DNA from: a virus
Lineage: Duplodnaviria; Caudoviricetes
Direction: 5' to 3' (one strand)
Virus record (IMG/VR): IMGVR_UViG_3300031949_000858
Coordinates: 1-54,617 of that record
Length of the DNA: 54,617 bases
The first letter of the stretch is position 1. Each line of letters begins with the position of its first letter. Below, piece after piece: positions 1 through 54,617 of this stretch. Under the pieces are notes generated by a model, which ran no database searches, was not told where the DNA came from, and saw nothing but the letters and a program-made list of their open reading frames with translations. The position numbers and the translations under genes are program-made.

Positions 1-143
1 CGGTTGCTACACATTCTCATATTTCACTCGCTTTAGCTCTCGGCCAGAGTACTACCACCCCTAACCCTATCACTAAGGCTCCAGTAAACAACCCCTCTAC
101 CCAGTTCATTGGTTGGTCCTTTCGCTGCCGTCTAACGAGTCGG
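1..143. repeat. Terminal direct repeat / circular assembly overlap (copy 1)
   Basis: Bases 1-143 match 54475-54617 except position 17 (T) vs 54491 (C). Confidence 0.95.
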
Positions 144-315
144 CCCATTCGCTGGCCGCTTCAAACTGCTCTCTCTCGACACACCCATTACACAGCGGCG
201 GTTGCTCGAGCTGCTCTACCGGCTTTCTCCCACAGCGCTGGCAGCGCTCTAGCGCTGGCCCTTCTCGCTCCCCTTCCCACTGTGGGTCAGTTGCCTTCCA
301 GTTGTCGTAGCTCAT
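106..315 (-). CDS. Small Zn-finger hypothetical protein
   Basis: 69 aa, CQRC...CNGC; start and stop overlap those of neighbouring ORFs. Confidence 0.7.
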   Translation of the reverse strand: MSYDNWKATDPQWEGEREGPALERCQRCGRKPVEQLEQPPLCNGCVEREQFEAASEWADSLDGSERTNQ

Positions 316-830
316 AACTGGTGCTTCCCCGCGCGCCAGTCGGCCGCCGACATAAACCGAATGTTCGCGGCCTGTGCGCAGCCTTCATCCTCAGAGCGGT
401 CACCGACGAACAGCGCGAGGTGCGGCGGGTACAGCTCGCCGGGGTGCAGATTGACCAGGCTTATCGCTGTTTCGATCACGAGACCTGCGCGCGGTTTGCG
501 GCACCAGCACACAGCGAACTCGGGGTCCGGCGCGTCGGGATGATGCTGGCAGAACGCGATCTTGTCGAAAGCGTTCCAGCAGGCCAGCTGTGTGGACCAC
601 ATCGCGGTGACGACATTCTCGACAGTGACGATACCAAGCCCGATCCCGCCTTGGTTCGATACCCCAACGATGCGCCAGCCAGCAGCCTTGTACCGAGCTA
701 GTAGGGCCGGTACTTCATCGAACACGCGCACGTCACCAGGCTCGTTTACGAACCGGCCCAGCTCGTCCTTCCCCCAGCGGACCGTACCATCAATGTCTAA
801 ATACAGTACAGGCACTCTCTTCTCACTCAT
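312..830 (-). CDS. HAD-IIIA phosphatase (GmhB / histidinol-phosphatase / PNK 3'-phosphatase-like)
   Basis: LYLDIDGTV motif I, VSNQGG, CQHHP...CWCRKP Zn motif, VGDRSED motif IV. Confidence 0.85.
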   Translation of the reverse strand: MSEKRVPVLYLDIDGTVRWGKDELGRFVNEPGDVRVFDEVPALLARYKAAGWRIVGVSNQGGIGLGIVTVENVVTAMWSTQLACWNAFDKIAFCQHHPDAPDPEFAVCWCRKPRAGLVIETAISLVNLHPGELYPPHLALFVGDRSEDEGCAQAANIRFMSAADWRAGKHQL

Positions 831-1021
831 CGTGTACCCTCCCCCGAAACGTGCGTATGCAAACTATTCCTACAAGGGCAGCGAACAGCTGTACAGGCTC
901 GCTCTACCCGCGGCCCACACTCGGTGAGCAGGTCTGTCGCGGGTTCGGCTGGCCAGACGATCCACAGCGGCACCCCGACGAACGAGAGCCCGAGGGCGAG
1001 GACGAGCAGGCGCGCTTTCAT
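827..1021 (-). CDS. Small membrane-anchored protein
   Basis: ATG at 1021 overlaps upstream stop; hydrophobic N-terminus MKARLLVLALGLSFVGVPLWIVW; Cys-rich tail. Confidence 0.6.
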   Translation of the reverse strand: MKARLLVLALGLSFVGVPLWIVWPAEPATDLLTECGPRVERACTAVRCPCRNSLHTHVSGEGTR

Positions 1022-1215
1022 GGCTTCGGCTCCTTGATCTCCTCGAGGACATGGCGTGCTACGAGGTGGAAGAAGGCGTTGCCGCACAGGCCGAGGCCAA
1101 AGATCCACCACCACGACCTCGGCTCCATGCCCCAGCCGAGCATGAATGAGCCAATCTGCAGGTCGATCTGCGCGACAAACACGGCGAGAACGGCGATGAA
1201 CTTCGTGAGCTTCAC
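1018..1215 (-). CDS. Small two-TM membrane protein
   Basis: Two hydrophobic stretches; GTG start overlaps upstream stop. Confidence 0.65.
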   Translation of the reverse strand: MKLTKFIAVLAVFVAQIDLQIGSFMLGWGMEPRSWWWIFGLGLCGNAFFHLVARHVLEEIKEPKP

Positions 1216-1502
1216 TTGAGTCTCCTTGCCCGCTCGATCATCTCGTCGCGCTCTGCTTGGTTCGCGCCGTAGTAGTCGGGGTCGGGCTCGCGTTGCGTGT
1301 TCTGTGCGGCCTCGAGCACGTCATGCATCTGGTCGATGAAGTCTTCGGCCATCTGCTTGTCGATGGGCCAGCGGGTGACGGTCTCCCATCTCCCGCAGCA
1401 CTTCGCCGGGGTCATCCGCACTCCGCTGCCGTCTTCGTCCTCGAGGACGACCGACAAGAAGTCGGGATGGATCGGGCAGCGGTTGAGCGCCAGGTACTTC
1501 AC
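1212..1502 (-). CDS. Hypothetical protein
   Basis: GTG at 1502 after GGAGG, coupled to upstream stop; CPIH..CCGRW; ends ARRLK. Confidence 0.65.
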   Translation of the reverse strand: MKYLALNRCPIHPDFLSVVLEDEDGSGVRMTPAKCCGRWETVTRWPIDKQMAEDFIDQMHDVLEAAQNTQREPDPDYYGANQAERDEMIERARRLK

Positions 1503-1672
1503 TTGAGCCTCCGTGCTTCCTGCATTCGGTGCGCTTCGTCCTGCGGATGGTTGATCTCTTCCCCGTAGGTGTCCGCAGGCTCGCGCTCGTTCTCTTTGCG
1601 CCTGCACTCGAGGCAGAGGCAGTAAAGGTCCTCTGCGAGCGCGGGGCGCAGTTCACATTCGGCGCAGTTCAT
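1499..1672 (-). CDS. Small Cys-rich hypothetical protein (57 aa, not in ORF track)
   Basis: Own translation MNCAECELRPALAEDLYCLCLECRRKENEREPADTYGEEINHPQDEAHRMQEARRLK; fills the gap with 4-nt overlaps at both ends. Confidence 0.65.
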   Translation of the reverse strand: MNCAECELRPALAEDLYCLCLECRRKENEREPADTYGEEINHPQDEAHRMQEARRLK

Positions 1673-2217
1673 CGCTGCCCCATTTCACGCGCCAGCCCTC
1701 GTTCGCAGTCTTCGATCGTCTTCTTTGCGTCGCGGATCTCGGCGCGGTAGTGCGCGACCATTCTCCCTGGGCCGTCTTCAATCTTTCGCTTGCGGTCCGT
1801 GGCGCGGCTCTCGATCAGCTGCCAGCGCCGCTCCTCAATCAGCTTCGGGAGCAGCGCTTCGGCGGTCTCGCGGTCTGCGTGGAGTAGATGCTCGCTCCAG
1901 ACCTGCCCCGAGCCGACGCCCGTCTCGTAGCACATGTACTCGACCGGATTCGCCTCGTTCGTGTCGATCCGCACCGAGGCGATGGTCAACTCTCGGACGG
2001 AGCCCTGGACCTCCCATGAGTGCACTGTGCCGGTCGTTTCGTACCCGCGTGTGCAGGTCGGACAGAGGAAGTCGAGTTCCTCTCCATTTGGCAGCGCTGC
2101 GTGCCAAGTGCGCTTGCCAAGGCAGTCGGGACAGGGCACGTACTCGGCGCTGGAACGGACCTCCGGGTGATACACCACGGCGCCGATCGCATACTTGGGG
2201 ACCGGCAAATCGGTCAT
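1669..2217 (-). CDS. Hypothetical protein with CxxC-CxxC Zn motif
   Basis: ATG at 2217 after GGAGG; CPDC...CPTC; C-terminal coiled coil. Confidence 0.7.
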   Translation of the reverse strand: MTDLPVPKYAIGAVVYHPEVRSSAEYVPCPDCLGKRTWHAALPNGEELDFLCPTCTRGYETTGTVHSWEVQGSVRELTIASVRIDTNEANPVEYMCYETGVGSGQVWSEHLLHADRETAEALLPKLIEERRWQLIESRATDRKRKIEDGPGRMVAHYRAEIRDAKKTIEDCERGLAREMGQR

Positions 2218-2459
2218 CGGTCGTCCTCCCTCGCCGCGCGGGACCAGTCCGTCCCTACCTCGTGGTCGTACTCGTCTACTCGCTCGAGCAGCGTCTGCGG
2301 CCTGCGCGCTCGGGCCCGCTCGGTGTCGTGCTCTAGCCGCTCGCGTGCGATCTCGCTGTCCTGCTCGAGGCCGAGCAGCGCCGCCCAACCCCCACCGCCC
2401 AACTCGAGGCCGAGCTGCTGCGCGGGGGTGAGGGCCGCGGGCTTCTTCTCGGCGCTCAT
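2214..2459 (-). CDS. Hypothetical protein
   Basis: ATG at 2459 after GGAGG, overlapping upstream stop. Confidence 0.6.
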   Translation of the reverse strand: MSAEKKPAALTPAQQLGLELGGGGWAALLGLEQDSEIARERLEHDTERARARRPQTLLERVDEYDHEVGTDWSRAAREDDR

Positions 2460-3082
2460 GACTTGCCTCCGATGTAGAGGTCGTTCGGGTGCCGCCGCCA
2501 AAGCTCCCGCTGCTCCTCGACGGAGAGCCCGTGCAGCTCCCGAGCGCGGCCGGCCGATATCACCTCGTCGGCAACGAGGCACTCGATGGCGATGTGAAGG
2601 CGCTCGACCTGGCTCTGGCGCAGCTCTTTCTCCCCGACCAGCGCTTCCAGGAGTCGATCGCACTCATCCTTCAGCCGGTCGCGCTCCGCGCCGTTGAAGT
2701 GTGCGATGTTCTGCGCCTCGTTGAGTTGATGCTCGGCCTCCTCGGCTCGGACCGACTCGCGCAGCAGTCGGTCCCGCTCTTCAGCGAGCTTCCTGTACTC
2801 GCCACGCAGTTCCTCGTAGAGCCCCCGCGCTCGCTGCGCATCCATCTCGGCCTGGCGGGTTTCATGCACCGCGAGAGATGCGGCCTCCTCGGCTTCGGCG
2901 AGCGCGTTCCGGCGCGTGCGTGCCTGCTCGAGCTCCACGCCGCGGCGGATGAACCGCTCCGTCAGGTCGTCGTTCTCGTTCTGCAACTCGGCGACCTTCG
3001 CCAGCGCAGCGACGAGCGCGGGGGAGCCGGGGTCCTCCTCCGCGTCGTCTGCCGCCACGCCGCGATCCCTCGGGGTGGTCAC
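2456..3082 (-). CDS. Coiled-coil hypothetical protein
   Basis: GTG at 3082 overlaps upstream stop; long E/R/L heptad region. Confidence 0.65.
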   Translation of the reverse strand: MTTPRDRGVAADDAEEDPGSPALVAALAKVAELQNENDDLTERFIRRGVELEQARTRRNALAEAEEAASLAVHETRQAEMDAQRARGLYEELRGEYRKLAEERDRLLRESVRAEEAEHQLNEAQNIAHFNGAERDRLKDECDRLLEALVGEKELRQSQVERLHIAIECLVADEVISAGRARELHGLSVEEQRELWRRHPNDLYIGGKS

Positions 3083-3627
3083 AGCGCACCGCCCATCTGC
3101 GCGACGAGCTGCGTCAAGTGCTCGCGCTGCCAGCACCGCTCCTTCTGGCGCGCGTCGGCGGCCGCGGCGGCTGCGGCGGCCGCGTAGTCGGCGGCGTAGT
3201 AGGCGGCGTAGGCCGCGTAGTAGGCGTCGTCGTCGGCGGCGGCGGCGGCGTAGAAGGCGGCGTAGGCGGCGGCGTCGGCCGCGGCGGCGCGCTTCGAGCG
3301 CAGCTCGTCCAGCGTGATCTCGCCAAGCAGGTACGCACTCGCCGCGACTAGCGCCTCGCGCGGGCGCTTGTCGTCCGGGTGCCGCTGCTCGTAGAGGGGC
3401 AGCGCGCGCTTCGCGCAGTCGATCGCCCAGAGCTGCCAGATCGGGTTCGGGATCAGCTTCGCGCCGCGCAGCACCCAGAGGCAGTCCGCCCAGCCCAGCG
3501 CAGGCAGGCGCAGTAGATCGAGTGCGCTGGCCTCGGTGCGACCCTGCGCGAGGGCCTCGACCTGGCTGCGCTCCCGGCACGGGTGCAGCGCCATGATCGA
3601 GTCCACGGTGACGGTGGCCGCGCTCAT
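3079..3627 (-). CDS. Imm5-like domain protein with Ala/Tyr-rich repeats
   Basis: LWAIDCAKRALPLYE...DDKRPREALVAA...GEITLDEL pattern followed by AAYAAY repeats. Confidence 0.65.
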   Translation of the reverse strand: MSAATVTVDSIMALHPCRERSQVEALAQGRTEASALDLLRLPALGWADCLWVLRGAKLIPNPIWQLWAIDCAKRALPLYEQRHPDDKRPREALVAASAYLLGEITLDELRSKRAAAADAAAYAAFYAAAAADDDAYYAAYAAYYAADYAAAAAAAAADARQKERCWQREHLTQLVAQMGGAL

Positions 3628-3806
3628 CGCGCCACCTGCCGCACAGCCCGCACCCCAAGCACCCCCAGGGCCAGCACGACCAGCGCCCAGCCGTGGACGT
3701 GCTCCAGCGCGCGCTCCCCCATGCCCTGCCCCGTGCAGAGGGGACAGCGATTCTCGAGGGGGTAGTAATTCTCTCTATTCCTATCTCGCCACTGTTTCGC
3801 TCTCAT
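3624..3806 (-). CDS. Small hypothetical protein
   Basis: 60 aa, CPLC, hydrophobic C-terminus; start uncertain. Confidence 0.45.
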   Translation of the reverse strand: MRAKQWRDRNRENYYPLENRCPLCTGQGMGERALEHVHGWALVVLALGVLGVRAVRQVAR

Positions 3807-3817
3807 CTGTCTCGCTC

Positions 3818-4087
3818 CTATCTGTTTCGGGGCCTTCGCCAGCTTGGCCGTTTCGGCTGCTTCGGCCGGCCTTTGGGGTTCCTGCTCTTCCGTAGGCTAA
3901 TCATCGCTAAGCGGCTCGCTGATAGTCCTGGCCAGCGGCGGGCCATCTTCAACCACCGATAACGTTTCGGCGGCGGCGCTAGCTGGTCTAGTCTAGCTAA
4001 GGCCGCTTCTAAGGCGCTCTTTAGCGCGACGGCTTCTTTCGCTAGCGCTGCTGTTCGCTCTAGCTGTTGCCAGGCTTCGTAGTCCAA
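3818..4087 (-). CDS. Basic hypothetical protein
   Basis: 89 aa, helical N-terminus, K/R-rich tail. Confidence 0.5.
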   Translation of the reverse strand: MDYEAWQQLERTAALAKEAVALKSALEAALARLDQLAPPPKRYRWLKMARRWPGLSASRLAMISLRKSRNPKGRPKQPKRPSWRRPRNR

Positions 4088-4326
4088 GCGGCTACTACTA
4101 CTTTCTCTGCTAGCACTCTCAGCTCGGGCCAGCTACGACCGGCTAACAAGCTCGGATACTCACCGACCAGCTCAACAATCCGATCCCTCACTCGGTCTTG
4201 CTCGCTTGGCGGAACTGTCGCTTTGATCCAGTCATCTAGATGGGCCACCGCTGTTGCCTTCACCAGCGCTGCTACTCCATCACACCAGTAGTCTAGTTGG
4301 TCTTTCGGTTGCTTTATGATCTCCAT
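4060..4326 (-). CDS. Hypothetical protein
   Basis: 88 aa with upstream GGAG. Confidence 0.6.
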   Translation of the reverse strand: MEIIKQPKDQLDYWCDGVAALVKATAVAHLDDWIKATVPPSEQDRVRDRIVELVGEYPSLLAGRSWPELRVLAEKVVVAAWTTKPGNS

Positions 4327-4344
4327 CCCTATATCTCCTCGCGC

Positions 4345-4563
4345 CTAGCTGGCGCTCTCCTGGATGAACCGTGCGCGCCTACCGACACCTTCGACTCGCC
4401 CACGGCGCACCGAGAACCACGCCCCCGCGTCGGAATCCCAGCACTGGATACGGGCGAATTCCCGGTACATGTCCATTTCGTCGATGTGACGCTGTGCGGC
4501 GACCTTGGTAGGGTAGTCGTTACTGACCTGCCCGTTTCCATAGTTCACTCGGTACATGTGCAT
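4345..4563 (-). CDS. Hypothetical early protein
   Basis: 72 aa, GGGGAG upstream. Confidence 0.6.
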   Translation of the reverse strand: MHMYRVNYGNGQVSNDYPTKVAAQRHIDEMDMYREFARIQCWDSDAGAWFSVRRGRVEGVGRRARFIQESAS

Positions 4564-4701
4564 CTCCCCAACAGTCAGTCCGGTTGATCTGTTCCTGGTC
4601 TAGCCAATAGAACAGGCAGGTTTGCTGTCCCTACCTGCTCGATCGCTCTACCGGGTGAGCAGCTTTACTGCGGGCGCGCTCGGTGCTCGTGGCGGGGCGC
4701 A

Positions 4702-5145
4702 CTAGCGGGCGGCCTCGTCCAGCTCCGTCGCCTCGGGGTCCGAGACGCCCAGATGCCTGCGGTCCAGGATCTTCACCTCGCACTCTGCGGGGAGCTGCGC
4801 CGCGTACTTACTCTTGGCCCAGCGCACCAGCTCCTCGCGACTGGAGCCGAGATACGTCATCCAGCCGAGATCCTGGCTGTCCAGGCAAATGTGAAACTGA
4901 CCCCCGCCCACGGCCTTGATCTTCAGCGTCGGCGGCTCGACCTCGGGCTCACGCGCCGCGAACAGGACGTTGCCGTTGCGGTACGCGTCCGGATCACCGG
5001 ACGCGATATCGTCCAGGGATTCGAGCGGGGAGGTCCAGACCGCGGCGCTCTCCAGCCCCGCCTCGCGCAGCGCCTCCGCTGCCACCTCGCACTGCTCCGC
5101 CGTGTCCACCGGGTAGGTCTCGTCTGCGATTACGATGTAGGTCAT
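4702..5145 (-). CDS. Hypothetical early protein
   Basis: 147 aa, acidic, GAGGGAG upstream. Confidence 0.7.
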   Translation of the reverse strand: MTYIVIADETYPVDTAEQCEVAAEALREAGLESAAVWTSPLESLDDIASGDPDAYRNGNVLFAAREPEVEPPTLKIKAVGGGQFHICLDSQDLGWMTYLGSSREELVRWAKSKYAAQLPAECEVKILDRRHLGVSDPEATELDEAAR

Positions 5146-5234
5146 CTCTGCGCTCCCTCGCGGCTTGATTGCCGCTCTGATCGCTCCATGGGGCCCGCCA
5201 CCTGGCAGCGGGCCCGAGCAACGATCAGTCCGTT

Positions 5235-6296
5235 TCAGTTTCGGCTAAGCAGCCGAACGGCTCGCCGCTTCGTCGCGGCGCCGCTGCCAAACTGGGTCGA
5301 GTCGAGTCGATGGTCTGCTTGCTGGGTAGCGGTCTTTCCGCGGTAAGCGCGGATTCTTGCCCTTTGATGATCAATGTACTCGGTCACCGCGTTCAGGGCG
5401 TCGTAACGATCCTGCCCGAAGTTCCCCGTTCCCCTCTCAAACAGCCCCATAAGCAGGCTGCCTTGGTCTTCCCAGCTGCTGAAGGTTCGGGGGGCGCTCT
5501 CTTTGGCTTTTCTAATTTTCGCAGTTGCCTCTTCGAGCGTTTCGGTCTCGGTTAGCAGCATTGCGAAGAACCCTCTTGCTGCGTTTCGCTCCATCGGCGT
5601 GTCTGCGAGCCCCTGGAACAGCTCGGTTCCTTCGGAAAGCTCCTTATACGCCACCTCTAGCGCTTTCACCGCGTCGAACAGTTTCCCATCTTGCGACTTG
5701 GTGTGCCGAATCCAACACGCGTTCCCGCTGTCGGCTGCCATGTTGATGGTGTTCTGGCAGACTGCTCTAATCAGGCTTCTTGCTACTACCGTATTCTGGC
5801 TGGCGTCGAACGTAGTAGAGAGCAGCAGGTTCGGCAGCGAAACATCGGTTCCGCCATCGAATGCCGCTGCGGCCTTTCCACCCCGAACGATTCTGCTTTC
5901 TCCGCCGAGCCTGATATTGAGCCAAGCTTTCCGCTTATCGAACAGAGTCCCGCCGACATCTCTATAAGCGGCGCTATCGGCTGCGAGTACTGCATCCGAC
6001 ATATCAAGTAGCCGACTCGGCTGTACCAGCTCATAGACTCGGCCGACGGCTACGCCGCGGAGCGGCTCGGCTTCGCCGACTACATGGATTCCGTACACGT
6101 CCTTTACTGGCTTACCCTGGTACTCGAGCTGGACTTTCTCCAAGCTAAAGTCCAGGCCGGCCAGCCGAGTGAACTCTGCTCTGCTGGTGTCCCGCGCTAT
6201 TTCGCTGAGGCGCTGGCTGGTTTGGCTGCTATGCCAAATATCCATCTTACTACCCACATGCACCATCTGATCTCGACCCATAAGTCCATGTCCCAT
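5235..6296 (-). CDS. DUF932-family (phage/plasmid LGT) protein
   Basis: VGRVYELVQP, GGTLFDKRKAW, LLLSTTFDAS, IRAVCQNT, IRHT, ALNAVTEYIDH, FGSGAATK motifs. Confidence 0.85.
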   Translation of the reverse strand: MGHGLMGRDQMVHVGSKMDIWHSSQTSQRLSEIARDTSRAEFTRLAGLDFSLEKVQLEYQGKPVKDVYGIHVVGEAEPLRGVAVGRVYELVQPSRLLDMSDAVLAADSAAYRDVGGTLFDKRKAWLNIRLGGESRIVRGGKAAAAFDGGTDVSLPNLLLSTTFDASQNTVVARSLIRAVCQNTINMAADSGNACWIRHTKSQDGKLFDAVKALEVAYKELSEGTELFQGLADTPMERNAARGFFAMLLTETETLEEATAKIRKAKESAPRTFSSWEDQGSLLMGLFERGTGNFGQDRYDALNAVTEYIDHQRARIRAYRGKTATQQADHRLDSTQFGSGAATKRRAVRLLSRN

Positions 6297-6770
6297 GGTG
6301 TTATCTCGTTATGCCATTGATTGTCTGGGCAGCTAGCTATTTGCTGGCTGTCTAGTTTGCAGCTAATGGCCCGCTGCGAAACTGGGGTGGACTATTGGGT
6401 AGCGATTGCACCCCCCATCCCTAGCGCTGTCCGCTAATAGGGATGGAGGGTGCTCTCTAGTCTGTGCGGTGCCCCTTCGCTAGCCCAGCTCTCTGGTCCG
6501 CAGGGGCGCTGCACTCCTTCTGTTTCAGGCCGTTCTAGGGCGCTACACCTAGCTCTCCGGCCTGGAGCGGGTGCCTCCCCCGCCCTATCCCGCGCCGCGG
6601 GGTATCTCTAGCTCTCGCTAGCTGCCCGCTGCCCGTGGAGCGCTTGGGTGAGGCGCGCTCCGGCCTTTCGAGGGTTCGTGGCTCCTCGCTGCGCCCAGGG
6701 CCTGCGTGACCGATTCGGCTACCGCGATCCCTGGCTCGATCCAGCTGAGTGGCTGGCGTCGACAAGGGCA

Positions 6771-6799
6771 ACTCTACTGGTAAGTAGGTTATCTCGCAA
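6771..6799 (-). promoter_or_regulatory. Putative sigma70 promoter for the early arm
   Basis: Minus strand TTGCGA (6799-6794), 17 nt spacer, TAGAGT (6776-6771). Confidence 0.55.
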
Positions 6800-7198
6800 G
6801 CCCCCCTTGATTCTATTGAGCTTTCTGGCGCGGCTAGCCCGCTAACCCGCCCGCCGAGCCGGCTAAGTGGTTGATTTCATTGGGTTGACACTAATCTAGC
6901 TAAAGCTAGCTCTAACTAGCTAAACCGCTCTCTAGCGCTCTCTGGCTGGCTGTCTCTAGCGCCCCTTGTGTGTTTCGGCGGCTGGCTGGCTGGGTGGCTG
7001 TCTGGCGCCGTTTCTCTGTTGCAAGGGGAGGACAATCAATGTGATAGTATACTAACACTTGGTATCAAGCTAGCTAAGATAAGCCAGCCTCGTTAACCAC
7101 TCTAGCCTCGGTTAGCCTGGCTAGTCAATCGCATCGCCCTCCTAACCAGGACAGCCCCTCTAGACTCGCTCCCTTTTGTTAGGTACTAACAGTATTTG

Positions 7199-7297
7199 GG
7201 TATGATAGTTGCATACTTAGCCATTGGTATGGTACTTGCATACTTAGCTACTTGGTACAGTAGTTGCATACCTTCTACTGGTACGCCCCTTGCATAC
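7199..7297. repeat. Four imperfect direct repeats GGTA-N5/6-TTGCATAC, period 26-28 bp
   Basis: TTGCATAC at 7209, 7236, 7264 and 7290. Confidence 0.85.
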
Positions 7298-7500
7298 TTT
7301 CTACCCCGCCCCCCCTTCTCCCCTTCCCCCCGGTGCCCCACCACACCAGGCCCGGGGAAGAGTAAAGCTGGGTCCTCTTACAAAAATTTCCAGCCCACAG
7401 AAGTACCTAGACTGTTACAGTAGTTAGATAGAAGAGTAACTAGAGAAACGAGTGGCTAGATAGATAAGTTAGCTAGTTAGCTAGACAGCCGGCCAGCTAG

Positions 7501-7684
7501 TTCGGCTCGGCCGAATCGGCGAAGCCGGATAAGCACAGTCGTCGCAGTCGTCGCAGCCGCCGCGAGCAGCGCTATCGGCGAAGCCGATCTAGCACAATAA
7601 GCCGGGCTAGCACGCGAACGAGCGCGGTCGCTGTTCCGCGCCGCTCGCCCCGCTTAGCTCGCTCTCTCGGCTCGGCGAAGCCGA
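7501..7684. repeat. Three CGGCGAAGCCG hairpins plus a TTCGGC-TCG-GCCGAA hairpin
   Basis: Hairpins at 7517-7527, 7574-7588 and 7672-7684; additional one at 7501-7515. Confidence 0.85.
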
Positions 7685-8027
7685 ATCAGCAGAGCGCCAG
7701 AGCGCTCAGATCGCTCGCTCGGTTCAGCGCCCCCGCCAGCGCTCTCGCTGCACTGGGCGCCCTCGCCCCGCCGTTTGCTAGCCCTTTCGCCCCGCCGCTG
7801 GACCGTTTCACCCTCTCGCTAGCTCCCTTTTCTATCTCGCTAACCTTTCTAACTATCCTCTTTCCCGCGTGTCAACGTCTGTCACCGTTTTCTGCTAAAC
7901 CCACTCCAAGCGGTTTCGTGCCAATGCTAAAGGGGTGTTTTCCTCCGCTCCAGCTAAATATATTCCTCCTCTACTGTATCCCCTTAACCTTTCTCTCCCT
8001 CACCCCCCCTTTTCTCTCCCCCTCCCA

Positions 8028-8056
8028 TTGACACCTTTTCTCTTTCTACTTATAAT
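8028..8056 (+). promoter_or_regulatory. Perfect-consensus sigma70 promoter
   Basis: TTGACA (8028-8033), 17 nt spacer, TATAAT (8051-8056). Confidence 0.85.
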
Positions 8057-8190
8057 CAGACGACCAACGGGAGGCGTACCCTCCCCTCTTAATCTTTTAT
8101 GTAGCAAACTGAGGGTAAGCTAACGGAACCCGGCTCAGGACCACAACGCACGAGGGGGGTCAACTTTGAACAGGTTTAGTTCTCTTTCAC

Positions 8191-8220
8191 TCTGTTTAGC
8201 TCTGTTTAGCTCTGTTTAGC
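8191..8220 (+). repeat. (TCTGTTTAGC)x3 tandem repeat
   Basis: Exact 10-mer repeated three times just upstream of the ATG at 8229. Confidence 0.9.
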
Positions 8221-8228
8221 AGCTCCCC

Positions 8229-8420
8229 ATGGCTCTCCCTCAGCTCCCTTACGCAGAAGCCAAGCAGGTCTATACTCTCGTCCTGCGGCACCATTGGTCT
8301 CCGGAGAAAATCCGTCTCCAGGCCCTTCCACACCGACCCCTTGCCCTAATCAGGCTCGTTGCCTCCAGGGCCCTCAGAGCCCAGCCTAAGCGCTCCCACA
8401 AGCGCTCCCCGCCCCCTTAG
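8229..8420 (+). CDS. Small basic hypothetical protein
   Basis: 63 aa, first ORF after the promoter; no clear SD. Confidence 0.5.
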   Translation: MALPQLPYAEAKQVYTLVLRHHWSPEKIRLQALPHRPLALIRLVASRALRAQPKRSHKRSPPP

Positions 8421-8504
8421 CTCGTCCCTCTCGCCCCGCGCTCTCTCCCTTCTCTCTCCTTCGCTTCCCTTGCGCCTCGGCAAGCCCCGTGCCACATTCC
8501 ATTT

Positions 8505-9059
8505 GTGGCCAGCTACCTCACCACTGGAAGCCCAGTTCCTTATCGCCAGCCGGATTACCACGACTTCGAGCTGGCAATCCGCTTCATAGAAGGGGCAGAG
8601 CTAAGGCCAGGTGAACTCGCTCAGGTTCAAGTCCCTTCCCCTGCGTTAGTAGAAGCCATTCACCGGACCAAGCACTGTCTCTCCAGCCAAATCGAAGCCA
8701 GCCGCCAGTGTCTACTGGCCCTCATGCCGGACGTAATCCAGGCGTACGGGGACCTTCTCCAGTCGCCTAATGAACGGGTTCGGCTCGACACGGCAAAGGC
8801 AGTCTCGGCGCTGGTACTTCCGCAGCGCCCCGTTGAAATTGATGTCCGGCATGGAATTGCAACAGAGGACCGCCAGCTCGTCGGGCAGGCAGCGGCCGAC
8901 TTCCATCGGCTAACGAACGAGCTGGTCGATCAGCTAAAAGAAGCCCGCGCCGCCAAGACCATCGATATCACCCGGAGCAAGCATGTTCTGCGGGGCACCG
9001 ACGCGCGGCCACAGCCCGGAGCACTGGAGCGGCCCGAGCAGCTCGACGGACTCCCGTGA
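8505..9059 (+). CDS. Putative terminase small subunit
   Basis: Immediately upstream of TerL and overlapping it; helical, LLQSPNERVRLDTAKAV segment. Confidence 0.55.
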   Translation: MASYLTTGSPVPYRQPDYHDFELAIRFIEGAELRPGELAQVQVPSPALVEAIHRTKHCLSSQIEASRQCLLALMPDVIQAYGDLLQSPNERVRLDTAKAVSALVLPQRPVEIDVRHGIATEDRQLVGQAAADFHRLTNELVDQLKEARAAKTIDITRSKHVLRGTDARPQPGALERPEQLDGLP

Positions 9060-10675
9060 AACAGGGCGGCATTCCCGCGCTGGATGACATGGCGGCCAGT
9101 GGCGGCCAGCCCCACGAAGCAACCCAGCAGCAGCTTGCACAGATCCGCCTTCAGCTAAACGACTCTCTCTACCTGTTCTCCCACTACATCATGGGGTTCG
9201 ATCAGCTCGAGCCGCTCTACCACGGGCAGATGTGCGCTTGGGTCGAAAACTGGGGCCAGCCCGGCTACCAGCGAGCCATGATGCAGTCGCCCCGAGACTC
9301 GCTGAAAAGCAGCATTGGAACGGTTGCAGATTCGCTTCGGCAGATCTGCTGCGAACCTGCGAAGCCGTTAGTGATCTTCAATGAGACTGCCGGGAACACA
9401 AGCCAATGGCTCCAGGCCATTCGTTCGACTGTTGAGCGGTCTCCGCTCTTCCACGCGGTTTATCGAGACCTGATTCCCCGAGGGGTTGCGTTCAATGATC
9501 CGCGAGCGCGAAGCCACGCGCTCAAGTGGAACGATGACCGGCTGGACTTCGAGGGCCGCCGCCATTCCGACCCCGAAGGCTCGATTATGGGGTTTGGTGT
9601 GGGCGGCGCTTCGACGGGCCACCACTGGCCTAAAATCAAGTTCGACGATCTCGTCGGGCCGAAGCACCGGGATAGCGCGGCTGAAATGGCCCAGGTGCGG
9701 AACTGGCTCAAGACCCATCTGGAGCTAATGCGGCCGGCGAAGGGTGGAATGTGCTTGACCATGTGTACGCCGTGGCTGCACAAAGATGTATATGTAGACC
9801 TAACGGATGACTTCGATTACGTACTGTATCGGAGGAGCGCGCTTGAGAATGCTGACGGGGACCCTGACCTAAACGGTGAGCCTATTCTAACCCGTTATAG
9901 CAAGGCAGAGCTACTAAAGGCTGCGAACCGAGACTGGTCTACCTTTATGAGCCAGTCTATGTGTCTACCGATGCCAGCGGGTGAGATGGCGCTAGTGCCA
10001 AGCCACCTACGGTGGTTTCGTATCGTCGACAACACGCTCTATATCGAGCCCCAGTTTGTTCGGCCAGGTGAGCCGGCTCAGGTTCCGATTCATCGGCTCC
10101 GGAAAGTGATCATTCTTGACCCGGCGCCGTCGGAGAAAAGTGAGCTAAAAGCTGAACCCGGGTCCCGAAACGGTATCGTTGTGATCGGTGTCGACCCGGT
10201 GGGGAGAAAGTTCATTCTCGAAAGCCTCGCCGTTCGGCGACCGCTCCCGGGAGTGGTGGATCTGTTGTTCTTTCTCGCCAAAAAATGGCAAGCAGACCAG
10301 GTATTCGTCGAAGAAGTGAACTTCTCTGTTAGCTACCGCCACGTGATCCTTCTACTGCAACAGCCTGGCCAGAAATGGAGCGGCCTGCGGCTCCAGCCCG
10401 TTGCGATGCATCCAGGGAAAAAGGACAAGAACAAGCGGATTCTCGATACCACGCTGGGATGGCAAAGAGGGGACTACCTACTGAACCGGGAAGGCTGCGC
10501 ACCGTTCCAAATGGAGTACCTTACGTACCATCCCGCAGCAGATGAAAGAGACTGCTTGGATGCTTTCGCGTACCATTACTATGTAACGCCACCGCTCAGC
10601 GACCAACGAAGGCGGGAAGACCAAAAGCGACGCCGACAAGAGGAGCAACAGCGGGACCGGATCACCGCTTACTAA
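9056..10675 (+). CDS. terL: Terminase large subunit
   Basis: PRDSLKS Walker A variant, KIKFDDLV Walker B, ASTGHH, ILDPA nuclease motif, C-terminal DCLDA. Confidence 0.9.
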   Translation: MKQGGIPALDDMAASGGQPHEATQQQLAQIRLQLNDSLYLFSHYIMGFDQLEPLYHGQMCAWVENWGQPGYQRAMMQSPRDSLKSSIGTVADSLRQICCEPAKPLVIFNETAGNTSQWLQAIRSTVERSPLFHAVYRDLIPRGVAFNDPRARSHALKWNDDRLDFEGRRHSDPEGSIMGFGVGGASTGHHWPKIKFDDLVGPKHRDSAAEMAQVRNWLKTHLELMRPAKGGMCLTMCTPWLHKDVYVDLTDDFDYVLYRRSALENADGDPDLNGEPILTRYSKAELLKAANRDWSTFMSQSMCLPMPAGEMALVPSHLRWFRIVDNTLYIEPQFVRPGEPAQVPIHRLRKVIILDPAPSEKSELKAEPGSRNGIVVIGVDPVGRKFILESLAVRRPLPGVVDLLFFLAKKWQADQVFVEEVNFSVSYRHVILLLQQPGQKWSGLRLQPVAMHPGKKDKNKRILDTTLGWQRGDYLLNREGCAPFQMEYLTYHPAADERDCLDAFAYHYYVTPPLSDQRRREDQKRRRQEEQQRDRITAY

Positions 10676-10676
10676 G

Positions 10677-10994
10677 ATGGCAGAGAAAAACGACGTTCTA
10701 GAGCGCCTTGGTATTACCGAGGAGCGGCTCCAAACGATGATGAACCGGCGTAGTGTGCTCGGAATGCGCCGCCGCTTTACTGTGGTAGTTCCGTTTTCGG
10801 TCTACTGCGCCTTTCAAGAGCTGGTTGAACGGGTGAAAAGCGGGGAGCTTTCGAAAGAAGCCGCCGATTCCCAATTCGATCAGAGGATTCGGCCCCATTT
10901 TGGGAAAATGCCCGACGGCTTTAGCAAAGAGCGGGGTGATCTAGTCCAGTTCGACTACCCCCGGAGCGCACCGCGTGTTGTCTTGCCCAGCTAA
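10677..10994 (+). CDS. Hypothetical protein
   Basis: 105 aa, in operon. Confidence 0.65.
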   Translation: MAEKNDVLERLGITEERLQTMMNRRSVLGMRRRFTVVVPFSVYCAFQELVERVKSGELSKEAADSQFDQRIRPHFGKMPDGFSKERGDLVQFDYPRSAPRVVLPS

Positions 10995-11007
10995 GGGACC
11001 GAATGGG

Positions 11008-11193
11008 GTGGCCGAGAAGGCGTTCCGCTACTACCAGCGGGTGAGGGCTTGGGACTGGACCCGGCGGTATGTGCCTGAGTGGGCGATGTGTGATCTAGCG
11101 GACGAATACGAGTGGACCGGAGCCGTTATTCTAACAGATGACGGTACGGAGCTGTTTGAAATGCGCATTCTAGTGGAGAACGAACATGAGTGA
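11008..11193 (+). CDS. Hypothetical protein
   Basis: GTG start inferred; stop overlaps next gene. Confidence 0.5.
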   Translation: MAEKAFRYYQRVRAWDWTRRYVPEWAMCDLADEYEWTGAVILTDDGTELFEMRILVENEHE

Positions 11194-11590
11194 GACAAAC
11201 CCCTTCGAGCTGCCCAGCGAATGGGATCACCTGCCAGGGCCGAAAGAGCTTTCAAACTGGATGACGTTCCTTCCGGGAATAGATTACTGCTGGGCGTTGG
11301 TGCGGAACCTGCCGAAGAGCAAAAAGCACGGCTGGAGTCTGATCCAGCTCAGTGGGCCGGATGGTTTGGTGGGGCAGGTAAGCCCGATGCAGGTTGCTGG
11401 GCAGGACGTAATCCTGCTCTGTCAGGGGAAGCCGATTATTGGCTGCCCACCCGGGACGACAGGGGTGGTTTTCAAGATCGACCCCGAGCTAGCCGAGCTA
11501 CTGAAGGTAAATGGGGCGGTGAAGGAGGCGGAAGGTTCTGAAAACCGGCTTTCGAAGCTCCCCCAGCCGAAGCAAGCAGCAGCTCGCTAG
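11186..11590 (+). CDS. Hypothetical protein
   Basis: 134 aa with upstream GGAG. Confidence 0.65.
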   Translation: MSETNPFELPSEWDHLPGPKELSNWMTFLPGIDYCWALVRNLPKSKKHGWSLIQLSGPDGLVGQVSPMQVAGQDVILLCQGKPIIGCPPGTTGVVFKIDPELAELLKVNGAVKEAEGSENRLSKLPQPKQAAAR

Positions 11591-11598
11591 GCGAACGA

Positions 11599-13584
11599 AT
11601 GGCCGAAGCCGTTGTTATTGGCCAGAAGCTGAAACTAGACGCCGATGCCCTGCGAAACATGCGAAGGGCGCTGGATGACCTGATTATTCCGGCGTTAGGC
11701 CAGCATGAGACTACCAAAGAGCAGGCAGCGCTTGACTGGGAGTGGTATGAGGCGAAGCCGTTTGTTCCAACCCGCTCTCGCCCGTTCCAGAACGCCTCGA
11801 ACATGGTCTACCCGCTTATTGCGACTCATGCAGACTCTCTTCAAGCGAGGCGGTTCCTTTCGCTCTTTCCTACGAGCCAGGTTTGGGCTCCGAGCACGAA
11901 GAACGAGGCGCTACGTACTCAGGCGAAAGAGCTAGTCGAGTTTTGGAACAACGAAGCCGACGATAACGCATTCGATTTCCGCTCCCCTTCCAACGATGCC
12001 CTGTTGAGTTCGACCGTCTGCGGCCGGGGCGTTCTCGCGCTCCAGTGGGGCCGGCGAGTGAGGAGCCGGTTCTTTGAAGGCTCGAAAGTTCCCCGCCCCG
12101 TGCAGCTGCATAACGGAATTCACGTGTTCAACGTTCCGCTGGGGCAAATTTGCTGGCAGCCGGGGCGCTCGATTGCCGAGAGCGAATACGTAATCCGGTC
12201 GACCTTTATGACGCCGGGGGACTTGATCCGGGCGGCTACTCCGGCTGGCCAAGGCGGCGGCGACTGGGATAAGGAAGCCGTTGCCAAGCTGTTCAAGGGG
12301 GGCGGTTCGCAGAGCCGAGCGTGGGCTGAGACTATGGACCTCGCCAGCATTCGCCCCGACGGCCCTGAGGCGTTCAAGCCGTTTGAAATTGTCGAGCTGA
12401 ACGTGGAATGGCCGTTGATGAGTGGGTATCGCGTTGCGGGGCCAACCGATGACCAGTTCCAAGCGAGACCTGCGATAACGGTCTATTTCGAGCGGGAAAG
12501 CATGGAGATCCTCCATGTAATGGCATACCCCTACCCGGTGAGTAGCTGGGCCTTCTACGAGCTGGCCTACCGGCGAACGGGGCAGCCAGGCGGAAGCCGT
12601 GGTGTCGCGAAAGACCTCGAACACCTACAGGCAGGTATGTCGACCATGTTGAATCAAGCGGTGGATTCGATTAGCTGGAGCAACCGAATCCTGGGCCTTA
12701 CAGGGGATGCAAACCTGGTCGGGCAGACCTTTGGGGATGGGCTGGTTTACACAACTGCAGGGCTTGATCAGACTCGGTTCGACCTGAAGCCACAGCCTTT
12801 CGTTCAGCCCAACGTTGCGATTATTCAGTTGCTGCTGGCGGCTGCCGAGCGGAAAACTGGCATGAGCGACCCTAACTTCGGAAGGGAGTCGCGCTCCGGT
12901 GGTCACCCGGCCCCTGCAACGAGCACGGTCGCGCTGCTGAAGCAAGGGCAGATCGTTCTAGCGCGTACGCTCTCGTTCGACCGGCTGGAGCTGTCCCGCT
13001 TCGCTGAAGATGGAATTTCGCTGTATCAGTATTTCGAGGCAGCACAGAACGGGAACAGAATCGAACGAGTGATTGGCCTTGGAGACTCCGAGGTTGTTCG
13101 CTCAGTTCTGTTCCCCGAAGGGCCGGTAGCGGGCGGGCTCGGAATCAACTTGCGGACCGCTAGCGAAACAGACAACGCCGAAGCCCTATTCCAACGTGCA
13201 GTACAGATTGATCAAGTACTCACCAACTACTACGCGAAAGTAGTCCAGGGCCTAAACGTGGCCCTTCAGGCTATGCAGGCGCCACCGCCGTTCAACCAAT
13301 TCATTTTGAAGGCAGCCTTCAGTTCATTGCAGGGTATCACCGAATCTGCAGAGCGCATTCTCTCCGCCGCTAACGTCGACGACCCTGAGGTATTCATTGA
13401 ACAGCTCCGAGGCGCTATCACCGAGGGCACTGTCGGTGCTCTCCAAGCTGTCCAGCAACAGGCAGCCCTCGGACTCCAGGCCGCACAGCAAGGGGCGCCC
13501 GCTGGACCCCCAGTTCAGACAGGTCCTGGAGGCGTTCCAGCAACAGCTCCAGGGCCAGCTACTGGCCCGAATGGGGAAGTTTGA
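11599..13584 (+). CDS. Portal protein
   Basis: 661 aa after TerL; PFQNASN near N-terminus, GVAKDLEHLQ...NQAVD, AERKTG, Q/P-rich tail typical of podovirus portals. Confidence 0.85.
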   Translation: MAEAVVIGQKLKLDADALRNMRRALDDLIIPALGQHETTKEQAALDWEWYEAKPFVPTRSRPFQNASNMVYPLIATHADSLQARRFLSLFPTSQVWAPSTKNEALRTQAKELVEFWNNEADDNAFDFRSPSNDALLSSTVCGRGVLALQWGRRVRSRFFEGSKVPRPVQLHNGIHVFNVPLGQICWQPGRSIAESEYVIRSTFMTPGDLIRAATPAGQGGGDWDKEAVAKLFKGGGSQSRAWAETMDLASIRPDGPEAFKPFEIVELNVEWPLMSGYRVAGPTDDQFQARPAITVYFERESMEILHVMAYPYPVSSWAFYELAYRRTGQPGGSRGVAKDLEHLQAGMSTMLNQAVDSISWSNRILGLTGDANLVGQTFGDGLVYTTAGLDQTRFDLKPQPFVQPNVAIIQLLLAAAERKTGMSDPNFGRESRSGGHPAPATSTVALLKQGQIVLARTLSFDRLELSRFAEDGISLYQYFEAAQNGNRIERVIGLGDSEVVRSVLFPEGPVAGGLGINLRTASETDNAEALFQRAVQIDQVLTNYYAKVVQGLNVALQAMQAPPPFNQFILKAAFSSLQGITESAERILSAANVDDPEVFIEQLRGAITEGTVGALQAVQQQAALGLQAAQQGAPAGPPVQTGPGGVPATAPGPATGPNGEV

Positions 13585-13744
13585 CGAGTCGCCGGAGCAG
13601 CGGGGGTACCAGACTGGCTTTCTAAAGGGCCAGTCGGACCTCTGTACGATGATCCTTTCGGGGCTTCTCGCCGACTGGCCGGAGCCCCTCGCGAGTGAGC
13701 CGGCTGCGTACCAGCGGCCGGATTCGACCGATCAAAGAGAGTAG
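13571..13744 (+). CDS. Small head-assembly-associated protein
   Basis: ATG at 13571; GYQTGFLKG motif; lies between portal and scaffold. Confidence 0.5.
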   Translation: MGKFDESPEQRGYQTGFLKGQSDLCTMILSGLLADWPEPLASEPAAYQRPDSTDQRE

Positions 13745-13750
13745 GGACCT

Positions 13751-14554
13751 ATGCCTGACCAGCCTGTTGTTCCAGTGAGCCAGCCAAGCCAGCCGGTGGT
13801 GGAGACGACTCCCTCCACCACCGCGCCTGGCGAAGCCCCCGTGTCTCGGGCCGAGATGCAGCAGTTTGGGCAGGCGCTCGTCGGCGCGATGCAGGGGCTT
13901 TCCCAGCAGGTGGCCCGGGCGCAGCAGCCCGCGCCGGCCGTTGCCGATCCGCGGGACCCGGGAACCCAGATTCTGACCCGGGTTGCGGCGGGGGACTTGT
14001 CCGATGTAGACCGCCGAGTGGATGCCCGGCTGACCGAAAGCGGCCTGGTTGGGTTTCTCGGGGCTCGGGCCGCTGCGGAGGCCGCCTCGAATGAACAGGC
14101 AGTTCGGGCGCGGGTTGACGCTGAGTTCGGGGCAGGAACCTACGACTCTGAGCTGAAGGGGATTGTTGAGAACCAGCTCGGGGAGTCGGTGGCGGCGCGC
14201 TCGCTGCCGCAGGCGTGGGACAATGCGCTTTCGATGGCGAAGGGGCAGAAATTTGGGGCGCTTTCGACCCGGTTTACCGCAGTACAGAAAGCTGCTTCCG
14301 ACGCGGCTGCTGCAGCCGAGACGGCCCGAAACGCGGCTCCCTGGATGCCCGGGAACGGAATCCCTCCAAGCCAGAGCAACCGCCTCGACGAAGGCGACAC
14401 CCTCTTGATGCAGAAGATCAGCGGAAAGGTGGGCGGGAGAGTTCCGAAGGCTGAGGAAGCCGCGAAGCTTCGAGACCTCATGTGGCGCAGGGGTGCCGAT
14501 GGCGTTTCGATGGAAGATATCGAAGAGCTGGGAATCAGTATTCCAGCACACTAA
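13751..14554 (+). CDS. Putative scaffolding protein
   Basis: P/T-rich N-terminus, Ala-rich helices, position between portal and capsid. Confidence 0.6.
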   Translation: MPDQPVVPVSQPSQPVVETTPSTTAPGEAPVSRAEMQQFGQALVGAMQGLSQQVARAQQPAPAVADPRDPGTQILTRVAAGDLSDVDRRVDARLTESGLVGFLGARAAAEAASNEQAVRARVDAEFGAGTYDSELKGIVENQLGESVAARSLPQAWDNALSMAKGQKFGALSTRFTAVQKAASDAAAAAETARNAAPWMPGNGIPPSQSNRLDEGDTLLMQKISGKVGGRVPKAEEAAKLRDLMWRRGADGVSMEDIEELGISIPAH

Positions 14555-14598
14555 ACCAGTCTAACGAGTCGATCGGCTAGCTAGCTACTAGTCGCGAC

Positions 14599-14660
14599 CG
14601 CCAAAGCAGTCTTCTAGAAGAGGCTGTTCTTGTAACGAGGACAGCCTCTTTGCTTTGGCG
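14599..14660 (+). promoter_or_regulatory. Long intergenic RNA hairpin (processing/attenuation site?)
   Basis: CGCCAAAGCA/TGCTTTGGCG outer stem, 9-nt bulge, 15-bp inner stem with two G-U pairs on the sense strand. Confidence 0.7.
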
Positions 14661-14687
14661 TGATTCCACAAGGGAGCCCTGAACAGC

Positions 14688-15194
14688 ATGCAAGCCGGTA
14701 GAGATCATGAGTGGGCGAAGCCGTACAACCCCAACCCCGATCCGCATGAGCCGCACGGATCGCACATCGGGCCGTATTCGTGCCTGAACATTCGGAACCC
14801 GCGACCGGGTTACCACGCTGCGTATGCACACCGGGATGATCCGGGCGGATTCCACAATATGCAGATGATGGGGTTTCGGCCAGTCACCGCAGAGGGCGGG
14901 ACTCGCTTGGCGAGTGAGGTTCCGATGCAGTTTGGGGCTCCCCAGGATGATCTGATTGGTATGGGGAAGCTGGTTTTGATGGAGATTCCACTGGACCAGT
15001 ACGCTGAAGTTTTGGCCCGCGAAGCTGCACAGAGAGAGCTTGCGCTGAAGGGCCCGACCCAGAGCTTTCTCGATAAGGGTGCGGGGTTTAACAGGGAATA
15101 CGGCCGAAAGCCGGCTCGGGTTGGGGCAGTGTATGCGCTGCCGGAGCACGGTGAAAACGGCTACCGAACCAGCGATCACGGAGAGGATTACTGA
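14688..15194 (+). CDS. Head-module hypothetical protein
   Basis: 168 aa, GGGAG SD; LVLMEIP motif. Confidence 0.7.
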   Translation: MQAGRDHEWAKPYNPNPDPHEPHGSHIGPYSCLNIRNPRPGYHAAYAHRDDPGGFHNMQMMGFRPVTAEGGTRLASEVPMQFGAPQDDLIGMGKLVLMEIPLDQYAEVLAREAAQRELALKGPTQSFLDKGAGFNREYGRKPARVGAVYALPEHGENGYRTSDHGEDY

Positions 15195-15195
15195 A

Positions 15196-15792
15196 ATGGC
15201 GAAGGGCGATATCATGCCGTATCGGGGGGCGGACCAGGGATCGGTACTGCCGCCGACTGATGAGTTTCCACTCAAGGCGAGTGAGACGTTCGTTCAGGGA
15301 GAGCCGGTCTCGCTGAACAACGCGGGCGACCTGACCGAGAGTGCAAGCGCTCCAGCAGACGAAGACTTCCTTGGAATCGCTGCGATGAGCGGCGATACGG
15401 TGGGCGCGACCGATCCGAATGGGATCTTCCGCTCGCCCGAGGGCCTGTTTACGCCGGGTGCGAGCCCGAATCTGCCGGTTGCGGGCGACCTAATCTCGAT
15501 CTGGCGGGCCAAGCCAGGCCATAAGTGGGTGAGCAGAAACTTTGCGACGGATGGTGCGGGTACGGCTGCGGTGCCCACCAAAGCCAACGCTGTCGGCGAG
15601 GTTGCATCGTTGATTCTAGCAAGCGGTAACTGGTTTGTGGATGTGGGTGGTTCCGGTAGCCGAGTCGCTCGCATTGACAAGGTACTGGACGCAAAAGGGA
15701 ACGATATCGCTAGAAGCAGCGGAACGGGTGTGTTTGTGGTTTTCGAGTTCATTGCAACGCAGTCCACCAGCATTGATGCCCCGGCAGCCTAA
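15196..15792 (+). CDS. Putative capsid decoration/cement protein
   Basis: ATG at 15196 after GAGG; FVQGEPVSL...FLGIA pattern; upstream of the major capsid gene. Confidence 0.55.
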   Translation: MAKGDIMPYRGADQGSVLPPTDEFPLKASETFVQGEPVSLNNAGDLTESASAPADEDFLGIAAMSGDTVGATDPNGIFRSPEGLFTPGASPNLPVAGDLISIWRAKPGHKWVSRNFATDGAGTAAVPTKANAVGEVASLILASGNWFVDVGGSGSRVARIDKVLDAKGNDIARSSGTGVFVVFEFIATQSTSIDAPAA

Positions 15793-16028
15793 TGCGACTT
15801 ACTATCGTCGGAACGCTGGCTCAACTGGTAGCTGCTGTTCAAAGCAGTGCAGACCTTTGGTATGAGCTGGTTGGAGAGACTGTGACACGTTTTGTGATAA
15901 AGACTGGAATCGTTGCAGAGGGTGGTGGTATTCCCTGCATTTTCCAGCTTACCGAACCCGTCACTGAAACTGCGTTCTTGGCCGTATTTGTGGACACAGC
16001 AAACAAACCAGTCACGGCCATTCTGTAA
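15792..16028 (+). CDS. Hypothetical virion-module protein
   Basis: 78 aa, coupled start. Confidence 0.55.
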   Translation: MRLTIVGTLAQLVAAVQSSADLWYELVGETVTRFVIKTGIVAEGGGIPCIFQLTEPVTETAFLAVFVDTANKPVTAIL

Positions 16029-16044
16029 AACGAGGGAATGAACC

Positions 16045-16977
16045 ATGCCAGCTTTGAATCGAGGGTCGATCCCGGACGTAGTGGATACGAGGCCGCTTTG
16101 GCTCTCGTTTCTACTCTGGAAGCAAAACCCCAAGAGCTATACCGCTCTGTTCTATGTGAGCAAAGAGAGCGACGCTCACGTGGATATCATGGAGTTCTCG
16201 GGGCTCGGGCAGTTCCAGGCCAAGCCTGAGGGCACTGCGGTGGTCTACGACATTCCGGTCCAAGGGCGGCGCCGGAGAGTCGTTCACTCGACCTACGCGC
16301 TGGGAACTGCGGCAACCCATGAAGCTGTCGCTGACGCGAAGTTCAACGTGATCGACCGGCAGACCGAGGCGCTGACGCGCTCTCAGATCGACCACGAAGA
16401 GCGGCTGGCGTGGGCGCTTATCGACGCCTCGTTCACGACTGGGCTTTCGATCGACGCCGTTGCCATCATTTCGACGGCTCATACCATGCTCAAGCCGCGG
16501 ACGGTGGGGCAGACGCTGAGCAACCGGCTCGACCCGCATATTCCGGTCTCCTACGAAGGGCTGGAGGCTGCGAGCGTCATGTTCCTTGAGCAGCAGTCGA
16601 ACGAAGGCCACCAGATTGGGCAGACCCTCAAGGGGGCCCGGGTCGTCTGCAAGAGCAGCAAAGTCCATATTGCGAACAACATCATCGACGCCAAGGGACG
16701 GCCGGGGACCACGAATACCTTTGACACGAATCAGATTGCAAAGATGAGTCTATCGGTCGAAGCCTCTCCTTATCTGACCTCGGCAGAGGCATGGTGGCTC
16801 ATGGGCGCGAAGGGCTCTTCGGGTTCGCCGGGGAGTGGCTTCGTGTTCAATAACCGAGAGAGCTTCCGGATTACCAACTCGACCGATGCCGATACGGGTG
16901 ACCGGAAGTGGAGGGGTTGGTACAGAGCTTCTGTGTATAACAGAGAATGGCGCGAGAATATCGGGAGCACACCGTAG
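16045..16977 (+). CDS. Major capsid protein (HK97-fold, Mu gpT-like)
   Basis: 310 aa; SGLG..QAKPEG..V.YD, HSTYALG...T.EA..D, SPYLTSAEAWWL, NRE, DADTGD...R...R.S....WR...GS. Confidence 0.85.
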   Translation: MPALNRGSIPDVVDTRPLWLSFLLWKQNPKSYTALFYVSKESDAHVDIMEFSGLGQFQAKPEGTAVVYDIPVQGRRRRVVHSTYALGTAATHEAVADAKFNVIDRQTEALTRSQIDHEERLAWALIDASFTTGLSIDAVAIISTAHTMLKPRTVGQTLSNRLDPHIPVSYEGLEAASVMFLEQQSNEGHQIGQTLKGARVVCKSSKVHIANNIIDAKGRPGTTNTFDTNQIAKMSLSVEASPYLTSAEAWWLMGAKGSSGSPGSGFVFNNRESFRITNSTDADTGDRKWRGWYRASVYNREWRENIGSTP

Positions 16978-16979
16978 TC

Positions 16980-18194
16980 ATGAGTAACCGAACGAAAGCG
17001 CTCTTTGCTCTGCTGCTCGCTTTAGGGTGCTCGGTTGCCTACGCGGCGAGCTATAACCGGGTGCCAGGGGCGACGTTTGCGAATGCAGACGCCGCTTGTG
17101 GAAACGAAACCGGGATGACCTGCTGGATCACCGACTGCCTTACCGACGTTTGTTCGGTGGGCGGTGGGTCGATCCAGCAGATGCTGGTGCGGAACGAGGG
17201 TGGTACCTGGGTTCCGAGCGGGATGGGCGCGACGGCGGCTGCCGCTGGAACCACCAGTGACACCTTTACCTTGGATGTCGGGGGGGATGCGTTGGTACTC
17301 TCGCCTCAAGCGGGGGGGCTGACGGTTCAGCGAGCCGCGGCCGGCACCGTTACCCTGACCAGTGCCGATGATGATGCGACGGCGGCTCTGACCGTCGACC
17401 CGGGCGGGAACGCAGCCCTTACACTCGGTAGCGCAAGCGACACCCTTGTAGTTCCCGTTACGGCGGGAATTGCCCTTTCGGGTGCCGAGTCGATTTCGAA
17501 CGGGACTGCCGGGACGATCACTCTTGGTAGGGACGACGCTGGGGTTGTTTCGGTTATCTGTAAGGATGACGACGCAACGGCAGGTTGTACCTATGACGCG
17601 GGTGGTGCAGCGCCGATTGTAGTGGGCTCGGCCGACGTGACCACCGTTACGGTTACGACCGATGGAACGGGGAACGCCGAGCTGGTTCTCCCGGATAGCT
17701 CGGTTGGGCAGGATGAAGTCGGTGGGGTCCTCTATAAGGAAGCGGTCTTCTGCGGCGATCTGCCGAACAACACGACCAACTGGGCCAGTCCGGCAACGGG
17801 CTACCCGAGCGCGCCGTTCTACGCCGCTACGCTGACCGGGAATGATCTCGGGTATGAGCTAGCGGGGACTGGATGTGCGGCGGAAGACGACACTACCGAA
17901 GCGACGGCCGACGAGATCATGTTTACTGGTATCGCTGCCAAGGTGCATGGTCTCTATTGTAGGGTGAGTGGGAGCGGGTCGAATGGTGTTGTGTTCACGA
18001 TTCGGAGTGCTGCTGCGGGCTTGACGCCAGCAGTTACCTGTACTGTTGCGACTGCGACGACTGAGTGCGCCGTAGCGACCCCGACGACTACTGATATCGC
18101 AGCGAACGCTACCTGGGCCGTTCAAGCAGTTTCGACCGAGGATCTCTCCGCACAAGATTATTGGTGCTCGGTTACCTTTAGTCTGCAGCCGTAA
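16980..18194 (+). CDS. Cys/Thr-rich virion-module protein with predicted signal peptide
   Basis: MSNRTK-ALFALLLALGCSV-AYA|A; beta-rich, many Cys. Confidence 0.75.
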   Translation: MSNRTKALFALLLALGCSVAYAASYNRVPGATFANADAACGNETGMTCWITDCLTDVCSVGGGSIQQMLVRNEGGTWVPSGMGATAAAAGTTSDTFTLDVGGDALVLSPQAGGLTVQRAAAGTVTLTSADDDATAALTVDPGGNAALTLGSASDTLVVPVTAGIALSGAESISNGTAGTITLGRDDAGVVSVICKDDDATAGCTYDAGGAAPIVVGSADVTTVTVTTDGTGNAELVLPDSSVGQDEVGGVLYKEAVFCGDLPNNTTNWASPATGYPSAPFYAATLTGNDLGYELAGTGCAAEDDTTEATADEIMFTGIAAKVHGLYCRVSGSGSNGVVFTIRSAAAGLTPAVTCTVATATTECAVATPTTTDIAANATWAVQAVSTEDLSAQDYWCSVTFSLQP

Positions 18195-18204
18195 TGAGGA
18201 AACC

Positions 18205-19116
18205 ATGAACAGCGAATACGAGCGCTTCGAGTTCGATAGCCCGAACGGGATCGCCCAGCCGGGCCGAACGGCGATGATCCTCGGAAAATACCTCGGGATG
18301 CCTGTAGGCGCTGAGATTGCGGATCGCTGGTATCTGCGGAAGTGGGATGCGGGAGACCCGATTGGCCAGGAGCAGTTCGTCAATGCTCCGGCGATGCCCG
18401 ACGAGACCATGGCGGGGACCGAGTGGGTGCATACACAGGTTACGGGTTCGACCGTGACAGTGGTCGATACGGGCTTTCCGGCGTACCTGAGAATCCTGAC
18501 CGGCGCAGGCGATGGTCAGGGCCAGCAGATGCAGGCTATCAAGGGCGCTACGGGTAACACCAAGCTCATGTTCGACACCAGCACGATGGATGAAATGTTT
18601 TTCTCCATCATGTTCCGGCTGGTCGACGCGAATAACAACCTCGCGACGGTTCAACAGTCGAAGCTCTTCTTCGGCTTTGCCCCGGTAGACACGTCGATCC
18701 TGACCGCAGTAGATGACTACATGGGCTTTGTAAAGGACGACGCCAGTGGGCTGATCAAGCTGGTGGCCGATCAGACCAGCGGCGCGCCGGTCTCTGGAGC
18801 CTCTTCGAGCGCCGATGTAATGACCCTCGCTGCGGCTCAGGCAAACAAGTGGATCACCCTGACCTTCCGGGCCAGTAAGCTCAACCGAACGACCCAGAAG
18901 GGCGTGGCCTACGGGTTCGTCGACCTGCATAGCCAGCCAGCGGGAGCGAGCAAGCGAATCGCCACCCACCGAGCCACCCTGAACCTCGGGGCGAACAGCG
19001 ACGTTCCCGGCGCGGCGATGGCGCCTTCGATTGCGTTCCTGGCTGGCGAGGCAACCGCGAAAAACCTCGACATCGCGTACATCATCGCGGGCGGCGCGTA
19101 TCGGCTGGGTGTCTAG
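18205..19116 (+). CDS. Virion structural protein (beta-sandwich-like)
   Basis: 303 aa, GAGG SD, lectin/jelly-roll-like composition. Confidence 0.65.
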   Translation: MNSEYERFEFDSPNGIAQPGRTAMILGKYLGMPVGAEIADRWYLRKWDAGDPIGQEQFVNAPAMPDETMAGTEWVHTQVTGSTVTVVDTGFPAYLRILTGAGDGQGQQMQAIKGATGNTKLMFDTSTMDEMFFSIMFRLVDANNNLATVQQSKLFFGFAPVDTSILTAVDDYMGFVKDDASGLIKLVADQTSGAPVSGASSSADVMTLAAAQANKWITLTFRASKLNRTTQKGVAYGFVDLHSQPAGASKRIATHRATLNLGANSDVPGAAMAPSIAFLAGEATAKNLDIAYIIAGGAYRLGV

Positions 19117-19530
19117 ATGAGTGCGACAAGTCGGGTGACCCAAATTGCGAGCCGCGCTGCAGTCACGGCAGCAAATGACGGGACCGACGGCCCGCTTGCC
19201 GAAATTGGCCTACCAGACGGCGAGCCAGGCTTCTATAACGCGGTTCTACGGGCGACCGAGAACAGCGGAACGGGCGCCCTGACCGTTACGATTCAAGACT
19301 CTCTAGATGGCAATGTACCGTGGTTCGATTGGGTCGCGTTTACCGCAGTAACGGCCAGTGGCGGGGCGCTGGTGGCAACGGGGCCGCTGGCTGTTCCGAT
19401 CAGCGGGGGAACCCTGCCGACTGGCCCGAGAGACCCGCTCCCGTTTCTACGGGTCTCTGACGCTGTAAGCGGCGACGGGAACTATACCTACACGGTCGAC
19501 ATCGCGACTCGAAGGAAGCATTCGTACTAA
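19117..19530 (+). CDS. Virion-module protein
   Basis: LTVTIQDSLDG...W.DW..FT pattern. Confidence 0.65.
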   Translation: MSATSRVTQIASRAAVTAANDGTDGPLAEIGLPDGEPGFYNAVLRATENSGTGALTVTIQDSLDGNVPWFDWVAFTAVTASGGALVATGPLAVPISGGTLPTGPRDPLPFLRVSDAVSGDGNYTYTVDIATRRKHSY

Positions 19531-19540
19531 GCAGGCGCCA

Positions 19541-19825
19541 ATGCCCCCGCGATCCGGTATCACGGTTAGAGGATGGCGAATGGACTGGGCAACAGTTGCA
19601 GCGGTGGCGGCGATGCTTGTTTCGGGGGCGGCCTGGGGTGCAAGGGTCGAGATGCGGCTTTCGGCGTCGGAGAAGCTGACTGTCGATGCCACTACCCGGC
19701 TGGCTTGCCAGATGAAAGAGTTTTCGCAGCTTCTGAACTGGCTCGGCGCAGCCGTGGAAGCGCAGGCGGGACAGCGGCCGGTTCCCCCACGCCCTTTGGT
19801 CATTGAGACTGATTGTGAGCCGTAG
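19541..19825 (+). CDS. Small membrane-anchored protein
   Basis: Hydrophobic WATVAAVAAMLVSGAAWG followed by a coil; true start may be the later Met. Confidence 0.55.
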   Translation: MPPRSGITVRGWRMDWATVAAVAAMLVSGAAWGARVEMRLSASEKLTVDATTRLACQMKEFSQLLNWLGAAVEAQAGQRPVPPRPLVIETDCEP

Positions 19826-20539
19826 ATGGACGCTGTACGAGAGCAGAGCGGCTATTTCAGCGGCTCGCTATGGATCGATGACAGCTCGCTGGTGGAAGAG
19901 GGGGCCGGGAAAGTAGCTGGGCTACGGTTCAGTGGTTTTCCGGCGATCTGTTTACTCGCTAGCCCTCTGCTGACGCTGAACCCGGTTCCGGTCGCCCCGC
20001 AGTTGCCTTGTACGGTGGCGATCTATGCCAGGGGTGGCCAGGTGAGTGGCGCCTGGAGCACTCTGGCGCCCCCGCCGAGTATTGGAGCGCTGGACCCTTT
20101 GAGGGATTTTCTGGTCGCCGAACTCGACCTGGTAGCCCCGGGATCTGCTCTCTATGCGGTGGCGTTGAGTGTTCCAGCGCTGAACAGTGCGAGGAATGCC
20201 GGGACGACACCGGGGGTGAGCTGGGATGGGCTGTTTGCGTTTCATCTACATACGAGAACACAGGACGGAACGGACTTGTTCCTGAATGCGAATACGGAAC
20301 TGTTTGAAGCTGAAGTGGATACGAGAGTCTTTACTGGGATAGAGATTGGTGGAGCGCTTACGAGGATGAGTCAGAGTCGGCCGGATCTTTGTCCGATCTG
20401 TGGGGATGAAACGTTACGGGAGACCTGGGTGTTCTGCGGCTATCACGAACGGATGGAGTGTCCTAGGTGTGCTGATCCAGGGCTGGGCGAGGAGCCGAGC
20501 CGGGGTGGTAGCAGGTTTAGGCTGTTGGGGGAGGACTAG
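19826..20539 (+). CDS. Hypothetical protein with C-terminal Zn ribbon
   Basis: 237 aa; CPIC..CGYH..CPRC. Confidence 0.6.
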   Translation: MDAVREQSGYFSGSLWIDDSSLVEEGAGKVAGLRFSGFPAICLLASPLLTLNPVPVAPQLPCTVAIYARGGQVSGAWSTLAPPPSIGALDPLRDFLVAELDLVAPGSALYAVALSVPALNSARNAGTTPGVSWDGLFAFHLHTRTQDGTDLFLNANTELFEAEVDTRVFTGIEIGGALTRMSQSRPDLCPICGDETLRETWVFCGYHERMECPRCADPGLGEEPSRGGSRFRLLGED

Positions 20540-20543
20540 CTAC

Positions 20544-20981
20544 TTGAGTTTTTTCTTCACCGAGGGAAAGCGCCTAATGCTAACAGGTGGCCTGAACTGG
20601 GCCGCGTTAGATATTAGGATGATGCTAGTTATGACCAATACCACAGCGGATACCCAAGAGGATGTGAACTTTCTATCCGAGATCACGACCCTCGACGAGT
20701 ACGACGGGAGTGGGTATAGCCGGCAGGCACTAGCGACTGAGAGCGTCGACGAAGACCTGACGAATAACCGGGCCGAGGCAAAAAGCGCGACCCCTGTTGC
20801 CTGGACCACAGTCGGCGCGGGGACACGCTCTGCTCAAGCGGCGATTCAATATATTCACGTCGGGGCAGAGAGCGCGAATATCCCGCTTGCGTTTATCGAC
20901 TCGGGCGGCTTTCCGTTCAATGGGTCGGGGAGCAATATCAACGCGAACATGAATGCGGAAGGCTGGTTCCAGGTTACATGA
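20544..20981 (+). CDS. Virion-module protein (tail-fibre-associated type)
   Basis: TTG start after GGAGG; DIRMMLV...E..GSGY.RQAL...PLAFID..GFP...GSNI pattern. Confidence 0.7.
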   Translation: MSFFFTEGKRLMLTGGLNWAALDIRMMLVMTNTTADTQEDVNFLSEITTLDEYDGSGYSRQALATESVDEDLTNNRAEAKSATPVAWTTVGAGTRSAQAAIQYIHVGAESANIPLAFIDSGGFPFNGSGSNINANMNAEGWFQVT

Positions 20982-21304
20982 TGTGCGAGTTGTGTAGGGA
21001 GCGCGAGGCGACCGAGCGGCCGACGCTGGTTGCCTCGCTGCGAAAAGGGATTCCGCTAGAGGGCTTAGTACTTAGTACGTGTGCTGGCTGCTCGGGGCGG
21101 GGCTTTGTGCTGCTCTTCGAGCGAATGGCGCTGGTCGTAGCGGACATCCCCCGGCGCCGGAAGATCCTTGCCCTGAACGACGAGCTGAAGGAACTGACCG
21201 ATCCGGCCGCTGTTCGGGCGAACCGAGCAAAAAAGTCCAAGCTAGCCCTTCTGAAGGGGGTGGATCTTAGTTTGGTGAAAGAGCTATTGGACCCGGTGGA
21301 GTAG
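20978..21304 (+). CDS. Zn-binding hypothetical protein
   Basis: CELC...CAGC. Confidence 0.6.
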   Translation: MMCELCREREATERPTLVASLRKGIPLEGLVLSTCAGCSGRGFVLLFERMALVVADIPRRRKILALNDELKELTDPAAVRANRAKKSKLALLKGVDLSLVKELLDPVE

Positions 21305-21307
21305 AAC

Positions 21308-21808
21308 GTGGCCACGACAACAGTTTGTGACGTATGCCGGAAAGCCCCTGCGCTTGGCGCAGTTAGAGTAAGTATAGAGATTGATGGGGCGGTGCTGGGA
21401 ACCCGGGTAACGGGGCGGCTTGAGCAGCTAGACGCTTGCCAGGAGTGTCGAGAGTCGGCGGTAGAGCAAAGCTACCAGAAAGCCCGGTCGACCCTGCTAA
21501 AGCATATCCCCGCGCAGGGAGAGCTGCTTGGCCTGAACGAGCGGCTGAGAGCCCTGCGAACGGAGCGGACCGAACAGTCGAACGCAGCCGGCGCCCTTGA
21601 GGTAGAGATCGGAAGCCAGCTTCGGCGAGTGCAGGAGCTGCAGGCTCGAAAGGCGCCGGAAGCCCAGCTTGAAGGCGCCCGCGAGGCACTCGAGCGGCTC
21701 CGAGAGGACCACCGCGGGCGGCTGGCGGCTGTAGAGCAGGTGTCAGAGCAGATCGAGCCGGTCGAGAAGCGCCGGAACGCTCTAAGGGTGGAGACTAGCA
21801 GTGTCTGA
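21308..21808 (+). CDS. Zn-finger plus coiled-coil protein
   Basis: CDVC...CQEC followed by heptad repeats. Confidence 0.6.
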   Translation: MATTTVCDVCRKAPALGAVRVSIEIDGAVLGTRVTGRLEQLDACQECRESAVEQSYQKARSTLLKHIPAQGELLGLNERLRALRTERTEQSNAAGALEVEIGSQLRRVQELQARKAPEAQLEGAREALERLREDHRGRLAAVEQVSEQIEPVEKRRNALRVETSSV

Positions 21809-22538
21809 CTCGTCGGTTGTTCTGAACCCGGGAACCGGCGGGGATTCCCTCGACGCTGAGCTGATCGGCTCGCTCAAGCGAGAGCGCCACCAGATCGGGG
21901 GAGCGGCTCTCGCTGAAATTGTCCGGGTGAAGAACACGATTGCTGCGTACACCGACTACGGGGCGGTGGTTCGGGTGGCGCCGGTTCGGAACGTGGCGGG
22001 GGCGTACTTTTTTTCGGGTGCGCTGGTCTCGGTCGCCGCTGCTGCGCAGAATGGAACGAGTACCGGAGCGCTCTGGCTGCAGGTGCCGGTAGGGAACGCG
22101 AAGAATGCCCGCCTTCGTTATCTGCTGATCCAGGTTACGTATGGTGCGACGCTGATTGACGTTCTTTCGGTTCCGTTGATTGCGTTTACGCGGTTTACGT
22201 TTACTGGGACGGCGAGCGGCGCACAGCTAACGGTCGGGAAGCGGAAGTCCACCGATGCGGCGAATACGGCCACGGCGCGAACGGCGGTGACCGGGATGAC
22301 TGTTTCGCTCGCTGGCGAACTTGGGCATGTACAGGTGCCAGCGGCGGAGATTGTGGGCACGACTAGCTCGGGCGGCTTTTCGCTCGTTCGAGACTTTCTC
22401 TTCGCCCCGAAGAGCGAAGATGACTTCGCCGACTTAGGGGCCGGAGAAGGGGTGGTGATCTATCAGGTAACGGCGGGGACGACGAGCGATGTGAGGCGGT
22501 TTACCGTTCAAGGGATCTTCGACGAGTACACACCGTAA
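21801..22538 (+). CDS. Virion-module protein, paralog 1
   Basis: Strongly similar to the next gene (GGDSLDAELIGS, RFTFTGTASG, GKRKSTDAANT, FDEYTP). Confidence 0.75.
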   Translation: MSDSSVVLNPGTGGDSLDAELIGSLKRERHQIGGAALAEIVRVKNTIAAYTDYGAVVRVAPVRNVAGAYFFSGALVSVAAAAQNGTSTGALWLQVPVGNAKNARLRYLLIQVTYGATLIDVLSVPLIAFTRFTFTGTASGAQLTVGKRKSTDAANTATARTAVTGMTVSLAGELGHVQVPAAEIVGTTSSGGFSLVRDFLFAPKSEDDFADLGAGEGVVIYQVTAGTTSDVRRFTVQGIFDEYTP

Positions 22539-23293
22539 TGTCGGATAGTACGCTGACGATTGGGGGGAGTGGCGGCGACTCGTTAGACGCTGAGCTGATT
22601 GGCTCGGTGAAGCGCTTCCGGCCGCAGATTGGCGGGGCGGCGCTCGCTGAGCTGTTGAACGTGCGGAACGTGAAGGCGGTCTCGGCCGATTATGGCGCGG
22701 TGGTTCGGCCGGTTCCAGCCCGGGACCTGGCGGGTGTCTACGGGTTCTCGGATCGAGTGGTCGCTGTGAGAGCAGCAGCGGATAACGGGACGACTACCGG
22801 GACGCTCTGGTGGGAGAACCCAGTAGCGGGGGCGAAGAACGCCCGACTGCGAAGGTTCTCGCTTATGTTTACACATGCTGCGGCGATAGCAGATACCCTT
22901 TCGGTTCCGCTGCTTACTGTAGCGCGGTTTACGTTTACCGGGACTGCGAGTGGAACTGTTCTGGCGGTGGGGAAGAGGAAGTCGACTGACGCAGCGAATA
23001 CAACGAACTGGCGAATCGCCTCGACAGGGATGACGGTTTCGTTGGTGGCGAGCCTGCTACACGGGCAAGCGCCTGCGCTGGAGCTGGTGGGTACGACGAC
23101 GACGGGGGCATTTTCGCTTGGAACTGGTCGCGTTGGAAAGGCCCGCTCGTTTACCTTCGCCCCGGATAACGAGGACGACTATATCGACATTGCTCCTGGA
23201 GAGGGAGTAGTGGTTTATCAGAGTACGGCGGGGACTACAGCGGATAAGCGTTCCTACAGCATTTCAGGTGTGTTCGATGAATACACTCCATAG
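22538..23293 (+). CDS. Virion-module protein, paralog 2
   Basis: Tandem paralog of 21801-22538. Confidence 0.75.
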   Translation: MSDSTLTIGGSGGDSLDAELIGSVKRFRPQIGGAALAELLNVRNVKAVSADYGAVVRPVPARDLAGVYGFSDRVVAVRAAADNGTTTGTLWWENPVAGAKNARLRRFSLMFTHAAAIADTLSVPLLTVARFTFTGTASGTVLAVGKRKSTDAANTTNWRIASTGMTVSLVASLLHGQAPALELVGTTTTGAFSLGTGRVGKARSFTFAPDNEDDYIDIAPGEGVVVYQSTAGTTADKRSYSISGVFDEYTP

Positions 23294-23305
23294 CGAGGTG
23301 GGCTC

Positions 23306-23638
23306 TTGGCGGTTCCACTGAGAGACGTTGCCACCTATACAGGGGCGCAGACTGACGCAGTACTAAGGGCTACTGCTGCTGGCGTTATGACTAAGGTCAT
23401 GCAGTTGTCGATCAAGACCAGTTATGCCTGTACGGTAAATACAGACGTAACTATCGAGTGGGATGACGGAACAGATATTGTACTGGAAAAGTGGGAAGGC
23501 ATTCCACCCGGTGGTGGGATTGCCTGCGATATTGGAATAGAAGGCGGCGACGGAATGGATGTGTTGGCTACTTGCACCGCGCCGACGGGGGGAAGTGTAG
23601 TGATTTCGATTTCTAGCACCCAGCGAGCTTCGGCTTAG
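23306..23638 (+). CDS. Small beta-rich virion-module protein
   Basis: TTG start after GAGGT. Confidence 0.6.
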   Translation: MAVPLRDVATYTGAQTDAVLRATAAGVMTKVMQLSIKTSYACTVNTDVTIEWDDGTDIVLEKWEGIPPGGGIACDIGIEGGDGMDVLATCTAPTGGSVVISISSTQRASA

Positions 23639-23640
23639 CA

Positions 23641-24081
23641 ATGGAGACAGGGGCTTTCTGGAAGCGGATGGTGGGCGAAGGTATTGGCGATGCAACGCCG
23701 ATTGATGAAGCGAAGATTCCGGCCAGCTTGTTCCGCTGCGTGACAATGGACCGAGCGATCGGAGTAAACGGGATCACCATTGCGAATGCCCGGATCTACC
23801 TACGGCTGTTGCCGGGGACTACTGCGCTAACCGAATTCAATGATCTAGTGGACTCAATTGCCAATATCACAAATGCGAACTCCGACGTTCAGCGCGGCCG
23901 GCGGCAGGTGGTGTCGGAAACCGTTTCGATCGGCGCCGAGCTGGCTGAGCGGGGAACGAAAATCGGCGGCGGCGTGAACCCGTACGAGACGGGAGAAGCC
24001 CTTCGCCTGCGCACCAAGGCGCTGATTATCGCGCTGGCGCCCGCCGGTGCTGGGGCCCTGGTTGGAAGTATGGCGGTGTAG
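23641..24081 (+). CDS. Hypothetical protein
   Basis: 146 aa in operon. Confidence 0.6.
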   Translation: METGAFWKRMVGEGIGDATPIDEAKIPASLFRCVTMDRAIGVNGITIANARIYLRLLPGTTALTEFNDLVDSIANITNANSDVQRGRRQVVSETVSIGAELAERGTKIGGGVNPYETGEALRLRTKALIIALAPAGAGALVGSMAV

Positions 24082-24082
24082 G

Positions 24083-25327
24083 GTGTCGCTGCTGGCGGTG
24101 GTAGAGCAGTTCAATGTCGATACCGGGGCGGCCGGAACAAATTACGACCGCTCCCACGCCTTCCCTAGCAAGGCGCTGCTTGCTCTGACTATGGGCTATC
24201 CGGTGGATTATGACATTGCCGCCACGTGGACCCCCCGGCGGTCGATTGGGTTCGCTGCGAGTACTAGCAGCCGCTGGATGGCCTGCTCACAGTCAGTCTA
24301 CGGGGCGGGGACCAGCGCGACCGATAAGATGCAGCGGGCAGACGCGATTCTAGGAACGCTGACGACTGCTGGCGCCCTTGAAGCTCTACTCGACGTAACG
24401 AACATGAGTGGGGCTCCGACCCGCTTTACGGTGGACGATGCGTTTGTCGATGCGATCAAGGTTGGGCTGGCTGGGATCGGCGGGGCTGATATACAAAATG
24501 TGGCTGTAGGGGGGTTTGATCAGGCGACGGGGACCGGCGATAACGACATTACGACGGTTGGGTTCCAGCCGGATTTTGTTCTCTGTATCAGCCCGTATTG
24601 TATTGCGCCGGAGCCAGATATCCGAACCGGCTCAGCCATCATGGTGTCGGCTTGCGACGCTGCCTTGAACCAATGGGTCTGCGGGACCCGAGCGCTTGAC
24701 GCTGCAGGGACCAGTGATACCGGTCGGTATATGAGGAAGGATCAGTTTATTGGAGTGATCACTACCGCGGCTGGGTTGGGTACTTGTTTAGTCCGGGCTT
24801 CGCTGACTGCTATGTTGTCGAATGGATTCCGGCTGAATTACATCGAGACCGATGCGACGGTTCGGCGGTTTGGGTATTTAGCCATCAAGGGTGGCAAGTG
24901 GCGGGTTGGCAATGTTAGAACTGTGAATGACACGTCAACGCCGATTGTGGCTAGTCCTGGCTTCAAGCCGGTAGTGGGGATGCTGGTCTCGACTGGAGCG
25001 GTAGAGAGTACCGACGACACTCCAACGGCGCATGATGCCGTCAGTATAGGGATGTTTACTGGTGTTGCTGCGCGCGCCACATATGGGCAGCTTGACCAGG
25101 ATGCGTTAGCGACAACCGATACTTCGATCTTTCAAGAGAGTGACGAAACGTATTGCCGTACCGGGATTTCAGCAAGTGGTGTTCTAGACAGCTACATGGA
25201 TATTACCGCGGTAGGGCCGAAAGGCTTTGATTCGCTCATGGAGCTAAACCACGCGACGCTTGCAGATATTGGTTACTGGGTTGCGGGGAGCAACCGGCGG
25301 GGGATTGTTGGCGCGGGGATGTTTTAG
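24083..25327 (+). CDS. Putative tail fibre / receptor-binding protein
   Basis: GTG at 24083; internal repeats with ITTVGFQPDFV and SPGFKPVVG, GFRLN motifs. Confidence 0.65.
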   Translation: MSLLAVVEQFNVDTGAAGTNYDRSHAFPSKALLALTMGYPVDYDIAATWTPRRSIGFAASTSSRWMACSQSVYGAGTSATDKMQRADAILGTLTTAGALEALLDVTNMSGAPTRFTVDDAFVDAIKVGLAGIGGADIQNVAVGGFDQATGTGDNDITTVGFQPDFVLCISPYCIAPEPDIRTGSAIMVSACDAALNQWVCGTRALDAAGTSDTGRYMRKDQFIGVITTAAGLGTCLVRASLTAMLSNGFRLNYIETDATVRRFGYLAIKGGKWRVGNVRTVNDTSTPIVASPGFKPVVGMLVSTGAVESTDDTPTAHDAVSIGMFTGVAARATYGQLDQDALATTDTSIFQESDETYCRTGISASGVLDSYMDITAVGPKGFDSLMELNHATLADIGYWVAGSNRRGIVGAGMF

Positions 25328-25329
25328 CT

Positions 25330-25746
25330 GTGCCGAGTGTTGCGGCAGTTAACTTGAACTTAGGGACCGTTACATTGTCGCCTTCGCCAGTCGTTGTGCC
25401 AGTAGTCATTCCCGCTCCGGCATTCATGGTAGATGTACTGCTGCAGCCCAGTCCGATAACGGTACCGATTGTAGTTCCCGCTGTTCTACTCGATGCGCCG
25501 ATGGCACTTTCCCCCGATCCAGTACCCGTGCCGATGGTGGTTCTGGTTCCGCTGGTTGAGCTGGACTTCTTCGGGGTGGCTTACCTTCCGCTAGGGGATG
25601 GCCAGCTCGTTACCCCAGTGGGAGAGAGCCGAACCTTTCTAGTGGAGGGAGAGAGCCGAACGCGTCTACCGCGGGGCGAGAGCCGAACCGGCCGCCCTGC
25701 TGGACAGAGCCGAATGATTCGAGCGAGGGCACCCCGTGGCAATTGA
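25330..25746 (+). CDS. Pro/Val-rich virion-module protein
   Basis: PSPVVVPVVIPA repeats; GESRT repeats at the C-terminus. Confidence 0.6.
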   Translation: MPSVAAVNLNLGTVTLSPSPVVVPVVIPAPAFMVDVLLQPSPITVPIVVPAVLLDAPMALSPDPVPVPMVVLVPLVELDFFGVAYLPLGDGQLVTPVGESRTFLVEGESRTRLPRGESRTGRPAGQSRMIRARAPRGN

Positions 25747-26050
25747 AGGTGTGTGGGAGAGGGCGAAAGACCCCTCCGAATTGCTTGACTACTCAGTCGA
25801 CTTCACCGAACTCTGTGTCGATACCGACGACAACGAGAACGGTGAAGTAATCCAGTCGTCTGTCTGGACGCCGGATAGTCCCGATCTAGTGGTACTTCAA
25901 ACTGTTGAGGCTGGAAAGGTGAGCAGTGCCTTTTTCTCCGGCGGTATCGACGGGGCTTCTTATGACGTCAATGTTCATGTAACGACAGATGAGGCGGGGA
26001 CGGCTCGGCAACACGAGCGAACGTATCGGCTGATTGTGAGGTCTCGGTAA
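25736..26050 (+). CDS. Putative fibre-tail adaptor protein
   Basis: KDPSELLDYSVDF...FSGG.DG..Y.V...VTT..R..ERT. Confidence 0.7.
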   Translation: MAIEGVWERAKDPSELLDYSVDFTELCVDTDDNENGEVIQSSVWTPDSPDLVVLQTVEAGKVSSAFFSGGIDGASYDVNVHVTTDEAGTARQHERTYRLIVRSR

Positions 26051-26706
26051 TGGGCCTAATGCTGCTCAGTGAAATGCAAACAGACATCCGGCTTCAGCTC
26101 GGGCAGCGAACCAATGTGGACCCTTCGACCGTCGCGGGGCTGTTTCGGCTGAGGCTATGGATCAACCGAGCGAACCGCTGGATGTGTAACCCGAGTGTGT
26201 TTCGGCATCCGGGGATGAAAAAGAATGCACCGATCGTTCTCGATCAGGCGCTAACCCGGTATCCGCTTCCGGCAAACTTATTCGCTATTCGTTTTGTAAT
26301 CAACGAAACGAAAGGGGACGAGTATGACCCCGAGAAGGAACACTCGATCCTTGAAAGTACGAGCCGAGAACGCCGCTTCGCCCGAGACGGAACCGATATT
26401 ATTCTCCGGGTCACCGAAGCAAGCGACGGCGATACGCTTCGAGTGTACTACTGGGCGAAGCCGAAGTTGCTCTCGGACGACGGCCACCGAACCGAAGTAG
26501 AAGAGTACTTCGACGAAGTGTTGGTCCAGCGGGCGACTGGAGCGGGCTGCGCTGCGCTTGGGCAGGTTCAGCGCGCCGATTACTTCAACGCTCACGCCGC
26601 TCAGCTCGTGAACGAAATGCGAGAGGCCGAAGTGTTCGAAGCGCTTAACGAGGGTTGGGAGAACGATCTCCGCAACCGAGACCCCTACCAGCGATGGAGC
26701 CGCTAG
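26050..26706 (+). CDS. Head-tail adaptor (tail tubular protein A-like)
   Basis: L..WINRA, Y.LP, LRVYY...P..LSDD; position. Confidence 0.7.
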   Translation: MGLMLLSEMQTDIRLQLGQRTNVDPSTVAGLFRLRLWINRANRWMCNPSVFRHPGMKKNAPIVLDQALTRYPLPANLFAIRFVINETKGDEYDPEKEHSILESTSRERRFARDGTDIILRVTEASDGDTLRVYYWAKPKLLSDDGHRTEVEEYFDEVLVQRATGAGCAALGQVQRADYFNAHAAQLVNEMREAEVFEALNEGWENDLRNRDPYQRWSR

Positions 26707-26708
26707 CC

Positions 26709-27917
26709 ATGCGCGAGATGCGAGTGATTGTTCTAGCAGTCTGCGCTGCGGTATTGCTTCAGCCAGTCGGCGCGCGGGCCTGGGTTCTCTTCGCCGCGTT
26801 CAACCCTTCTCCGCAGGCGTGGACTACTACCTACGAGAGCGACCCGACGAATAATGATTCGATCGCGCTAAGCGACGACCATCACCGGCAGGGGAAAACA
26901 GAGACCCGCGACCGAGCCGAAGTCGAACACGACTGGGGCTCTGGACTAGGGAATGTCACGACCGATACCGGCCGCCACCTGGAGGGCTCTGCGCGGTGCT
27001 TTGTCCAGACCAGCGCGCCATCGGTAACGGGTTCGATTGCTGCGACCTGTATTGCCGAAACCGACCGAAACGGCAACCGCGGCTGCGATGAAGGCCGTTG
27101 CTGGGTGGATACCGATGGGGCGGATGGCGTACTTGGGGGCGCAGGAGCCGCAGACGACTATACGTATAACATTGCGTTGGATACTGACGCCGATGGGGAT
27201 GCCGATAGCTGGCAGGTGACAAAGAGCGATACGGCAGGTGGGATCGGTGGAACTGTTCCAACCAACGCGATGATCCTTTGGGATACTAGCTCTACTTGTC
27301 CCGCTGGGTATTCCGAGGCGACTGAGTGGCGGAACCTTTCGATTCGAGGCGCCGACATTGCAGTAGCCGACGCGAACGTTCCTAACAGTGCGGGTACTAG
27401 CTGTACTGGGTCAAGTGCGCCAGCGGGCTGCGGAGCGGCAGGCGGAACAGCCAACTACAACGACACCAGCGACGCGAGCGAGATTGTTTCCCATACCCAT
27501 ACGGGGCCATCGCATAGTCACAGCGTTACCACCAGTAACCATACCCATACGGGTCCTTCGCACGCGCACACAATTGCCCATACCCACGATACAACGATCG
27601 GCAACCACGGCCATACGCTACAGATCGACCATAGCTCAACGGGTGGCAGTTCTAGCACTCCAGCTCAATCGGTCGACGATGGCGGTGCGCCCGACGACAC
27701 GTCGCCCGTTCTCACGGACCTAACTGGCGGAGGCACTTTCGTCAGTAGCGGTACCAGTACAGCAAACAGCGGCAGCGGCGGAACCGGCTCGACTGGCAGC
27801 AACGGTGGCGAGTCGCTTACCAGCGGGAACGGCGGAACAGGCGCGACGGGTTCGGCTGGCGGCACTCAGCCCTCACTGGGCCCGTTTAGAACTGCGCTCT
27901 TCTGCAGAAAAACCTGA
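26709..27917 (+). CDS. Tail fibre with collar-like domain and predicted signal peptide
   Basis: MREMR-VIVLAVCAAVLLQPV-GARA|W; P...D....DDHHR..K anchor-like motif; VPTNAMILW...CPAGY; HTH/HSH repeats; C-terminal PFRTALFCRKT. Confidence 0.75.
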   Translation: MREMRVIVLAVCAAVLLQPVGARAWVLFAAFNPSPQAWTTTYESDPTNNDSIALSDDHHRQGKTETRDRAEVEHDWGSGLGNVTTDTGRHLEGSARCFVQTSAPSVTGSIAATCIAETDRNGNRGCDEGRCWVDTDGADGVLGGAGAADDYTYNIALDTDADGDADSWQVTKSDTAGGIGGTVPTNAMILWDTSSTCPAGYSEATEWRNLSIRGADIAVADANVPNSAGTSCTGSSAPAGCGAAGGTANYNDTSDASEIVSHTHTGPSHSHSVTTSNHTHTGPSHAHTIAHTHDTTIGNHGHTLQIDHSSTGGSSSTPAQSVDDGGAPDDTSPVLTDLTGGGTFVSSGTSTANSGSGGTGSTGSNGGESLTSGNGGTGATGSAGGTQPSLGPFRTALFCRKT

Positions 27918-27920
27918 CCC

Positions 27921-29684
27921 ATGCCTAGCAACCTCGGGACCCCCCGCCAACGCCGCTTCGACCGTTCGGGCCAGAAGACGAACGAGGCTCTCGAGGCGAT
28001 TTCGGCGGGGCAGAAAATCGTCATAACCGCACCCTTCGGCGGGTTCTGCCCCGATCTAGGGCCGAACATTGCGGACTTTCGGGACTGCTCCGAGCTGAGA
28101 GGCTTGATCAGCCTTGGGGGGCGGTTGGTGCCGGCGCCGGGCTTTATCCGGCTGGGTACGGCGACCCTGCCCCTCGGCGATGCGAGTCCGCCCGCTGCTG
28201 CAGTGGATGCCCAGCCGGTGACTGGGCTGCTTAGCTACCGGGATTCGTTGGTCTCGGGGGGCACGAACCGCCGGTATGCAGTTACAGCGAACACGACTCT
28301 CGGGCGGTTCTATGAGCTGGTGGGGAGTACTTGGACCCATATTCCCTATACCGGGGCGGGGGCGGGCCTTTCGGGGAGCAGCGCGGGGGCAGGCGCTGCG
28401 CAGACCCTCTGTGACTTTGCTAGCTATCCCGCGGCGAATTCGATCTATCTGTCGAATGGGTTCGATGCGGTTTATGTGTATGTACCTGGGGCGGCGAACT
28501 ACACCGAATTTACTGCAGGTGCCTTTACCCCGTTCAAGGCGCGAACCATCTGTACCGCGTTTGATCGGGTGTTTTTTCTAAACACTACTGAGGCCGGCAG
28601 CGCTCGGCCGTTTCGGCTCCGCTATACGAATCGCTCGGCTACTCCCGATCTAACCAGCCTAGGTAGTGGGCAAATTGACTTTCTCGAAGTCTCAAGCGAA
28701 GGGACTGCGGTTCGGCGGATTGGAAACTTTCTCGCCGTTTACTTTAAGCGGGGAACTGCGTTCCTTCGGGAAACTGGCGATGTATTCGACCCGTTTCGGA
28801 GAGAATATATTTCGACCAGCCGCGGGGTGATTGGGCCGTACGCGGTGACTGATCTGGGAACGGGGCGGCATTTTGGGATCTTCAACGACGGTTGGTTCTT
28901 TCTGGACGATGACGGAAAGTTTACCGAGGCGGGCCAGCGAGCGACGGAGCTGGCCGTTTTCTCTAAGTGGACGCGAACCTTCTACCAGCAGCTTAATACC
29001 GAACAGCTTGGCCGGACGTTTGTTCAGTATGATCCGCTGTTTCGGATTATCTGGGTTCTCTGGACCGATACGAGTAGTAGCCACCCGAACCGGTTATGGG
29101 CGTATGATACGACCAGTGATACTGTTTGGCCGCTGGAGACAAACTTCCCCGAAATGCCCAATGTACTCCAGCTCTATACGAGCTTGAGTGATACGGTTAC
29201 CTACGCGGGGGCGGGGGGCTTGTTCTATGATACGACTACTCAGAGCTATTCCCAGTTTGAAATTCGAGAGGGCTTGGACCTACTGAGCTACGGAACCCGA
29301 AGTGGTCTAGTACTTACGCAAGACCCGCGCCTGATTACGGTAGATAGCATGGTTCCAACTTGGCAGTACAAGACCTTCAAAAGCGCCCTGGGCCGGCCGG
29401 ATCTAATCAAGACCTGGAGCAAGCTACAGGCGACGTATGTACAGAGCGAGCTAGCGCCCCCGTTTAATGCGGTTCTACATGCAGATAGCCAAGCGGTTTC
29501 GGTCCCGTTAGAGCAAGTGAACGAAATGCCAGGCGACCCCTCGTTGGACTATGCGAACGAAATAGTCTCTGGCGTGACTATCGGAACCGAAGTATCCGGC
29601 CAGCATCCCGTCGCGATAACGGATCTGTTGATCGAACTAAGGTATGATGGCGGTGAGGCTCTGAAACCAGAAGGGGCGGTGTAG
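27921..29684 (+). CDS. Tail nozzle / tail tubular protein B-like (beta-propeller)
   Basis: 587 aa; LAVYFKRG, RGVIGPYAV, WAYDTTSDTVW. Confidence 0.75.
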   Translation: MPSNLGTPRQRRFDRSGQKTNEALEAISAGQKIVITAPFGGFCPDLGPNIADFRDCSELRGLISLGGRLVPAPGFIRLGTATLPLGDASPPAAAVDAQPVTGLLSYRDSLVSGGTNRRYAVTANTTLGRFYELVGSTWTHIPYTGAGAGLSGSSAGAGAAQTLCDFASYPAANSIYLSNGFDAVYVYVPGAANYTEFTAGAFTPFKARTICTAFDRVFFLNTTEAGSARPFRLRYTNRSATPDLTSLGSGQIDFLEVSSEGTAVRRIGNFLAVYFKRGTAFLRETGDVFDPFRREYISTSRGVIGPYAVTDLGTGRHFGIFNDGWFFLDDDGKFTEAGQRATELAVFSKWTRTFYQQLNTEQLGRTFVQYDPLFRIIWVLWTDTSSSHPNRLWAYDTTSDTVWPLETNFPEMPNVLQLYTSLSDTVTYAGAGGLFYDTTTQSYSQFEIREGLDLLSYGTRSGLVLTQDPRLITVDSMVPTWQYKTFKSALGRPDLIKTWSKLQATYVQSELAPPFNAVLHADSQAVSVPLEQVNEMPGDPSLDYANEIVSGVTIGTEVSGQHPVAITDLLIELRYDGGEALKPEGAV

Positions 29685-29685
29685 C

Positions 29686-30246
29686 GTGTCGAAAGTTCCG
29701 AGCAACATCGCAGTAGGTCTAGACCTCGGCCGGGTCGACTGGTCGCCGAGAGAACGGCTCATGCTGGGCCGGATCGACAACGGGGTAAAGAGCGCGAATC
29801 GGCGAGCGCGGTTGATCGGCGATATTTTGAACAAAGAGGTCTCTGCGGGGTACCCCGAGGACGAGACAGGGGTTCCCGTTTCACAGAATATCCGAGGGGG
29901 CTGGGCGAGAGCGGTTTTGACCAACGCGAACCAGCTCGCTAACGGAGCTGGAGCCCCAGTTGTCTTCACCCATAACCTGAACCTGCCACTGGTACTGGTG
30001 ACGGGGAGGGCCTACAATCACTTCAATGTGTATCCCGTAGTTGTCCGAGCGATCTACGGCGATCGAAGCGGAACGAACGCAGCCCCCGCCGCGCCTGCGG
30101 CAGCCGCCGGACCCACCTCGCTCTTGTTGCTACTGGGCGACGCAGTAACGGCGAACACTGTAGCAGTACGGGTGTATAGCGGGTTGACTATTGGAGCAAC
30201 TACGCCACTGACACTTGATGTGTTCTGGGCGCCCTGCTTGAAATGA
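29686..30246 (+). CDS. Tail-associated protein
   Basis: FTHNLNLP motif; follows the nozzle gene. Confidence 0.6.
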   Translation: MSKVPSNIAVGLDLGRVDWSPRERLMLGRIDNGVKSANRRARLIGDILNKEVSAGYPEDETGVPVSQNIRGGWARAVLTNANQLANGAGAPVVFTHNLNLPLVLVTGRAYNHFNVYPVVVRAIYGDRSGTNAAPAAPAAAAGPTSLLLLLGDAVTANTVAVRVYSGLTIGATTPLTLDVFWAPCLK

Positions 30247-30259
30247 AAAGGGATAGTCC

Positions 30260-30514
30260 ATGTTGAATGGCTGGAAAACCCATGGTTTCGCGGGTGCCCT
30301 CGTTCTAAAGGGGTTCGTTGCGCTGGGAACCGGCGCTACGGCAGATGGCCCCGCGCTCGAGCCCGTCACGTTCGACAATCTAGAGCAACAGCTCGAACGG
30401 GTCGCTGCGGGAGCGCCTTCGCAGCAGCAGAACCGCTCGAGCGCGCTGAACGATATTCTCCTCGGAGGGGGGCTCTCTGCTCTGCGGAGCGGGGTGAAGC
30501 GGGAGCGGCTGTGA
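30260..30514 (+). CDS. Small hypothetical protein (possibly membrane-associated or holin-like)
   Basis: NGWKT N-terminus, hydrophobic segments, GLSALRSGV. Confidence 0.5.
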   Translation: MLNGWKTHGFAGALVLKGFVALGTGATADGPALEPVTFDNLEQQLERVAAGAPSQQQNRSSALNDILLGGGLSALRSGVKRERL

Positions 30515-30930
30515 TACGGCCGGCTACTATTTTCGACCTCCCCTTTGCGTTCCGGTGCTGGCGGGGGATCTGGAAAGGGTATCCACCGCTGCCGTTTACC
30601 GAAGAGGAAATGCTAGCCACGCAAACAGCCCTCTTCATCGACGTAGTAAGCGAGAAGCGGGGTGGTGTGTGCTTGCTGGAGCCAGGGAAGTCGTTTGTAC
30701 TAATGTACGGGGAGCTTCCAGTCCTACGGGCAGTCGGTACGTATGTAGTACCGGAAGCAAGAAAGCTAGGGCTCGGAAGCGCACTGTGGCGGGCTGCACA
30801 GGGCGAGGCCAAGCGGAAGGGGTATGCCCGGATTTTCGGCAGCCGCTACGTAGGGAATGACAACAGCGAATTCTGGACGGCCCGAGCAGGTTGGAAGGAA
30901 CTTGAGATGACTTATGTAAGGGATCTTTAG
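30511..30930 (+). CDS. GNAT acetyltransferase
   Basis: IRPAT..D; YVVPEARKLGLGSALW acetyl-CoA motif; positioned before the ejection genes as in T7 gp13-like arrangements. Confidence 0.85.
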   Translation: MIRPATIFDLPFAFRCWRGIWKGYPPLPFTEEEMLATQTALFIDVVSEKRGGVCLLEPGKSFVLMYGELPVLRAVGTYVVPEARKLGLGSALWRAAQGEAKRKGYARIFGSRYVGNDNSEFWTARAGWKELEMTYVRDL

Positions 30931-30931
30931 T

Positions 30932-32329
30932 ATGGCGACAACAGCGGCACTACTCGCAGCAGCAGCCATCGGCGCGGGCGGGAGTATCTATTCCGCCAAG
31001 ATCAACTCGCAGGGCGCTGGCGGCGTCACCCAAGCCACCAACCCGAATAACCCGATTCTGAACCAGCTCCTCGGGGTGAAGAAGATCACCCATAAGGCTG
31101 GAGACGATGCTGGAACCAGCGAGTTTGTTCGGAACAAAAAGAACCCCGGCCTCTTCGGCGGCCAGCAGTTTCAAGACGCTCTCGGCGCTTATACGTATGG
31201 TGGACAGGGGCCGACGACTGCCGAACAAGACCTAATCAATCAACTAACCGGGGGAGCCGGCGCCGCGTTATCGAACACACAAGGGCTCTTGAACGCGAAC
31301 ACCGGCCGGTATGATCAGCTATTTGGTAGTGCAGGGAACGTGTTTAGCCAAGCGGCTCAGCCCGGCTTCTCAGTCGGCTCGAATATCACCCAATCGACAC
31401 CGACTGACTTCTCTCGAGCGATCGATACTGCTGGGCAAACAGCAGAGATCGATCCACGGCTGCTCGAAACGGGCTTTGGGAACCGACTCGACCCGGAGCT
31501 GCTGGCGACCGGATACCGGCAAAGTGCCCAGCCACTTTATAACGAGGCGATTTCGCAGTTCCAGCGCGAGGCGCTCCCTGAGCTGGCCGAGCGGGTTGGC
31601 GCCTATGGGGGCGGGCTGCAGAGTACCGGGTTCCAGGACTCGGCGAATCGAGTCATTCAGAACCTTCTCGCCGAAGCCTCCCGGCAAGATGTCGCGCTGG
31701 GGGAGAGCGCGGCGGGTCGGCGAGCGACGGGCCAGCTCGCCCAAGGGCAGCTCGACGACGCAGCGAGCCAACGCCGAGCCCTCGCAGCGCTCCAGCAGGC
31801 CGGTTTTATCGATGCAGCGACGGCGAGAAAAGCCGAAGCCTTGATCCGAGAAGGCGAGCTGAACTTTGCCGCCGGCGAAAGCGCAAAGCAGCGAGACCTC
31901 CAGCGAGCCGGCCTGCAGCTATCCGACGCGCAGCGCCGAGACAGTACGCAGCTAGGGGCTCTTGGGCTGCAGGGGAACTTTCTGGGGCAGCAAAACCAGA
32001 ACGCCCTTGCCTCACTAGCGCTGGGCCCGACCTACGCCAGTGATATTCTTGGGTTGAACCAGCAGCTTCGCGGCGAGCAGAACGCCCTAGCGAAACGGCC
32101 CCTCGATGTGTTTTCACAGCTCTCGGGGCTTTCGACACCGCCTCAGTTGATCCAGCAAGGGTTCAACCCGCAGGGGAGCGGAACCGCTAACCTGCTGGGT
32201 TCGTTTGCTGGGGCGTTTGGCGGCGCGGGCGGTGGCGGGAACATTTTCGGTGTCCCTAACAACCCCGGTGGCGCGACTGGCACCCCCCCAATCAACCCCG
32301 GCTTCGGGGGTCTCTCTTACCCGGGTTAG
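30932..32329 (+). CDS. Putative DNA ejection / internal virion protein
   Basis: AAAAIGAGGSIYSA N-terminus, Q/G/A-rich. Confidence 0.7.
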   Translation: MATTAALLAAAAIGAGGSIYSAKINSQGAGGVTQATNPNNPILNQLLGVKKITHKAGDDAGTSEFVRNKKNPGLFGGQQFQDALGAYTYGGQGPTTAEQDLINQLTGGAGAALSNTQGLLNANTGRYDQLFGSAGNVFSQAAQPGFSVGSNITQSTPTDFSRAIDTAGQTAEIDPRLLETGFGNRLDPELLATGYRQSAQPLYNEAISQFQREALPELAERVGAYGGGLQSTGFQDSANRVIQNLLAEASRQDVALGESAAGRRATGQLAQGQLDDAASQRRALAALQQAGFIDAATARKAEALIREGELNFAAGESAKQRDLQRAGLQLSDAQRRDSTQLGALGLQGNFLGQQNQNALASLALGPTYASDILGLNQQLRGEQNALAKRPLDVFSQLSGLSTPPQLIQQGFNPQGSGTANLLGSFAGAFGGAGGGGNIFGVPNNPGGATGTPPINPGFGGLSYPG

Positions 32330-32338
32330 GAGCGTCCG

Positions 32339-34171
32339 ATGTCACTGGTGGATATTCTCCGGCAAGTGTTGGGGGGCGCTGGACCCGTTCCCGGCGAGGT
32401 GGGGCAGCGAGCGCAGCAGCAGCAGCTTGCTCTCCCACCCGATCAGCGCCGCCCGAAGCGAACCCTTCAGAGTGAGTTTGGAGGGAAGGAATTCGCGCCA
32501 AGTGGCTCGTTACTTAACTTTACCGGGGGGACTGTCTTCCCGGTGGATGAGAGAGCTGCGATTGCGCAGAACGGTGGGATCTTGCTGCAGGAGCTGCAGA
32601 GGCAGTTTGGTGGACAGCCAGGCCAGCCTGGCCAGCCAGCCCCGCAGCAGCAGCAGCAACCGCCCCCGCAACCGTTCGGAGGCCAGCCAAGCGGTGAGCG
32701 AGTCCTTGGTCAGAACCAAGGCCAAGGCGCCTTCACCCCAGCGCCGAATACCAACACCGGCAGCGACCAGGCCAGGTTCAAAGCGATGGCCCAGGCCGTC
32801 GACGAGCTGTTCCAAAGCCAAGCTGCCCAGCAAGCGAGCCAGGCCAAGCTACAGCTTGGAATGCAGCAGGCAGAGCAGCAGCGGGGAACCGAAACCGCTC
32901 AGGCCCAGTACGAAGCGCAGCAAGCACAGCAAGAGGCTGAAGCTACCGCTCAGCAAGAGGCCGCGAGTGCTGGACCGTTTCAGGTTCAGGTCGATTCCGG
33001 CTCGCCGCTTGCTCAGCGGCCGGTTTCGTTCGATAAGCCGCTTTCGCAACTTCCCAGCAGCTTCGACGCGCTCCTGACTGGCGCTGCACAGGGACAGAGC
33101 CCCGGAACGTCACTCCAGCCGGGGGCCCAGCAACAGGCGCCGGGGAACCCGCCACAGCTGGGCCAGCAACAGCAACCGGGCCTCCCTAGCGCTCTCCAAG
33201 GGCTCCGGGTCAATACGGGGCCGACGAAGACCAGTACGCAGGGGGGCTACCGAAGCGAAGTACTCGACGAAGGACCATTCGGCACCAACACCATTGCCGT
33301 TCCTTATCAGCAGCAAAGCGTTTCGCCGAATGAACTCGGCCCCGAAGATATTCTCGCGGCTCGGCAAAGCGAAGAGGCGAATCGAGTCGCTGGCCAGGTT
33401 GCAGGGGCGCGGGCGACTGCACAGGCAGAACGAGATGCCGCTACTGAGCGCTACCGAGATGCACAGCTGAAGGTTCAACAGGGGCGGCTTGCTGTGTATG
33501 CCCAGAAGGTGAATGCCGATGCTGCGGCGAAACGAGTGGGGAAAAATATCACCCTTTCGCCGGGCGAAAAGAAAGCCGACGAAGCGTATGGTAAGTACTA
33601 CGCTGAGCTGAACGAGGCGGGTGGGTTTGCCGGAATAGAGGCGAACCTGAGTAAGCTAGAACGGGTGCGGAAAGCGTTGCTCCCTGTTAAACAGGGTGGA
33701 GAGGGAAAGCCGCTTACAGGTGGGTTGAAGCGCCTTCTCCCAGAGGGAGCGCGAATTGCAGCCGGCGATACCGAATCTGTGAACGCTGCGCAGACTATCG
33801 CCAGCGTGGTACAGCAAACTGCGCGGCAGATTCTAGGTGCCCAGTATACGCAGAAAGAAGGCGAAAACCTGGTCAACCGCGCATATGATATTCGACTGTC
33901 GCCGGCAGAGAACGCGCGAAGGCTCGAGCTGTCTATTGGGCAGATTCGGGGCCAGCTAGCCGAAAAGCAACGGGAAGCTACGTATTTCGAAGAGAACGGC
34001 TCGCTGAAGGGGTTCAAGAGGAATACAGCGCCAACGATTCCAGGCGACCAAACGGTGAGCCAGCCGACTGGCGAGAGCAGTACCCGTATCCGCATACGAG
34101 ACCCAAAGACCGGCCGAATGGGCTGGGCGAATAGCATAGAAGAGGCCCGTGGGTATGAGGTGGTGCAGTAA
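32339..34171 (+). CDS. Putative DNA ejection protein
   Basis: 610 aa, Q-rich; ILGAQYTQKEGE motif. Confidence 0.7.
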   Translation: MSLVDILRQVLGGAGPVPGEVGQRAQQQQLALPPDQRRPKRTLQSEFGGKEFAPSGSLLNFTGGTVFPVDERAAIAQNGGILLQELQRQFGGQPGQPGQPAPQQQQQPPPQPFGGQPSGERVLGQNQGQGAFTPAPNTNTGSDQARFKAMAQAVDELFQSQAAQQASQAKLQLGMQQAEQQRGTETAQAQYEAQQAQQEAEATAQQEAASAGPFQVQVDSGSPLAQRPVSFDKPLSQLPSSFDALLTGAAQGQSPGTSLQPGAQQQAPGNPPQLGQQQQPGLPSALQGLRVNTGPTKTSTQGGYRSEVLDEGPFGTNTIAVPYQQQSVSPNELGPEDILAARQSEEANRVAGQVAGARATAQAERDAATERYRDAQLKVQQGRLAVYAQKVNADAAAKRVGKNITLSPGEKKADEAYGKYYAELNEAGGFAGIEANLSKLERVRKALLPVKQGGEGKPLTGGLKRLLPEGARIAAGDTESVNAAQTIASVVQQTARQILGAQYTQKEGENLVNRAYDIRLSPAENARRLELSIGQIRGQLAEKQREATYFEENGSLKGFKRNTAPTIPGDQTVSQPTGESSTRIRIRDPKTGRMGWANSIEEARGYEVVQ

Positions 34172-36225
34172 TGCCGATCGAGTGGGACCAGACACCAACA
34201 CCTGGCGTTACATGGGATGATGAAGAGCCAGCTAGCTCGGTAATCTCTCCCCCCTTCCAACCCTCTTTCGGCCAACCCGACCCCGAAAAGTACCGCGCTG
34301 ACCTAGCCCAAGGCGCCAAGAGCACTCTGGCCGGGGCGCTCTCGTTCCCGTTCGTCGATCGAGGTGTCGCAGGGGCTGGAGCGGCACTCGGTATCGGGGA
34401 AGGGTATGAGCCAAACCTTGCCGCACTTCGCGAGTTCATCGCAGCGGGACAAGCAGCGAACCCAGGAGCCGCCTTTGCGGGATCGATGCTTACGCCAGTT
34501 CCTCTCCCTCGGGGCGCTGGTGCAGTAGCCAAGCTAGGGCAGGAAGGGATATCCGGTGTAAAGGCTGCGCTCTCTGCGCTGGGGCGCGGCGCGAAAACAG
34601 GAGCGCTTCTCGGAACGGCTCAAGGGGCTAGTAGCGCACCCGACTTGACCGATCTCTCCGACGTGGCCACGCGCTCTGCGAAAGGTCTTGGACTGGGAGC
34701 CGCGCTTGGCGGAGTTGCCGGGCTCCCCGCCGCTGCCGTAGCAAGCCGAGCGGGTACCGCCGCAGGGCAGGTTGAGCGCGGCGCGCAGGCCCAGGGGATT
34801 CTTACCAGGGAAGAGGCGGCGGCAGCGAGCGAAGCGGCCCGGGTTGCCGGAAACCGCCAGAGAGCCGTCGACTACCAAGATTCTCTCACCGCTGCCAAGC
34901 AACAGGTCGCGGCGAATAAGCAGCTCGCGGCGGCCGAAACCGAACAACGAGTCGAAGCTGCCTTCCAAACGGCGAGAGCCCCCGGCCCCGAGAAGGCGCT
35001 CCCCTACTTCGGGCTCGAGGATTCCGCAGGAACCCGCGCCTTCGGAACCCGGCTGCCGGGCGAGGCAATCGCCGAAGGGGCGGTGCTCTGGGGGAAGCCA
35101 CTGCCGGGGGCGCCCGGGAAAACCTGGGGAGACCTCGCCCAGCTTCCGATCCGAAAGGGTCGGGAGGCCGCAACAGCAATCCGAGAGACCACCGGAGCAA
35201 GGCTAGGAACGCTTCGGGATGAGCTTCAAGTGGCCAGTAAAGGGGCTCCGTTAGATGGGAGAGAGCTTGGCCGGCGCTTTCGCGACCTAGTAGGGCCGAA
35301 CCCAAGCGAAGGCGAAAAGGGAGTCATCGCAGAGCTACAAGGGATCGTCAAGCGAGCCAGCCCCCAGGAGAAGCCAAGTGGGCTAGTAGACCTTCAAGGG
35401 AACCCGATTGAAGCGAATGCCCCGATTCAGCTCGATGCAAAGGGGCTTCGTTCGGTGATCCGCTCGGTAGAGGAAGCCATGGGGCTTGAAGGTGGGAACG
35501 TTCCCCAGGTTCTCAAGGATGCCGATGGGAGGCTGCTGTTCCGCGCTCGCCAGCAGCTTGTCGAAAAGGAACAAGAGCTGTTCACCCGATACCGGCCCGA
35601 CCTGGCGCCAGAAGCCGAACAGCTTCGCGCTCAGTACCGGGAGGCTCGGATTGTCGAAGGCGGAAAGATCAAACAAGAGCAACGGCTCAACAGTGGGGCG
35701 AGTGAAGAAACCGCGACTCGAGGGCTCCCTACGCGGGCGGAGATCAAAAGGGCCACGAGCCCCTTGCCGCCAGAAGCAGTTGCAGTTCCGCAGAAGCCCG
35801 CTTCGACACCTAAAGCGGCCCCGCCGGGGAAGAGCGAAACAGAGCAGCTCTCGAGAGAACGGAGCCGCTTGGAGCAGAGCGCTACGCCGAATCGGTTTGC
35901 CAATACAGTGCTAAAAGAGGCAGGTGGTGCAGCGGGCGGCGCGGCTGGCTTCCTTTTCGGTGGCGGGTTCCCCGGTACATATATGGGTCGAGAAGGCGGC
36001 TATAGGGCGGCGGAACAGATAGCGGATCGCTATTTCAAAAAGGTTACGCCCACTATAAAAGAGATCGCTGCTCTCTCCGGTGAAGGCAGGGCACGTTTAC
36101 AACGGTTGGCGCCTGTGCTAGATAAGCTCAGTGGGCTAGGCGATAGGGCTGCCCGCGCTTATCACCAGTCGCTTTTGGTTGGCTCAGCCGACTACCGAGC
36201 GCTAGTAGAAGAGATCGGGGAATGA
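34171..36225 (+). CDS. Putative DNA ejection protein
   Basis: 684 aa, G/A-rich membrane-like helices. Confidence 0.7.
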   Translation: MPIEWDQTPTPGVTWDDEEPASSVISPPFQPSFGQPDPEKYRADLAQGAKSTLAGALSFPFVDRGVAGAGAALGIGEGYEPNLAALREFIAAGQAANPGAAFAGSMLTPVPLPRGAGAVAKLGQEGISGVKAALSALGRGAKTGALLGTAQGASSAPDLTDLSDVATRSAKGLGLGAALGGVAGLPAAAVASRAGTAAGQVERGAQAQGILTREEAAAASEAARVAGNRQRAVDYQDSLTAAKQQVAANKQLAAAETEQRVEAAFQTARAPGPEKALPYFGLEDSAGTRAFGTRLPGEAIAEGAVLWGKPLPGAPGKTWGDLAQLPIRKGREAATAIRETTGARLGTLRDELQVASKGAPLDGRELGRRFRDLVGPNPSEGEKGVIAELQGIVKRASPQEKPSGLVDLQGNPIEANAPIQLDAKGLRSVIRSVEEAMGLEGGNVPQVLKDADGRLLFRARQQLVEKEQELFTRYRPDLAPEAEQLRAQYREARIVEGGKIKQEQRLNSGASEETATRGLPTRAEIKRATSPLPPEAVAVPQKPASTPKAAPPGKSETEQLSRERSRLEQSATPNRFANTVLKEAGGAAGGAAGFLFGGGFPGTYMGREGGYRAAEQIADRYFKKVTPTIKEIAALSGEGRARLQRLAPVLDKLSGLGDRAARAYHQSLLVGSADYRALVEEIGE

Positions 36226-36404
36226 CCGTAAGTCGGATTATCGGATTCGGGACCAGCACTCTTATGATCTGGTGGTTCCAGGGTTACATTACGCCCTGGC
36301 AGATTATCATTGGTCTGTTCTTGACCATTGGAGCCAAGACGGCACTTGACTACCTATTGCCGCCGGTGGAACCGCCCGTGACAGAGCGAACAGAGGGTCT
36401 CTAG
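36222..36404 (+). CDS. Small two-TM membrane protein
   Basis: Hydrophobic, coupled to the upstream gene. Confidence 0.55.
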   Translation: MTVSRIIGFGTSTLMIWWFQGYITPWQIIIGLFLTIGAKTALDYLLPPVEPPVTERTEGL

Positions 36405-36725
36405 CTCGCGGCCTGTTTCGCTCCCGAGTGTTCGGTAATGAAGGTGGTTTACTTCGAGGCGTTCTGTCGCCCCGCAGCGCCGACACCGCTCGCCGTCCCG
36501 CTCGAGCACGAGCTTTCTAATGCGCCGCCAGCGGTGGCTTTTTAGATAGACCTGATAAGCCGGTCGAACCGGGTAGGGCCTCGGGTAGGCTACGTCGGTC
36601 GGAGGGTCTGTCGGTAATGGCTCTCTTCGGCGCCGCTCTCGTTCTCTGATCCGGGCTGCTCGGCGTTCCCAAGCGGCTTGGGTGGCTTGGCTGGGGTTGG
36701 TTGTTTTAGCTTGTGCTTTTCGCAT
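36354..36725 (-). CDS. HNH endonuclease
   Basis: YLKSHRW...VLERDGERCRRC...LEVNHLHY...LETLCSLCH; ATG at 36725 inferred. Confidence 0.8.
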   Translation of the reverse strand: MRKAQAKTTNPSQATQAAWERRAARIRERERRRREPLPTDPPTDVAYPRPYPVRPAYQVYLKSHRWRRIRKLVLERDGERCRRCGATERLEVNHLHYRTLGSETGRELETLCSLCHGRFHRRQ

Positions 36726-36745
36726 ACCCTTCCCATTCTTACACA

Positions 36746-37006
36746 ATGAAGGTAGCGGTTTACGAAACCTATTGGGTCCCTGGTGCCCGTGCCATTGCTT
36801 ACTTTGGCCAAATTTCGGCGGAGTCTTACTCTCCCGACTTCGATACGGCAGTGGCGGAAACCGTTGAAGCACTCTGTGTACAGGCTCGGGGATGCGGGGC
36901 TAACGCAATTGTATCACTCAGGGTGGACTGTGACCCATTCGGTGGCCAGCTTAGCGTAGAGAGCATGGGTACAGTAGTGAAGGTAATGGAGGAGAGTACG
37001 CTATGA
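36746..37006 (+). CDS. YbjQ/UPF0145-like protein
   Basis: VPG..AIAYFG; A.EAL..QA...GANAIVSLRVD...MGTVV. Confidence 0.75.
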   Translation: MKVAVYETYWVPGARAIAYFGQISAESYSPDFDTAVAETVEALCVQARGCGANAIVSLRVDCDPFGGQLSVESMGTVVKVMEESTL

Positions 37007-37419
37007 AACGAAACTGTTGGATAGCCCTAGGCCTACTGCCCCTATTGTTTATGGGTTCGGTAGCGTGGGGGCAAGACGCTACCCGTTCAATGCTTATCCG
37101 CTGGAAAGAGCCGCGCAACGCCGTAGAGGCGCTGGTGACGTACTACAAGCTCTACAGGACGCCGCAGGGCGGCCCTGAGGAGGCGATTGAGCTTGGGCCG
37201 GGGATAACGGGCGACGGCGGTTCTCTAGAGGCCATCGTAGGGTTCCTAAGCGAGCGGAGCTACCGGATCAGTCTCGCCGCTGTAGGGCCAGGGGGCGAGT
37301 CGCCGCGATCGAATGAGGTGACGCTCCCGCCCGTTCCGGGTGCGCCGCGCGAGCTGCGGATCGAAATTACAGTCGACCTCGATACTGGGGCGGTGCGCTT
37401 GACCCCGCCGGCCCCGTGA
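37003..37419 (+). CDS. Fibronectin type III protein with signal peptide
   Basis: MKRNCWIALGLLPLLFMGSVAWG|Q; W..P, YYKLY, Y.ISLAAV...GES..SNEV. Confidence 0.75.
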   Translation: MKRNCWIALGLLPLLFMGSVAWGQDATRSMLIRWKEPRNAVEALVTYYKLYRTPQGGPEEAIELGPGITGDGGSLEAIVGFLSERSYRISLAAVGPGGESPRSNEVTLPPVPGAPRELRIEITVDLDTGAVRLTPPAP

Positions 37420-37622
37420 CGCACTCGGGGCGCTCCGCCTCCCGCACGCCGCGCCGGGACCGGGAGGCGGACGCGCAGATCCTTACATACCGAGCGGATG
37501 GCCTAGGGTGGAAGGCAATCGCTCGCCTTCTCGGGCTTGATCCAAGGACAGTACGCGCCCTTGCCTTACGTGCCGAGCGGCGGGAAGAGGGCCTTCGGGT
37601 CATGGCTCGGAGGAGACCGTGA
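37416..37622 (+). CDS. Small HTH DNA-binding protein
   Basis: GLGWKAIARLLGLDPRTVR. Confidence 0.7.
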   Translation: MTHSGRSASRTPRRDREADAQILTYRADGLGWKAIARLLGLDPRTVRALALRAERREEGLRVMARRRP

Positions 37623-37990
37623 CGCCGCACTTCTCCGACGCTGAACTCGCTTGCCACTGTAACTGTGGTGGCCTCCCGCCCCAATCGTTCCAGGACCAGC
37701 TCGAGCAGTTCCGGCTCGTTTGGGGGAGGCCGATTCGGCTTTCGAGTGGGTTTCGCTGCCCGGCCTATAACCAGAAAGTTTCGAAAACCGGCCCCACTGG
37801 CCCCCATACAATCGGCGCCGTTGACGTTCTCTGCTCCGGGAAAGAAGCCTGGGAGCTTCTTAGAGCGGCCTTGGCCTTCGGCTGGACCGGAATCGGTATC
37901 CAACAGACCGGGCCGAGGGAGAAGCGGTTTATCCACCTGGATGGCTTGGTGGGTTCCGCTCACCCTCGGCCGACTGTTTGGAGCTACTAG
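37619..37990 (+). CDS. Peptidase M15 endolysin
   Basis: HFSDAELACHC, SSGFRCPAYN, H..GAVD, FIHLD. Confidence 0.9.
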   Translation: MTPHFSDAELACHCNCGGLPPQSFQDQLEQFRLVWGRPIRLSSGFRCPAYNQKVSKTGPTGPHTIGAVDVLCSGKEAWELLRAALAFGWTGIGIQQTGPREKRFIHLDGLVGSAHPRPTVWSY

Positions 37991-38175
37991 CCAGCGCTGT
38001 TGTGGAGGTCTTCTCCACGCCAGATAGCCTCTGCCAGCTTCAGCACTTCAGGCAGAGACAGAGAAACAGTTTCGGCGAGTGGGATTACCGGGATTAAGCG
38101 TTGGCCTTCCACTGCCACTAGCATGAAGCAGCTCTCGGACTCGTCCCAACAGATTGTGAAGCTGGGGCGGCTCAC
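37987..38175 (-). CDS. Hypothetical protein
   Basis: 62 aa, coupled to upstream ORF. Confidence 0.5.
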   Translation of the reverse strand: MSRPSFTICWDESESCFMLVAVEGQRLIPVIPLAETVSLSLPEVLKLAEAIWRGEDLHNSAG

Positions 38176-38504
38176 GAAGCAGCCTCTAGCTGGTCCAGTG
38201 GGTCCCGCTCGAGGTCCCGCTCAACGATAACAGGGACCTTCACCGCGCCCTCTAGCTCGGCGAGCCGTTGCCGTAGCGCGGCTGGGTCGTTCTTGAACGC
38301 CCTTCGGCGGTTGCTCTGGGCTTCGTAGTGGAAACGAAAAACCTCGACAGAATAGTCCACCCCGCCCATCTCAGCGAATGCCTTTAGTGCCCTTCCACAA
38401 TGGAGCTGGCTCTCCAGAAACGGGCGCCGGGTTCGGGTTCGGGGGGCTTTTGGTGGGGTAGCCAGTTCGGTTGGTTGGGTAGCCAGTTTCTTTCGCGTGC
38501 TCAT
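38172..38504 (-). CDS. Hypothetical protein
   Basis: 110 aa with AAGGA SD. Confidence 0.65.
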   Translation of the reverse strand: MSTRKKLATQPTELATPPKAPRTRTRRPFLESQLHCGRALKAFAEMGGVDYSVEVFRFHYEAQSNRRRAFKNDPAALRQRLAELEGAVKVPVIVERDLERDPLDQLEAAS

Positions 38505-38544
38505 GGGGTTGGGTCCTTTAGTTGGTTTGTCTGCTTATTCGCCA

Positions 38545-38847
38545 CTATTCCGCCGCCACCAGCCAGAGCTGGCCGTCTCGATCTCGGCGAACCGCGAGCG
38601 CCAGGTCTGCATCGATAAGACCCTTCTCTTCCCGGCTTCTCACCCACGCGCAGAGCTGGTTCTGGAGAGTCTTCAACCTCGGGGCGTCGGCTGCGGCAGT
38701 CGCGCAGAACGCCTTCCCGGGTTTCATCTTCTGTACGTACGGTAGAAGCGGGTCGAACTGGCTAGTTCGGGTTCCGTTGCGAGAGGGGAAGTCGACTGAA
38801 CTCGCGTCGATGATCTTTCCCTCGGCGATCTTGCCATTGCTAGCCAT
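38545..38847 (-). CDS. Hypothetical protein, possibly DNA-binding
   Basis: 100 aa with AGGAGG SD. Confidence 0.65.
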   Translation of the reverse strand: MASNGKIAEGKIIDASSVDFPSRNGTRTSQFDPLLPYVQKMKPGKAFCATAAADAPRLKTLQNQLCAWVRSREEKGLIDADLALAVRRDRDGQLWLVAAE

Positions 38848-38900
38848 TTAGGGGCCTCCTGTGTTTGCTACGCTGCCTAAACCAAGCAGTAGGGAGCAAT

Positions 38901-39848
38901 ATGAAGTATCTGGTAATCAGCCGCAAGTGTGGACTGTACCACCTGGGAAGCTGGCTAAAGGCTGAGCTAGGGGAGGAAGCCGTTCGGGTAGCTTCACTCC
39001 GAGCTAACTACCAGAAGCGCGCCTGGAAGGGGCTTCTGAAGCCCTCCCGTGTTCTCTGGCTGAACACCCCTCTCGAAGACCTACTCCAAGGGGATACGCT
39101 GATTACAGATGACCGCAGCTGGACCCGGCAGGCACAGGAGAAAAAGCTTCCCTGTTTCGGCCAGCTACCGCCAGTCGACTGCGAGCAACCCGATTCAGGG
39201 ATCGCTCTAGGCGGCTGGATTACAGCAGGCACCCTGCAAAGCCCCCATTGGCTGTTTACCGACTGGGGGACCTGGCCGGGGGGATTTGGCCCTCATACGG
39301 TTGGGGGCCTTACTCTTGTTTCAGGGGGCCGCCCTCCGGTAGAGCTGTTTGGTCCGCTTCTAGCGGCTCTTTCGGGCTTCCAAGGGGCTGTTTCGCTCGA
39401 CCTTCATTGGGATGCTGAACAAAAGGGCTGGCGCAGTGGCCGGCTTCGAGCCGGCTGGGGGGCTCATGCCATGGCGCTTCTACATGGGTGTGAGAAGGCA
39501 AGCGAAACGCTAAGCGGGGCACCGCCTACGCTGGCCCCGTTTACGGTGGCGGTTCCCGTTTCGGTTCCGCCAAGGCCAACGCCGGTCCAGTTTTCTATCC
39601 CTCCAGCGGTTCAGCGGTGGTGGGTTTTCGACGACATTCAAGCGGCGCCGAAAGGGGCGCTGCAGACTGCGGGGCTTTCGGGGCAGGTTGGGTTGGCCAT
39701 GGGGCGAGGTCGAACCCTTGCAGCGGCCAGAGCGATTGCGCTCGAGACTGCGGCAGCGCTCCAGCTATCAGAGCCTCAGTACCGAGTAGATGTAGCCCAA
39801 GGGCTCCCTGAAGCTCTGGGGCAGCTGGAGCGGCTGGGGTGGTTTTAG
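38901..39848 (+). CDS. Degenerate PurD (GAR synthetase)-like ATP-grasp protein
   Basis: MKYLVIS..G...LG.WL..E N-terminus; IALGGW, PGGFGPHTVG, GFQG.V.LD; C-terminal GRG.TL..AR..A......L....QYR.DV. Confidence 0.6.
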   Translation: MKYLVISRKCGLYHLGSWLKAELGEEAVRVASLRANYQKRAWKGLLKPSRVLWLNTPLEDLLQGDTLITDDRSWTRQAQEKKLPCFGQLPPVDCEQPDSGIALGGWITAGTLQSPHWLFTDWGTWPGGFGPHTVGGLTLVSGGRPPVELFGPLLAALSGFQGAVSLDLHWDAEQKGWRSGRLRAGWGAHAMALLHGCEKASETLSGAPPTLAPFTVAVPVSVPPRPTPVQFSIPPAVQRWWVFDDIQAAPKGALQTAGLSGQVGLAMGRGRTLAAARAIALETAAALQLSEPQYRVDVAQGLPEALGQLERLGWF

Positions 39849-40143
39849 TAGAGGGAACGGCGCCAAGCGCCCGCGTAATGAATAGCGCTGCTGTATAGAC
39901 GATCACGTCGAGTAGCTCGTTTTGGCCCTGCTCGAATGAGACAACGGCGTGTTCGTCTAGTTTCTTCTGGATTTGGAACAATAACGCTCCGGGGCCGTGC
40001 TTTAGCGCGCCCTGGATAATCCATTGGCTCAAAAACCCTTCCCCTGTATGGCCGTGGCGCTGCTGGCCTTTTCCTTTCGCTGCCCGCTCGAAAGCAGCGT
40101 CTAGAGCCTCTGCTAACCGTTCATACCCTTCAACTCGCTCCAT
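39595..40143 (-). CDS. All-alpha (MazG/NTP-pyrophosphohydrolase-like) phage protein
   Basis: YERL..ALDAAF..AA.GKG..RH, Q..KK..E, ELLDVIVYTAA; C-terminal ~84 codons overlap the opposite-strand gene. Confidence 0.55.
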   Translation of the reverse strand: MERVEGYERLAEALDAAFERAAKGKGQQRHGHTGEGFLSQWIIQGALKHGPGALLFQIQKKLDEHAVVSFEQGQNELLDVIVYTAALFITRALGAVPSTKTTPAAPAAPELQGALGLHLLGTEALIAGALPQSRAQSLWPLQGFDLAPWPTQPAPKAPQSAAPLSAPLECRRKPTTAEPLEG

Positions 40144-41113
40144 TCGCCGCCTCCTTTAGCTGGTCAAATGCTCTCTCGGCCTGCTTTACATAGCTTGTAA
40201 TCGTCACTGGGGTCCGCTTTAGCGCCCGGGCAATGGCGCGTTTCGTTACCCCTGCATCTAGTAGGGTCAAGACAACTCGGTGGCGTTCGGGAAGCTGCTC
40301 GAAAAGGGGCTCTGCTTCGCTCGGCGGCCTTGGGAGCGCTTTCGGCGGCCCCTGTGCAAACCACTGCTGGAAGCGGGCGAGCAGGCGGTTTTTTGCGTGC
40401 GTAATCGCCGTCGGCGTTAGAGCGAGGCGCTCTGCGATTTCGGTCAACGGCAGCTCATCCCAGTAGAGCCAGTGAATGATCGCTCGGTCGCGGGGGCTGA
40501 GCTGGTTCAGCAACGGCGCCACTCGCTCCCGGAGAGCCTCTTGAGCTTCAAGCTGCTCAAAGGCGCAGGGTGGCTGCTCTGGTACGTAGAAAAGCCACGG
40601 AGCCCTCAGCGCCTGCCACTGTTCAAGGGTCTCTTCAGATACGTTGAGGGCCGCTGCGAGCGAGGGGCGGCTTGGCAGCTGGCTACTGTTCGGCTGGCTA
40701 CTGTTCCGCTCGGCCCACTCCAGCCGCTGGAGCCGGTCGATCTGATACCGGGGTAAGCAGTCGTCGCCGCGGATGAATTCGTAGATCTCTCCTCTGATCC
40801 GGCGGGTTGCCCAGTTGAATAGCTTCTCAGCCTTCCCAGGGTCAAACGAACGAAGGGCGAGCGAGAGCCCGAGGAGAGCTGGGCCGGCGAGGTCGTCTTG
40901 ACTATACAGGGGAAACGTTCGGCTGACTCGCCAGGCCCATTTATGAGCCAGGCGAACCAGCCGGTCTAGCCGCTCTGGCGAGATAGGGAAAGCGCCGCCG
41001 GGGGGCTGATCCGGCGTACGTACCAAATCAAGACGGCGCTTTCCCACAACAGGTCTCGCTGGCTGGCTAAGGCTGGCTCGTTCGGCCGGGGTAGCCAAGG
41101 GCGCTATCCGCAA
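40130..41113 (-). CDS. Sigma-70 family sigma factor (FliA/WhiG-like) with extra C-terminal HTH
   Basis: DDL....LLGL..A.RSFDP, WATRRIRGEI...IR..D..PR, LSPRDR.II...Y..ELPLTEIA..L; second LPERHRVV...KRAIARAL; start uncertain. Confidence 0.85.
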   Translation of the reverse strand: MRIAPLATPAERASLSQPARPVVGKRRLDLVRTPDQPPGGAFPISPERLDRLVRLAHKWAWRVSRTFPLYSQDDLAGPALLGLSLALRSFDPGKAEKLFNWATRRIRGEIYEFIRGDDCLPRYQIDRLQRLEWAERNSSQPNSSQLPSRPSLAAALNVSEETLEQWQALRAPWLFYVPEQPPCAFEQLEAQEALRERVAPLLNQLSPRDRAIIHWLYWDELPLTEIAERLALTPTAITHAKNRLLARFQQWFAQGPPKALPRPPSEAEPLFEQLPERHRVVLTLLDAGVTKRAIARALKRTPVTITSYVKQAERAFDQLKEAANGAS

Positions 41114-41273
41114 TGGTTACCCCAGTCAATAGGCTGAGTATGCTAGCCCACGTAACGAACTGATCCGGCGTAATGTAGCCGAGCTGAGCGGCTAAAGCGA
41201 GTAGTCCGCCGAGTGCCGAGATTGTTTTCGTTTTGTTTCCGTCTTTCGTAACGGCTTTGAATAGTCCAAACAT
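41067..41273 (-). CDS. Putative holin
   Basis: 68 aa, DGNKT followed by two TM segments. Confidence 0.5.
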   Translation of the reverse strand: MFGLFKAVTKDGNKTKTISALGGLLALAAQLGYITPDQFVTWASILSLLTGVTIADSALGYPGRTSQP

Positions 41274-41276
41274 GTT

Positions 41277-42851
41277 TTAGCTCCCTTCTATTCTACGCTG
41301 CCAGAACTCTTTTCGGATCGAGCCGGTCGCGCCGTAGTGCTTTTCGCCCCTTTGGACCGCTCCCGCTTTCGCTAGTAGCTGGAGGATTCGCTGTAGCTGC
41401 CCTACCGAGCCAACGGTGTGGAGCAGCTTGCTGCAGAGGAATGCTTCAGACACCCATTTTGGCGCAGAGGGTATCGCGGCGAGAACTGCATGTGTGGCTT
41501 CTCCCTCTTTCGACTCATGGATCTGCTGGAAGAGCATAGTAAACTTTTCACGCTCTTTGGACAAAACCCTATTCGCCGTTTCGAGATCGTCGAGCCGGAT
41601 CTGAAAGCGCCCATTCGAGACCGCTAAGAGCATCGCGACTCGGAGCATCTGATCCTTTACTCGGTTGTGCCAGGAGCGAAACTCGGGTTCGATTTCCTTC
41701 TGCTCATCCCAGTAAGCGTAATACTGCTCCCACCAGGGGTCGGTTTCGGGGTGCCGGGTGACTTCCATCTCAGGTAGGCGGGACAGCACCTTGAGCCAGT
41801 TAGCTAGATGATCTCTCTCCACCGGGTCCAACGGTGGCATCGTCGGGTAGACACGGGCGCTTTCCGTTCGGTAGCACCAGACAAACCGGCCCTGGAGCCC
41901 CCCTGTGTAAAAAGCTGGCGGCATGAGCTTTCGCAGGTTTTCGGGAGCCGATGCGAAAAGTGCCGTTACCGCAACGCCGGTGAGAACCCGGAGCCCCCGG
42001 CCGATGGTAGGGTTGATGAAGGTGTCTTTTCCGTTTGAGAGATCCAATAACAGCCCACACCAGCTCGTACAGTCGTACATATCCTTTCCGATAAAGGCCA
42101 TTAGTTCGTCTTTTATAATGATACTGGTGGAGTCTTTTCGCTTCTTGTAGGTAACGCGGGCGCGCTTTTTTGTTGGCTCATCTACCCCATCCTCGGTAGC
42201 TGTTGGTTCGATGGGTTCTGCTGTTACATCTACGACATAGCTCTGCTGGCAGCGCTCTAGAAAAGCAGCCGTGGAAAGCCGATCCGGGATGATGTTGATG
42301 GTATCGTCGAAGGTGTCGTTTAGCTCTCGCTCGAGAAAGTAGTTTACTCGTTTCAACAATGGCTCGGTACAGCTCTGTAGGCAGAGTGACTTCCCGCCGC
42401 CGCTTGGCCCTACTAGACAAGCATAAAACGCCGGCCAGATCCGGTAGGTTCCCGTGTCGAAATAGTAGTTGCGCCGACTACACGCGGCGATTAGAGAGAG
42501 CGCCGACCAAAAATGCCACGCCAGCGGAACCTCCATATGCTCAGCCCACGCTAGATACCGGCCAATCCAACCACTCGTTGGGTAGACCGCCTCTTCGGGG
42601 AGGCGTGGGGCTGGCTCGAGCCTTTTTACCTTCAAGGCGCGGCGCCAGTCTTGTGGGTCTTCTAGATTACAGATCGCCTCCATCCGGGCTAACGGGATCG
42701 CTAGTAGCTCCGAGGCTTCTTCCAGCATCGCCTCGGCGGCGGGATTCTGGGTCATTCTCGCGTCGATCAGCTGCCGGACCAGCTCGGCTTGCTGGTTGAT
42801 ATCCGATAACGTAAGGGGGCTTGAGAGTAACTCGATAAAAGCTTCCGTCAC
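41277..42851 (-). CDS. DUF3987/YfjI-like P-loop ATPase (primase-helicase associated)
   Basis: E.P..WHFWSALS, LVGPSGGGKS Walker A, IIKDEL Walker B, GGLQGRF, winged-helix-like tail. Confidence 0.8.
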   Translation of the reverse strand: MTEAFIELLSSPLTLSDINQQAELVRQLIDARMTQNPAAEAMLEEASELLAIPLARMEAICNLEDPQDWRRALKVKRLEPAPRLPEEAVYPTSGWIGRYLAWAEHMEVPLAWHFWSALSLIAACSRRNYYFDTGTYRIWPAFYACLVGPSGGGKSLCLQSCTEPLLKRVNYFLERELNDTFDDTINIIPDRLSTAAFLERCQQSYVVDVTAEPIEPTATEDGVDEPTKKRARVTYKKRKDSTSIIIKDELMAFIGKDMYDCTSWCGLLLDLSNGKDTFINPTIGRGLRVLTGVAVTALFASAPENLRKLMPPAFYTGGLQGRFVWCYRTESARVYPTMPPLDPVERDHLANWLKVLSRLPEMEVTRHPETDPWWEQYYAYWDEQKEIEPEFRSWHNRVKDQMLRVAMLLAVSNGRFQIRLDDLETANRVLSKEREKFTMLFQQIHESKEGEATHAVLAAIPSAPKWVSEAFLCSKLLHTVGSVGQLQRILQLLAKAGAVQRGEKHYGATGSIRKEFWQRRIEGS

Positions 42852-44491
42852 CGAAGCTCTCCCCAGTCGTGCCCGGTATGGATGTCGACTGGAAAGCGGA
42901 CGCCGTTTAGCTCAGCAATCGGCCGCTCCATTACTTCGCGTAGCTGCTGCTCCCAAAGGGGCGCCTCTCGCTCGAGTACTTCCAGCTTTATATCGTCGTG
43001 CATCTGCTGGACGACTGGGGCGCCCATTTGGTCTAACAGAGTAATGGCTTCGTTGGCGATTTCACTTGCCCCCGACTGCATTGGGCAGTTCCAAATACTG
43101 TTTCGGCTCTCTCGAGCTGGCGCACAGAACTGTCGGGTAAAGCCCCAGCGGGATTGAAAGCGCCGACCGTTTGCGATCACACTTTCAAACAGTTGATCCC
43201 TCCAGCGCATTGTGGTAGCTCGCGTACTGCTCCACCGTTGCATGACTAGTTTATTCTGTGCCGGCGTGAGTTGGAGAAACTGGGGAACCTTATCTGCACA
43301 GCGGGGGCAAGGGCAAAAGAGCTGCTGGACGCCCGCGCCTTTTTCACTCGCGCCGTAGCCAATTTCGAAACGCTTCTTTTTCGCGTAGTCGCGATGCTTT
43401 TTCCGGAGTGTTGGGTCCATGGCAGCCCAGTGAGTAGGTGAAATGCCAAAGATATCCTGCGCTGTCTCAGCGTGAACGTCTCGTGTCTTGTCGGAGAATG
43501 CTTCGATGTCTTTCTTTTCGCCGGCTAGATAAGCCATGATCCGGGCTTCGCACTGGCTGTAGTCGCCCCGTACAAAAACGTAGCCCGGCCGAGCGACAAT
43601 CAGATGTCGGATCTCATCTGGCCATTGATGGAGCGGTGGGTCTGAATAAGCCCAGCGAAGGGTTTCTGCTGTATAAAGGCGGATTCGCGGGTAAACGCGG
43701 TTGTCTGGACCTGTTTCAAAGTTCAGATAACGGGAGCGAATAGTCGAAAGCCGAGAACGGTGGAAGAGGTCTTCGAGAATCCATTTATTCGGCTCGTCGA
43801 GCTTTCTTAGATGTGTGTAGATATGCATAAGGGCGCTTTGAGCAGTCGAACGGGCTGGCCGCTTGTCGGTTTTCGGCGCTGCCTTGAACCCGATTGTGTC
43901 GAACAGCCACTTTGCTAGCTGCCCCGTTTCCCCTCGGCTGTTCAGGAACGTCCGCCGCGCCTCTTCGGCCTCTTTGACCCTTGCCCGGAACCCAATCTCT
44001 CTACGCTTTCCCCGTGTACCCACCACTTCGCTCTCCGGGAACGGATTCTTCTTTGCCGCATTTTTCGCCCGGGCCACTTCCAAATCGAGTGCAGCGTCGT
44101 TCCGGCGCCACTCCTCCGCAGCTTCCACCAAGCTGCCCAGATGAACCGCGCGAGCAAGTAGCCCCCCATCAAGTTCCTCTAGGTCTTTGTTGAGTTTCTC
44201 TTTGTAGGCGGCCAAACGTCCACGGTCCAGGTGCCCGAACCCTCGCCGCTGGATATTGAGAGCCGCGGGGACGACACGAGAAAACCAGCGATTGTAGTAA
44301 GCTCGATTACCAGCTCGATCGAGCAGTGGTTGGAGTCCTCGGTACGCGAGAGCAGTAGCTAAGCAGTCGTAGGCGTTATAGACACCTATCGCTTCCGCTG
44401 AGTACTGCAGCCACTTATGGCTGGTAGCGGTGTTCTCTAACTGAATACTCGGAGCTACCAGGTCACTAGGATCAATCTCTAGCACGTTCAA
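42848..44491 (-). CDS. DNA polymerase family A, C-terminal part (ExoIII motif plus polymerase domain)
   Basis: YNAYD; motif A DYSQCEAR; DVH; motif B R..AK...F...YG; N.PMQSGASEI; motif C MHDD. Confidence 0.9.
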   Translation of the reverse strand: MNVLEIDPSDLVAPSIQLENTATSHKWLQYSAEAIGVYNAYDCLATALAYRGLQPLLDRAGNRAYYNRWFSRVVPAALNIQRRGFGHLDRGRLAAYKEKLNKDLEELDGGLLARAVHLGSLVEAAEEWRRNDAALDLEVARAKNAAKKNPFPESEVVGTRGKRREIGFRARVKEAEEARRTFLNSRGETGQLAKWLFDTIGFKAAPKTDKRPARSTAQSALMHIYTHLRKLDEPNKWILEDLFHRSRLSTIRSRYLNFETGPDNRVYPRIRLYTAETLRWAYSDPPLHQWPDEIRHLIVARPGYVFVRGDYSQCEARIMAYLAGEKKDIEAFSDKTRDVHAETAQDIFGISPTHWAAMDPTLRKKHRDYAKKKRFEIGYGASEKGAGVQQLFCPCPRCADKVPQFLQLTPAQNKLVMQRWSSTRATTMRWRDQLFESVIANGRRFQSRWGFTRQFCAPARESRNSIWNCPMQSGASEIANEAITLLDQMGAPVVQQMHDDIKLEVLEREAPLWEQQLREVMERPIAELNGVRFPVDIHTGHDWGELR

Positions 44492-45258
44492 GAACGGGTT
44501 CCGCTGCTAGAACGGGTTCCGCTCCCTAGCTGCCCGATACTGGCGGCTCGCTGCTCTGCCGAGAACCCGACTCGTTTCGCATCTCCCACGCTCGCGTAGC
44601 CCTTCGTAACGGCAGACAGCGCAGTAAACGCTTCGTTGCTCTTCCGGCCACTGTAGGTAAGCGAGTGAGCTGGGAGAATCCCTAATGCGCCGCCGCCCCT
44701 TATCGCGTCGATTCCGGCCCCGAGGAACACGAAAAGCCAGCCCGCCGCTTGCTTTTCGGCAATCCGTCTCTGTAGCGCGCTCTGTGTATACCGCTCGGAG
44801 CCGCCTTCGTGGCCGTCGGTTTGAACCACGATAATCACTCGAGCGCGGGTACCCGGTCGGTCGTTCCGCTCTTCGGCTGTTTCGATCGCTCGCCCAACCG
44901 CGTCGTAGAGCGGCGTTCCTCCATCGGGGACGTAGCTCTGACGGCTGAGTAGAGGAACACTGTCGATTGGTTTGTCCGAGTAGCGGAACGCTAGCCGGGG
45001 GGTTCCGCGCTCGTCACTGTCGAATGGCATCAGCGAAAGGCGAGCGCCGGGAACTTCGGCCCGCAGCGCCTTTATATACCCGTTGAAGCCGTCGATTGTG
45101 GCTTCTCGGTGGGTTGCCATTGAGCCGCTACTGTCCAGAACTACCGTTACGTCTGTACAGCGGGCAAGCTGTTCTCTCTGCTGCTCTACCCGCTCGAGCT
45201 GGTCCAGGGCTGCCAGGGCAGGTAGGCTACTCTTCCCGTTCAAGGGCTTCTCGTTCAA
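44488..45258 (-). CDS. vWA domain protein
   Basis: VLDSSGSM MIDAS, GGTPLYDA, QTDG, GWLFVFLGA. Confidence 0.9.
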   Translation of the reverse strand: MNEKPLNGKSSLPALAALDQLERVEQQREQLARCTDVTVVLDSSGSMATHREATIDGFNGYIKALRAEVPGARLSLMPFDSDERGTPRLAFRYSDKPIDSVPLLSRQSYVPDGGTPLYDAVGRAIETAEERNDRPGTRARVIIVVQTDGHEGGSERYTQSALQRRIAEKQAAGWLFVFLGAGIDAIRGGGALGILPAHSLTYSGRKSNEAFTALSAVTKGYASVGDAKRVGFSAEQRAASIGQLGSGTRSSSGTRS

Positions 45259-45270
45259 GGGTGACTCCTT

Positions 45271-45762
45271 TTAGTTTCCATTGTTATTCCCTCTCTCGCC
45301 TCTCTCGCCTCTCTCGGTGCCGCTCGCCTTTTCGACATCTTCTCTCAGCCTTAGTAGCTCACGCGTTACCTCGGTAGGGTCTAAGCCCTTTTTGTTTACG
45401 TCGGGGTGAAACTGTTTCGCTAGCTGCAACAGGCGGCGCCGGAGTACAGCTACTGGAGTATCCAGCCCTGGCTCCAGCCCTCCAGCTCTCGCCCGTAGCG
45501 CCTCCACTTCGCGGCGGAGCGAATCTCTCTCTTCTTCCAACGACGCCATTAGCGAGAGCTGTTGCTCTTGGTTTGGTTGGATAAAGTTTCGCGTATACCC
45601 ACACTGCGGATAGTTTGAGCAACCCACAAACTTACTCGTTCCGTCCCTTCGCTGCTTTACCAGTAGCGTTCCAGTTCCGCAGAGGGCGCACTTTTTCGAG
45701 ACGCTCCACCAAGCGAGCTGTGGCGGCATTTCATCGCTCTCCGTGTCGCTTTCGTCGATCAA
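45271..45762 (-). CDS. Topoisomerase-type Zn ribbon, coiled coil and J-like (HPD) domain
   Basis: CALC...FVGCSNYPQCGYTR; LAKQFHPD. Confidence 0.75.
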   Translation of the reverse strand: MIDESDTESDEMPPQLAWWSVSKKCALCGTGTLLVKQRRDGTSKFVGCSNYPQCGYTRNFIQPNQEQQLSLMASLEEERDSLRREVEALRARAGGLEPGLDTPVAVLRRRLLQLAKQFHPDVNKKGLDPTEVTRELLRLREDVEKASGTERGERGERGNNNGN

Positions 45763-46052
45763 GGGGTGGCTGGGGCCGGAGCGGTAGGAGCAGGGGCTCC
45801 GGGGGCTCCAGGGGCCGTTCCCGCCCCGCCCGGCCCCGGCCCATGCACATGCGGCGGCCCCCCATCATGCTGGTGGGTGCCGGTGTAGCGGCAGCTAAAG
45901 TTTGGCCCTTTTGTACTCCACACACATTCGTATTCGCCTACTGTCCCCGAGAGCAAAACCGGGGTCTGCTGGTGGCGGGTCCAGTAGCCGATGAAAAAGC
46001 TGGTTACCGCTAACAAGACACTACAAACGATGGCAACACTTTTCTGCACCAA
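45759..46052 (-). CDS. Small membrane-anchored protein
   Basis: N-terminal TM, Cys pair, P/A tail; GGGAG SD. Confidence 0.6.
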   Translation of the reverse strand: MVQKSVAIVCSVLLAVTSFFIGYWTRHQQTPVLLSGTVGEYECVWSTKGPNFSCRYTGTHQHDGGPPHVHGPGPGGAGTAPGAPGAPAPTAPAPATP

Positions 46053-46068
46053 GTGACTCTCCCTTCTT

Positions 46069-47184
46069 CTACTTCCAATGTCCGACTGACTCTTCCAGCC
46101 GACTCTTCCAACCAGCTATTCCACTTGTCACGCAGGCAACATGCTCTAGGCGCTTTCTTGCTTCTGGCATTGCCAAATGTGCCATAAAGATCGTATCGGC
46201 GTAGTAGTTAGTTATCTCAAACCCGACCTCTTCTAACATCTCGATATCATGGAAACCGTTATGCATAATCAGCGGGGTTCCGCTTGCTAGAAAGTCGAAT
46301 AGCCACCCGACCACCGCATCAAACTCATCTACCGCATGAAGCTTCGCTAACCCTGCTTGCCCTGTTCCAGCTAAACAGTCGTCCCTTACCCCGCCACAGT
46401 CGGGACAATGAACCCATGGAGCGCCCCCTTTTTGCCTAAAATGAACCCCAATATGCCGGAGCGACTCGACCGCCGTTAGCCCAACCAGCCGAACTACCCA
46501 CCCTGCGTTTTCTACGTCTACTGCTACTGGCTCCCCCGGCGCGAGGGCAGCCTCCCACTGCTCCATTTCAGCTAGCGTTGGAAAAATATTCGCCCCCGGC
46601 GGCGGCCGATCAAAGTCATACACGGGTGGCTGCCAGCCCTCTAGCAGTCGCCTTATTCGGATCAGGCTCTGTACCTGCGCCCCCTCCATCCCCCAGGCAC
46701 CCTGAATAATAAACGACGGATGAAGCAAGCCGACTAGCCAAGCGCCGCTACTATGCCGCAGTATCTGGCCGGCGGTTCGCTCACTCGCGCTCGGCCCGTA
46801 GAACTGCTTCATTGCTGGAACGCCAATCGGGACAATTACTTGATGGCCGGCTACTTCGCCGCTCCAATGAGCCTCTTTACAGTAGGTGATCTCTTTTTGT
46901 TTCGGAGGGCGGTTCCCTTTCGGCGGGACAACCTGTTTCGGCATCCAGCAGAGAACACAGTTCCCTACACGGATCTGCCCTCTGTCCAGCCCTGCCAACT
47001 TCAACCACTTGTCGAAAAGCTGCCCGCTCGGCCCAATAAACGGGCTTCCAAGGGCCGCCTCTACTTCGCCGGGGCCCTGACCAACAACCAGTACTCTCGC
47101 GCTCGCTGGCCCCTCAAACGGAACAAACGAGTAGCTCGTCGAAAATCCCGGACACGCCGTGCAACTTCCCGGCCTACCGGCCAT
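46069..47184 (-). CDS. Uracil-DNA glycosylase (family 4) fused to the N-terminal part of a 3'-5' exonuclease
   Basis: CTACP, GQGPG..E...PFIGPSG, NCVLC, HPS; then AVDVE (ExoI), HNGFHD (ExoII), DT..MAH, L. Confidence 0.85.
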   Translation of the reverse strand: MAGRPGSCTACPGFSTSYSFVPFEGPASARVLVVGQGPGEVEAALGSPFIGPSGQLFDKWLKLAGLDRGQIRVGNCVLCWMPKQVVPPKGNRPPKQKEITYCKEAHWSGEVAGHQVIVPIGVPAMKQFYGPSASERTAGQILRHSSGAWLVGLLHPSFIIQGAWGMEGAQVQSLIRIRRLLEGWQPPVYDFDRPPPGANIFPTLAEMEQWEAALAPGEPVAVDVENAGWVVRLVGLTAVESLRHIGVHFRQKGGAPWVHCPDCGGVRDDCLAGTGQAGLAKLHAVDEFDAVVGWLFDFLASGTPLIMHNGFHDIEMLEEVGFEITNYYADTIFMAHLAMPEARKRLEHVACVTSGIAGWKSRLEESVGHWK

Positions 47185-47437
47185 AGGTCACCGCGACTGG
47201 TTCGACCGGCTGCTCTGGCTCTTCCACCGGCGTAATCCCCTCGCTATCCATCGCTTCTACGTCAATTCCATGCCCTAGATACGTTTCGATGTCGAGTCGG
47301 GCAAACTCATAATGTTCGCCCGGTTCACGTAAAAGCGGCTGGAACGGTAATCGCCCCAGCCGCCTACGCCTGTGGAACTTCGAGTGGCTCCAGCCCAGTA
47401 GCTGGAGAACCTCAAACAGTGTCAATGTCTGCCGCAT
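47174..47437 (-). CDS. Excisionase-like HTH DNA-binding protein
   Basis: LTL.EV..LLGWS.S.F.R....G.LP...F.R.DIE.YL. Confidence 0.7.
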   Translation of the reverse strand: MRQTLTLFEVLQLLGWSHSKFHRRRRLGRLPFQPLLREPGEHYEFARLDIETYLGHGIDVEAMDSEGITPVEEPEQPVEPVAVTYGR

Positions 47438-47470
47438 CGGGCGTCCCCTCCCGGACGGCTACCTCGCTGC

Positions 47471-47680
47471 CTACACTACATCTCGGTAGCTCGCTCTGTG
47501 TTTCAAATCGTACATCGTTCTTAGCGAAACGCCGTATTCGCGGGCTAGTTTCGCTCCAGGCTCTCGCTTCAAGCGCTTTCGGATCTCTCTTACTTCATCA
47601 TCGGTAAAGTAGCGGTTTGGGCCCCTTTTATACTTGGCCCGAATCGGAGCCATCCTTACCACTCGGGGGATCGGTTTCAT
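47471..47680 (-). CDS. HTH protein resembling the C-terminal DNA-binding domain of HNH endonucleases
   Basis: FTDDEVREIR...LAREYGVS..T..D. Confidence 0.65.
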   Translation of the reverse strand: MKPIPRVVRMAPIRAKYKRGPNRYFTDDEVREIRKRLKREPGAKLAREYGVSLRTMYDLKHRASYRDVV

Positions 47681-47699
47681 AAAGCGCTCTCTCCAAAAT

Positions 47700-47779
47700 G
47701 GAACCGTACGAAGGGGCAGCCACCGCTTAGCAAAGCCACCACTTGGCAACCCCTGCCTACCACCCCTTCGTACGGTTCC
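47700..47779. repeat. 17-bp perfect inverted repeat with internal direct repeat
   Basis: GGAACCGTACGAAGGGG (47700-47716) / CCCCTTCGTACGGTTCC (47763-47779); loop contains AGCCACC(G/A)CTT(A/G)GCAA twice. Confidence 0.9.
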
Positions 47780-47786
47780 CAGTCCA

Positions 47787-48392
47787 TCAAAGAATGCTCC
47801 CGCCCGTTTTCAGCGAAAACCCGAAAACATCCCCCACTCGAAGCTGGGAGTACTGGCTGCGGTTCCCATAGAACTTAGGGCGGTTTCTCTCAGGGACCGG
47901 CTCCCCTGTCTCGTCCAGCATCGGCGCCCCGTAGGCGTTCACGCCGAGGTCTACGCCGGCAAAGCGGCTCCAGAAGATCCGCTGCCCTACCAGGTCCAGA
48001 GGGCTTTCAAAGGGCGAGCAGCGCCCACTGTGGGGCTCCCGTTCACAAACCCCCCACCCGACCGAGAGAACCCAGCCCTCTTCTTGGGTAAGCTGGGCTG
48101 CTTGGGGGATTGCGATTAGCCCTACTTGGGTGGCTGGCTTAGCCGAGACGACCCAGAGTAAATTCCCGCCGAAGGGAACCGACTCCCAGATATCGTCCCA
48201 GACTTGCCCCTTTAGCTGGGGCTGGCGGGTTTCGAACAGTACTTTGCAAGCCGTCGCCCAGCAGTCGAGAACTTCAGCAGCCGGTAGGGTAGGTGAGGTT
48301 CCGAGAAACTCCCGCATCGAAGCAATCGGGGTCCATCGAAGCCCTAGCGTTGGGTTCGTTGCGCTTGTTAGTTTCGCCCCTTCTACCGTCAT
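47787..48392 (-). CDS. Hypothetical protein
   Basis: 201 aa in the replication operon. Confidence 0.65.
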   Translation of the reverse strand: MTVEGAKLTSATNPTLGLRWTPIASMREFLGTSPTLPAAEVLDCWATACKVLFETRQPQLKGQVWDDIWESVPFGGNLLWVVSAKPATQVGLIAIPQAAQLTQEEGWVLSVGWGVCEREPHSGRCSPFESPLDLVGQRIFWSRFAGVDLGVNAYGAPMLDETGEPVPERNRPKFYGNRSQYSQLRVGDVFGFSLKTGGSIL

Positions 48393-48994
48393 GCGTGGGC
48401 CTGCTCGAAGTCCACATCCCGAATGACCTTATTCACGTCGTGGAACACTTGACCTTCTGCTGGCGTCCCTGGCTTCCCCAGGCGGCTCTTGACACTGATG
48501 ATCACTGGAACGTCGGTGATCGCTCGAAGATCCGGGCTCCTCGGATTCAGGCCATACGCTTTACAGATATCCAGATAGTTCTGCTGGCCCCGCTGGCCCT
48601 GCGCGATGATGAACCGCACAAAACTAATCCGGGTCCCCTTGAAGTCGACCAGATCGGGGTGGTCGGGCTGGTCTGCCCGGAACATGAACGAACACTGCAG
48701 CGCGTAGGTGTCCTTCCCTTCTCGGTACCACCAGTCGGCTTTTCGTTCCGCCGTTGCGGGCTGAGCCTTCTCTACCGTTGGGTTCGCCAGAACCGCTCGG
48801 ACACCCCTATGGTTGAACAGCTTTACCTGGGTGTCGGTTTCTGCAATTTCAAGCGGGAGAACGTCCTCTCCCGTCAACATTCCATTGGTTGTTTCGGTTT
48901 CGACAGTCGACTGCTGCTCCATTGTGACCAAAGCTCCTGTTGTTTCGGTTTGTTCCGTTTGTTCTATTTCGTTTCGACGCCTGCTTAGTGCCAT
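48389..48994 (-). CDS. Putative ssDNA-binding protein (DUF669-like)
   Basis: OB-like strand pattern; downstream of the AAA_24 ATPase. Confidence 0.5.
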   Translation of the reverse strand: MALSRRRNEIEQTEQTETTGALVTMEQQSTVETETTNGMLTGEDVLPLEIAETDTQVKLFNHRGVRAVLANPTVEKAQPATAERKADWWYREGKDTYALQCSFMFRADQPDHPDLVDFKGTRISFVRFIIAQGQRGQQNYLDICKAYGLNPRSPDLRAITDVPVIISVKSRLGKPGTPAEGQVFHDVNKVIRDVDFEQAHA

Positions 48995-49020
48995 GTTGCG
49001 TTGACTCCGTTTCTACTGTT

Positions 49021-49929
49021 CTACTTCTCGCCCAACCAGCTCTTCTCTACCAGTCCCCAAAGTCCCCCCTGATCATTACTCGGTGGATACACAAACGGGG
49101 GCAGCTTCTTATACCGGCCGAGCCCTCCAACGCGGTCGGCTACGACACCATGAAACTTGGTATGAGGAACCGAACGAACTATCGCTTTCCGGCTCCCCGC
49201 AACGATCTTCCCGGCCTTGTCACCCGGTACTTCGTCCGAGTCGAGAGAGCAGAATAGGTTCACGTCATTCTGTTGGAAGATCAACCTATTATAATCGCCT
49301 GTGATATCGGCTTTGATCCCGGTAATTTCTCCCTTCTCATTCACAGTCACCTTCTCGTGAATGGTGACTACATGCATATATTGCTCTTTGCCCTTTTCAA
49401 ATTCCCTCGCATGTTTCATCAACCGATAGTATTCATTCAAGAACACTAACTTCGCCTGATACCTCGCTCGGCCGTCGTCGGAGCCCCGAGCCGTCGTAAA
49501 GGTCATCGTGTCGAGATGCTCTTCGATTAGACTTGCTTGGAATGTTGAGCTATCGGTTACAATGGTTCTAACTGTATATTCCGCGAATCCTGGCAAGGTC
49601 CGAACTAGCGCGGTTAGCTCTTTCGCCGCAGCGGCTTTCGCAAGCTGCCGCATCTGCTCGAGCGAGCGAACCTGAATAAAAGGGAACCGCTGCTTTTGCC
49701 TCGTTATACTTGCTGTAGTCGGATCAAAGTTGAAGAACACCGGGTCGGGGAAGCTCGCTGCATGGGTGGTCTTCCCACTCAGCCCCGCGCCCCAGAGACC
49801 CAGCGCTAGCTCCAGGCGGGCTTCGTCGCCGTGGCTATCAGCGAAACCTAGCGCCGCCGCCCTGGCAGCGAGTGAGACTGCTGCCGGCGCCGCTGTTGCA
49901 AGGGCCTTTGGCGTTTGAAGGGTGGTCAT
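49021..49929 (-). CDS. AAA_24 / Sak4-like ATPase (recombinase)
   Basis: LWGAGLSGKTT.AASFP.P, TIVTDS, VTIHE. Confidence 0.8.
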   Translation of the reverse strand: MTTLQTPKALATAAPAAVSLAARAAALGFADSHGDEARLELALGLWGAGLSGKTTHAASFPDPVFFNFDPTTASITRQKQRFPFIQVRSLEQMRQLAKAAAAKELTALVRTLPGFAEYTVRTIVTDSSTFQASLIEEHLDTMTFTTARGSDDGRARYQAKLVFLNEYYRLMKHAREFEKGKEQYMHVVTIHEKVTVNEKGEITGIKADITGDYNRLIFQQNDVNLFCSLDSDEVPGDKAGKIVAGSRKAIVRSVPHTKFHGVVADRVGGLGRYKKLPPFVYPPSNDQGGLWGLVEKSWLGEK

Positions 49930-50231
49930 TTGGAAGGTTCCGTTTGGCTGTTCATCGCTGCCACCCTATCGGCGAAGTCTGCCATGTCCCGTAGCTGTAT
50001 CGAAGCGCAGTAGTGGTATAGTTTAGGGCTGTCTAAAGGAAACTCTCCATCATGCCAAACGTACACATCGAAACAGCTACCAGGGCCCCCTAGAGGGATA
50101 AGGATTCCGTGTCCTGTATAGCCTCCCCACTGAGGGTGGAAGAACGCAAATCCAAAAAGTCCACCAAAACCCATGTCTATTTTAGCATTCTCCTCGCATT
50201 GCTCGCCGGTTGGCTTAGTCACCGTTATCAC
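49926..50231 (-). CDS. Hypothetical protein
   Basis: HPQWGGY, CFDVYVWHDGEFP. Confidence 0.65.
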   Translation of the reverse strand: MITVTKPTGEQCEENAKIDMGFGGLFGFAFFHPQWGGYTGHGILIPLGGPGSCFDVYVWHDGEFPLDSPKLYHYCASIQLRDMADFADRVAAMNSQTEPSK

Positions 50232-51355
50232 AACACCCCCTCCAGCTGCTCTTGCGCTAGCGTTCGGTCTGCTTCGGCAGCGAACCTCGGCGTTGTTGAG
50301 AGCAAAAGCGCCTTCGCATTCTGCCGGTTCCTACACAGGTCATACATCCCACACCGAAACCCCTGCCCAGCACAAGTCATTCTCTCAGGGTGGCCGTCGA
50401 AAACTAGCTCGATCGCATCTAACGGGTCGACCCCTAGCTTCACATGCTCTTTATACTCTTCTACTAAACTGTTCATCCGCTTCAACCGGCGTACCATATC
50501 GATCTTGAACTTTAGTAGGTCTCTTTCTGAGCGGTCTACTGGCTCCCAAATTCGGCATAGCTCGCCGGTTCGGCCTCGTTCAGAGAGGAGTGTCTTTTCC
50601 CCTTTCGAACGTTTCTGTATCAGATTAATCACCGGATAAACATGCCCCAAAAAGCCAAGACACTCCTTCACCGCCAACGCTTCGCACGACACCTGCCCGG
50701 AGAGCCCGTAGTCGGCTAACGTCGCGGCTCGGAACGAAACATCACAGGTCTTATGCTCAGGGATCACGATGGTTCCCGGGTTCTTACTGGTAGGTAGATC
50801 ATCCACTGCCCACCCCACCGTGTCAAGTCGGGTCGTCATGTAGTAATCCTGGTAGCCGAGGGGGACGGCGAAAAACCGCTCTACCATCGGCCCTTCGTTG
50901 TCGTGGGCGACGACAAAGTAATTCGTTTCGGGGTCGGGCCCACTCGCGCCGGTCTCGGCACTGTAACGGCGCCAAAGCTGCTCGGCCTCAGCGCTCCACT
51001 TCGCCCAGTCTTCGTCGTTCTCTACGGCTGCCTTGTCCCGTTTCCCCCCTTCCCTCAGCGCTTCCATCCCCGCTTCGGCACTATAACGGCGGGTGACTGG
51101 AGAACCGTCCCAATCCGCCATACTAGTAGGGTCACTCAAGTACCACGCCTTCATGGCATCGTGGATTCGCTGCCCGACAAACAACGGATGCGCCATCCGA
51201 GCGCCGATACCAAAACCCCCCTTTGGATGGGGCAGTAGCTCGCCGAGAGCCCAACGCTTTTCACATGCATGAAATGCTGAGAGGCTGCTCCAGCCGATTT
51301 CGGTTCCGCCGCTATCGCCGACTCGTTTATTTAGAATGCTTTTTAGGGTTTGCAT
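50228..51355 (-). CDS. PD-(D/E)xK exonuclease, Cas4/RecB-like
   Basis: SS...F..CEK.W, G..IH, RLD, EHKT, Q...., C-terminal C..C..C cluster. Confidence 0.8.
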   Translation of the reverse strand: MQTLKSILNKRVGDSGGTEIGWSSLSAFHACEKRWALGELLPHPKGGFGIGARMAHPLFVGQRIHDAMKAWYLSDPTSMADWDGSPVTRRYSAEAGMEALREGGKRDKAAVENDEDWAKWSAEAEQLWRRYSAETGASGPDPETNYFVVAHDNEGPMVERFFAVPLGYQDYYMTTRLDTVGWAVDDLPTSKNPGTIVIPEHKTCDVSFRAATLADYGLSGQVSCEALAVKECLGFLGHVYPVINLIQKRSKGEKTLLSERGRTGELCRIWEPVDRSERDLLKFKIDMVRRLKRMNSLVEEYKEHVKLGVDPLDAIELVFDGHPERMTCAGQGFRCGMYDLCRNRQNAKALLLSTTPRFAAEADRTLAQEQLEGVL

Positions 51356-51368
51356 AGAAGTTTATCTC

Positions 51369-51557
51369 TTACCTAGGTTCGCTGCCGTTGTTACCTATTT
51401 CGGTTTCGTTCTCCTCTTCGTCTTCTATCTCTACCTTATTCGCCTTCCCCTTCCTCTTACCCTTTCCGCTGCTTACTGGTACCCGAATCCGCAGGTTCGC
51501 CACAATTAGCAACAAGCGCTCCCTTCGGTCTATTGGCCAGTTATACCTACTTACCAT
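51369..51557 (-). CDS. Small hypothetical protein
   Basis: 62 aa with GGGAG SD. Confidence 0.5.
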   Translation of the reverse strand: MVSRYNWPIDRRERLLLIVANLRIRVPVSSGKGKRKGKANKVEIEDEEENETEIGNNGSEPR

Positions 51558-51560
51558 CTA

Positions 51561-51794
51561 TCACTCCCCGGCGAGTTCACGAACCTTATCCGCTGCTCCC
51601 CCGTACTCGGCCCCTACCCACGACTCCCGCCGCTCGAGCATCGTCGCGGCTTCCTCCAGCGCAGCCCTTCTCACCTCCGTGGCGAAACGGGTGAGGATGG
51701 CGCGCGCCTCAGGAAAGTCTTCGGTCCCGTAGGTGAGGAACTCCTCGATTTCCTCCAACACCCTCTCCACCGCGTCCGGCTGCGCGTCCGTCAT
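51561..51794 (-). CDS. Hypothetical protein (MTDAQPDAVER N-terminus)
   Basis: ATG at 51794 overlaps upstream stop; RRAALEEAA motif. Confidence 0.65.
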   Translation of the reverse strand: MTDAQPDAVERVLEEIEEFLTYGTEDFPEARAILTRFATEVRRAALEEAATMLERRESWVGAEYGGAADKVRELAGE

Positions 51795-52234
51795 ACGGGG
51801 CACTCCCAGAGCGTCTTTTGGCCGGTCGGGTGCTTGTCTACCCGCGGACGCCAGCGACGGTTCCAGCTACCGCCCTTCGTGTTGTACAGCTCTCGCCAGC
51901 CTGCGGCGCGCAGCGACGTGCCGCGCTCCGTTGCCAGCGTGTAGGTGATGAGCCGGCGGTAGCCCATCGCCCGCGTCGCGCGACACGCGGCGGCGTAGAG
52001 CTTCGACGCCACGTGTGGCGTTCCGTCGGTGCAGCAGCGCGTCACCTCGGCCGTCCAGCCGTCCTGCAGGCGGCCCGCGGTCGGGCGCCCGATCACCGCG
52101 ACCCCGACGATGCGCGCGCCGTCGTTGCACGCGATGCCGAAGAGCCAGCCGCGCGGGGGCTCATGGTGGCGGTGATGCTCGGAGATCCAGGCGAACGCCT
52201 CGTCCTGGAAGATCGGCTGTAGTTCGAGGGTCAC
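51791..52234 (-). CDS. XF1762-family / Mom-like GNAT-fold protein (putative DNA modification)
   Basis: HHRHH..P, VGVAVIGRP.A, EVTRCC.DGT...SKLY.A, GYRRLITYTL..E.G.SL.AAGW. Confidence 0.8.
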   Translation of the reverse strand: MTLELQPIFQDEAFAWISEHHRHHEPPRGWLFGIACNDGARIVGVAVIGRPTAGRLQDGWTAEVTRCCTDGTPHVASKLYAAACRATRAMGYRRLITYTLATERGTSLRAAGWRELYNTKGGSWNRRWRPRVDKHPTGQKTLWECPV

Positions 52235-52440
52235 GGGGTCGGCTCCGCGCCGATGTCCTCGGCCTCCATCGCGCGGGCGGCGCGACTCGGAAGATCCTCG
52301 GCCGCGAGCCCCAGCACCTGCAGCGCGAGTGCGATGTCCTCTCGGCAAGTCGAGCGGTCGATCGACTCGATCACGACGTCGACATAGCCGCCACCCGACA
52401 GCGGGAAGTGCAGGTGAAACCGCGGGCGTAGCGTGCTCAC
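52231..52440 (-). CDS. Hypothetical protein
   Basis: 69 aa, coupled. Confidence 0.55.
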   Translation of the reverse strand: MSTLRPRFHLHFPLSGGGYVDVVIESIDRSTCREDIALALQVLGLAAEDLPSRAARAMEAEDIGAEPTP

Positions 52441-52967
52441 GTCGGCTCCGCCTCAGCGGGCGCGGAGGCGAGGGTGCGGAGCTTCCGCGCGATCTCATGC
52501 GCAGCAGCCTCGGCTGCGATATGCCACGGGCCATAGCTGACGCCCACGTCACGAGCGATCGCCTCTCCTTCAACCAGCGCGGCTATGCGAACCAGCGCGG
52601 AGACGTCGCGCACCAGGACGCGGGCCCGCGTCTCCATACGCCTGCGCCACTCGATGCCGGTCAGCGTGCCCTGGATGCTCTCCTCCATCTCCCGCACGGC
52701 GTTGAAGATCAGCACCTCGATCTCGGGCACTGTGTCTGACCCCTCCACCGCGTCCGGCTTCGCTTGTCCGCGCGCCGCGAGCAGCGCCGCTACCTGCGGC
52801 ACCTCTGCAAGCGTGCGGTGATCGCTGCTGATCGGCATGTCGCAGCGATAGACCTTGTGGCCCCGCTGCCAGTCGTTCTCGACCAGCGCGATTCGCCGCA
52901 CGTGCCACCGCTCGCCATCACAGACGATGGCGATGCGCTCCACCGCGGGCGGCTGCGCGTCCGTCAC
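52437..52967 (-). CDS. Hypothetical protein (MTDAQPPAVER N-terminus)
   Basis: GTG at 52967 after GGAGG, overlapping upstream stop. Confidence 0.6.
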   Translation of the reverse strand: MTDAQPPAVERIAIVCDGERWHVRRIALVENDWQRGHKVYRCDMPISSDHRTLAEVPQVAALLAARGQAKPDAVEGSDTVPEIEVLIFNAVREMEESIQGTLTGIEWRRRMETRARVLVRDVSALVRIAALVEGEAIARDVGVSYGPWHIAAEAAAHEIARKLRTLASAPAEAEPT

Positions 52968-53122
52968 CACCGCACCACCTCCTCTGCGGGCCACTGCAGC
53001 CAGCGCAGCTCCGTCGGGCAGCGGACGCACGTCCACACGCGCCAGACGCCTGCCTCTGTGCGCTCGTAAGTCCATCGTCCCCAGCGGTGCCACCAGCGGC
53101 AGGGCTGCGCGTCCGTCGTCAT
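52964..53122 (-). CDS. Trp-rich small protein (52 aa, not in ORF track)
   Basis: Own translation MTTDAQPCRWWHRWGRWTYERTEAGVWRVWTCVRCPTELRWLQWPAEEVVRW; 4-nt overlaps at both ends. Confidence 0.6.
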   Translation of the reverse strand: MTTDAQPCRWWHRWGRWTYERTEAGVWRVWTCVRCPTELRWLQWPAEEVVRW

Positions 53123-53400
53123 GCGCACACCCCGCACTTCCGGCAGTGCGCAACTCCAGTCAGTTGCTCGAAATCATGGGCGCACAGGGGCATCTCGAAC
53201 CTCTGTATCCCCAGCAGCCTCCTTACCTCGGATACCTCATTGGTCAGTCGCCCGAGTACGCGGACGAGTTCGGCGCCGACCTCGTAAATTGCAATGCTCG
53301 GTATGTCCACAGCACCGCGCCTGCAGGCGTCGGATGCCTCCGCGGCCTGGTTGCGCAGATACTTCGCCGCCTTCTCCGCCTCGCTCTCTGTCTCGCTCAC
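53119..53400 (-). CDS. Hypothetical protein with C-terminal Zn motif
   Basis: CAHDF...CRKCG. Confidence 0.6.
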   Translation of the reverse strand: MSETESEAEKAAKYLRNQAAEASDACRRGAVDIPSIAIYEVGAELVRVLGRLTNEVSEVRRLLGIQRFEMPLCAHDFEQLTGVAHCRKCGVCA

Positions 53401-53828
53401 GACTTGCCCTCCCGTGCGGCGCGGGCGGCAATCGCGGCTTTCCGGAGGTCCCGCTCCTCCCTCGCTGTATCCCGCTCCCCCCTCGCCGCCTCGAGCTGGG
53501 CGCGGAGGGCGTCGCGGTCGATCAGGGCTGCATCCAGCTTGGCGCTGTACTCATTCGCGGTCACCGACCAAAGATCGCCGGACACCACCGCCGCATCCCG
53601 CTCGCGCTGCAGGGCGAGCACCGCGCTCGCAGCGCGGTCCCGCTCGGCCACAATCATCCGCCGCAGGGCATCCCGCTGCCCCCGCACCGTGGCGAGCTGC
53701 TCGGCTGCTTCGCAGAGTGCGAGGTCGTCTTCGAGGTCGATCGTCTTATCCAACCCAAGCTCCAGCCGATGGTCGGTGCGTCTGCGCACCCTCGCCAAAA
53801 TCCCCCGCAGCTCCTCGTCTGTCGCCAT
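53397..53828 (-). CDS. Coiled-coil hypothetical protein
   Basis: ERD repeats; GGAGG SD. Confidence 0.65.
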   Translation of the reverse strand: MATDEELRGILARVRRRTDHRLELGLDKTIDLEDDLALCEAAEQLATVRGQRDALRRMIVAERDRAASAVLALQRERDAAVVSGDLWSVTANEYSAKLDAALIDRDALRAQLEAARGERDTAREERDLRKAAIAARAAREGKS

Positions 53829-54305
53829 CTACTTGTCCTCCTTCTTCGCCTGGCGCGCGGTGTCGATGGCTGCGCGCAGCGGGTACGGTGTATCTACTGT
53901 GGTTTCACGATTGCCACGTAACGCCTCGGCTAACTGCGCGGGGATGCACTGGCCGTCCTTCTCTAGCCAATCCAGCCGCGCCTGATCCTCCCGGGCCACC
54001 TTGAACTCTGCAATCAGCGCGAGCGCCACGGCCGGGGAGAACGCGGCGATGTAGGCGGCGTCGGCCGTGTTGCCGTCGCGCGGCGCCATGAGGTGGCCCT
54101 CGGGCGCGAACGGGCCAGGCGGGAAATAGGCGCCTTCGGCGTGGTACGTGTTCGCGATGCCTCGACCGATTGATGGATTCTCGAAGCCCACCGCGAGCAC
54201 GTGCTGGTACTTGACGCCGTTCTCCTCGCGCGCCTCCCAAGACCACGGCCCCGGCGTCGCAGCTCGCGCGAGCTTCTCCAGCTCTGTCATCTCTTCCGCC
54301 GTCAT
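53829..54305 (-). CDS. Ead/Ea22-like protein
   Basis: LA.AATPGPW...DAAYIAAFSPAVALALIAE; RLDWLE...LRAAID. Confidence 0.75.
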   Translation of the reverse strand: MTAEEMTELEKLARAATPGPWSWEAREENGVKYQHVLAVGFENPSIGRGIANTYHAEGAYFPPGPFAPEGHLMAPRDGNTADAAYIAAFSPAVALALIAEFKVAREDQARLDWLEKDGQCIPAQLAEALRGNRETTVDTPYPLRAAIDTARQAKKEDK

Positions 54306-54583
54306 CTCACCTCCACCACTTCCCTTCCCGTCGCCGTACACAGATAGCTAACCTGTCCGCTGAATAGCGCAAATGGCCTTCCCGTTAGCTGGTCCCGAAA
54401 CGTTATAAAGCCGTCTTCTACTTCTGTATCCTCTGCTAAACGGTCAAACCGTAGCAGCTTCGGCCGGCTGGCGTCGGTTGCTACACATTCCCATATTTCA
54501 CTCGCTTTAGCTCTCGGCCAGAGTACTACCACCCCTAACCCTATCACTAAGGCTCCAGTAAACAACCCCTCTACCCAGTTCAT
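54302..54583 (-). CDS. Membrane-anchored hypothetical protein
   Basis: N-terminal TM; AAAGGA SD. Confidence 0.6.
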   Translation of the reverse strand: MNWVEGLFTGALVIGLGVVVLWPRAKASEIWECVATDASRPKLLRFDRLAEDTEVEDGFITFRDQLTGRPFALFSGQVSYLCTATGREVVEVR

Positions 54584-54617
54584 TGGTTGGTCCTTTCGCT
54601 GCCGTCTAACGAGTCGG
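54475..54617. repeat. Terminal direct repeat / circular assembly overlap (copy 2)
   Basis: Matches 1-143 with one mismatch. Confidence 0.95.

Follow-up and report, generated by a model that had tools for sequence, protein, structure and literature searches.

How can a DNA polymerase proofread if its gene is cut inside the exonuclease domain, with other genes lying between the pieces? Textbooks present family A polymerases as enzymes of a single chain, in which the exonuclease domain counts as one structural unit. The 54,617-nucleotide stretch of DNA analyzed here (the window) is the genome of a tailed soil phage. An initial annotation had read 46069-47184 as a family-4 UDG followed by ExoI (DVE), ExoII (HNGFHD) and a stop, and 42848-44491 as a short leader, ExoIII (YNAYD) and a polymerase domain. 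From this arrangement, with three genes in between, it proposed a heterodimeric polymerase whose proofreading site is assembled in trans, possibly with tunable fidelity. The ORF calls, Pfam matches and motif positions bear out the description of the genes, whose layout is as follows.

46069..47184, minus strand: N-half gene, 371 aa; family-4 UDG (residues 24-162) and part of a DEDD exonuclease (residues ~186-371)
46510..46518, minus strand: ExoI motif D223-V-E225, N-half residues 223-225
46246..46263, minus strand: ExoII motif H308-N-G-F-H-D313, N-half residues 308-313
45759..46052, minus strand: gap gene 1, 97-aa TM protein; N-terminal segment hydrophobic, tail rich in Pro/Gly/Ala
45271..45762, minus strand: gap gene 2, 163 aa, matching Zn_ribbon_Top1 (PF01396, E 3.6e-11)
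44488..45258, minus strand: gap gene 3, 256-aa vWA protein (phrog_7371, E 5.6e-38)
44366..44380, minus strand: ExoIII motif Y38-N-A-Y-D42 of the C-half (Y36...D40 in the 545-aa numbering of alignment A2)
42848..44491, minus strand: C-half gene, 547 aa from a TTG start or 545 aa from a GTG start
41277..42851, minus strand: DUF3987 primase/helicase gene, directly downstream of the C-half and overlapping its stop

One domain plan divided between two genes

The N-half begins with a Pfam UDG domain (PF03167, residues 24-162, E 3.8e-20), and among solved structures family-4 UDGs match it best (1ui0, E 2.8e-17). Its UDG motif reads GQGPGE where the Thermus UDG has GEGPGE, with Q36 invariant in the N-half alignment (A1), and the HPS motif is present; C8, C11, C79 and C102, which we take to be Fe-S ligands, are likewise invariant in A1. 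The UDG lies N-terminal to the exonuclease, as in UDG-PolA, and the exonuclease part corresponds to the N-terminal two thirds of a DEDD 3'-5' exonuclease fold, terminating in a conserved tail (...HWK) 58 residues past D313. The Pfam exonuclease family PF01612 gives no match to the window's N-half at E<=0.01. In relatives, proteins carrying the ExoI-ExoII part (ExoN) give weak, below-cut-off matches (E 4.5e-4 and 3.3e-3) that end at profile positions 129 and 107 of 173, and four of five fused relatives score above the cut-off. The exonuclease assignment of the window's N-half rests on the motifs, the match to phrog_17 and the fused relatives. Folded by itself with AlphaFold2 from 8 sequences, the N-half returned pLDDT values of 30-65 for the exonuclease part and 75-90 for the UDG; the low values are ambiguous, since the program differs from that used for the complex below and the alignment was shallow.

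Judged by its sequence, the C-half is a family A DNA polymerase. It opens with a leader of 37 residues that has a conserved H..WL; next come the ExoIII helix and the other exonuclease helices, and then the polymerase thumb, palm and fingers. DNA_pol_A (PF00476) matches residues 189-545 (E 1.1e-33, 117.2 bits versus a cut-off of 34.3), and a profile built from A2 matches Klentaq (E 2.4e-53). Residues D308, E313, K369, Y377, G378, H496 and D497, which are the catalytic and dNTP-binding positions in motifs A, B and C, are invariant in 26/26 C-half sequences.

In the ORF calls, the five genes from N-half to C-half all lie on the minus strand, with exactly three ORFs between the halves, and form a tightly packed, co-directional block. 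The N-half stops after residue 371 and the C-half starts 1577 bp downstream; the ends of the gap ORFs abut or overlap, each has its own start signals, and the TGA stop of the vWA gene overlaps the TTG start of the C-half (TTGA). The DUF3987 primase/helicase gene remains a neighbor of the C-half in relatives.

The break point in relatives

Taken together, the two halves retrace a single polymerase. The N-half matches positions 479-781 and the C-half positions 807-1233 of phrog_17, a DNA polymerase profile, so that the matches are consecutive, and on the single-chain polymerase of Bacillus phage CP-51 the halves match adjacent segments (76680-77732 and 77784-79217). Fused metagenomic relatives carry PF03167, PF01612 and PF00476 colinear with the window's halves, and in them PF01612 spans the point equivalent to the break: in P0077 it covers residues 187-350, with the window's pieces mapping to ...328 and 339....

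Conservation of the split point in relatives, a check that the initial annotation had called for, was assessed among 158 proteins (9 from the N-half search and 149 further relatives), 95 of which carry ExoN. In 73 of these the C-terminus lies between -1 and +11 residues from the projected end, a count in which some short ExoN-only entries may be fragments or gene-calling artefacts, the 149 having been taken without genomic context; 19 are fused, continuing for another 421-550 residues, and the other 3 carry tails of 53-110 residues. In A1, all eight N-half family members (39-100% identity) share their last alignment position, and H369 and K371 are invariant; all 26 aligned C-half relatives start 20-38 residues ahead of the invariant Y..D. 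Sixty-eight split rows form one group with a FastTree support of 100, and the main split group recurs in an IQ-TREE analysis of a 50-row subset (SH-aLRT 99), in trees whose root is not fixed, so that fission is formally not distinguishable from fusion. The order N-half, gap, C-half on one strand holds in 9/9 genomic lineages: the window, L004/5, L006, L007, L009 (Kuura), L011, L012, L013 and L014. Kuura is a cultured, plaque-forming Caulobacter phage (PMC9959647). By these comparisons the split is an old, clade-wide trait with the cut between ExoII and ExoIII, and its presence throughout a large set of related phages suggests a stable two-subunit enzyme rather than damage.

A predicted composite proofreading site

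The DEDD motif set (ExoI DxE, ExoII NxxxD, ExoIII YxxxD) is complete, spread over two chains. On the N-half side, D223 and E225 are kept in 73/73 split and 19/19 fused relatives, D313 in 72 of the 73 split relatives (the remaining one has E) and N309 in 70/73; on the C-half side, the ExoIII Y and D are kept in 26/26. Modeling of the two products together, likewise proposed by the initial annotation, gave an ipSAE of 0.82 (0.83, 0.82 and 0.82 in the individual runs), with 0.00 for the best of three controls; contact agreement between runs was at least 83% and partner pLDDT at least 86. The ipSAE mark is reached by 58/80 solved complexes and 2/110 mismatched pairs, a calibration that is only rough here because the complex model used self-made alignments. 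The modeled interface comprises residues 23-51 of the C-half (the H..WL segment and the YNAYD helix) and residues 221-228 (ExoI), 306-309 (ExoII) and 329-366 of the N-half, and sets the ExoIII helix against ExoI and ExoII. As the modeling tool itself cautions, the score may mirror a likeness to solved single-chain PolA structures, not knowledge of this particular pair. From the conserved motifs and the model we infer that the halves associate physically, that their active site is composite and that it proofreads.

We thus think it likely that the window encodes an anciently fissioned, obligate two-subunit UDG-PolA with a composite DEDD site and a cargo-tolerant junction. An ancestral UDG-Exo-Pol replicative polymerase of family A would have undergone gene fission long ago between ExoII and ExoIII, leaving two separately translated genes, one for the UDG, ExoI and ExoII and the other for the leader, the ExoIII helix and the polymerase. 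Their products would form a stable heterodimer in which the N-terminal helices of the C-half complete the DnaQ-like fold of the N-half, and carboxylates from both chains make up the proofreading site. The window's cargo of membrane, Zn-ribbon and vWA proteins would be expressed from the same co-directional block as the halves.

Alternative explanations

The two products could instead act independently, the C-half as an exonuclease-less polymerase stabilized by its retained exonuclease helices, as has been proposed for CCPol, and the N-half as a free UDG or an accessory protein whose exonuclease part is a vestigial stump. CCPol (SCCmec) lacks ~110 exonuclease residues, keeps three exonuclease helices and binds another protein (PMC10201439); only the last exonuclease helices are kept in CCPol and in the window's C-half alike, and in CCPol they form the docking surface for that protein. 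The UDG is often a separate gene in relatives (L007, L011 and L012, where it is yet another gene beside the two halves), and the ExoN part is of low confidence when folded alone. However, the partner of CCPol is the unrelated MP protein, CCPol lacks a proofreading site, and no complementary exonuclease fragment has been found for it, whereas in the window an upstream gene encodes the rest of the exonuclease and retains the catalytic residues. A vestigial stump would not preserve D223/E225 in 73/73, D313 in 72/73 and the ExoIII Y and D in 26/26, the halves are linked in the same order in 9/9 lineages, and the complex model favors binding (0.82 versus 0.00); independent products are accordingly unlikely in our estimation.

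The possibility that a split intein, ribosomal bypassing or a large intron joins the halves into one chain deserves attention since phage polymerase genes often contain introns and inteins, and introns were considered by the authors of work on other split-PolA phages (PMC10580990). We find it highly improbable here. As the initial annotation had noted, there is no sign of an intein or intron: Pfam searches matched no intein/Hint family in either half, and Rfam gave no match in the whole window at the gathering score or at E<=1 in 44300-46300. Only 96 residues, counted over both chains, separate ExoII from ExoIII, and as the N-half tail (58 aa) and the C-half leader (37 aa) align to the exonuclease of fused relatives, there is no room for an intein. 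The three gap ORFs abut or overlap and have their own start signals, and stop and start positions are conserved among relatives whose gaps range from ~0 to 2 kb with unrelated content. Misassembly, or decay in a defective phage whose polymerase gene an insertion had disrupted, might be suspected because the window is a single metagenome-derived virus record, yet it is barely credible given that independent metagenome contigs and a cultured phage share this break, that 73/95 relatives end at the same point, and that frames and catalytic residues are intact in both halves. Misassembly, which the initial annotation had wished to see checked, left no signal: a 51,220-base contig from another assembler, probably derived from the window's own sample and thus not independent, spans 42800-47250 with both junctions and shows 0 differences.

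The proposed obligate heterodimer keeps the first two elements of the original proposal, a two-chain polymerase and a site assembled in trans, which separate halves, conserved motifs and the complex model all favor. Tunable fidelity finds no support. With ExoI and ExoII on a subunit that has a gene of its own, the ratio of this subunit to the polymerase chain could determine the capacity for proofreading, but gene packing, the TTGA overlap and the terminator-like sites (13 observed versus 11.3 in shuffles, no excess) give no indication that the halves are regulated separately. It seems to us a long shot that in this old, large phage clade the two-polypeptide DEDD site (three where the UDG is separate) provides a regulated or evolvable mutation rate and the junction offers homing endonucleases and cargo genes a protected landing pad.

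Comparison with known polymerases

The UDG-PolA class (phage N4-like cluster 17; SPO1, SP-10, SP-15) combines a family-4 UDG, an exonuclease and a polymerase (Czernecki et al. 2023, PMC10201439), in agreement with the annotation's statement that SPO1-type enzymes are single-chain UDG-Exo-Pol. These enzymes share the domain order of the window's halves, which are colinear with CP-51, but consist of one polypeptide of ~800-900 aa, whereas the window has two genes cut between ExoII and ExoIII, only 21-25% identical to the named phages. The window's enzyme thus appears, from its sequence relationships, to work like a UDG-PolA but not to be a single-chain member of the class.

Split PolAs as such are already known, with the cut between domains, in LUZ24-like phages and T7-like cyanophages; the cut inside the DEDD fold differs from these. 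In LUZ24-like Pseudomonas phages the PolA pieces are likewise encoded on one strand at a distance of kilobases, and small unrelated genes fill the space, as the UFV-P2 table shows (PMC3890496). In LUZ24, eight genes, including an endonuclease, occupy ~2.3 kb between the gp25 'exonuclease subunit' and the gp34 'DNA polymerase part II'. Since gp25 (169 aa) holds all three Exo motifs (DLEGD, HNILDYD and YCLQD for ExoI, ExoII and ExoIII), LUZ24 is cut after a complete exonuclease domain, and gp25, unlike the window's N-half, is without a UDG domain. In S-SBP1-like T7-like cyanophages, a natural PolA fission reported as a first in 2023 yields two interacting products, whose predicted complex superposes on an uninterrupted relative (PMC10201439). 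There the cut separates the exonuclease domain from the polymerase domain, the two genes overlap without cargo, and the authors describe a recent event; in the window the polymerase chain carries ExoIII, so that the cut is not of this exo/pol kind but lies inside the exonuclease fold, and it is old, widespread and accompanied by cargo.

A further parallel is found in phage 'genes in pieces' associated with homing endonucleases, namely Aeh1 nrdA/mobE, T4 gene 39/60 with mobA and phage 25 43A/43B, where activity is seen both for split NrdA and for 43A and 43B, which co-purify (PMC2988022). An essential replication gene there yields two reassembling polypeptides, and one relative of the window has an HNH_3 endonuclease gene in its gap; the window differs in that its split is clade-wide, not a recent insertion, affects PolA and passes through the DEDD active-site fold.

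A cut in the DEDD fold that is kept in most known relatives, a cultured phage among them, with catalytic residues on both chains, suggests that the last helices of the exonuclease are structurally part of the polymerase chain, and CCPol hints at the same. The pair may also serve as a naturally occurring model of how a two-metal-ion nuclease site assembles in trans. Annotations should be revised as well, as N-halves such as Kuura_029 are labeled 'hypothetical protein' and C-halves look like exonuclease-less polymerases.

The junction and its cargo

The initial annotation had touched on neither the clade-wide age of the split, nor the variable gap cargo, nor the LUZ24-like precedent. Gap content is non-homologous between lineages, and gap length varies from ~0 to 1988 bp. 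In the window, gap gene 1 matched no family in Pfam and PHROG searches, and AAGAAGGGAGAG sits just upstream of its start; gap gene 2 carries a topoisomerase-type C4 zinc ribbon at residues 23-60, gap gene 3 a von Willebrand A domain of a phage family, and none of the three matched an endonuclease family. These comparisons indicate that the N-half/C-half junction tolerates the insertion of cargo that differs by lineage, and the conserved inter-subunit junction would thus work as a cargo slot. Among the seven lineages with gap genes, one (L005/L004) has a homing endonuclease gene in the gap (HNH_3, E 1e-11); the L005 gene resembles LUZ24 gp40 (E 7e-18) and gp30 (E 3e-6).

Two genes of one polymerase

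The minus strand of the window, which is catalogued as a virus record, carries a polymerase region whose genes are packed head to tail; the large terminase and structural genes are on the plus strand. The polymerase is encoded in two pieces, the N-half, with the uracil-DNA glycosylase (UDG) and the ExoI and ExoII motifs, and the C-half, with a leader, ExoIII and the family A polymerase:

50228-51355, upstream of the polymerase: PD-(D/E)XK exonuclease (phrog_1218)
49021-49929, upstream of the polymerase: Sak4-like ssDNA-annealing ATPase (phrog_124, AAA_24)
46069-47184, minus strand: N-half, 371 aa; DVE at residues 223-225, HNGFHD at 308-313; C-terminal ...GHWK, 58 residues past HNGFHD
between the halves, minus strand: 97-aa gap gene, no family
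45271-45762, minus strand: 163-aa gap gene, topoisomerase-type zinc ribbon (E 3.6e-11)
between the halves, minus strand: 256-aa gap gene, vWA (phrog_7371, E 5.6e-38)
42848-44491, minus strand: C-half, 547 aa with a TTG start; YNAYD at 38-42; family A polymerase domain at 189-545
downstream of the C-half, minus strand: DUF3987 primase/helicase
40130-41113, downstream of the replication genes: sigma-70 family protein with regions 2 and 4 and an extra C-terminal HTH

The Sak4-like ATPase and the PD-(D/E)XK exonuclease form a recombination pair. The closest solved structure to the N-half is Thermus UDG (1ui0, E 2.8e-17); the C-half polymerase domain scores 117 bits against a cut-off of 34.3, and a profile of C-half relatives matches Klentaq at E 2.4e-53. 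An alternative GTG start two codons further on gives the 545-aa form recorded as protein entry P0010.

The initial annotation placed the break inside the exonuclease domain of a UDG-Exo-PolA polymerase, and this is confirmed by the motif positions and by comparisons with unbroken chains. The phrog_17 polymerase profile is matched consecutively, at positions 479-781 by the N-half and 807-1233 by the C-half, and the two halves align next to each other on the undivided polymerase of Bacillus phage CP-51. In fused metagenomic relatives, in which one chain runs on into the polymerase, the exonuclease family PF01612 scores above cut-off across the equivalent of the break; in the fused protein P0077 it covers 187-350, with the window N-half mapping up to 328 and the C-half from 339. 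The window's own N-half gives no PF01612 match at E<=0.01 (Pfam), and the ExoN proteins (those with the ExoI-ExoII part) of two relatives give weak matches ending at profile positions 129 and 107 of 173, which fits a domain missing its last helices.

Conservation of the break

A word-indexed search with the N-half yielded 8 proteins including the query (347-410 aa, 39-100% identity, at least 99% query coverage), all of which stop at one aligned position, with HWK in 7 and HNK in 1; a ninth match has the UDG domain only. The C-half search returned 36 proteins, thirty of them (query included) 422-578 aa long with PF00476 only, and also matched seven cellular Pol I-type proteins at 26-28% identity. 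Twenty-six of the thirty were aligned (three at 67-69% coverage and one other were left out), and all 26 start 20-38 residues ahead of an invariant Y..N...D, with H23, W25 and L26 nearly invariant upstream of ExoIII.

Run exhaustively against 1.84 billion representatives, phmmer found 14,353 matches at E<=0.001, the best 150 of which were listed; 149 of these and the 9 from the word-indexed search were mapped with pieces of the window proteins. Among the matches listed, the ExoI-ExoII part is present in 95 of the 158 mapped proteins, and 73 of the 95 stop between -1 and +11 residues from the projected N-half end (28 with a UDG, 45 without), 19 are fused and run on for 421-550 residues, and 3 are intermediate, with tails of 53-110 residues. 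The split point is thus conserved in 73 of 95 ExoN-bearing proteins among the matches listed, and from these alignments the split is clade-wide. In the viral contig collection, no close relatives were found with either half as a single query or with the N-half family alignment; the genome contig collection gave no match to that alignment or to a narrower C-half alignment, and no prophage copy in a named genome.

This recurrence bears directly on whether the break is an artefact. Misassembly at the junctions, which the initial annotation had named as an alternative, is not borne out: the split recurs in relatives, and a 51,220-base Logan contig from a different assembler covers 42800-47250 with 0 differences. 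That contig probably shares its source sample with the window and hence is not independent; recurrence is the stronger argument. Sequencing set X2 contains only two short identical pieces, both within gap genes, that bridge no junction. Pfam finds no intein family in either half and Rfam no family in the whole window, nor in 44300-46300 at E<=1, in keeping with the earlier observation that the split carries no intein or intron signature; ExoII and ExoIII are separated by only 96 residues over both chains. No RNA dataset is among the sequencing runs listed as containing window sequence. We also considered the gap genes as a mobile cassette and rejected this: flanking repeats are only short and weak, and GC (0.56-0.63) is like that of neighboring genes.

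Exonuclease residues and complex model

Among the matches listed, all 73 split proteins retain the ExoI carboxylates and 72 of the 73 the ExoII aspartate, with E in the remaining one; all 26 C-half relatives have the Tyr and Asp of ExoIII. Catalytic residues this well kept would not be expected of a remnant.

Prediction of the complex with both family alignments gave an ipSAE of 0.82 (runs 0.83, 0.82 and 0.82); of three controls, the best scored 0.00. Among solved complexes 58 of 80 reach this ipSAE mark, and among mismatched pairs 2 of 110 do. At least 83% of contacts are shared between runs, with partner pLDDT of at least 86. C-half residues 23-51, 54-80, 267-274 and 451-459 are modeled against N-half residues 221-228, 306-309 and 329-366, and the ExoIII helix is therefore predicted to lie against ExoI and ExoII, as the proposed reassembly of the DEDD site would have it. 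Complex prediction can accept the halves of a split gene because they resemble single-chain structures already solved; this caveat holds for the present pair, and the model therefore shows that a Klenow-like whole can be modeled, not that the halves bind. The N-half alone (AlphaFold2) has a mean pLDDT of 60.8, with a confident UDG part and an ExoN part below 65, which would fit an incomplete domain; we give this no weight, as program and alignment depth differ from those of the complex model.

Origin of the split

In a FastTree phylogeny of the ExoN region (95 rows among the matches listed, 167 columns), a single group of 68 split rows has support 100, and two changes between split and fused states are enough to explain the tree. 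A quick IQ-TREE analysis (LG+G4, 50 rows) of 26 author-chosen rows of the 68, all 19 fused and 5 other split proteins, leaving out the three with intermediate tails, recovers the main split group with SH-aLRT 99. A split trio (P0128, P0082 and P0134) is nested among fused proteins, with SH-aLRT 93 for the enclosing set; it may represent fission occurring a second time at this point, and the starred branches also allow a single origin. Both trees are unrooted, and we speak of fission because the fused form is the wider state among UDG-PolAs.

MW202554, a spring virome genome and distant UDG-PolA relative (25% identity), was examined as a candidate for the same split and rejected. Its adjacent "DNA polymerase" genes (1727-2986 and 3138-4364) have YNCLD in the first, so the cut lies after ExoIII, and fission has therefore occurred at more than one place in the UDG-PolA class.

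The gap and its cargo

In all nine readable lineages, the C-half shares a strand with the N-half or ExoN gene and lies downstream of it, and the intervening DNA varies in length and content.

Gap between the polymerase genes in nine lineages
Window: 1577 bp; 3 genes
L005 (identical gap ORFs in L004): 847 bp; 3 ORFs, one an HNH_3 homing endonuclease (E 1e-11)
L006: about 370 bp; SLOG/YAcAr protein
L007: 451 bp; one ORF without known function
Caulobacter phage Kuura: 612 bp; two small ORFs; N-half annotated "hypothetical protein"
L013: 516 bp; one ORF without known function
L014: 1988 bp; phrog_4652 protein and PD-(D/E)XK exonuclease
L011: 6 bp; no gene
L012: stop and start abut; no gene

Among 13 gap proteins, no pair from different lineages is similar at E<=0.01. 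Content differs even in the closest relative (L002, N-half 76% identical), where the ORF after the N-half is homologous to one in the L005 gap and not to the 97-aa gene of the window. The L014 gap exonuclease is homologous to the gene upstream of the polymerase in the window (50228-51355), L007 and L011. Three lineages encode the UDG as a further separate gene, and their polymerases are, from gene content, three-piece enzymes:

L007: UDG and ExoN genes at 4153-4605 and 4914-5597
L011: UDG and ExoN genes at 5347-5880 and 6096-6737
L012: UDG and ExoN genes at 3779-4324 and 6345-6980, 2 kb apart, separated by several small ORFs

Kuura has been cultured and its plaques are turbid (PMC9959647), and a split polymerase is therefore consistent with phage viability. 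L005 has two HNH_3 homing-endonuclease genes with N-terminal HTH domains (2975-3538 and 5174-5623), one in the polymerase gap and the other between polymerase and primase/helicase; the first protein resembles gp40 and gp30 of phage LUZ24.

Known split polymerases and a proposed mechanism

The UDG-PolA class has been described, including a fixed UDG position between exonuclease and polymerase domains (Czernecki et al. 2023, PMC10201439), and polymerase parts I and II, 2 kb apart, have long been annotated in LUZ24-like phages (PMC3890496; NC_010325). LUZ24 gp25 holds all three Exo motifs, whereas ExoIII of the window sits on the polymerase chain; LUZ24-like and S-SBP1-like cuts both fall after the exonuclease domain, in contrast to the cut inside it here. 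The literature also mentions split PolAs in cyanophage MAGs and OM43 phages, with the cut unmapped. Our search of the main text of openly accessible articles found no description of a cut between ExoII and ExoIII. Split phage PolA as such is already known; the one here is intra-domain, clade-wide and cargo-bearing.

The two cistrons lie in one co-directional block, with a conserved cut, kept catalytic residues and variable cargo. We posit that the C-half leader and ExoIII helices dock into the N-half, completing a DnaQ-like fold, and that the heterodimer would replicate and proofread as a one-chain UDG-PolA does. The junction would then be an inter-subunit boundary at which insertion is tolerated, and it would therefore collect cargo, which at least once included a gene for a homing endonuclease. 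A homing endonuclease is argued to have made the cut in Aeh1 nrdA/mobE and T4 gene 39/60 (PMC2988022); one could also have made the original cut here, and only one of the seven lineages with gap genes has such a gene. The putative heterodimer with a site assembled in trans, as first proposed, is well supported by comparison and by the controlled model. The suggestion that the split allows tunable fidelity finds no support, as there is no sign of separate regulation: the vWA gene stop overlaps the C-half start (TTGA), and the region between the halves has no more promoter- or terminator-like sites than expected from shuffled sequence. A GGGAG-type sequence precedes the 97-aa ORF, right behind the N-half stop.

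Other features of the window

An exact 15-nt direct repeat, AGAACGGGTTCCGCT, with a spacing of 18, occupies 44491-44523, at the 3' terminus of the vWA gene and immediately ahead of the C-half start, and encodes the repeated GTRS(S) tail of the vWA protein. Behind the zinc ribbon of the 163-aa gap protein (45271-45762), ...QFHPDVNKKG... recalls the HPD loop of J domains; Pfam gives no DnaJ match at E<=0.01. GC is higher at the record ends (0.60-0.71 over 1-4000 and 0.67-0.70 over 52001-54000, vs 0.54-0.64 in the middle), which could be prophage host flanks or a distinct module. A CPCPRC motif (43298-43315, C-half residues about 393-398) lies in a polymerase-domain insertion between motifs B and C; its cysteines C391, C393 and C396 (545-aa numbering) do not vary among the 12 closest relatives and hardly vary among the 26, and the motif, which is gapped in the Klentaq alignment, may be a metal-binding element without a Klentaq counterpart.
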